Of a DNA stretch of 32,000 nucleotides, positions 1 to 32,000 are shown piece by piece (position 1 is the stretch's first letter; every line of letters starts with the position of its first letter). A model generated the notes under the pieces. The model searched no databases, was not told where the DNA came from, and saw only the letters and a program-made list of their open reading frames with translations. Source of the DNA: Erysipelothrix inopinata. GTDB taxonomy: Bacteria; Bacillota_I; Bacilli_A; Erysipelotrichales; Erysipelotrichaceae. The stretch lies in the NCBI RefSeq assembly GCF_014396165.1, contig NZ_CP060715.1, forward strand, positions 1,050,001 to 1,082,000, in the 5' to 3' direction. Made by a program: the position numbers and the translations under genes.

Positions 1-1217
1 CTCGTGAACTTGCGCTACAAGTGCGTGATGAACTTTCTAATATTGGTCGTTACCACCGACTTAATGTTCAAGCAGTTTACGGGAAAGATTCATTTAAACT
101 ACAGAAAAGAGATCTGTCTCAACGTACGCATATTGTTGTTGCTACTCCTGGACGACTTTATGATCATTTAACACAAGATACAATTGATGTTTCGAAAGTA
201 AAAACGTTGGTAATTGATGAAGCTGATGAAATGTTAAGCATGGGATTCATCGAACAAATTGAAGATATCTTAAGCTTCATGCCTGAAAGAATTCAAGTGA
301 TTCTCTTGTCAGCGACATTCCCGGAAGAGATTAAAAAATTATCTGATGAAGTTCTAAGAGGACCCATTGAAATTAATGTTGTCTCTACAAACAATGTTGG
401 AAACCGTATCATTCAAGAATCTTACCGAACAACGAGTGAAGAAAAACTTGCGCTATTGCATGAAGTATTAATCGTGAAGAATCCTGATCATGGAATTATC
501 TTTGCGAATACTAAAGAAGCTGTGAACAACATCGAAGCATACTTAAGTGAATTTGGAGTAAATATTCGTAAACTTCATGGTGATATGGATCAAAAAGATC
601 GTACACAGACAATTCATGATTTTAAAACAGGGAAATTTAGATTCCTCGTTGCGACAGATGTTGCGTCTCGTGGATTAGATATTCATGATGTTAGCATTAT
701 CATTAATTATGATACACCGCACCACCTTGAAACGTATACCCATCGAATTGGACGTACAGCACGATTGGATAAAGAAGGACTTGCAGTTTCATTACTTGAT
801 GATGATGACGCATACTGGATTGGTAGTAACGGAATTTCCGAAGTTTATGAGATTACTGCAATGAAAAAACCAAGTGAATCTCTGGTTGAAGCAAGACAAG
901 AGCTATTCTTGAAGAAACAAAACCGTAAACAAAAGCCTCGTGAGACCCAAGAAGCCGTGTTTAAGGAAGATATCATGAAATTACATATTCGTGGTGGTAA
1001 AAACAATAAAATACGTCCTGGTGATATTGTGGGGGTTATTACGAGCATCTCAGGAATTACATTTGAAGATATTGGAGTTATTCAAGTATTGGAAGATTCA
1101 ACATATGTCGATATTCATAATGGCAAAGGAAACACCGTACTTAAGTATCTACAAAATCATCCGATTAAAGGAAAACAACGTCGTGTAGGTAAAGCCTATA
1201 ACGATGTCATACGATAA
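1..1217 (+). CDS. dbpA: ATP-dependent DEAD-box RNA helicase, DbpA/YxiN type (5' end lies outside the window)
   Basis: The frame is open from base 3 (..RELALQVRDEL, motif Ib PTRELAxQ), so the ORF-track start at 21 is internal. Motifs read: VIDEADEM (DEAD), LLSAT (SAT), RFLVATDVASRGLDI, HRIGRTAR (motif VI). The C-terminal KLHIRGGKNNKIRPGDIVGVI...KGKQRRVGKA resembles the DbpA/YxiN RNA-binding domain. Confidence 0.9.
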   Translation, partial: RELALQVRDELSNIGRYHRLNVQAVYGKDSFKLQKRDLSQRTHIVVATPGRLYDHLTQDTIDVSKVKTLVIDEADEMLSMGFIEQIEDILSFMPERIQVILLSATFPEEIKKLSDEVLRGPIEINVVSTNNVGNRIIQESYRTTSEEKLALLHEVLIVKNPDHGIIFANTKEAVNNIEAYLSEFGVNIRKLHGDMDQKDRTQTIHDFKTGKFRFLVATDVASRGLDIHDVSIIINYDTPHHLETYTHRIGRTARLDKEGLAVSLLDDDDAYWIGSNGISEVYEITAMKKPSESLVEARQELFLKKQNRKQKPRETQEAVFKEDIMKLHIRGGKNNKIRPGDIVGVITSISGITFEDIGVIQVLEDSTYVDIHNGKGNTVLKYLQNHPIKGKQRRVGKAYNDVIR

Positions 1218-1225
1218 CATTCAAA

Positions 1226-1259
1226 AAAAGGAATGATTTCAGAAGAAATCATTCCTTTT
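1226..1259. terminator. Bidirectional rho-independent terminator between convergent genes
   Basis: Perfect hairpin aaaaggaatgatttc / agaa loop / gaaatcattcctttt. An A tract lies on one side and a T tract on the other, between the helicase stop (1217) and the minus-strand gene stop (1272). Confidence 0.85.
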
Positions 1260-1271
1260 AATTTGGTGTAT

Positions 1272-1616
1272 TTACGCTATAACTGTTTTCTTCATTTTTG
1301 CATAACCTACAAACGATAAGATAGTTTGAACTAATACAAACATAAAGTAGATTGGGAATAGAACCATAGATACTGCGTAGAGGATTCCACCTGTGAGTGC
1401 AAATCCTTTTTTATTCATGGACCAACCTAAAATATTAAAGAGTGTTGCGAGACCAACACATACAATATGTGGGAACATAAGTGTGACCGCAAGTGCAGCA
1501 CCTGCTTGTTCTGCGCCATCTGTTCCTGAAATTGCACCAGTTGCGTAAGCAACTATATAACCGAAATACAAAGCTCCTAAAATCCATGATATCAATAGTA
1601 ATTTACTTTTTTTCAT
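1272..1616 (-). CDS. Small integral membrane protein (3-4 predicted TM helices), function unknown
   Basis: The 114-aa ORF is almost entirely hydrophobic. The SD AAGGGAGAAAG ends about 6 nt upstream of the ATG. It lies 19 nt downstream of the lipoprotein gene on the same strand. Confidence 0.7.
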   Translation of the reverse strand: MKKSKLLLISWILGALYFGYIVAYATGAISGTDGAEQAGAALAVTLMFPHIVCVGLATLFNILGWSMNKKGFALTGGILYAVSMVLFPIYFMFVLVQTILSFVGYAKMKKTVIA

Positions 1617-1635
1617 ATATAACTTTCTCCCTTAA

Positions 1636-2112
1636 TTATTTGATGATAAATTTGATAGGTTCCTTGGTAGAGAATGTTGGTTTATAGTAAACAAATAAAT
1701 TTGTTTCATCACCACTGATTACAAAGCTTTTCTCCCCAGAAAGTTTTTCACCAGGAAGAACATCCCCATCGACACTACCGTCAAGTTTTCCCCAAATGTT
1801 TGAATCTTTTTCTCTACCCTCATTATCCTTCATTGAAAGTTCTAAAATGCCGCCGATGTATTTTGATTTTGATCCAGTGTTTTCAAATGTAAAATCAACA
1901 GCAATCCATTCTTTTCCTTCTTCAGGTTTGATGTAATCATCACCTTCAAGGGTACGTGTTGAATTAACGGTGATCTTTAGACCATCTACTTCCGCAGTTT
2001 CCCCGATTGCGAACTCTGTTTTTGGAGCTTCTTTTTCTTTTTTCTCACCGGAACTTGAACATCCAGTTAATACAAGAACACTTAATAACATAACTACTAA
2101 AATTTTTTTCAC
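1636..2112 (-). CDS. DUF4352-type secreted lipoprotein
   Basis: I place the start at GTG 2112, not the ORF-track 2208. The SD AGGAGG lies 9 nt upstream of GTG 2112, and the product begins VKKILVVMLLSVLVLTGCSS, a signal peptide with lipobox LTGC. The mature part (FAIGETAEVDGLKITVNS...WIAVDFTFENTG) has the DUF4352 pattern. Confidence 0.8.
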   Translation of the reverse strand: MKKILVVMLLSVLVLTGCSSSGEKKEKEAPKTEFAIGETAEVDGLKITVNSTRTLEGDDYIKPEEGKEWIAVDFTFENTGSKSKYIGGILELSMKDNEGREKDSNIWGKLDGSVDGDVLPGEKLSGEKSFVISGDETNLFVYYKPTFSTKEPIKFIIK

Positions 2113-2158
2113 GCTATAATATCCTCCTAGTAGCTTGATTATAGGTAAAAAAAAAGAA

Positions 2159-3208
2159 TCATTGGTATGCTGGGAGCATACTTGTAATGATTCCACTAAT
2201 GATGACAAATAGAAGAATTAGGATTACAAATAAAGTAACCCCAAGTAACAGAGATCCAATAATTTTATATTTTTTTAAGGGAGTAGGAATTAAATTCCTA
2301 ATATTTAGATAGTTTGTAGAAATTGTAAAGATTGGAAAAATAAAGATTGCCATGAGTATTTTCGCTTGAAAATGATCATATGCAGAAGTAGGTTCGGAAG
2401 ACTCAGTGACAAAAATCAATCCAAACATCAAGAAGTATCCAATTAATGCCACAACTTGTTTCCAGCGAGTTTGTGACCGAAAACCAGGTGGTGTGAATTT
2501 AGATTTCTTGGATTGAATTCTACGGAGTTCTTGCTCAACCTCTTGAACATTTTGATATCGGTCATCTCGATCGATTTGTGTGCATTTTAATATAAGTGGA
2601 CGAAATTGGGTTGCAGTTAATTCATCCTGGATAAAGCTACCAGTTAGGAGTACATTAAAGAGTACACCCATACTATAAATGTCAGAGCGAGTATCGCTTC
2701 TTGAAAATCCATATTGTTCTGGAGAAGCATAACCAGGACTTCCTAACATTTGTGTATCTTTGAGGCTAGTTGTTTCTGTGGCGATAGGTTTCGAGATATC
2801 AAAGTCATTAATGACAACTCTATTTTGATATAGATAAATATTTTCAGGTTTCAAATCACGATGAACAATATTCATGTTGTGAAGATGACTGACTCCTGCA
2901 CAGATTTGTAGCGCATAGTGCAGAAATTCCAGGACATCTTTTACAGGAAGATTATCAGCGAGTGTCTTAGTTCCAAGATCCTCTTCAAGTACAGAAAAGG
3001 AGTCATTCTCTTTCTCAACTTCATAGATAGGACAAATGTTTATATGCTTTCTAAGACGTAGTCTTCGATAAATTTCGATGTTGTCATGTTGAAAAAACGT
3101 CTTCACTATTTTAGTCGATCCAGGCGAGTTATTAAGTGTAACACGTTTAATGATTTTTTCTTTTTCTTCGAGAAGAATTATTTCATCTTGTATTTCAAAT
3201 GGTTCCAT
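2159..3208 (-). CDS. Membrane-anchored Hanks-type Ser/Thr protein kinase
   Basis: Motifs read: HRDLKPENI catalytic loop, DFDISK in place of DFG, GSPGYASPEQ (APE-like), and a lysine in TKIVKTF. The C-terminal ~100 aa form 2-3 TM helices. No PASTA repeats are present. Confidence 0.85.
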   Translation of the reverse strand: MEPFEIQDEIILLEEKEKIIKRVTLNNSPGSTKIVKTFFQHDNIEIYRRLRLRKHINICPIYEVEKENDSFSVLEEDLGTKTLADNLPVKDVLEFLHYALQICAGVSHLHNMNIVHRDLKPENIYLYQNRVVINDFDISKPIATETTSLKDTQMLGSPGYASPEQYGFSRSDTRSDIYSMGVLFNVLLTGSFIQDELTATQFRPLILKCTQIDRDDRYQNVQEVEQELRRIQSKKSKFTPPGFRSQTRWKQVVALIGYFLMFGLIFVTESSEPTSAYDHFQAKILMAIFIFPIFTISTNYLNIRNLIPTPLKKYKIIGSLLLGVTLFVILILLFVIISGIITSMLPAYQ

Positions 3209-3214
3209 GAAATT

Positions 3215-3223
3215 ATTATAGCA
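3215..3223 (-). promoter_or_regulatory. Extended -10 element (TGcTATAAT) placed for a leaderless kinase transcript
   Basis: The minus strand reads tgcTATAAT and ends 6 nt before the kinase ATG (3208). No SD is present, and the whole divergent intergenic region is only 32 bp. Confidence 0.4.
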
Positions 3224-3240
3224 TAGAAGTAGAGGAAATT

Positions 3241-3657
3241 ATGAAGAAGAAAACTATAGATTTGCAATCAATTTTAAAGCATGCATCACGCGATGAATTA
3301 TCCGAAATGATAGAATCTATTGAGTGTCCAGAGTTTGTGAGTGAGCTTGAAAAAATGATCTGCACTAAGCAAACTACTAAAGGGGAAGTAATTAGAAACA
3401 CACTTCTTGAAAGAACTTATGCGTACCAGATTATGCAGGGTAGAAAACAAGGAAGTAAAGATAAAATTATTCAAATTTGTTTGGCATTAAAATGTAGTAT
3501 CGAAGAAACAAATCGTTTTTTAACCTTAACTCATAATCCGAGTCTCTACGCCAAAGATAAGCGAGATATGCTCATAATCTTTGCGGTGGAAAATCAAATG
3601 TCAGTGATGGATACAAATGAACTTTTATCCAGTCATAATTCAAACGTTTTAGAGTAG
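3241..3657 (+). CDS. Putative helix-turn-helix (XRE-like) DNA-binding protein
   Basis: The SD AGAGGAAA lies just upstream. The segment VIRNTLLERTYAYQIMQGRKQGSKDKIIQICLALKCSIEETNRFL has an HTH-like pattern. It is divergent from the kinase gene. Confidence 0.5.
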   Translation: MKKKTIDLQSILKHASRDELSEMIESIECPEFVSELEKMICTKQTTKGEVIRNTLLERTYAYQIMQGRKQGSKDKIIQICLALKCSIEETNRFLTLTHNPSLYAKDKRDMLIIFAVENQMSVMDTNELLSSHNSNVLE

Positions 3658-3667
3658 GAGTAATATC

Positions 3668-4501
3668 ATGGACACAAACCTTTATGAATATCTATCAACG
3701 AATGGTAAGATATTAAAAGTCGGAGATTTTAATTTTTTAGATCAAAGAGTTGCTTACTATGTTTGTAGTATAGATGATGAACAGTTCGCCAAAATTAAAG
3801 AGCTCTATCCAAACCACGAACCCGATACTAAAGACAGGATAATTGTACTGGATGAATATCACCAATTATTTTCAATATCAACAGTTTATGAAACAAAAAA
3901 ACATTTCGAGGCAAGAAAAGAACTTTATCAAAACAAAAAGTTTATTGAGGAATTCCAGGAAGAACTAAATACTATTACAAGTCTTGATGGATTGAAAAGT
4001 AATAGACGGTTTGTGAATCTAACCTTAAATCATAGTCCCTATTTAAGAAAGCTTGTTCGTAAAGTAAGACTCAAAGCTTCAAGTTATGTTTTTATGCTCC
4101 TCATTTTGGTTCTATACTTTGGATTTATGACGATTCAAAAATCTTTCAACTCATTAACAGAACTCGTCTTAACTCCAACTATTTCAAATATCTTAGTAAT
4201 TTTGCAGATTCTTTGGGTTGTGATCATGATTGCTATAGTATTCATGCCACCCAAAATAAATCATCTTAACCCTGATAATCCATCGGCTAAGTTGGCTAAA
4301 AAGTTGTTAATAATATTAACAGGCTTACTCTTGGTGTTTTCTATTCAATCGTTGGGGAAGAATTTTGTTGTCAGATGCACACCGCAAACAATCATTGATA
4401 AAGAAGTTTTAGAAGTAGAGTATTTAAATGGTTCAAAGAAAAAGTTTATGCTCGAAGATTCTATTTGGATGCGTCATGCAGGAGAGGGGTTTGACTCATG
4501 A
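3668..4501 (+). CDS. Hypothetical membrane protein (soluble N-terminal half, 3 C-terminal TM helices)
   Basis: The SD AGGAG ends 7 nt upstream of the ATG. Its stop overlaps the next start (ATGA at 4498-4501), which indicates an operon. I recognise no family. Confidence 0.6.
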   Translation: MDTNLYEYLSTNGKILKVGDFNFLDQRVAYYVCSIDDEQFAKIKELYPNHEPDTKDRIIVLDEYHQLFSISTVYETKKHFEARKELYQNKKFIEEFQEELNTITSLDGLKSNRRFVNLTLNHSPYLRKLVRKVRLKASSYVFMLLILVLYFGFMTIQKSFNSLTELVLTPTISNILVILQILWVVIMIAIVFMPPKINHLNPDNPSAKLAKKLLIILTGLLLVFSIQSLGKNFVVRCTPQTIIDKEVLEVEYLNGSKKKFMLEDSIWMRHAGEGFDS

Positions 4502-5610
4502 CAAAGAAAAAAGTATGGATTGGGGTTGTATTGTGGGTTTTCTGTATGAGTATATTTTTATTGAATCTGACACCTTTCATGATAGTGGGCGTTTCATTAA
4601 TATTTTCAATAGCAGCACTTTTATTTCTTAGATACTTAAGAAAACTGGTTTCTAAAGACCCCTCAGATAAAGCATTTCGACACGTCATTTTAATATCATG
4701 TTCCGTAATAATCTGTATCTTTATGGGACTATATTCGTATATATCCTATGCATCATTTCACTATACAGAATATGTTGAAGTGGATGGTAAAAACTATGTT
4801 GCAGTACCTACAACAGGATGGAAAAATCAGTTTGCATTAAAAAAAGCAAATCCACTTACAGTTTCTAAGAGTCCTACTTATGCGAAGTCATGTTCATTGA
4901 GTTTTACTTTAGCAACAATCACTGAAGGTGAATGCAAGATAGAAAAATATCACAGAGGTATATTTAAAGATCCGGCTCAATTGTTTAACGAGTTAAATCA
5001 AGCGGTTAATAATATTGATACCGAAAATTTAAGACCGGATAAGAATAATGATTCAACACCTCAGAGCGAGGAAAGTGATTCAAAAGAAAAGGAAATAGTG
5101 TTTGAGGAACCCAATCAGGAAGAAAAGGAATCTCATTCGATTGACCCAGTTTTTACAGATTTAGAAGTATATAATGAAAATAGAATATATGAAACACTGT
5201 CTGGAAAGATTTATTACCAAAATACAAAACGTGCTGTTATTAATATGGGGAAAGCTGGATCAACAGATATGATTGGTATCTTTTCACCGAGAGATAATGG
5301 TGGGTGGTATTTAGAAGGGTATGTTCCCAATTCAAGAGGCGTTTTCAATTTTTATGACGTGAGTGAGAACTATTTTATATTTTCTTATAATGTAAGTGAT
5401 GACAAGATAACATTCAACTTTTCAAGAGACGGCGGAATGACTTGGAAACTTACCCAGATTGAGCCTACTGAAAGAAGGAATTATGCGGTAACCTCCTTAA
5501 AAGAAGTAGATAATAAACTTTGCATCACTACAGGAACTGATCCGTGGTCAACGCAAAAAATACCAGAATCAACGTATTGTTCTGATGATCAAGGAGAAAC
5601 ATGGCATTAG
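4498..5610 (+). CDS. Membrane-anchored protein with BNR/Asp-box repeats (sialidase-like beta-propeller fold likely)
   Basis: The N-terminus has TM helices and there is an acidic linker. Two Asp-boxes (SxDxGxTW) are present: SRDGGMTWK and SDDQGETWH. Confidence 0.65.
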   Translation: MTKKKVWIGVVLWVFCMSIFLLNLTPFMIVGVSLIFSIAALLFLRYLRKLVSKDPSDKAFRHVILISCSVIICIFMGLYSYISYASFHYTEYVEVDGKNYVAVPTTGWKNQFALKKANPLTVSKSPTYAKSCSLSFTLATITEGECKIEKYHRGIFKDPAQLFNELNQAVNNIDTENLRPDKNNDSTPQSEESDSKEKEIVFEEPNQEEKESHSIDPVFTDLEVYNENRIYETLSGKIYYQNTKRAVINMGKAGSTDMIGIFSPRDNGGWYLEGYVPNSRGVFNFYDVSENYFIFSYNVSDDKITFNFSRDGGMTWKLTQIEPTERRNYAVTSLKEVDNKLCITTGTDPWSTQKIPESTYCSDDQGETWH

Positions 5611-5695
5611 TATTTGCATTCCTTAGTAACCAGTGTTATATTTAATAAAGCGATGGTGTTCGCTAGAACCATTATCTAAAGTGATAATTAATGAC

Positions 5696-5727
5696 GCCTA
5701 CCAAAAATTTTTTTGGTAGGTTTTTTT
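5696..5727 (+). terminator. Rho-independent terminator
   Basis: Hairpin gcctaccaaaaa / tttttggtagg followed by ttttttt. Confidence 0.85.
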
Positions 5728-5747
5728 GAGCCTTAAAGGAGAGACAT

Positions 5748-6929
5748 ATGTTATTAAGTTTAGCGTTAATATTTATGGTTGGGTATCTACTTGCTGCTGT
5801 ATTTAAGAAGTTGAGATTACCTGAACTTATTGGTTATTTACTTTCGGGGATGATTCTAGGTCCCTATGGTATGAATGTATTGGATGCCTCATTATTAGAT
5901 ATTGGTGGTGATATAAAGCAAATTGCATTGTTGATTATTTTAACTCAAGCAGGTTTATCATTGGAACTTGATGACTTTAAAAAAATGGGGTCTAAAGCTG
6001 TATTTATGAGTTTTGTGCCCGCTTGTTTTGAGATTACTGCAACATTCTTTCTATCAAAGTGGTTGTTTAACTTTAATACAATTGATGCATTACTTTTAGG
6101 TACAATTATTGCTTCAGCGTCACCTGCAGTGATTGTTCCAAAAATGTTGAAGTTAATGAAAGAGGGGTATGGTGTCAAGAAAGGTGTTCCACAACTAGTA
6201 CTTACAGGAGCATCCGTAGATGATGTGTTTAATATTGTATTATTTACGTCTGTATTAGGATTCCAAGCGAACTCAGGTGTTTCTGCCATGGATTTTGTAA
6301 TGATTCCAGTAACGATTCTCTTGGGCATCGGCTTGGGAATCGTGATGGGATTTGCTGTCAGTTATGTGTTTAAAAGAATTAATACTTCAATCCAAATAAA
6401 AACTATTTTAGTTTTGAGTATTGGTTTTGTTCTCTTGACAGTGGAGCCTTTAGTTGCAAACTATTTACCATTCTCAGCACTAATTGCAGTTATGGCTATG
6501 GGAGTTACTCTCTTAAAAACCTATCCTGAAGATGCGAAAGCAATCTCCCATCAGCTGTCAAGACTTTGGGTTGGAGCGCAAGTTCTTCTCTTTGCACTTG
6601 TTGGTGCGGCAGTTAACCTTGGTTACGCAAGCAAAGCAGGATATCTGGCTATCATCATGCTAGTATTAGCACTTGTTGTGAGAAGTATTGGAGTCATGGT
6701 ATGTGTTAGTCGAAGTGACTTCACACGAAAAGAAAAAATATTTGCTGCAATAGCGGGTACTCCAAAAGCAACCGTTCAAGCTGCAATAGGGGGAATACCA
6801 CTTGCAATGGGACTCCCAAATGGGGAAATGATTCTAGCAATTTCTGTAATCGCCATCCTGTTCACAGCACCAGTAGGGGCAATACTAATTGATCTTACTT
6901 ATAAGAAGTTTCTAACTCATGATATTTAA
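5748..6929 (+). CDS. Cation:proton antiporter (Na+/H+ exchanger family, CPA type)
   Basis: 393 aa with about 11-12 TM helices. The N-terminus LPELIGYLLSGMILGP and the general pattern are typical of the Na_H_Exchanger family. The SD is AAAGGAGAG. Confidence 0.8.
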   Translation: MLLSLALIFMVGYLLAAVFKKLRLPELIGYLLSGMILGPYGMNVLDASLLDIGGDIKQIALLIILTQAGLSLELDDFKKMGSKAVFMSFVPACFEITATFFLSKWLFNFNTIDALLLGTIIASASPAVIVPKMLKLMKEGYGVKKGVPQLVLTGASVDDVFNIVLFTSVLGFQANSGVSAMDFVMIPVTILLGIGLGIVMGFAVSYVFKRINTSIQIKTILVLSIGFVLLTVEPLVANYLPFSALIAVMAMGVTLLKTYPEDAKAISHQLSRLWVGAQVLLFALVGAAVNLGYASKAGYLAIIMLVLALVVRSIGVMVCVSRSDFTRKEKIFAAIAGTPKATVQAAIGGIPLAMGLPNGEMILAISVIAILFTAPVGAILIDLTYKKFLTHDI

Positions 6930-6931
6930 AT

Positions 6932-6960
6932 AAAACGATCGGCCATGCAGTCGATCGTTT
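6932..6960. terminator. Bidirectional terminator hairpin between convergent genes
   Basis: Stem aaaacgatcg, loop gccatgcagt, stem cgatcgttt(c). It lies between stops at 6929 (+) and 6966 (-). Confidence 0.65.
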
Positions 6961-6965
6961 CTTAA

Positions 6966-7220
6966 TTATCCTTTTTTACCTTGAGATTGGCGGAACATAT
7001 CTTCCACAACAATATCAAATATTTCTCCAAGTGTTGCACAGTAACTTAACACAAGCCATGGTTCGTTTGTATGATAGTGAATTTTGATTAAACTATCATC
7101 ACCGACAACCAGCAAACAATCGCCCTCAAATTCATTTTCAAAGTGTTTCGTAATTTCAACTTCTGATAAGTCAGTGCCTTCAATTAGAAGTTGTGTATCG
7201 TAACGGTAATCTGTTTCCAT
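6966..7220 (-). CDS. Small stand-alone protein resembling the middle region of DAK2-fusion protein YloV
   Basis: YRYDTQLLIEG...GDCLLVVGDDSLIKIHYHTNEPWLVL...GEIFDIVVEDMFRQ matches my recollection of the YloV segment (FRYCTEF...GDSLLVV.D..L.KVH.H...PG...G.L..I.IENM). That recollection is unverified. Confidence 0.5.
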   Translation of the reverse strand: METDYRYDTQLLIEGTDLSEVEITKHFENEFEGDCLLVVGDDSLIKIHYHTNEPWLVLSYCATLGEIFDIVVEDMFRQSQGKKG

Positions 7221-7286
7221 AAATGTGAGTCCTTTCTTCTAAGTACGAATTTAGTATATTCCTAATGCGAATCATTTGCAAGTGTG

Positions 7287-7315
7287 TTGACATCTCATTA
7301 AAAGTATGGAATAAT
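7287..7315 (+). promoter_or_regulatory. Sigma-A type promoter (TTGACA, 17-nt spacer, AATAAT, with TG extension)
   Basis: TTGACA at 7287-7292, a 17-nt spacer ending in TGG, and AATAAT at 7310-7315. It sits about 35 nt upstream of the small ORF. Confidence 0.55.
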
Positions 7316-7348
7316 TCAAATGCAAATCGTTCGCAATTGGAGGTAGAT

Positions 7349-7462
7349 ATGATAAAAGATGTTAATGCAGCTTATCGGTATGTTAATTCTAGAAACAAGA
7401 AGACTCGTAGAAAAGCACTCGCGATGATACGAGAACATAACCGACTCAAAGAAAAGAAATAA
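7349..7462 (+). CDS. 37-aa highly basic small protein (MIKDVNAAYRYVNSRNKKTRRKALAMIREHNRLKEKK)
   Basis: This internal ATG of ORF 7265..7462 has a strong SD: GGAGG, then 6 nt, then ATG. It is framed by the promoter above and the hairpin terminator below. I recognise no family. Confidence 0.45.
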   Translation: MIKDVNAAYRYVNSRNKKTRRKALAMIREHNRLKEKK

Positions 7463-7499
7463 TGAGGGGGAAGAAATAGTTAAAGCCTTACGTTCGCAC

Positions 7500-7535
7500 A
7501 AATGCACTCGAAAGAGTGCATTTCTATTAATATTT
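7500..7535 (+). terminator. Hairpin with GAAA tetraloop, probable terminator or attenuator upstream of the M23 peptidase gene
   Basis: aaatgcactc / gaaa / gagtgcattt (10-bp perfect stem) followed by a T-rich stretch, ctattaatattt. Confidence 0.55.
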
Positions 7536-7549
7536 GAGAGGATGATACG

Positions 7550-8890
7550 ATGAAAAAGAAACGTTGGATTCGATTTCTAGTGGCATTACTACTAATTGGA
7601 TTGACTCAAGTTTCACCACAATTGGTTGAAGCAGAGACCCTTACTGAATTATGTACTACTGACAAAAATGATGCTCGATGTCAAAACTTTAAAAAATTAA
7701 CCGAGACAAAAGCAAATCTTGATGACATCAATAAAAACTTAGATAGTTATGCAGAAGAGTTAACACTCTACCAACAATCAATGGTGGCAATGCAAGAGGA
7801 AATTACTCAGAAAGAATCTGGAATTGAAGCTTTGAATGAAAGTATAACCAAGTCTCAAGAAGAAATTCAGGTGCTTGATGAAAAGGTAACAGTGAAAAAA
7901 GATGAAGTAGCGAAACAAATGGTTCGAAGTCAATCGACAATGCGTGTGAATAACTACTTTGAGTTCCTTTTTGATTCCAGAGATTTTGCTGACATTATAC
8001 GTCGCATTGAAGCCGTGAATATTATTCAAAGAGCAAACCGTGAAGTAGTGAATGAATATCATGAAGCATTGAACGAATTGAATACTAAGCATACTCAGTT
8101 AGAAACGGATCAAGCTACGTTGATTCAAGAAAAAGAAACTCTAGAAAAGGATTATGAATCAGCATCTATTGCGAAAGAAAATATTGGCGTTATTGTGAAA
8201 GAATTGATGGTTCAAAAGGAATCACTCATGATTGAAGAAGAAACGATTAATAGTAAAGTAGCTATAGATGAACAAAAGTTTCAAGGAGTAACACCAGGTA
8301 ATGCAACACCTGCACCAAGTGGAGGTCGACTATCGAGACCTCTCGCAACAGGATATTGGGTATCAGCCGGTGTATGGTCCTATCCATGGGGTGGAACACA
8401 TCTTGGGGTAGATCTTGCACCAGTGAATGGAAACGTGGGAATGAATCTTTTGGCTCCTGGGAATGGTATTGTAGTAGGAACTCATGGTGGTTGTCCAACT
8501 TGGGGGTCCTATGGAAGTCGTTGTAACGGTGGCTATGGAAACTATATGAATATGATTGTTAGTGATGGTGTAACATCCTATGGTATTCTCTATGCACATC
8601 TTATGAGTGGAAGCTTCACAGTGCCCGCAGGAACCGTAGTTCAAACTGGAGATGTCGTAGGTCGTGTTGGTTCCTCAGGGAGCTCTACAGGTCCCCATGT
8701 TCATGCAGAAGCCTATAATCTCGGTAATATATCAATTCAAGAAGCTTACAGTAGATGGAATGGTAGTAATACTTTCAGTACTGGTAGTGCCTCTAGTAAT
8801 GGCTTAAACCATCGTTGTTCAGTTTCAGGAGTACCTTGTCGAGAGAATCCTCAAGAAATTTGGAATTACCAATATGGTGCTTCGTACTAA
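7550..8890 (+). CDS. Secreted peptidoglycan metalloendopeptidase, M23 family, with N-terminal coiled-coil (EnvC-like architecture)
   Basis: A signal peptide and about 230 aa of heptad-rich coiled coil precede the catalytic domain. The M23 motifs are HLGVDLA (HxxxD) and GSSGSSTGPHVHAE (HxH). Confidence 0.85.
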   Translation: MKKKRWIRFLVALLLIGLTQVSPQLVEAETLTELCTTDKNDARCQNFKKLTETKANLDDINKNLDSYAEELTLYQQSMVAMQEEITQKESGIEALNESITKSQEEIQVLDEKVTVKKDEVAKQMVRSQSTMRVNNYFEFLFDSRDFADIIRRIEAVNIIQRANREVVNEYHEALNELNTKHTQLETDQATLIQEKETLEKDYESASIAKENIGVIVKELMVQKESLMIEEETINSKVAIDEQKFQGVTPGNATPAPSGGRLSRPLATGYWVSAGVWSYPWGGTHLGVDLAPVNGNVGMNLLAPGNGIVVGTHGGCPTWGSYGSRCNGGYGNYMNMIVSDGVTSYGILYAHLMSGSFTVPAGTVVQTGDVVGRVGSSGSSTGPHVHAEAYNLGNISIQEAYSRWNGSNTFSTGSASSNGLNHRCSVSGVPCRENPQEIWNYQYGASY

Positions 8891-8974
8891 TCACCCCATT
8901 AATGAAAGATATTTCATATAAGACATCAACTAAAAAAGATATGCTATATTAAAAATATAGATTAAGGTGATAGT

Positions 8975-9487
8975 ATGGGTCGAAATGGAACTACCAAGGT
9001 AATCCCTAGTGGTCAAAGTTTTAACGGATACGAAAAATATGCTCCTTTGTTTGGAAGTTTAGCCATCTTAGGTGTTGGTTTTGTTATGTTAAAGTATCCA
9101 ACACTCTTAAATGGGAGAACACCTTTTACTAATTTTATTGTGTATCTTGTATTAATGTTGGGTTTGATTGGATTGGGCTATTCTGTTGTCATCCACATAC
9201 CACGTATGAATTGGAATGCAAGTCAGAGCCGTATTGAACTGTATCAGAAAATGGTGGTTATCTATCAAGATCGACAGATAACTGAAATACCATTTGGAGA
9301 TATTGATGCTATTGAAGTATCAAAGACAAAAGTTCCAATGAATCGTACTGGAATCCATGACTATCTTGTAGATATCTACGATATTCAACGTCATAGAATT
9401 TTCCAATTTCATACCAGTCATTATCCCAATGCATTAGAATATTTGGAGTTATCATCACTCCAGTCATGTATAAAAATTATAAATTAA
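8975..9487 (+). CDS. Hypothetical membrane protein (2 TM helices plus a soluble C-terminal domain)
   Basis: The SD AAGGTGA ends 5 nt upstream of the ATG. The 170-aa ORF has two hydrophobic helices. I recognise no family. Confidence 0.55.
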   Translation: MGRNGTTKVIPSGQSFNGYEKYAPLFGSLAILGVGFVMLKYPTLLNGRTPFTNFIVYLVLMLGLIGLGYSVVIHIPRMNWNASQSRIELYQKMVVIYQDRQITEIPFGDIDAIEVSKTKVPMNRTGIHDYLVDIYDIQRHRIFQFHTSHYPNALEYLELSSLQSCIKIIN

Positions 9488-9496
9488 TACGCTTAC

Positions 9497-9549
9497 AGCT
9501 AAAAAAACATGAAAAAAACAAGATTTTTTCCAATTTTTTTAGCTTTTTT
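9497..9549 (+). terminator. A/T-rich two-tier hairpin plus T run, possible terminator
   Basis: agctaaaaaaa (9497-9507) pairs with tttttttagct (9534-9544) and is followed by tttttc. The pairing is only A/T, so the stability is doubtful. Confidence 0.3.
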
Positions 9550-9571
9550 CTAGGATTGAAAAAGAGGGTTA

Positions 9572-9580
9572 TGCTAAAAT
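9572..9580 (+). promoter_or_regulatory. Candidate extended -10 promoter element for guaA (TGcTAAAAT)
   Basis: tgcTAAAAT lies about 85 nt upstream of the guaA ATG. I found no convincing -35 at 17-nt spacing. Confidence 0.35.
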
Positions 9581-9662
9581 ATTTGTGACGCATCAGGACC
9601 ACAAATTGTGAGGAAACCCTCAAGAAAGTTACCCAATGATGTTGAAAAGGAGGCCCATTTAG

Positions 9663-11195
9663 ATGGCAAATAAAATCATTGTGTTAGATTTTGGTTCTCA
9701 GTATAATCAACTTATCGTAAGACGCATACGCGACTTAGGGATTTACAGTGAACTCTTAGATAATGAAATTACAGCTGAAGAAATTCGTGCAGATAAAGAT
9801 ATTGCAGGGATTGTACTTTCAGGAGGTCCAAACTCTGTTTATGAAGAGAACGCTTATCATATTGACCAGGAAATATTTAATCTTGGACTCCCTATTTTGG
9901 GAGTGTGTTATGGAATGCAGCTTATGGCACATCAAAATGGTGGACGAGTTGAATCTCATTCAAAGAAGGAATACGGTTTAGCACCTATTAATATTCTCAA
10001 AGAGAATCCATTAACCCATAACCTACCTCAAACATTCAATGTATGGATGAGCCATGGTGATCAAGTAAAAGCAGTACCTGAAGGATTTGAAGTCTATGCT
10101 TCATCAGATAATACCGATATCGTAATGATGGGAAATGTGGAGAAACATCAATATGGCATTCAATTCCATGGAGAAGTAAGAAACACAGAACACGGTATTG
10201 ATATCATCGAAAACTTTGTTTCAGATATCTGTCATGCTGAACGGACTTGGTCAATGGAAAACTATGTTGAACAACAAACAGAACTAATTCGTGAACAAGT
10301 CGGAACAGATCAAGTTATTTGTGCTTTATCTGGTGGTGTAGACTCCGCAGTCGTAGCCGCACTACTTCACCACGCAATTGGTGACCAACTCGTATGTATC
10401 TTTGTAGATCACGGACTCCTTCGTAAAAATGAAGCAGACCAAGTTGTGGAAGTATTTAGAGATCACTTCAAAATTAACTTAATTAAAGTGGATGCTCAAA
10501 AACGATTCCTTGATAAACTCGCTGGTGTTGATGATCCTGAGCAAAAACGTAAAATCATTGGTACAGAATTCATCGCTGTATTTGATGACGAGACTAAGAA
10601 ACTAAAAGATGCGAAATGGTTAGCACAAGGAACTATCTATGCTGATGTCATCGAATCCGGTACTAAAACTGCACAAACGATTAAGTCACACCATAATGTC
10701 GGTGGCTTACCTGAAGATATGCAATTTAAACTAATCGAACCGCTACGTTCACTTTTCAAAGATGAAGTTCGTAAACTTGGACTCGTACTCGGTTTACCAG
10801 AACATATTGTTCATAGACAACCATTCCCAGGTCCTGGACTTGCAATCCGTATCATTGGTGATATTACCGAAGATAAAATTAAAAAAGTTCAAGACAGTGA
10901 TTGGATCTTCCGTGAAGAGATTGCGAATGCAAGTCTTGAAAGTGAGATTTGGCAATACTTTACGGTGCTAACAAATATGAGATCGGTTGGCGTTATGGGA
11001 GATCAAAGAACCTACGATTATACCTTAGCACTTCGTGCGGTTACCTCGATTGATGGGATGAGTGCTGATTGGGCACGTATTCCTTATGATGTAATTCAAA
11101 AGGTGTCAGTACGAATTGTGAATGAGATTGAGGGAATTAATCGTGTAGTGTATGATGTGACCTCAAAACCACCCGCAACAATTGAGTGGGAGTAA
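9663..11195 (+). CDS. guaA: GMP synthase (glutamine-hydrolysing)
   Basis: The GATase1 domain shows LGVCYGMQL and the H/E pair region (IQFHGEV). The ATP-PPase P-loop is SGGVDSAV, and the C-terminal dimerisation domain ends ...KPPATIEWE. The SD is AAAGGAGG. Confidence 0.97.
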
Positions 11196-11201
11196 GAGAA
11201 T

Positions 11202-11244
11202 AAGAGCAGTAAGTCCTTTATTAATAAGGGTTTACGCTCTTTTA
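11202..11244 (+). terminator. guaA rho-independent terminator (long imperfect hairpin)
   Basis: aagagc-a-gtaa-gt-cctt ... aagg-gt-ttac-gctctt followed by ttt. Confidence 0.6.
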
Positions 11245-11424
11245 CTAATGCAGGATATTTATTCTTTCTACCCATATGACAAGCTCCTCATTTTTGCACT
11301 ATTGTCTTATAACAATTGTACGAATACAAGATGCTTAGCTTTTTATTGTGTCCCATTACCTGGGGTCAGTACCTGAGTTATCGCTTTTTGTATTCCCCCA
11401 CTATTTTACACAATCATTACACTT

Positions 11425-12627
11425 TGGTTGACACAAAAGATAAGAAGTTCGTGGTAAACTAAAGGAAAACGAGCAAATACAAACTCACGAAGAAAACGAA
11501 GAGAGTATACAGAGGACTTTAAAAGATAAATGGTTCAGTTGTAAAAAAATGGTAAGGCATCATAAGAAATTCTTGAAGAGTATGACTTAACTGCTTCTAC
11601 TTTCCATAAATGGGTTAAGCAAGATGAACTATCCGGATCATTTAAAGAACGTGATAATTTAACTCCCGAACAAAAAGAAATAATTGAATCGAAAAAGCGA
11701 TTGAAACATGCAGAAATGAAAAATGATATTTTAAAGCAAGTAGCTCTGATTATTGGATGAAAATAATTGTAATCAAATATCAAATCTTATGCGCACAAAT
11801 ATCCAATAAGATCTATGTGTAAAATACTCGATATTAGCATATCAGGTTTCTATAAATATAAAATTAGCAAACCGAAAATCGATACTGAAACACAACGTGT
11901 AGTAAGAATCTTTAATGATAATCAAAAAACCTATGGATCACGTTGTATCCGAAAAGAATGCAGACGTGAAGGAGTCGTGGTATCAAGAAGACGTATCGCA
12001 CGTATCATGCAGGTTGAGGAGTTAATCTCAACGTGTGTACTTGCCCATTATAAAGTTCATAAATAAACAGTTAACGAAGATACTGTAGCAAATGAAGTTA
12101 ATAGACAATTCGATGGAAGAGATAGCTATGAGGTTCTCGTCAGTGATCTAACTTATGTAAGAGTAGATGGAAGTTGGAATTGTATTTGTATGATTCTTGA
12201 TTTACACAATCGGGAAATTGATGGTTACAGCTCGGTTCTAGTAAAAATGTATTTTTAGTCATGGAGGCATTTTCAAGAATCAAAAAAAAATTATCAAAGG
12301 TACAATACTTCCCTGCAGATAGAGGTAATGAATTTAAAAAATAAATTAATAAATGAAACACTAAAACATTTAAAATAAAACGGTCCATGAGCAATAAGTG
12401 TACACTATATGATAATGCCGTAGCAGAAGAGATATTTAAAGCTATAAAAACGGAATTTGTATAGCAAAATTCATTCAAATCACTTGATTAGTTGGAAAAG
12501 AAACTATCGGCTTATATTTGGTGGTTTAATAATAGAAGATTACACTCAGCGCCTGGATATTTCCTCCAGTTGAGCACAAAGATAATAACTCCTTATAAAA
12601 AATGTCCACTAAAGTGTTGACATTCCA
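11425..12627 (+). mobile_element. Decayed IS3-family insertion sequence (orfA/orfB pseudogenes with many stops and frameshifts)
   Basis: The + strand translation gives an IS3 OrfA-like product: KRREYTEDFKR*MVQL*KNGKAS*EILEEYDLTASTFHKWVKQ...EMKNDILKQVALIIG. It then gives an OrfB-like product: YPIRSMCKILDISISGFYKY...QKTYGSRCIRKE...VSDLTYVRVDGSWNCICMILDLHNREIDGYS ... ADRGNEF ... YDNAVAEEIFKAIKTEF ... WFNNRRLHSAPGY.SPVEH. There are at least 6 in-frame stops or frame changes. The end points are approximate (TGG... at 11425, ...TTCCA at 12627). Confidence 0.8.
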
Positions 12628-12968
12628 TAGTATAAATTCTGGTCGGTGTTTTATTTAACTAATACTGTGTCTAATAAATGGCAGTTAATATAGTGATTTA
12701 AGATATAATGATAGTAACAGGTAGAAAAATATCAAATATATCTGTTAGAATAAAGCTACAATGATGAATTTCAATAAAAAAAGTTTATCTTAAAATGAAC
12801 AAGTGGATAGAGTGCCACTCGATTAAGACATTTACATCTATAAGTAGAACAAACAAAATGGTACTCAACAGCAATTTTCTTCATTTCAGTAATATGTAAA
12901 TAACACTAGTATTGCTACTTAATTTTACTCATTAGGAGAAGTAATAATTTCAAACAAGGAGAACAAAA

Positions 12969-15461
12969 ATGTACCGAAAAATATCAGAGAAATTATATGA
13001 AAAATTTGTAGTTAACCATATGGCTTGTGCAATTCAGGGAAAAGATGGAAAATATTATACTAAGTATATTAATGTAAGTAGTAAAATCATCGAATCTATG
13101 CTTAAATCAAAAAGCTCGATGGGAATATATCAGCAACTAAATGGAAATGTAAAATGGGTTTGTATTGATTTTGACTGTAAAGACAAAGAATATCCTAATG
13201 TTGAGTTGATGTACGAAGAGATAGTAGATGACTTCATATTTAAATTAGATAGTTTAAATATTTCATATTTGAAGGAATACTCAGGAAGACGAGGAATTCA
13301 TATATGGATAATATTTGATGAGTTTATATCTAAAAGAGATGCCTATAGAATAGTTTCGTATCTTATTTTAGATATTAAATACGATAAAGAAAAATATGGG
13401 ATTGATTTATTTCCTGCAACACCGACATCTGCCGGTAATAAGGTAGGCAAGCAAGTAAAGCTACCATTATCAACACATAAAATGGGAAACCAATCGTTTT
13501 TTTTTGAAAATGAGCTTGATTTAAAAAAAGAAATAAATATAGATGAACAAAGTGAAATTTTAGAGAAATATACGTTTCAAACTCCTTCACAACTGATTGC
13601 ATTACTTAATGAAGATTCGACAAATTCTCAATCGGTATTTAAGAAGCATGCGATTAAATCTGAAAAAGATACTAATATATCGGTTTTCTTTAGAGAAGTT
13701 TACTCTATTTTATCTGAATTAGAACCATATGAGAGACTCTTTACTAAAATTAAAAATGGTCAATTAGAAAATGTAGATTATTTAGTGCTTTATGGAACCA
13801 GTACAGGATTTTCTAGTGATGATTCTTTTTTTGAATATTTGATGGAGGATAATCCACTGTATAATGAAGAAATTTCCCGCAGAAAAACGAATAAAATAAA
13901 ACAGGGATATGGGATACTCACGCTGGGGAGCTTATTTGATAGATATTGTTGTAAACTTAGCGAGAATCTTAATCCTCTAGATACTGCTGTAGATTTCTTT
14001 ATGAGAAAAACTAATGATAAATACTTGATGTATATAACTGATATTAAAACCGAAACGGAAATTGATATATTAAGTAATATATCATATACAGCCAGCAAAG
14101 AAAAAAATTATTTTTTTGAAAATGACGAAGTTATTAATCCAAACATATATATTGATTTTATGAAAAATCAAGTTAGAACCAATGAATTTATAGTTTCTGA
14201 CATTGAAGAGATATGTTTTGGGAAAAATAAACATTCAGAAAATATCGAATTTTATAGGTATATTAGAAAAGAAAAGGATAAGGATAGACAACTCGTTTCG
14301 TTAGGCTATAAGGATCGAATTTTAACAACACAGTTAGCTCTGAATATTTCCTATGCACTTAATCGATTTCAAAACATTAAGTCATTTAGTTACAATATCA
14401 ATTTTTCATCTAAAAGATACATATTCTTTAATTGGTTCAATTCATGGAAAGAATATACAAAACGTATAAATACATACTTAGAAATCCCCTTTTTTGATGA
14501 TTATGCTTTGATTCAGTTAGACTTGAAGAAATTCTACGAGAACATTGATTTTATTACTCTGTCTGAAAAATTGAATAAGCTAACTGTTGATGATAGTGTT
14601 TATTATCAGTTAAAATATCTTGTTAATTATAATGAAAAACTCATGTATGAGTTGACAAAATCAAGAAAAGGGGTGCCGCAAGGTCCAGCTTATGCAAGAA
14701 TAATTTCTGAGCTATTTATTCAATTGATTCTAGATGAAGCTTTAAAAAACCATTCAAGTTCAACTGTTTTAAGATATGTCGATGACATGTGCATAATTTG
14801 TCCTAAGGATGATGTCGATGATATGTATAATGAATTAAAAATATTACTCTTAAAGAATGGATTACCATTAAATAATAATAAAACAAGAATTTATTATGAA
14901 TTAAGTGATTTAACAGAAGAAGAAAAAAGAACAATTAATTTTGGTAATAAAATGTCTTATGAGTTTAATACATCTAACGAAAATATGTTGCAAACTAATG
15001 AAGAAAAGAGTGACTTAATTTCAGACAAGTTGAGTAACTACAATATTGATGATTGCAGCTTATTGTTTTCAACATCTACGGATGATTACTATAAAAAAAT
15101 GTACTTTATAAGAAATGCAAAAAGTATATTTTCAGAGGAATTAGGAAGAGGAAGTACATTCATGAAGATATATGCATTTCTATTTTCTAGTGATGAACTT
15201 GTGGAACTCTGTGTAAAGAATAAACTTTTTAAAAATTTAAAAAGTGAATCATTAAATTTTAGTGTTTTTATTAATCATTTATTCATGTTCATTGATCAAG
15301 ACCTTATTTCTGATAAATCCTTATTATTAATTTGTGAATCATACTTGATGAAACTAGATATTGACGAAGTTATCGTGCAAAACATTGATGATTTACAAAC
15401 ATTAAATGCTATCAAAAAACATGTAGAAATGACTGCTAAAGAGGATGTGAACTATAAGTAA
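12969..15461 (+). CDS. Fusion protein: N-terminal archaeo-eukaryotic primase-polymerase (AEP/PrimPol) domain plus reverse transcriptase (UG/Abi-like, YVDD) plus alpha-helical C-terminal region
   Basis: The SD AAGGAGA ends 6 nt before the ATG.
- AEP motifs: WVCIDFD (DxD, aa 63-69), SGRRGIHIWIIF (sGxGxH, aa 105-116), GIDLFP, and KQVKLPLSTHKMG (aa 161-173).
- RT motifs: KDRQLVSLGYKDRILTTQLAL (motifs 1/2, aa 438-458), LIQLDLKKFYENID (motif A, aa 514-527), SRKGVPQGPAYARIISELF (motif B, aa 565-583), RYVDDMCIICP (motif C, YVDD at nt 14775-14786), and LPLNNNKTRIY (motifs D/E).
- Residues ~650-830 are helix-rich, resembling the alpha-repeat tail of UG/Abi RTs. Confidence 0.85.
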   Translation: MYRKISEKLYEKFVVNHMACAIQGKDGKYYTKYINVSSKIIESMLKSKSSMGIYQQLNGNVKWVCIDFDCKDKEYPNVELMYEEIVDDFIFKLDSLNISYLKEYSGRRGIHIWIIFDEFISKRDAYRIVSYLILDIKYDKEKYGIDLFPATPTSAGNKVGKQVKLPLSTHKMGNQSFFFENELDLKKEINIDEQSEILEKYTFQTPSQLIALLNEDSTNSQSVFKKHAIKSEKDTNISVFFREVYSILSELEPYERLFTKIKNGQLENVDYLVLYGTSTGFSSDDSFFEYLMEDNPLYNEEISRRKTNKIKQGYGILTLGSLFDRYCCKLSENLNPLDTAVDFFMRKTNDKYLMYITDIKTETEIDILSNISYTASKEKNYFFENDEVINPNIYIDFMKNQVRTNEFIVSDIEEICFGKNKHSENIEFYRYIRKEKDKDRQLVSLGYKDRILTTQLALNISYALNRFQNIKSFSYNINFSSKRYIFFNWFNSWKEYTKRINTYLEIPFFDDYALIQLDLKKFYENIDFITLSEKLNKLTVDDSVYYQLKYLVNYNEKLMYELTKSRKGVPQGPAYARIISELFIQLILDEALKNHSSSTVLRYVDDMCIICPKDDVDDMYNELKILLLKNGLPLNNNKTRIYYELSDLTEEEKRTINFGNKMSYEFNTSNENMLQTNEEKSDLISDKLSNYNIDDCSLLFSTSTDDYYKKMYFIRNAKSIFSEELGRGSTFMKIYAFLFSSDELVELCVKNKLFKNLKSESLNFSVFINHLFMFIDQDLISDKSLLLICESYLMKLDIDEVIVQNIDDLQTLNAIKKHVEMTAKEDVNYK

Positions 15462-15489
15462 AATAAACGAGTTATATAAAGCTGTCTAC

Positions 15490-18054
15490 TTGAGTGAGGA
15501 ACCCCAAAATATAATCATATTATTACAGGAGTTTAACGGTTATTATTCTGAGGATTTGATTGAAGATCCAATATTAACAATAAAAACTTTCATACTAATG
15601 ATTCGTAAAATTACGAATCATTCAATTAATGAAGAATACCAGAGTGATCTTGATAAGGAGATTATTAATGCTTATTCAAATATCGAAAATATACCGATAA
15701 ATGATCCAATTAATATCGAGACCAAACTTTTTTCTTTCATTAAAAAAGTTAATAATCTTGATGGGAATATAAACGCGTTAGAACAACTATCTACAGATAT
15801 ATCAAAGTTTTCATTAGAGCTGGATGGTATTAATAGAATTTTCACTGTGAGAAATAATGAAAATAAATTAGTTTTTCCTTTGGGAAATATAATGAAGTAT
15901 GTTTTGGAATCTGACTTAGAAAAATTCACTAGAATGGGTGAAAAAGAAATTGGAATTATTTTGCTTTCTCTAAGCATTTTTCGAGACACAGAGAAATATA
16001 AAGAGAATGTTGCAGAACTTAATAAATTATTAAAATCCTGTAATATTGTGCTCTTTGACTACATTTCGGAAGCTGATCGTGATGAAAATTTTGTGAAAAA
16101 TTTAGTTGATAATGGATTAATTGTAATTTCGGCAAAATCAAAAAATAAGATTTATATCAGAACAACAAAAAGTAAGGACTATTTTGATGGCGGTGATCAT
16201 TATGTTCAATCAGAAACTAATATCAAGGGTGAGGAAATTGCTTGGTTTGTTATAAAAGAAATTAATAATTATGAATTTAAATCAGGGAATGATATTATAA
16301 AAGAAAGAAATCCAAAACAAATACTTAGATTACTTGATTTTGTAATAGGTGATTTACATTATAATGTATTTGCAAAAGATGCTTTTTACTTCTGCAATCA
16401 GGAGTTGTTTATTACTAATGATTTTACATTTAGAGATGAGGTTATTATTTTTGATAAAAAATCTCATCGAATGAATTCATCAGATGTTGTGTATAAATTA
16501 ATAGAAAACTATAGACTACAATTTTTTTACGATAATCTTTCATCATTTAATAATGTTACTTTAGGATTTATCGCCGAATTGATTTTGAAATGTGGAATTT
16601 GCACAGATGATTTATTGGATTTAACTAACGAAAATGATACGGTCGGGCTTCAAGAACGTATCCTCACTAACTACATAGACAGTGGAGAAATTTCGCTGAT
16701 AAATCTTGTAGATTTTCTGACTATATGGTTAGCAGATTTAGAGTATACTGCAGAAAAAAATAACTTTAAAAGTAAACATGTTAAAGATTTAAAAGGATTT
16801 TATCCAATACAGTTTTCTGATAATTTCTATTCCGTAGTTACTTTTGCTTATATTGAAAATTTTGATTTTTTAAGTTTGCAAAGGCAAAGAGATGTTTTCT
16901 CGATAGAAAAATCTGATACACCAATCAATTACAATGATAATCGATTAGGCTTCTTAGATAGAGATGGGAATATTTATAATGATAATGGTGAAAGTAAAGA
17001 TATTACATATAGCTACTACCTAGAGATTGGAGATGAAAAAATCGTTAATGAGGATATAGATCAACTTGGAAAATTATTCAGAAAAATAAGTATTGAAAGT
17101 GCTTGCTATGTTCCGTTAGGCATTTTTCTAAGTTTGAATAAAGTCGGTATTGATCAGATTCTAAAAATTATGGATTTACAAAAATCTGGACTGTGTTTCG
17201 ATTTTGACACTACGATTTGCGAGTCAATATATTTCTTCAGGCTTGTTAATCACTTAGTATATTACGAAATTTATGATCAAGAATCTGTAGAAGCATTTGT
17301 AAAGTTAATAAGCGTTTGTCATGATATTATCGATTTTAATGTAATACTGTCAAAACATATTAAGAATTTAGATAAAAATTGCTTATTACTAACAAAAGAC
17401 CATTTAGGAAATGACTCAACAGCTCAAATGGCTATTAAAGATTACTGTACTAAGCCAAATCAAAGAAACAATTTAATAGGATTTTCTCAAACAATTTCAC
17501 TAAAAAAAGAGAATAATAGTTATAACTTCAATAGTAAGGATTCAAAAATAAACAGAATAGAGATTGTGTTTGATTTGACTCAATCAGGAAAAAGCACTCT
17601 TGAGACATTAAACCACTATATGGTTGATGAAATTAGCGATGGATTCAGGCCTAGAATTATTTGTGAAGATAACTATGTTTTGGTTACTGATATTTGCTGT
17701 TTAAATGAGTGTCCTTTAATTATTGAAGTATTTGCTGGGAGTGTAGATTCAAAAGAAAAAATAGAAACTTTTATGAATGGTTTTTCAATCTCTAATTGGG
17801 AAGTGAATTATTTAACAATGATAAGTAAAATTGTAGATGATAACTTTGTGAATTTGTGGAAGACTGCATATCCTAAAGTAACATCAATGTACGGTGATAT
17901 CGGACATGATAATAGAAATGGACTACTTAAAATTGGCAATTTTCCAGTAATTAGAGAGTATAACCAGCCTAAGATGAATATCTATGCTAATGATGAAATG
18001 AATTCAAATCAAATATTCAACATATTAATTAAGAAGAAAGAATTACAATACTAG
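15490..18054 (+). CDS. Large (854 aa) uncharacterised protein, probable partner or effector of the PrimPol-RT
   Basis: This long uninterrupted ORF is in the same orientation, 28 nt after the RT stop, with the same extreme AT bias. The start is uncertain: TTG at 15490 is the first canonical start, neither it nor the first ATG at 15598 has an SD, and the frame is open from 15451. I recognise no family. There is only one weak motif hint: IEIVFDLTQSGKSTLE (aa 690-705) resembles a PRTase PRPP-binding loop. Confidence 0.7.
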   Translation: MSEEPQNIIILLQEFNGYYSEDLIEDPILTIKTFILMIRKITNHSINEEYQSDLDKEIINAYSNIENIPINDPINIETKLFSFIKKVNNLDGNINALEQLSTDISKFSLELDGINRIFTVRNNENKLVFPLGNIMKYVLESDLEKFTRMGEKEIGIILLSLSIFRDTEKYKENVAELNKLLKSCNIVLFDYISEADRDENFVKNLVDNGLIVISAKSKNKIYIRTTKSKDYFDGGDHYVQSETNIKGEEIAWFVIKEINNYEFKSGNDIIKERNPKQILRLLDFVIGDLHYNVFAKDAFYFCNQELFITNDFTFRDEVIIFDKKSHRMNSSDVVYKLIENYRLQFFYDNLSSFNNVTLGFIAELILKCGICTDDLLDLTNENDTVGLQERILTNYIDSGEISLINLVDFLTIWLADLEYTAEKNNFKSKHVKDLKGFYPIQFSDNFYSVVTFAYIENFDFLSLQRQRDVFSIEKSDTPINYNDNRLGFLDRDGNIYNDNGESKDITYSYYLEIGDEKIVNEDIDQLGKLFRKISIESACYVPLGIFLSLNKVGIDQILKIMDLQKSGLCFDFDTTICESIYFFRLVNHLVYYEIYDQESVEAFVKLISVCHDIIDFNVILSKHIKNLDKNCLLLTKDHLGNDSTAQMAIKDYCTKPNQRNNLIGFSQTISLKKENNSYNFNSKDSKINRIEIVFDLTQSGKSTLETLNHYMVDEISDGFRPRIICEDNYVLVTDICCLNECPLIIEVFAGSVDSKEKIETFMNGFSISNWEVNYLTMISKIVDDNFVNLWKTAYPKVTSMYGDIGHDNRNGLLKIGNFPVIREYNQPKMNIYANDEMNSNQIFNILIKKKELQY

Positions 18055-18157
18055 TACGGAGAAAACAGACTAATACCGCCTAACAGAAAGAACATAAATG
18101 ATTTAATTAGCAATTTCTACCGAGTAGATCTAATATTTTATTTTTCAGTAAGAGTGT

Positions 18158-18290
18158 TTAATAATGGTAGTAGGATTACCGCCAACCACTGGTTAATCAG
18201 GGATCTCTCTCACACGACATTTCTGGTAGTAATTATGGTTACACCTTTAATAATTTCCTCAATTACCCCGCTTTTAGCTCTTAAAAATAT
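18158..18290 (-). pseudogene. Remnant of the C-terminus of a hexapeptide-repeat (LbH) acetyltransferase
   Basis: The minus-strand translation gives RAKSGVIEEIIKGVTIITTRNVV* and, after a frame change, VREIPD*PVVGGNPTTIIKHSY*. This resembles the ..V.KDIP..VV.GNPAK.I. tail of such enzymes, interrupted by stops. Confidence 0.35.
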
Positions 18291-18529
18291 TACATTGAAC
18301 TGTCCAACTTTGAAATTCTAAATAATGATACGATATAGAAAAGGATAAACTAAATAAGACAAGAAGGAAAGTAGGGAAATCTACTCTAAATAATTATAAG
18401 TATCATCTTCGATTTAAGTACAAATAATTAGAACTATGAGCCTACCCACTTACGATTGATTGTTCAACCATGATTCGCTTAGATGACAGTCAATGTGCGT
18501 CCCATCCATTCTCGGAAAGAGTGTGACGT

Positions 18530-18850
18530 ATGAGAGTCATACGTAATATTTGTTGTGGAATGGATGCATGCAAGAATATCATCGTTGCAGCGATTGTGAA
18601 CGTTAATCACGGTGGTATTTCAACGTTAATTCGAAGAAGCTTCTCAATATATAATAATGAGTCGATAGACCTTTGCGTGCGGAGCTTATTGAAAATCAAT
18701 GTACACAAGTCTGTATGGAATCGAACGGTGAACATTGGATTAAAAATTTCAATATCTTTGAGTCTGATATTGAAGTTTTTCTAACTTCGCCCAAATATGT
18801 TTAATGCAATAAAAGTGAAAAAAACTGACATAAAACATTGATAAGCTCCC
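18530..18850 (+). pseudogene. N-terminal remnant of an IS110-family transposase
   Basis: CGMDACKNIIVAAIV...RRSFSIYNNESIDLCVRSLLKINVHKSVWNRTVNIGLKISISL followed by SPKYV*CNKSEKN*HK. Compare the IS110 pattern GIDV.K..I.VAI...R.F.T....L..L..WL....C..V.MESTG.YW.P..N.LE......L..P..VKAIKG.KTDK.D. It is degenerate and truncated. Confidence 0.55.
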
Positions 18851-18911
18851 CTTAAAGAAGACACCCGAAATGAATTAAAACAGGCACTTCAAAAAGTGAG
18901 TAGTTTTTTCA

Positions 18912-19047
18912 ATGGTTGGAAGCAATAAATATCCAGAAGAAGTAAAAGAACAGGTTGTTAAAGAATACTTGAACGGAATAAAAAGAATAAAAGAAATAGC
19001 TGAAGAAATGAGAAAGAGGATTGATTTGATCCATTTACTGATATAAT
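18912..19047 (+). pseudogene. Fragment of an IS3-like transposase OrfA (HTH part only)
   Basis: MVGSNKYPEEVKEQVVKEYLNGIKRIKEIAEEMRKRIDLIHLLI* fits the pattern M..R.KYS.EFK..VV..YL.G.S...IA.EY.I. It is truncated after about 45 codons. Confidence 0.45.
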
Positions 19048-19217
19048 GCATTTCACACAAAAAATTTACACTTGACTAATCATTTTTACCACTATTTTTG
19101 ATCAGGTCTTAATTTGATTTTCACTTAAAGCAAAAAAAAGTAAAAGCTTCATAAACTATTATATATTTAGTTTTAGTGATTAAGGTTTGGGTCAAGGTAT
19201 GAAGTATTGGTTGAAAT

Positions 19218-19226
19218 TGCTATAAT
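19218..19226 (+). promoter_or_regulatory. Extended -10 promoter element (TGcTATAAT) for the helicase/GmrSD transcription unit
   Basis: tgcTATAAT ends 29 nt upstream of ATG 19256 (SD AGAGGA). I found no good -35. Confidence 0.45.
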
Positions 19227-19255
19227 TGGATTGTATGTAAGAAAAGAGGATTGTA

Positions 19256-20680
19256 ATGAATACTTTAACAAATAGTCAACAAATTGCATTTAATGAAATG
19301 ATGGAGAAGAATAATGTGTTTATTACTGGTGAAGCGGGAACCGGTAAATCTTTCTTAATTAACAAGTTTGTTGAAGAGTGTGAAGCAATAAATAGAAAAG
19401 TATTGTTGGTTGCTCCAACAGGAATTGCAGCACTTAATATTGGCGGTTCAACAATTCACTCACAATTTAATGTACCACATCACCCACTGGTCGGAAGTGA
19501 GAAAATGAAAATAAACAATTCATTAAAAAAAGCAGATGTAGTAGTTATTGACGAAATTTCAATGTGTAGAATTGATTTGTTTGAGTTTGTAATTAAAATG
19601 ATTTTTGAAGCTGAGGCACAATCAGGAATTAGGAAACAAATCATTACTGTTGGAGACTTTTTTCAATTATCTCCAATTACAACGAGAGAAAATAAAGGAA
19701 TACTTAAGGATCACTATCCAAATTTTGTTAACGGATACGCATTTGAATCAGATATTTGGACCACGCTCAACTTCCAAACAGTTTATCTTAAAGAAATAAT
19801 GCGCCAAGATGATTCGGAATTTATAAACAAGCTGAACTCTGCGAGAATAGGAAATAAAGAGTGTATTCCCTATTTCAATAATCTCGTAGGTAAGCCAGAC
19901 AATGAAGGAATATTTTTGTTTGGAACAAATAATGATGTAAACAAGGTTAACCAAAAAAAATTAGATGAATTACCTGGTAAATCAAAAATTTATAAAGCTG
20001 AAATAGAAGGTGATATAACTGAAGCAAACGTACTAGCAGTTAAAGTTTTGGAATTAAAAGTGGGAGCTAGGATTATGATGCTAGTTAATGATATACAGGG
20101 TTTCAAATATAAAAATGGATCTCTTGGAGTGGTGAAAAAGTTAGAAAAGAATCAAATACTAGTAACAATTGACGGCGATGATGACGTAATTTCGATTGAC
20201 GTTCATGAATTTAACAACTCCATATATGAATACGTTGAAAAAGAAAACGAGTACGGAGAGTTAGAGGGGAAAATGGAAACTAATATAATAGGCACATTCA
20301 CTCAATTTCCTCTAAAGTTAGCTTACGCGATTACTGTTCATAAATCACAAGGACAAACTTTCGATAAGATAAATTTATCGCCGGATTTCTTTAATCCTGG
20401 ACAAATGTACGTTGCTCTGAGTCGTGTTAAAAGTGTAGACGGATTAACATTGATCAAATCAATTAGCCCATCAAATATGAAGCATGATCCAAGGGTTAGT
20501 GATTTTTATAATCTAGAAGTAGAAATGAGCAAAAGAGAAAAAGAAGTTGTTTCAAGTTTAGGATTAAGATTATTAAACCTAGACGAAAAAGATATATTAT
20601 CTAATCCTCAGATTGTTATAGAACAAATCAAAAAGGCTAAGAGAAAGCTGAATTTTGAAAAAGATGCCATCGTGGAATAA
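19256..20680 (+). CDS. Pif1/RecD-like SF1B DNA helicase
   Basis: Motifs read: Walker A ITGEAGTGKSFLI, LLVAPTGIAA, Walker B VVVIDEISM, VGDFFQLSPI, YAITVHKSQGQTFD (motif V/VI region), and YVALSRVKS. Confidence 0.85.
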   Translation: MNTLTNSQQIAFNEMMEKNNVFITGEAGTGKSFLINKFVEECEAINRKVLLVAPTGIAALNIGGSTIHSQFNVPHHPLVGSEKMKINNSLKKADVVVIDEISMCRIDLFEFVIKMIFEAEAQSGIRKQIITVGDFFQLSPITTRENKGILKDHYPNFVNGYAFESDIWTTLNFQTVYLKEIMRQDDSEFINKLNSARIGNKECIPYFNNLVGKPDNEGIFLFGTNNDVNKVNQKKLDELPGKSKIYKAEIEGDITEANVLAVKVLELKVGARIMMLVNDIQGFKYKNGSLGVVKKLEKNQILVTIDGDDDVISIDVHEFNNSIYEYVEKENEYGELEGKMETNIIGTFTQFPLKLAYAITVHKSQGQTFDKINLSPDFFNPGQMYVALSRVKSVDGLTLIKSISPSNMKHDPRVSDFYNLEVEMSKREKEVVSSLGLRLLNLDEKDILSNPQIVIEQIKKAKRKLNFEKDAIVE

Positions 20681-20753
20681 TTTATCTTTGACTTAATCGA
20701 CACTTTAGATGAGCATAGTTGCTAACTGACTATGTATAGAAAGGAATTAAAGA

Positions 20754-21266
20754 ATGACAAATGAATTGCAACCACTATCATTGTTATTTCAAAATAGATT
20801 ATTTCGTATACCGGATTACCAACGAGGGTATGCATGGCAGCAATCTCAATTAATTGATTTCTGGGATGACGTTACTAATCTTCAGAAAGAACGATACCAC
20901 TACATTGGATTATTATCTCTAAAGGAACTTGAAAAAAAGGAAATAGAGACATGGGGCAGCGACATATGGATGGTTGAAGTAGGCTTTACAGCATGCCATG
21001 TAGTGGATGGTCAACAACGTCTCACTACATTTATAATATTACTAAATGAACTCATAGAAATAGCAAAATTAAATAACCCCGATAAGTCCGAAGAAGATAT
21101 CGTCCTAGGATTTGAGACCTTAAAAGATATTAAAAAAAAGTATATTTGTCGTCACCGACCACCAAATAATCAGATAACCACCTATCTTTTTGGTTATGAG
21201 GTAGATAATCCTAGTTCGGATTATTTGAAATATAGAATATTTGGTGAACCATATTCTGGGGCGTAA
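20754..21266 (+). CDS. GmrSD-like type IV restriction enzyme, N-terminal fragment (first part of the DUF262 domain), cut off by a frameshift
   Basis: FRIPDYQRGYAWQQSQLIDFWDD and VVDGQQRLTTF are the DUF262 (ParB/Srx-like NTPase) signature motifs. The ORF stops at 21264-21266, while the -1 frame continues without a stop into the next ORF. Confidence 0.8.
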   Translation: MTNELQPLSLLFQNRLFRIPDYQRGYAWQQSQLIDFWDDVTNLQKERYHYIGLLSLKELEKKEIETWGSDIWMVEVGFTACHVVDGQQRLTTFIILLNELIEIAKLNNPDKSEEDIVLGFETLKDIKKKYICRHRPPNNQITTYLFGYEVDNPSSDYLKYRIFGEPYSGA

Positions 21267-21292
21267 ATGAAACGTATTATACGAAAAATTTA

Positions 21293-23563
21293 ATGAATGC
21301 AAAAAAATTCTTTAATGAAAACTTAGTTGAGCTTTATAAGAATGAAGGTATTAAAGGATTTAATGAACTTTATTCAAAAGTTACGAAGAAGTTGATGTTT
21401 AACATTCATGTTATTGATGATGAATATGATGTTTTCGTAGCTTTTGAAACAATGAATAACCGAGGGAAAAAACTCACAAATTTAGAACTTTTAAAAAATA
21501 GACTTATATATCTTACCACCCTATATCCAGATGATTTTTTTGATGAACTCGATAAAATCGATTTACGTAAGCAAATTAACAATGCATGGAAAGAAGTGTA
21601 TTATCAGCTAGGAAGAAATGAAAAAAATGCCCTGTCGGATGATGAATTTCTGAGAGCACATTGGATCTGTTATTTTTCCTATTCTCGTAAAAAAGGTGAT
21701 GACTACATTAATTTTCTCTTAAATAAATTTTCTTCAAAAAAAATATTTGAAATGAAAATAGTAGATTCAAATGATTTTGAGGATTCGTTTTCTGGATTTA
21801 CTTATGATGATGAAGAAACAATAATTGAAAATGATGACTTGGAAACACTTGAACTATCAAAACTTACACCTAATGAGATTGATTCTTATGTCAATAGTCT
21901 AAAGGATTTGTCGATGTACTGGTATGATACATACTTTCCTAATGAGAGCACGAATCTTACACCTTATGAAAGAACATGGGTGGATAAATTAAATAGAATC
22001 GGTATTGTGTATTTTAGACCGCTAGTAATGGTAATTATTAGCAAGAGAGACTTAACCGAGGAACAACGAATTCATGCATTTCGAACAATTGAAAGATTCA
22101 TTTTTATCTGCTTCAGAATTGGCTCAAACCAAGCAACATTCAGAAGTAGTGAATTTAATCGATTAACAAAAAAATTATACTGGAATGAAATAGATTTAGA
22201 TGTGGTAATTAATGAAATCGAAGCGACAACTAATGCTAATACGGACTATGCTCTACAAAACTATGTAACGAAAATTGAGAAAAACTTTGACAGTAAACTA
22301 GGTTACTATGGATGGAATACTGTTCGATACTTCTTGTATGAATATGAAATAAGTTTGGCGAAGAAAAATAATATCGAAAAACTGGATTGGAATCTATTTA
22401 CAAGAAGTGAAAGGGACAAGGTTTCCATAGAACATATACTTCCGCAAAAACCATCAAAATACTATTGGAGAAACACTTATAGACAATTTGATTCTGATGA
22501 GATAATATCGCTGTCAGGATCTCTTGGAAACTTGCTCCCACTTTCACAAAGCATAAACTCATCCCTACAAAACGATAGCTTTGAAGATAAAAAAATATCA
22601 AAGCTAGATGGTAGACGAGGTTATGAGAATGGCTCTCATTCTGAAATAGAGGTTTCTAAATATGAGGATTGGACTGCGGAAATTATTTATCAAAGAAGCA
22701 TTAAACTCTTGAATTTCATGGAAAAGCGATGGAAATTTAGCTTTAGTGCTGATCAATTTAAGAGGCTTGTCTACGTTTCATTTGTGCGCGATGGAAGAGA
22801 AATACCTAAAGACCTTCTTAAAGAAAAGGTGCTAGAAGAAAACTCAAAATCGTACACGGATCTAGATAATTTTTCTTCGAATGAATTAGGAAATAAACAG
22901 CTTTCTTTTTGGATTGATTTTATTAATTATTGTAAAAGTATAGGTAGAGATAATCTCGTTAACAGAAAACCGTTTGCACAAAACTGGTATGATATAACAG
23001 TTCCCAATGCACAATTTCATTTATCTTTTACAATTACAAGTAGTAAATACATCACACTTCTGATATATGCATATGATCTAGACATGTTTGTTAAACTAGA
23101 GGAACGAAAAGATGAAATTGAATACCATTTTGGAGATAAACTGAACTGGTATTCATCGAGAACCGGTAGTACCGCTAAAAGAATTCTATACAAACAAGAA
23201 TACGATATTTTTAATCCATCAAAAAAACAAGAAATATTTGATTGGATGATTAAAAAGTATGACTTAATCTATAATGCACTTATTGAGGTGGAATTAATAA
23301 ATGCAGGAGATTCACCTGAAAGTCGATTCTCTTTTCTGAAACAATACCTACAAGAGAAAAACGATGAGATTATTATATTATCGTTCAGTCAAATTGAAGA
23401 AATTATCAATTCTAAACTTTGTGATTCTGCTTATAATTACAACGCATATTGGAAATGTTCTAAGACGCATGTTTTACCTAATTTAATATTTGAGAGCGGC
23501 TACGATATAAGCAATATAAGTTTAATTGATGAGAAAATAGTTTTAAAGAAGCGAATACAATAA
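21293..23563 (+). CDS. GmrSD-like type IV restriction enzyme, main fragment: rest of DUF262, DUF1524 His-Me nuclease, DUF4268-like domain and a small C-terminal domain
   Basis: FETMNNRGKKLTNLELLKNRL is the end of DUF262. VSIEHILPQKP...GNLLPLSQSINSSLQNDSFEDKK is the DUF1524 HNH-like motif. NWYDITVPNAQFHLSFTI...LNWYSSRTGSTAKRI is DUF4268-like. The frame is open upstream to 21248 and reads GVNETYYTKNL before the annotated Met. Confidence 0.8.
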   Translation: MNAKKFFNENLVELYKNEGIKGFNELYSKVTKKLMFNIHVIDDEYDVFVAFETMNNRGKKLTNLELLKNRLIYLTTLYPDDFFDELDKIDLRKQINNAWKEVYYQLGRNEKNALSDDEFLRAHWICYFSYSRKKGDDYINFLLNKFSSKKIFEMKIVDSNDFEDSFSGFTYDDEETIIENDDLETLELSKLTPNEIDSYVNSLKDLSMYWYDTYFPNESTNLTPYERTWVDKLNRIGIVYFRPLVMVIISKRDLTEEQRIHAFRTIERFIFICFRIGSNQATFRSSEFNRLTKKLYWNEIDLDVVINEIEATTNANTDYALQNYVTKIEKNFDSKLGYYGWNTVRYFLYEYEISLAKKNNIEKLDWNLFTRSERDKVSIEHILPQKPSKYYWRNTYRQFDSDEIISLSGSLGNLLPLSQSINSSLQNDSFEDKKISKLDGRRGYENGSHSEIEVSKYEDWTAEIIYQRSIKLLNFMEKRWKFSFSADQFKRLVYVSFVRDGREIPKDLLKEKVLEENSKSYTDLDNFSSNELGNKQLSFWIDFINYCKSIGRDNLVNRKPFAQNWYDITVPNAQFHLSFTITSSKYITLLIYAYDLDMFVKLEERKDEIEYHFGDKLNWYSSRTGSTAKRILYKQEYDIFNPSKKQEIFDWMIKKYDLIYNALIEVELINAGDSPESRFSFLKQYLQEKNDEIIILSFSQIEEIINSKLCDSAYNYNAYWKCSKTHVLPNLIFESGYDISNISLIDEKIVLKKRIQ

Positions 23564-23600
23564 TTGTGTTTATCACTACGTGGAAAAAATGATGCATAAA

Positions 23601-23629
23601 TTGGATATTATACTAAAATAGATTACAAT
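23601..23629 (+). promoter_or_regulatory. Sigma-A type promoter (TTGGAT, 17-nt spacer, TACAAT)
   Basis: TTGGAT at 23601-23606, an exact 17-nt spacer, and TACAAT at 23624-23629. It lies about 45 nt upstream of the zinc-ribbon ORF. Confidence 0.5.
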
Positions 23630-23673
23630 GAAAGTAAGATAAGTAATTCGCACTAATCAACTTGGAGGAAAAG

Positions 23674-24036
23674 ATGATGAATATTTTAAATGATATTTTA
23701 CAAGCAGCCATTGATGGGCTTTCGACTGATGATATGGGCTGTGATTGGATATGTGATAACTGTAATGCATACATGAATAATCAAAGTGGATTTTCGACTC
23801 TTAATGGAATATGGACCTGTTCTGAGTGCGGAACATGTAATGATGTTTCATCAGATAACATTAGGAATTACGGTACTCAAATAATAACTGATAATCAGAA
23901 GAGATATATCCAAAAGATAGAGGAATTATTGGGAATTACATTTTATGGAGATACATTCGAGGAAGCATCTGATTTTATTGATAGTAACAAAGACAGATAC
24001 CAAAGTAAACTGCATACACCTCACAAGTATAGGTAG
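23674..24036 (+). CDS. Small zinc-ribbon protein (CxxC...CxxC), function unknown
   Basis: I place the start at ATG 23674 (or 23677) rather than TTG 23662, because GGAGG sits at 23664-23668. The sequence CDWICDNCNAYMNNQSGFSTLNGIWTCSECGTCND gives two CxxC knuckles. Confidence 0.6.
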   Translation: MMNILNDILQAAIDGLSTDDMGCDWICDNCNAYMNNQSGFSTLNGIWTCSECGTCNDVSSDNIRNYGTQIITDNQKRYIQKIEELLGITFYGDTFEEASDFIDSNKDRYQSKLHTPHKYR

Positions 24037-24401
24037 AAAATATATTAATTAGTTTTACTAGATTTAGGATATAAATATTTTATGATTGTAGATCCTTATG
24101 AATTAAAATCAGATTACACTTTATTTTATTGCCTGAAAGGCAATCTGATAATCATTGATTAATCTGATTATCTCACGTATAATTTTATGAATTACGTAAA
24201 TAAGTAAATAGTTAGAGTTGAAAGAACGCTTAGAAAGTAGAAATGCAAAATTTTAATTAATTAAATTGATATAACAGTCGAAGAGTAACAAACTGTCCAA
24301 TTGAATTCAAGAACAATACAATAAAGGTACTCATTAGAAATGTTTCATGTTATAAAAACTTTAATCGTCAATGGACTAGAATAATTTGTTGTATAAATTC
24401 G

Positions 24402-24431
24402 AAAAAACACGGCAATTTTACCGTGTTTTTT
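24402..24431. terminator. Bidirectional rho-independent terminator (serves the minus-strand adhesin gene)
   Basis: aaaaaacacgg / caatttta / ccgtgtttttt, with an A tract and a T tract flanking a GC-containing stem. Confidence 0.85.
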
Positions 24432-24520
24432 CGTTTCTCGATGATTCCAGATTTTAAAGGGATTTATATATTTCTATTTTCACAAATCAATAATTATTCT
24501 TCAAATTTGCTACCTAATGA

Positions 24521-27500
24521 TTAATTCTCTTTATATTTCTTTTTGCCAAGAACAATTAGAACGAATCCGATTAGTACATAAAAGTAATTCATGTAATTTA
24601 TACCAATACCTGTGTTAGGTAAATTAGGTTCAGGAGTTGTTGGAGTTGGATCTTCAGGTTTTTCTGGAGTAACTTTCACAACTTCTTCTTTTTCATATAC
24701 ATAGGTAACTACTTGTTCAGAACCAGTAAATGTACCAGATGCGTTTTTAGGTACTTCAGTAAGTTTGTAGTTTTCAACATTCTTAGCAGTTGCTAAATAT
24801 GGTGTTGTAATCTTTCCTGTAAGTACTTCTGATGGTGATACAGTGTTACCGTCTGTATCAACGTAGTTCACAATAACGTTCGCACCATCAACAAGATCAT
24901 ACACATATGTAACGGTTTGAGCTTCAGTTGTAAATGTTCCTGATGCATTTGTAGGTTGTTCTGTTAATGTGTAGTTTTTAATATCTTTTTGAACACTTGT
25001 ATATGGTGTTGTAGCTTTACCATTTAATGTTTCGGTGTCTGCAATTTCATTTCCATCGATGTCAACATATTTTACAGTGACTGCAGCACCGTCTACAAGA
25101 TCGTATACATAGGTTACTGTTTGCTCAGTATCTGTAAATGTACCAGTTGCATTATTAGGTTTTGTAGTTAATGCATAATTCTTAATAACTTTTTCTACTG
25201 ACGTATATGGTTTTGTAATCTTACCATTTAGGGTTTCAGTATCCGCAATCTCATTACCTTCAGTGTCAACATAGTTGACAGTAACTTTTGCACCATCAAT
25301 AAGGTCATAAACATAAGTAACTGTTTGAACTTTGTTTGTGAATACGCCTGTTGCATTGTCAGGTTGAGCTGTTAGTGCATAATTTGTAATTGTCTTTTCT
25401 GATGCTGTATAAGCAGTTGTGATTTTACCAGATAAGGTTTCTGTATCCGCAATCTCGTTACCATCGATATCAACGTATTTTACTGTTACATTTGCACCTG
25501 CAATTAAGTCATAGACATAAGTGACAGTTTGTTCTGTATCAGTAAATGTACCGGATGCGTTGCTTGGTTTTGAAGTTAATGAATAGTTTTCGATTGCCTT
25601 TTCTACTGAGGCGTAAGCAGTCGTAATCTTACCTGATAGTGTTTCAGTATCATCAATTTCATTACCATCGATATCAACATATTTTACCGTAACTTTAGCT
25701 GCATCTACAAGATCATAAACATACGTTACTGTTTGTTTAGTGTCTTTGAATGTACCCGTAGCATTAGCAGGGACTTCAACTAACTTGTAGTTACCAATCG
25801 TTTTTTCTACTGAAGCATAAGGTGTCGTAATCTTACCATTCAATGTTTCTGTATCTGCGATTTCGTTACCTTCTGTATCTACATATAATACGGTAACAGG
25901 TTCTCCTGCGATTAAGTCATAGATGTAAGTTACAGTTTGTTCAGTATCTGTAAATGTACCCGTAGCGTTTCCAGGTTGAGCTGTGAGTGCATAATTCTTA
26001 ATTGATTTTTCTGCTGCAGTATAAGCTGTAGTAATTTTACCGGATAGTGTTTCAGTATCAGCGATTTCATTACCGTCAGTATCAACATATTTAACTGTTA
26101 CATTTGCGCCTGCAATTAAGTCATAGACATAAGTTACGGTTTGTTCTGTATCTGTAAATGTACCTGAAGCATTTTCAGGTTGAGCTGTGAGCGCATAATT
26201 TGTAATTGATTTTTCTGTTGCAGTATAAGCGGTAGTAATTTTACCCGATAGTGTTTCGGTATCGGCAATCTCATTACCTTCCGTATCAACATAATTAACT
26301 GTTACATTTGCACCTGCAATTAAGTCATAGACATAGGTTACAGTTTGTTCAGTATCTGTGAATGTACCTGTAGCGTTGTCTGGTTGAACTGTAAGGGCAT
26401 AATTTGTAATAGTCTTCTCTAAAGCTGTGTATGGTGTAGTGATTTTACCATTCAAGGTTTCAGAATCTGCAATCTCATTGCCATCAGTATCAACATAATT
26501 TACAGTAACTTTAGCTGCGTCTACAAGATCGTAAACATACGTAACAGTTTGAGCTGTGTCTGTAAATTTACCAGTAGCATTAGTAGGCTGTTTTGTAAGC
26601 GTATAGTTCGTAATTGTTTTTTCTGTAGCAGTATAATCAGTTGTAATTTTACCACTCAAAGTTTCGGAATCCGCAATTTCATTGCCGTCAGTATCAACAT
26701 ATTTAACGGTAACATTAGCTCCGGGAATAAGGTCATAGATATAAGTTACGGTTTGTACTTGATCCGTAAATGTACCTGTAGCATTATCTGGTTGAACAGT
26801 TAATTCATAGTTTTCGATTGTTTTATCGGTCGTGAAGTAATGAGCAGTAACATCGCCTGAATAGGTTTCATCCTCTGCAATTTTATTACCATCAATATCA
26901 ACATACTTCGCGATGACATCAGCACCTCTATTTAAGTCATAAACAAATGTGACTGTTTGAGCAGTATCTGTAAACTTACCTTTTGCACTTCCTTGAGTTT
27001 CTACAAGGTGATAGTTGGTGATAGTTTTTGCGACTGCTTCATAATCAGAATTAATTTTACCTTTTAAAGTGTCCTCTCCTGAGATTGGGTCACCTTTTAA
27101 GTTTACATATTTAACAGTAACGTTTTCGCCGTCAGCAGCTTCATAAACGTAGGTAATTTCTTCATGATCGATAGGAAGCTTGCCAGATGCATTGGCAGGT
27201 GTAGTTTTTAAAGTATAGTGTTTATTGGTAACTGGAGAAGATGTATAAGCATCTCCTGCGAAACCAGTGATTGTTGTTGAGTCTGCAATTGGATTACCAT
27301 CAGTATCAACATGATTTACTGTTACACCACCGGAAGTTACCGCTTTTAAACTAATTCCGGTAAATTCTGCGATTGTTTCTAGAGTATCATATGATTCGTT
27401 TTTTAGATTAATCGTAACTTTTGTACCCGAAGGTTTGAAGTAAATCGATTTAGAACTAGTGCGACCTTCGGCAGTTGAACCTTCGCCAGCAGCAGCCGTT

Positions 27501-27988
27501 ATCGTGTTATCCCCAATCACAACTGTCCCACCAGAATCTACAACTTCTACCTTTGCGGTGAAAATCCCTGTTGCATTATTCTTTGTCATAGTTACAGTGC
27601 TATCAATTTTGTAAACTCTATTTGGAACAAGACCTTCAACAGTTTGAGTTAGTCGATTGCCTCTATATCCTACTCTTCTAATACCTTGTTCCATAAATGC
27701 ACGAATTGCAGCTCCACCTGGAATAGGTTTGTATTGTTCTTGCCATTGATCTTCTGGCATGTTATCCGTATACCATGTATCTCGTAAGTTAGTTGATGGG
27801 TAACCTACTGTCCATGGTTGTGGCGCATAATGACCAGCTGAGAATGTAACTGTGAAATCCGTGTTTTTTAGTAATTCGTCGTCAGCTGCACTTACTGACA
27901 TCTCTTGAAAACCAAGTAAAGAAATAACCATTAGCAATGATAATGCTAATTGAGTCATTCTTTTAAATTTTACTTGTGTTAGACGCAT
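24521..27988 (-). CDS. LPXTG-anchored cell-wall surface protein with 13 MucBP-type repeats (putative adhesin)
   Basis: The SD GGAGGAG ends 5 nt before the ATG. The signal peptide ends ..SVSA/ADDE and is followed by a non-repeat N-terminal domain of about 190 aa. Then come 13 repeats of about 68 aa (VTVKYVDTDGNEIADTETLSGKITTAYTA.EK.I.NYALT.QP.NATGTFTDTEQTVTYVYDL). The sortase motif LPNTG (nt 24608-24622) is followed by a TM helix and a KKKYKEN tail. Confidence 0.92.
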   Translation of the reverse strand: MRLTQVKFKRMTQLALSLLMVISLLGFQEMSVSAADDELLKNTDFTVTFSAGHYAPQPWTVGYPSTNLRDTWYTDNMPEDQWQEQYKPIPGGAAIRAFMEQGIRRVGYRGNRLTQTVEGLVPNRVYKIDSTVTMTKNNATGIFTAKVEVVDSGGTVVIGDNTITAAAGEGSTAEGRTSSKSIYFKPSGTKVTINLKNESYDTLETIAEFTGISLKAVTSGGVTVNHVDTDGNPIADSTTITGFAGDAYTSSPVTNKHYTLKTTPANASGKLPIDHEEITYVYEAADGENVTVKYVNLKGDPISGEDTLKGKINSDYEAVAKTITNYHLVETQGSAKGKFTDTAQTVTFVYDLNRGADVIAKYVDIDGNKIAEDETYSGDVTAHYFTTDKTIENYELTVQPDNATGTFTDQVQTVTYIYDLIPGANVTVKYVDTDGNEIADSETLSGKITTDYTATEKTITNYTLTKQPTNATGKFTDTAQTVTYVYDLVDAAKVTVNYVDTDGNEIADSETLNGKITTPYTALEKTITNYALTVQPDNATGTFTDTEQTVTYVYDLIAGANVTVNYVDTEGNEIADTETLSGKITTAYTATEKSITNYALTAQPENASGTFTDTEQTVTYVYDLIAGANVTVKYVDTDGNEIADTETLSGKITTAYTAAEKSIKNYALTAQPGNATGTFTDTEQTVTYIYDLIAGEPVTVLYVDTEGNEIADTETLNGKITTPYASVEKTIGNYKLVEVPANATGTFKDTKQTVTYVYDLVDAAKVTVKYVDIDGNEIDDTETLSGKITTAYASVEKAIENYSLTSKPSNASGTFTDTEQTVTYVYDLIAGANVTVKYVDIDGNEIADTETLSGKITTAYTASEKTITNYALTAQPDNATGVFTNKVQTVTYVYDLIDGAKVTVNYVDTEGNEIADTETLNGKITKPYTSVEKVIKNYALTTKPNNATGTFTDTEQTVTYVYDLVDGAAVTVKYVDIDGNEIADTETLNGKATTPYTSVQKDIKNYTLTEQPTNASGTFTTEAQTVTYVYDLVDGANVIVNYVDTDGNTVSPSEVLTGKITTPYLATAKNVENYKLTEVPKNASGTFTGSEQVVTYVYEKEEVVKVTPEKPEDPTPTTPEPNLPNTGIGINYMNYFYVLIGFVLIVLGKKKYKEN
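24674..27325 (-). repeat. Tandem coding repeats, about 204 bp x 13 (MucBP modules)
   Basis: Long near-identical DNA stretches recur with a ~204-bp period, for example gcaattaagtcatagacataag..ac.gtttgttc.gtatc.gtaaatgtacc near 25500, 26110 and 26320. They are in frame with the adhesin ORF. Confidence 0.9.
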
Positions 27989-28328
27989 AAAAAGCTCCTC
28001 CTATATTATTATGAAAAAGAAACTATAAAACCGGTAGCTACCTTAAAAATTGTCTCCTTTTCTTACAGACATCGTAAGTTAATCGTTATCGAAATACCAC
28101 TGGAATACATCGAAAAGTTGTATTTATTTTATAATTTCATTGTGAAAAATATGACAATGAATAATTATTAATCTAACCAATTTGTGAAATATGGTAAGAC
28201 TAATCACGAAGATGTTGCGAAAAAGCCGGATTTCATGCCAGTTTAAGTATTTTAGGAGATTGTGAAAAATAGGAGTTGAAAAGGGGAAGCAATGAAATAG
28301 GGTGCAATTCCTGCAACCCACATAAAAA

Positions 28329-28342
28329 TGTAAACGCTTAGA
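28329..28342 (+). promoter_or_regulatory. Candidate catabolite-responsive element (cre, CcpA site) upstream of the PTS gene
   Basis: TGTAAACGCTTAGA compared with the consensus TGWAANCGNTNWCA has one mismatch, at position 13. It lies about 115 nt upstream of ATG 28456. Confidence 0.35.
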
Positions 28343-28455
28343 ATGGAAGCAGATAGAAAGTAACATGGAGCGTTATTTTTCTATCGATTCGATGACGTCA
28401 AGAATACAATCATTATTTATTAAAGGATACAACCATATTAATTTAGGAGGAAAGT

Positions 28456-29814
28456 ATGAATAATAATGAAACTGCTCGCAAAATAATAGAGTTAGTCGGA
28501 ACAGAAGACAACATATCAAATGTCATGGCGTGCCAAACAAGACTTCGATTCACACTATTAGATAATAAAAAAGCAAATGTTGATGAACTGAAAAAATTAC
28601 CTAAGGTATTGGGAATCAGTATTACGGAAACGCAATTTCAAGTCATTATTGGACCAACAGTGGATCAAGTATTAACGGAAGTTGAGAAAGAACTCGGAGG
28701 AAATACTGCTGAAGCTACGAATAATCAAGTTCAGGAAAAGAAGAAATTAACATTCCAAGGGATGGGTAAATTTCTATTTGATTATATCTCTACGGCATTC
28801 AGTCCTGTATTAATTTCAATTCTTGGTTCTGGGGTATTAAAGGGATTGAATATTTTATTCTCTACGACTCTAGGTTGGTATGCACCGACATCTGGAATTG
28901 GACAAATGATTAATCTAATGGGAGATATTCCATTCTACTTCTTACCATTCTTCATAGCTTATGGTGCAGCGAAGAAATTAAATACGAGTATTCCGTTAGC
29001 GTTATCGCTTGCGGGAGCATACATGCATCCCTCGATTGCTCAAAGTGCAGCAAACGGAGTAACATGGAATATCTTCGGATTCAATATGCCAATGATTGGT
29101 TATAACGGAACTGTCCTGCCAATCTTATTCTCAGTGCTTGTCATGAGCTTTGTATATAAGAAAGTTAATGAATTGATTCCTGTAAGTGTTAGAAATATTT
29201 TTGTTCCTGTTATCGTTCTCTTGGTGATTGTACCATTGCAATTTCTAATTTTAGGACCAGCAGGCTACTATTTAAGTGGCTATGTGGCAGTTGGACTTGA
29301 GAAATTGTTCTCATTGAACTCATGGGTTGGTGGTTTTGTTTATGGATCACTTCGACAATTACTCGTCATGACTGGACTCCATTTGAGTATGACACCAATT
29401 ATTATGGAAAATATTCGTGTCTTTGGTGGTGATTATTTAATGCCTGTTCATGCTATGAGCTCAATGGCGGTTGCCGGAACTGCTCTTGGTATTTACTTTA
29501 AAGCTAAGAAGCCAGAAATCAAATCTTCAGCAATCGCAACGTTCATTCCAGGGTTTATTGGAGTCACGGAACCTGGGGTATTCGGACTTGCAGTACGCTT
29601 TGGGAAACCATGGGTTCCAATTGCAATTGGTGGTGGTGTAGCTTCTGCGTTTGTTGCAGGAATGGGTGCGAAATCTGTAGCGATTTCACTTCCAGGACCA
29701 CTCTCATTTAGTATCTTTGCAGAATCTTTAAATGTCATGATTATAGGTTGGGTTATAGCCTTTGTAATCTCCTTTGTCATTGCATATATGATGGGTGTAG
29801 ACGAAACGAAATAA
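28456..29814 (+). CDS. PTS sugar transporter subunit EIIBC (glucose/beta-glucoside/MurNAc superfamily, no EIIA domain)
   Basis: The SD is AGGAGGAAAG. The EIIB domain has the phospho-cysteine motif NVMACQTRLRF. It is followed by an EIIC domain of about 10 TM helices (..GFIGVTEPGVFGL..). Confidence 0.88.
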   Translation: MNNNETARKIIELVGTEDNISNVMACQTRLRFTLLDNKKANVDELKKLPKVLGISITETQFQVIIGPTVDQVLTEVEKELGGNTAEATNNQVQEKKKLTFQGMGKFLFDYISTAFSPVLISILGSGVLKGLNILFSTTLGWYAPTSGIGQMINLMGDIPFYFLPFFIAYGAAKKLNTSIPLALSLAGAYMHPSIAQSAANGVTWNIFGFNMPMIGYNGTVLPILFSVLVMSFVYKKVNELIPVSVRNIFVPVIVLLVIVPLQFLILGPAGYYLSGYVAVGLEKLFSLNSWVGGFVYGSLRQLLVMTGLHLSMTPIIMENIRVFGGDYLMPVHAMSSMAVAGTALGIYFKAKKPEIKSSAIATFIPGFIGVTEPGVFGLAVRFGKPWVPIAIGGGVASAFVAGMGAKSVAISLPGPLSFSIFAESLNVMIIGWVIAFVISFVIAYMMGVDETK

Positions 29815-29914
29815 ATTTAATGAATTAGGGTTAGGAGCGATTATTATTGTTATTTTATTTGTAGGAGCGATTGCTATCGGGTATATTCTTAAGAAACTTA
29901 AGGTACCCGGTGGT

Positions 29915-30883
29915 ATGATGCTTGGATCATTAATATTTAGCGTTATTTATATTAACTATCAAGAGTCCCCAGTGACCTTTAATCTTGATTTATCATTGGT
30001 TTCACAGGTACTTGCGGGAGTTTGCATTGGTGCAAAAATTACGATGAATGATGTTAAAAACATCAAAAATTTGTATAAAGAAATTATCATGATAAACATA
30101 GGTTTATTAGTGATTAGTATTACTTCAGGGTTACTCTTGTTTTATGTTTTCAAGTTATCTCCCTATGATTCATTCTTTGGATCAATTCCAGGAGGGATGA
30201 CATCCATTCCAATAATCGCGATGGAATATGGTGCAAATCCAGTGAATGTCACCATTCTTCAATTTGTAAGACTCATCGTTGGCATTGGAATCTTCCCAAG
30301 ATTGATATCAAAACAACTTAACTTATCCGTTAAAAAAGAACAGGATTCATCATATGAAAAAATGAATAAGTTAAGCACTAAAGATGCTTGGTTACAAAGT
30401 ATCTTCACAATACTTACAACTTTAGTATTAGTAGCATTCCTAGAATATCTCAAGTTCCCATTAGGAACATTAGTACTCGCAATTGTAATTTCGGCACTCT
30501 ACAACATTATTACAAGCAAGGCATATATTCGCGATGAGATTTATAGTTTAGCGCAGTTGTTACTAGGAATGTACATTGGAAGTGTTGTAGATATGAAAGG
30601 TGTTGCATCGTTTAGTAGTTTAGTTTTACCGCTCTTATCCGCTGCATGTATCTTTGGTTTTGGAAGTTATTTCCTAGGGAAATTAATTAAGAAATACACT
30701 GATTTTAATACTACAGAAGCATATTTCTCGGCGATTCCTGCGGGAGCTGCGGATGTAGGTTTGATTACGCAAGAACTTGGCGTATTCAGTAGCAAAATCG
30801 TAGTCGTTCAGGTAGCAAGAGTGCTCATTGTGACACTCTTGTTCCCACCTATTATGGATTTTGTGATTCATTTATTAACATAA
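29915..30883 (+). CDS. AbrB-family (PF05145-like, internally duplicated) membrane protein; true start probably upstream
   Basis: The two halves show duplicated motifs: IPGGMTSIPIIAMEYGANPVNVTILQFVRL and IPAGAADVGLITQELGVFSSKIVVVQVARV. The frame is open upstream to about 29816 and encodes a hydrophobic helix (LGAIIIVILFVGAIAIGYILKKLKVPGG) with no ATG, GTG or TTG. The start may therefore be an ATT codon at 29843-29848, after AGGAG at 29833-29837. Confidence 0.75.
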   Translation: MMLGSLIFSVIYINYQESPVTFNLDLSLVSQVLAGVCIGAKITMNDVKNIKNLYKEIIMINIGLLVISITSGLLLFYVFKLSPYDSFFGSIPGGMTSIPIIAMEYGANPVNVTILQFVRLIVGIGIFPRLISKQLNLSVKKEQDSSYEKMNKLSTKDAWLQSIFTILTTLVLVAFLEYLKFPLGTLVLAIVISALYNIITSKAYIRDEIYSLAQLLLGMYIGSVVDMKGVASFSSLVLPLLSAACIFGFGSYFLGKLIKKYTDFNTTEAYFSAIPAGAADVGLITQELGVFSSKIVVVQVARVLIVTLLFPPIMDFVIHLLT

Positions 30884-30900
30884 CGAAGGAGGAATAGTTA

Positions 30901-32000
30901 TGAAAAAAGTATTAATTGGAGGATTTGTTGCAGAGTCTAATCAACACGTCAGTCATCAAACACCTCTTGAGAAATTTGTATTGAAATATGGCGATGATGT
31001 AGCACGTTCACTTTATATTGACGAGTTAGCTAAAGAACATGATATTGAATTGATACCTTCACTTTATGCTGATGGTCGAGGCGGAGGAATTGTTAAGAAA
31101 GATGCATTTGATTATATTCAAAATGTTATCTTGAATGACGTTAAGAAATACTACCGTGATGTGGATGCAATTTTCATGTTCATCCATGGTGCAAGTCAAG
31201 TTGAGGAGTATGGTTCGGGAGATCATGAGTTAATCAAAAATATTCGTAAAATTGTTGGTGACTATCTACCAATCGTTATCGTCTCAGATCCTCATGGTAA
31301 CATCACAGAGAATTTCACGAAACATACGACCATCCACCGTACATTTAGACATTCACCACATACAGACCGTGCTGAATGTCACCACTTCACCTTTAAACTA
31401 CTCGTTGATTTGCTAGAGAATCGTCAAAATATCAAACCAGAAATTGCAAAAATTCCTGTAATGCTTGGTGGTGAGCGTTCTGTATCAACAGATGAGCCAA
31501 TGGTTACCATCAACGCGTATCTTGATGAACTTGAACGTGATGAGAGATTGTTGTCAGTATCGTTATTCATCGGTTATGTACGCCATGACAGTGATAAATG
31601 CGGTGCTGCCGCAGTCGTCGTTCCTGCAAAGGAAGAATACCAAGAGTATGCACAGGAAGTTGCTCGTAAAGTTCATAATTTTATGATTGATAAAGCAACA
31701 TCGTTTAAATTTCATGGAGAAGCACTCGAGCTCGACGAATCATTAGAGAATGCATTTAATACAGCTCAAGGCCCAATATACATTACAGATTCAGGTGACA
31801 ACTGTACAGCAGGAGCTGCAGGTTACGATACACATGTATTACGAGAAGTATTAAAACGAGAAAGTTTTAATGGCAAAAAAGTACTCTTTTCCTGTATTGC
31901 TGATCCAAACTTAATTATGAGTGATTTCAATGACAAGAAAGTTGGCGATTTCATCAGTGTCGAACTGGGAATGAATATCAATGAATATTCTCGTCCTGTC
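30901..32000 (+). CDS. M81 family metallopeptidase (MlrC/microcystinase C-like, DUF1485 N-terminal domain); 3' end lies outside the window
   Basis: This ORF is not in the supplied track because it runs off the window. The SD GAAGGAGG ends 7 nt before ATG 30901. The translation MKKVLIGGFVAESNQHVSHQTPLEKF...FMFIHGASQVE...VSDPHGNIT...HTDRAE...LGGERSVSTDEP...ITDSGDNCTAGAAGYDTHVL is uninterrupted to 32000 and shows the MlrC-type pattern. Confidence 0.75.

Follow-up and report, generated by a model that had tools for sequence, protein, structure and literature searches.

The window analysed here, a stretch of 32,000 nucleotides of Erysipelothrix inopinata DNA numbered from its first letter, carries a two-gene UG10-small cassette (DRT7 family, Class 1 UG/Abi) which would act in defence by synthesis of protein-primed poly(dT) and then of poly(dA), a reading to which we give a probability of roughly 0.8. 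The first gene (12969-15461, forward strand) encodes a PrimPol-RT protein of 830 aa and the second (15454-18054, forward strand) an accessory protein of 854 aa or 866 aa, depending on whether TTG 15490 or ATA 15454 is taken as its start. A primase fused to a reverse transcriptase looks exotic in raw sequence, but the combination is catalogued as UG10/DRT7 and its mechanism was described in preprints of 2025-26.

The 830 aa protein belongs to UG10-small. Its open reading frame starts with the ATG at 12969, with the Shine-Dalgarno sequence AAGGAG (12956-12961) 7 nt upstream, and the PADLOC profile RT_UG10_small matched it with an E-value of 4.6e-291, aa 1-820 aligning with profile positions 4-823 of 824. 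The runner-up was UG10_large with 5.8e-126 and the best unrelated UG group gave 4.5e-20. These E-values and those obtained from Pfam (below) are such that the matches lie far beyond chance. By its profile matches the protein is thus a member of the described UG10-small/DRT7 anti-phage family and no new kind of enzyme. Its identity is ~32% to UG10S of Streptococcus salivarius and does not exceed 42% for any other of the sequences found, and what is new at this locus, judged by sequence comparison, is a divergent Erysipelothrix member of UG10-small. UG10 relatives were not found in phage records, and those on plasmids were distant Bacillus and Peribacillus ones only.

Domains and mechanistic residues of the 830 aa protein

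Conservation of residues was counted among 57-58 UG10-small and 11 UG10-large relatives, and an AlphaFold2 model was used for the structural comparisons (pLDDT 88.1, pTM 0.87). Numbering was transferred to the S. salivarius protein (Ss) through the Streptococcus UG10-small sequence L035, in which all 16 of the residues named for UG10S_Ss recur under the same numbers and which is therefore usable as a bridge, and to E. coli DRT7 (Ec) through the UG10-large sequence L040. No solved DRT7 structure was matched in PDB searches by sequence and by fold, and the comparison with DRT7 is a residue mapping.

The AEP, or primase-polymerase (PrimPol), domain takes up approximately aa 1-214 (12969-13610). 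Pfam AEP-TOTE (PF22548) matched aa 30-185 with an E-value of 8.4e-19 and 68.5 bits against a cutoff of 27, the Marinitoga CRISPR-associated Prim-Pol (7nqf) matched aa 40-186 in a PDB sequence search (E = 2e-12), and Foldseek of the model against CAPP Prim-Pol 7p9j/7nqf gave a target TM-score of 0.81. The AEP fold proposed for the N-terminus in the initial annotation is thereby borne out. The closest solved relative of this domain is CAPP of Marinitoga sp. 1137 (PDB 7NQD-7NQF, 7P9J), a stand-alone or Cas-linked adaptation enzyme, whereas the cassette in the window is without a cas setting. DFD at 67-69 supplies the catalytic pair D67/D69 (13167-13175), with which Ss D72/D74 align, and GIHIW, beginning at 109, supplies H111 (13299-13301). 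D146 is probably the third metal ligand of the PrimPol site as judged by AEP motif III, and Y29 is the counterpart of Ss Y32.

A linker at aa 215-231, disordered in the model (pLDDT <50), precedes a confident helical domain at approximately aa 232-370 (13662-14078, borders approximate), with helices at aa 232-369. G264, D270, G276, Y314, T318, L322 and Y326 are conserved positions inside it, and likeness to CAPP-type PrimPol profiles of PADLOC and NCBIfam extends to aa 311-328. By homology to UG10S_Ss and DRT7_Ec this is most likely a PP-CTD, or PriL-CTD-like, linker domain. For the earlier suggestion that the middle segment binds template RNA or acts as a sensor no pointer was found, the homology being to PP-CTD and RT fingers.

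A thumbless RT-like domain, made up of palm and fingers, follows at approximately aa 371-650 (14079-14918). Pfam RVT_1 (PF00078) matched aa 512-652 (E = 1e-15, 58.4 bits, cutoff 29.6), and AEP/PrimPol and RT domains were thus rightly placed in one polypeptide with both active sites intact. LDL begins at 517 and contains D518 (14520-14522), PQG occupies aa 570-572 and YVDD occupies 603-606 (14775-14786) with the catalytic D605/D606. Of the catalytic positions given in the initial annotation, H111, D518 and D605/D606 are correct, whereas the pair D66/D68 was off by one and is D67/D69. D67, D69, H111, D518 and Y603-D606 are invariant in the 57-58 UG10-small and 11 UG10-large relatives, so that the conservation among homologues on which the claim of two activities had been made to depend was found. 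In Foldseek the best matches of the model were AbiA, UG15/DRT4, AbiK and Abi-P2 over ~500 columns, the likeness being to its RT-αRep half. The C-terminal tail, earlier described as helical, is all-helical in the model at aa 650-829 and corresponds to an αRep domain (approximately aa 651-830; 14919-15458) with the predicted priming tyrosine Y664 and R727. The lower pLDDT of aa 651-680 (61-77) fits the mobile two-helix module of αRep that has been published.

According to the alignments every residue experimentally implicated in the mechanism of S. salivarius UG10S or E. coli DRT7 is kept, comprising the priming tyrosine, the four-arginine pocket, the steric gate and the catalytic residues, and each of the mapped positions is conserved in 57-58 of 58 UG10-small sequences. 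Y664 (14958-14960) lies in the first αRep helix pair and aligns with Ss Y691 and L040 Y685, a tyrosine being present here in 57/58 UG10-small sequences. Ss R445, R456 and R597 align with R433, R440 and R577, and Ss Y629-V630-D631 with 603-605. The fourth arginine, R727, stands in an invariant GRG motif and aligns with L040 R753, the equivalent of Ec R750. The key residues of E. coli DRT7, mapped through L040, are shared as well (D68/D70, R440, R447, D526, Y531, R595, YVDD, Y682, R750); among these R440, R447, R595, R750 and the steric gate Y531 are R433, R440, R577, R727 and Y523 here, and D526 is D518.

The S. salivarius system (UG10S WP_104020715.1, accessory WP_104020716.1; Mestre et al. 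2022, PMC9226505; bioRxiv 10.64898/2026.02.16.706125) has the same domain order of PrimPol, PriL-CTD-like domain (a probable one in the window protein), thumbless RT and αRep, and is also split, with a separate accessory ORF of ~860 aa. UG10S has 853 aa, making the protein in the window 23 residues shorter, and the two differ in peripheral DNA-contact residues (Ss R287, F503 and F731 being Y271, W489 and L698) while Ss F62 is without a counterpart. The enzymatic core is also common to E. coli DRT7/PPRT (SC366, LN97; UG10-large) (Song et al. 2026; Kim et al. 2025, bioRxiv 10.1101/2025.09.07.674619), in which a C-terminal extension of ~1000 residues (arch, or MID and CTD) is fused to that core, whereas the window encodes a separate protein of marginal similarity to it.

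The accessory gene and its surroundings

The operon architecture is that of the family, an unknown protein of ~800 aa encoded directly downstream being a trait of UG10-small, cluster 1038 (Mestre et al. 2022, PMC9226505). In most of the intact UG10-small loci examined a homologous ORF of ~760-1110 aa (typically 850-925) lies downstream, and the two genes usually overlap at the stop codon of the RT. A BLASTP comparison of the accessory protein with the products of the downstream genes at other UG10-small loci gave 28% identity (E = 6e-94) and 22% identity (E = 3e-32). A word-indexed homologue search returned the self-match only, and an exhaustive phmmer search of 1.8 billion representatives gave 56 relatives, the full-length ones being ~845-946 aa and none ~1700 aa. 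Searches of Pfam, PADLOC, NCBIfam and PDB sequences with the single sequence, with 39 separate members and with a profile gave no match. The model of the protein has a pLDDT of 82.2 and a pTM of 0.78. No match to the 11 UG10-large proteins was obtained by BLASTP, and hhalign gave a probability of 0.2% when the C-terminal regions of the 11 UG10-large proteins were all used, and of 10.6% in another run. A weak collinear signal was confined to the L039/L040 subgroup, and the last α/β domain alone aligned (domain E-value 1.7e-5, database of 11 sequences), which is a barely detectable homology.

In the start-site alignment with L001, the closest accessory homologue, ATA 15454 occupies the position of the ancestral ATG. 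On this alignment the replacement of that ATG is the second novelty of the locus, and it is a difference from the S. salivarius cassette. The Shine-Dalgarno-like AAAGAGGA (15438-15445, forward strand) can be read 8 nt upstream of the ATA, where the RT gene has not yet reached its 3′ end; the region before TTG 15490 has no motif comparable to a Shine-Dalgarno sequence. The cassette is located downstream of guaA in a low-GC island scattered with IS remnants, together with a RecD2/Pif1-like helicase and a GmrSD/HEC-06-like type IV restriction gene. A scan for promoters and terminators gave no more matches than shuffled sequence.

These surroundings bear on whether the cassette has become inactive, with the RT intact, the start codon of the accessory gene lost and IS elements eroding the island. 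We consider such decay unlikely, although of the alternatives it is the one to be taken most seriously. The accessory gene lacks its canonical ancestral start, the next canonical one being the TTG without a Shine-Dalgarno sequence, and the adjoining GmrSD-like gene is broken up into two ORFs, so the cassette could be partly decayed; degenerate IS3 and IS110 fragments also flank it on both sides. On the other hand, the ORFs of 830 and 854-866 codons are unbroken in DNA of 26-29% GC, where stops arise easily, and all the invariant residues are retained. The good Shine-Dalgarno sequence at normal spacing before the ATA makes low-level initiation at ATA, or coupled re-initiation, possible. The ATA may also be an assembly error in a single base, as proteins from draft assemblies break in exactly that region.

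Order of synthesis and alternative identities

The biochemistry of the family has been established for S. salivarius UG10S and E. coli DRT7 only, and defence for the latter. In S. salivarius the primase-dead D72A/D74A still makes poly(dT) like the wild type, whereas Y691F makes no DNA, and it is to Y691 that the product is covalently attached (Figiel et al. 2026, bioRxiv 10.64898/2026.02.16.706125). The RT of E. coli DRT7 makes poly(dT) primed by Tyr682 with no nucleic-acid template, and the poly(dT) is then extended or copied into poly(dA) by the PrimPol domain (Song et al. 2026, bioRxiv 10.64898/2026.04.18.719102). RT synthesis in these relatives is independent of the primase and dependent on the tyrosine, and the order is therefore RT first and primase second. 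The published studies disagree on the structure of the product, which is either discrete complementary strands primed on poly(dT) or a fold-back extension giving palindromic DNA, and on the outcome, which is either abortive infection or no cell death. Anti-phage activity was demonstrated for the fused E. coli form (DRT7) only, the authors having been unable to test a UG10-small operon.

Because Y664 and the thymine-pocket arginines are kept, the family mechanism is expected to apply to the protein in the window. The hydroxyl of its own Tyr664, on the mobile first αRep helices, would serve as the primer from which the RT-like domain polymerises dTTP with no nucleic-acid template. The pocket of R433, R440, R577 and R727 would select dTTP, and Y523 would keep ribonucleotides out. 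The covalent poly(dT) would then be passed to the N-terminal PrimPol domain (D67/D69/H111), which would copy or extend it with dATP into poly(dA) and so yield protein-linked, duplex-like poly(dA)/poly(dT) DNA. The downstream protein of 854-866 aa may be the separate-ORF counterpart of the arch or MID-CTD region of E. coli DRT7, most likely keeping the primase site closed off until a cue from the phage is received, and by analogy with the fused form the cassette as a whole would have an anti-phage role.

The initial annotation had proposed the reverse order, in which the AEP domain makes an RNA or DNA primer de novo and the RT elongates it into cDNA on an RNA template. In its favour, the two active sites are intact, AEP primases are able to start synthesis de novo, and in CRISPR-associated RT/PrimPol proteins both domains cooperate on nucleic-acid templates, but this order is nevertheless very improbable. 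RT synthesis by the characterised relatives has an absolute need for the priming tyrosine and not for the primase site, and the DNA made is protein-linked; the 830 aa protein retains both this tyrosine and the arginines that select the base. The thumb is absent, the protein falls by its fold among the template-independent AbiK, AbiA and DRT4, and Rfam at gathering thresholds detected no candidate ncRNA anywhere in the window. The accompanying claim that priming is unlike that of AbiK and Abi-P2 falls with it, as the family uses AbiK-like protein priming according to the published relatives and the conserved Y664. In the Class 1 UG/Abi polymerases AbiK, AbiA, Abi-P2 and DRT4/UG15, which are also protein-primed and need no template, αRep replaces the thumb after palm and fingers just as it does here. 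They lack PrimPol and PriL-CTD-like domains and such an accessory protein, however, and their priming residues lie in flexible loops of other subdomains and their nucleotide preferences differ.

That the protein is instead a CAPP-like CRISPR-associated PrimPol/RT adaptation enzyme, or of the DRT1/UG1 or UG29 class, is scarcely credible, for although Marinitoga CAPP is its nearest solved PrimPol and CRISPR PrimPol and RT models of PADLOC and NCBIfam give weaker matches, the NCBIfam model of CAPP type A1 (NF040561) stayed at 79.9 bits, below its cutoff of 200, PADLOC CAS PrimPol and UG29 gave E-values of 2.8e-13 and 0.04 against 4.6e-291 for UG10_small, the window holds no CRISPR array and no cas gene, and UG29 and Class 3 systems have primases of the DnaG and not the AEP type (Mestre et al. 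2022, PMC9226505).

Three further identities were rejected. NCBIfam TIGR04416, the model for group II intron RTs/maturases, gave 57.4 bits where its cutoff is 300, the one PADLOC model related to retrons gave an E-value of 0.039, and neither group II intron RNA nor retron RNA was detected by Rfam in the window. The earlier view that the RT is of neither kind is upheld, both profiles scoring far below UG10 or below curated cutoffs. Scores for DRT3a were far below those for UG10 or below curated cutoffs.

A tentative phosphoribosyltransferase-like domain and use of the cassette

Type I phosphoribosyltransferases have an α/β core and bind PRPP by a loop made up of a hydrophobic strand, an acidic residue, three or four further residues and [ST]-G-x-[ST]. 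A loop of similar composition is found in the accessory protein (17548-17598, forward strand), where a hydrophobic strand is followed by D695, x4, G700, x, S702 and T703 as numbered from TTG 15490. D695 is present in 39/39 sequences, G700 in 38/39 and T703 in 33/39, and the model predicts a strand at 689-697 and a helix at 701-711 around the loop. Foldseek against the PDB gave weak matches (E = 0.04-1, TM-scores 0.3-0.37), nine of the top 12 being UPRTases and the leading ones mostly uracil or adenine phosphoribosyltransferases. D-x3-[ST]-G also aligns in the C-terminal domain of the UG10-large L039 and L040. We tentatively suggest, while considering the opposite the likelier, that the accessory protein ends in a phosphoribosyltransferase-like α/β domain binding a nucleotide or PRPP, which on this weak alignment may be shared by the unresolved C-terminal "module 5", or CTD, of fused DRT7 proteins. 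The papers on UG10/DRT7 consulted here contain no description of such a domain. Should it be real, the domain would act as a sensor or effector for a small molecule and link the nucleotide state of the cell, or a cue from the phage, to the freeing of the primase site. The PRPP-loop-like motif offers a target for mutagenesis in the least understood part of the UG10-small system.

The accessory protein of S. salivarius has resisted biochemistry, and a divergent split-form member from Erysipelotrichia could serve as an alternative experimental subject. Its ATA in place of the ancestral start codon, a variant that arose in nature, could reveal how much accessory protein the system needs.

Family and architecture of the PrimPol-RT protein

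The ORF at 12969-15461 (+), which starts with ATG preceded at 7 nt by an AAGGAG Shine-Dalgarno sequence, encodes a protein of 830 aa. Its combination of AEP and RT domains, proposed in the initial annotation, is borne out by Pfam matches beyond the curated cutoffs to AEP-TOTE at aa 30-185 (E 8.4e-19) and RVT_1 at aa 512-652 (E 1e-15), and in a PDB sequence search aa 40-186 matched the Marinitoga CRISPR-associated Prim-Pol in its Prim-Pol domain (E 2e-12). The motifs lie at 67-69 (DFD), 109-113 (GIHIW), 517-519 (LDL) and 603-606 (YVDD), so that H111, D518 and D605/D606 had been placed exactly and the DxD pair is corrected from D66/D68 to D67/D69. Conservation of the AEP and RT catalytic residues among homologues, on which the initial annotation made its inference of dual activity depend, was found to be complete, these being invariant in 57 aligned relatives and 11 long-form relatives.

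The PADLOC profile RT_UG10_small covers aa 1-820 of the protein (profile positions 4-823 of 824, E 4.6e-291), followed by UG10_large (E 5.8e-126), and all other RT groups scored 1e-20 or worse. Mestre et al. 2022 (PMC9226505) defined UG10 and gave it the new name DRT7. In these Class 1 UG/Abi RTs an AEP domain of the PriS type forms the N-terminus, and a domain of ~800 aa with unknown function is either part of the same chain (large) or the product of a CDS of its own downstream (small). The locus is the small form of UG10. Among curated NCBIfam models, CAPP type A1, group II intron RT/maturase and Drt3a were all far under their cutoffs. Around the gene, Rfam at its gathering score gave no RNA family, whether retron, group II intron or any other, and neither a CRISPR array nor a cas gene was found in the window. 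Partial E. inopinata records match the protein at 100% identity, and its next relative is just 41-42% identical; the protein is a genuine two-active-site polymerase and a rather divergent new member of a known family recently well characterised in three 2025-26 preprints (Figiel et al., Song et al., Kim et al.).

AlphaFold2 modelling from 57 sequences gave a confident structure (pLDDT 88.1, pTM 0.87). Its α/β PrimPol domain (aa 1-214) is joined by a disordered linker (aa 215-231) to a helical domain (~aa 232-370), after which come the RT fingers and palm (~aa 371-650) and an all-helical tail (aa 650-829). In Foldseek searches of the PDB its N-terminus matches the CAPP Prim-Pol (target TM-score 0.81), and RT and tail match AbiA, UG15/DRT4, AbiK and Abi-P2 over ~500 columns, which are the Class 1 enzymes that prime on protein and need no template. 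The αRep domain accounts for the helical tail. The 250-aa middle segment had been suggested to bind RNA or act as a sensor, for which no support was obtained; by homology only, it would correspond to the PriL-CTD/PP-CTD domain of the cryo-EM papers together with the RT fingers.

Protein priming in the family and its proposed extension to the E. inopinata enzyme

In S. salivarius UG10S the poly(dT) product is covalently joined to Tyr691, and Y691F, D631N and R456A each abolish synthesis; with the primase inactivated (D72A/D74A), poly(dT) is still produced and the dsDNase-sensitive poly(dA)/poly(dT) is not (Figiel et al., 10.64898/2026.02.16.706125). E. coli DRT7 behaves likewise with Tyr682 as the priming residue, thymine being selected by R440, R447, R595 and R750 and the deoxyribose contacted by Y531 (Song et al., 10.64898/2026.04.18.719102). 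For the family, proofreading by an exonuclease activity and involvement in oxidative damage are further reported (Kim et al., 10.1101/2025.09.07.674619).

Residue numbering was bridged by a Streptococcus UG10-small protein (L035, 853 aa), in which 16/16 residues named for UG10S of S. salivarius (Ss) are at identical positions, and the UG10-large protein L040 has a numbering offset of ~+3 from E. coli DRT7 (Ec). Ss Y32 and D72/D74 thereby map to Y29 and D67/D69, Ss R445/Ec R440 to R433, Ss R456/Ec R447 to R440, Ec D526 to D518, Ec Y531 to Y523, Ss R597/Ec R595 to R577, YVDD to 603-606, Ss Y691/Ec Y682 to Y664, and Ec R750 to R727 in an invariant GRG motif. Every mapped mechanistic residue is conserved in 57-58 of the 58 small-form sequences. 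Y664 is located in the tail's first pair of helices, where the pLDDT of the model dips to 61-77, as fits a mobile two-helix priming module. Another arginine, R450 (14316-14318), near the fingers arginine pocket and given no role in the papers on the family consulted here, is conserved specifically in the small form, being invariant in 58/58 UG10-small sequences and Gln in 9 of 11 UG10-large ones.

From this residue conservation with the characterised enzymes we infer, with a probability of roughly 0.8, that the E. inopinata enzyme would prime itself on Y664 and synthesise poly(dT) without a nucleic-acid template, which the PrimPol domain would then turn into A/T duplex-like DNA. The initial annotation, right in identifying the domains, had the primase supplying the primer for cDNA synthesis and the priming differing from that of AbiK-type enzymes; in both respects the UG10/DRT7 family does the reverse.

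Genomic surroundings

The cassette stretch has a low GC content (26-30% vs 34-40% in the flanks) and comes immediately after guaA (9663-11195) and its terminator. Degenerate IS3-family orfA/orfB fragments in several frames with an HTH_21 match lie to its left (~11444-12617), and an IS110-like N-terminal fragment (18527-18801) and an IS3 orfA 5′ fragment (18900-19043) to its right. With two 58-nt arms at 11238-11295 and 18892-18949, which are 74% complementary, these may be what remains of a composite unit flanked by IS elements. Downstream of the cassette a GmrSD/HEC-06-like type IV restriction gene is present as two ORFs (20754-21266 and 21293-23563), the break falling inside the DUF262 domain at its N-terminus (positions 4-93 and 137-198 of the profile). 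GmrSD_C, DUF4268 and DUF7662 are present in the larger ORF as well. Either the split is natural or the gene is a pseudogene. Between the cassette and this restriction gene is a stand-alone Pif1/RecD2-like SF1B helicase of 474 aa (19256-20680), weakly matching the candidate defence helicases PDC-S68, type IV RecD and AbiO in PADLOC. This is a typical defence-island setting.

Farther to the right, the return to normal GC is marked by the gene for a 1155-aa surface protein (24521-27988, - strand) whose 13 MucBP repeats come from a tandem array of 8.8 copies of 204 nt at 25016-26814. On the left a fluoride riboswitch (RF01734, 5640-5707, 45.1 bits, E 1.4e-9) lies directly 5′ of a Na_H_Exchanger-family gene (5748-6929), not of a crcB or eriC-type gene. 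In a metagenomic UG10-small locus (L005, 10256-12595), the accessory gene is directly followed by a second AEP protein of >999 aa carrying AEP-TOTE, DEAD/ResIII and PLDc_2, and two different AEP-based conflict genes are therefore found there side by side.

The accessory gene and its product

Directly 3′ of the PrimPol-RT gene is an ORF ending at 18054, whose product has 28% (E 6e-94) and 22% (E 3e-32) identity to the products of the ORFs that follow two other UG10-small genes, and the pairing recurs in most of ~35 UG10-small loci from named genomes. ORF calling starts this accessory gene at TTG 15490, the first canonical start, which no Shine-Dalgarno sequence precedes, the frame being open from 15451. 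At 15454, ATA AGT AAA ATA AAC GAG TTA TAT AAA (I S K I N E L Y K) lines up codon by codon with the beginning of the closest homologue (L001:3044), ATG AGT AAA ATT GAC AAG TTA TAT AAA (M S K I D K L Y K). Because of this alignment, the good Shine-Dalgarno sequence AAAGAGGA at 15438-15445, 8 nt 5′ of ATA 15454, and the 8-nt overlap with the RT stop codon that this start would give, as in the homologue, the ancestral ATG is ATA here. Possible consequences or explanations are weak initiation, coupled re-initiation, translation of a shorter protein from TTG, lost expression or an error in the assembly; the public draft-genome proteins P0001 and P0100 end or begin on either side of the junction, so the base has no independent copy for a cross-check.

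The accessory protein had no match in Pfam, PADLOC, NCBIfam or PDB sequences. Among 1.8 billion representatives 56 relatives were found, the full-length ones of ~845-946 aa and none of ~1700 aa. Some lineages have added ~200 residues, the accessory ORFs of L012, L013, L016 (Roseburia, Lachnospiraceae) and L021 (Pseudobutyrivibrio) being 1041-1111 aa vs ~860 aa. In the predicted structure (pLDDT 82, pTM 0.78), a helical region at the N-terminus is followed by β-rich modules in the middle and an α/β domain at the C-terminus. Foldseek gave no fold match at E ≤ 1e-3, and the leading weak matches were mostly uracil/adenine phosphoribosyltransferases, including 9 of the top 12 (E 0.04-1). A nearly invariant motif in the C-terminal domain, a hydrophobic strand followed by D695-x4-G700-x-S-T (aa 687-703, 17548-17598; between strand 689-697 and helix 701-711 of the model), looks like a PRPP-binding loop. 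A phosphoribosyltransferase-like module is a lead and not a finding.

In the literature the UG10-small accessory protein is equated with the fused arch/CTD region. When the C-terminal regions of 11 UG10-large proteins were taken together, the accessory profile had no similarity to them (hhalign probability 0.2%). With filters off, profile positions 698-795 aligned with 1622-1715 of the UG10-large protein L039 (domain E 1.7e-5, 11-sequence database) and 1608-1698 of L040, D-x3-[ST]-G being kept in both of these weak alignments, and hhalign against the C-terminal regions of the two was collinear over 781 columns (E 0.003, probability 10.6%). These alignments lend the published equation weak support. 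The most novel possible reading of the cassette concerns the accessory protein, not the PrimPol-RT fusion flagged in the initial annotation.
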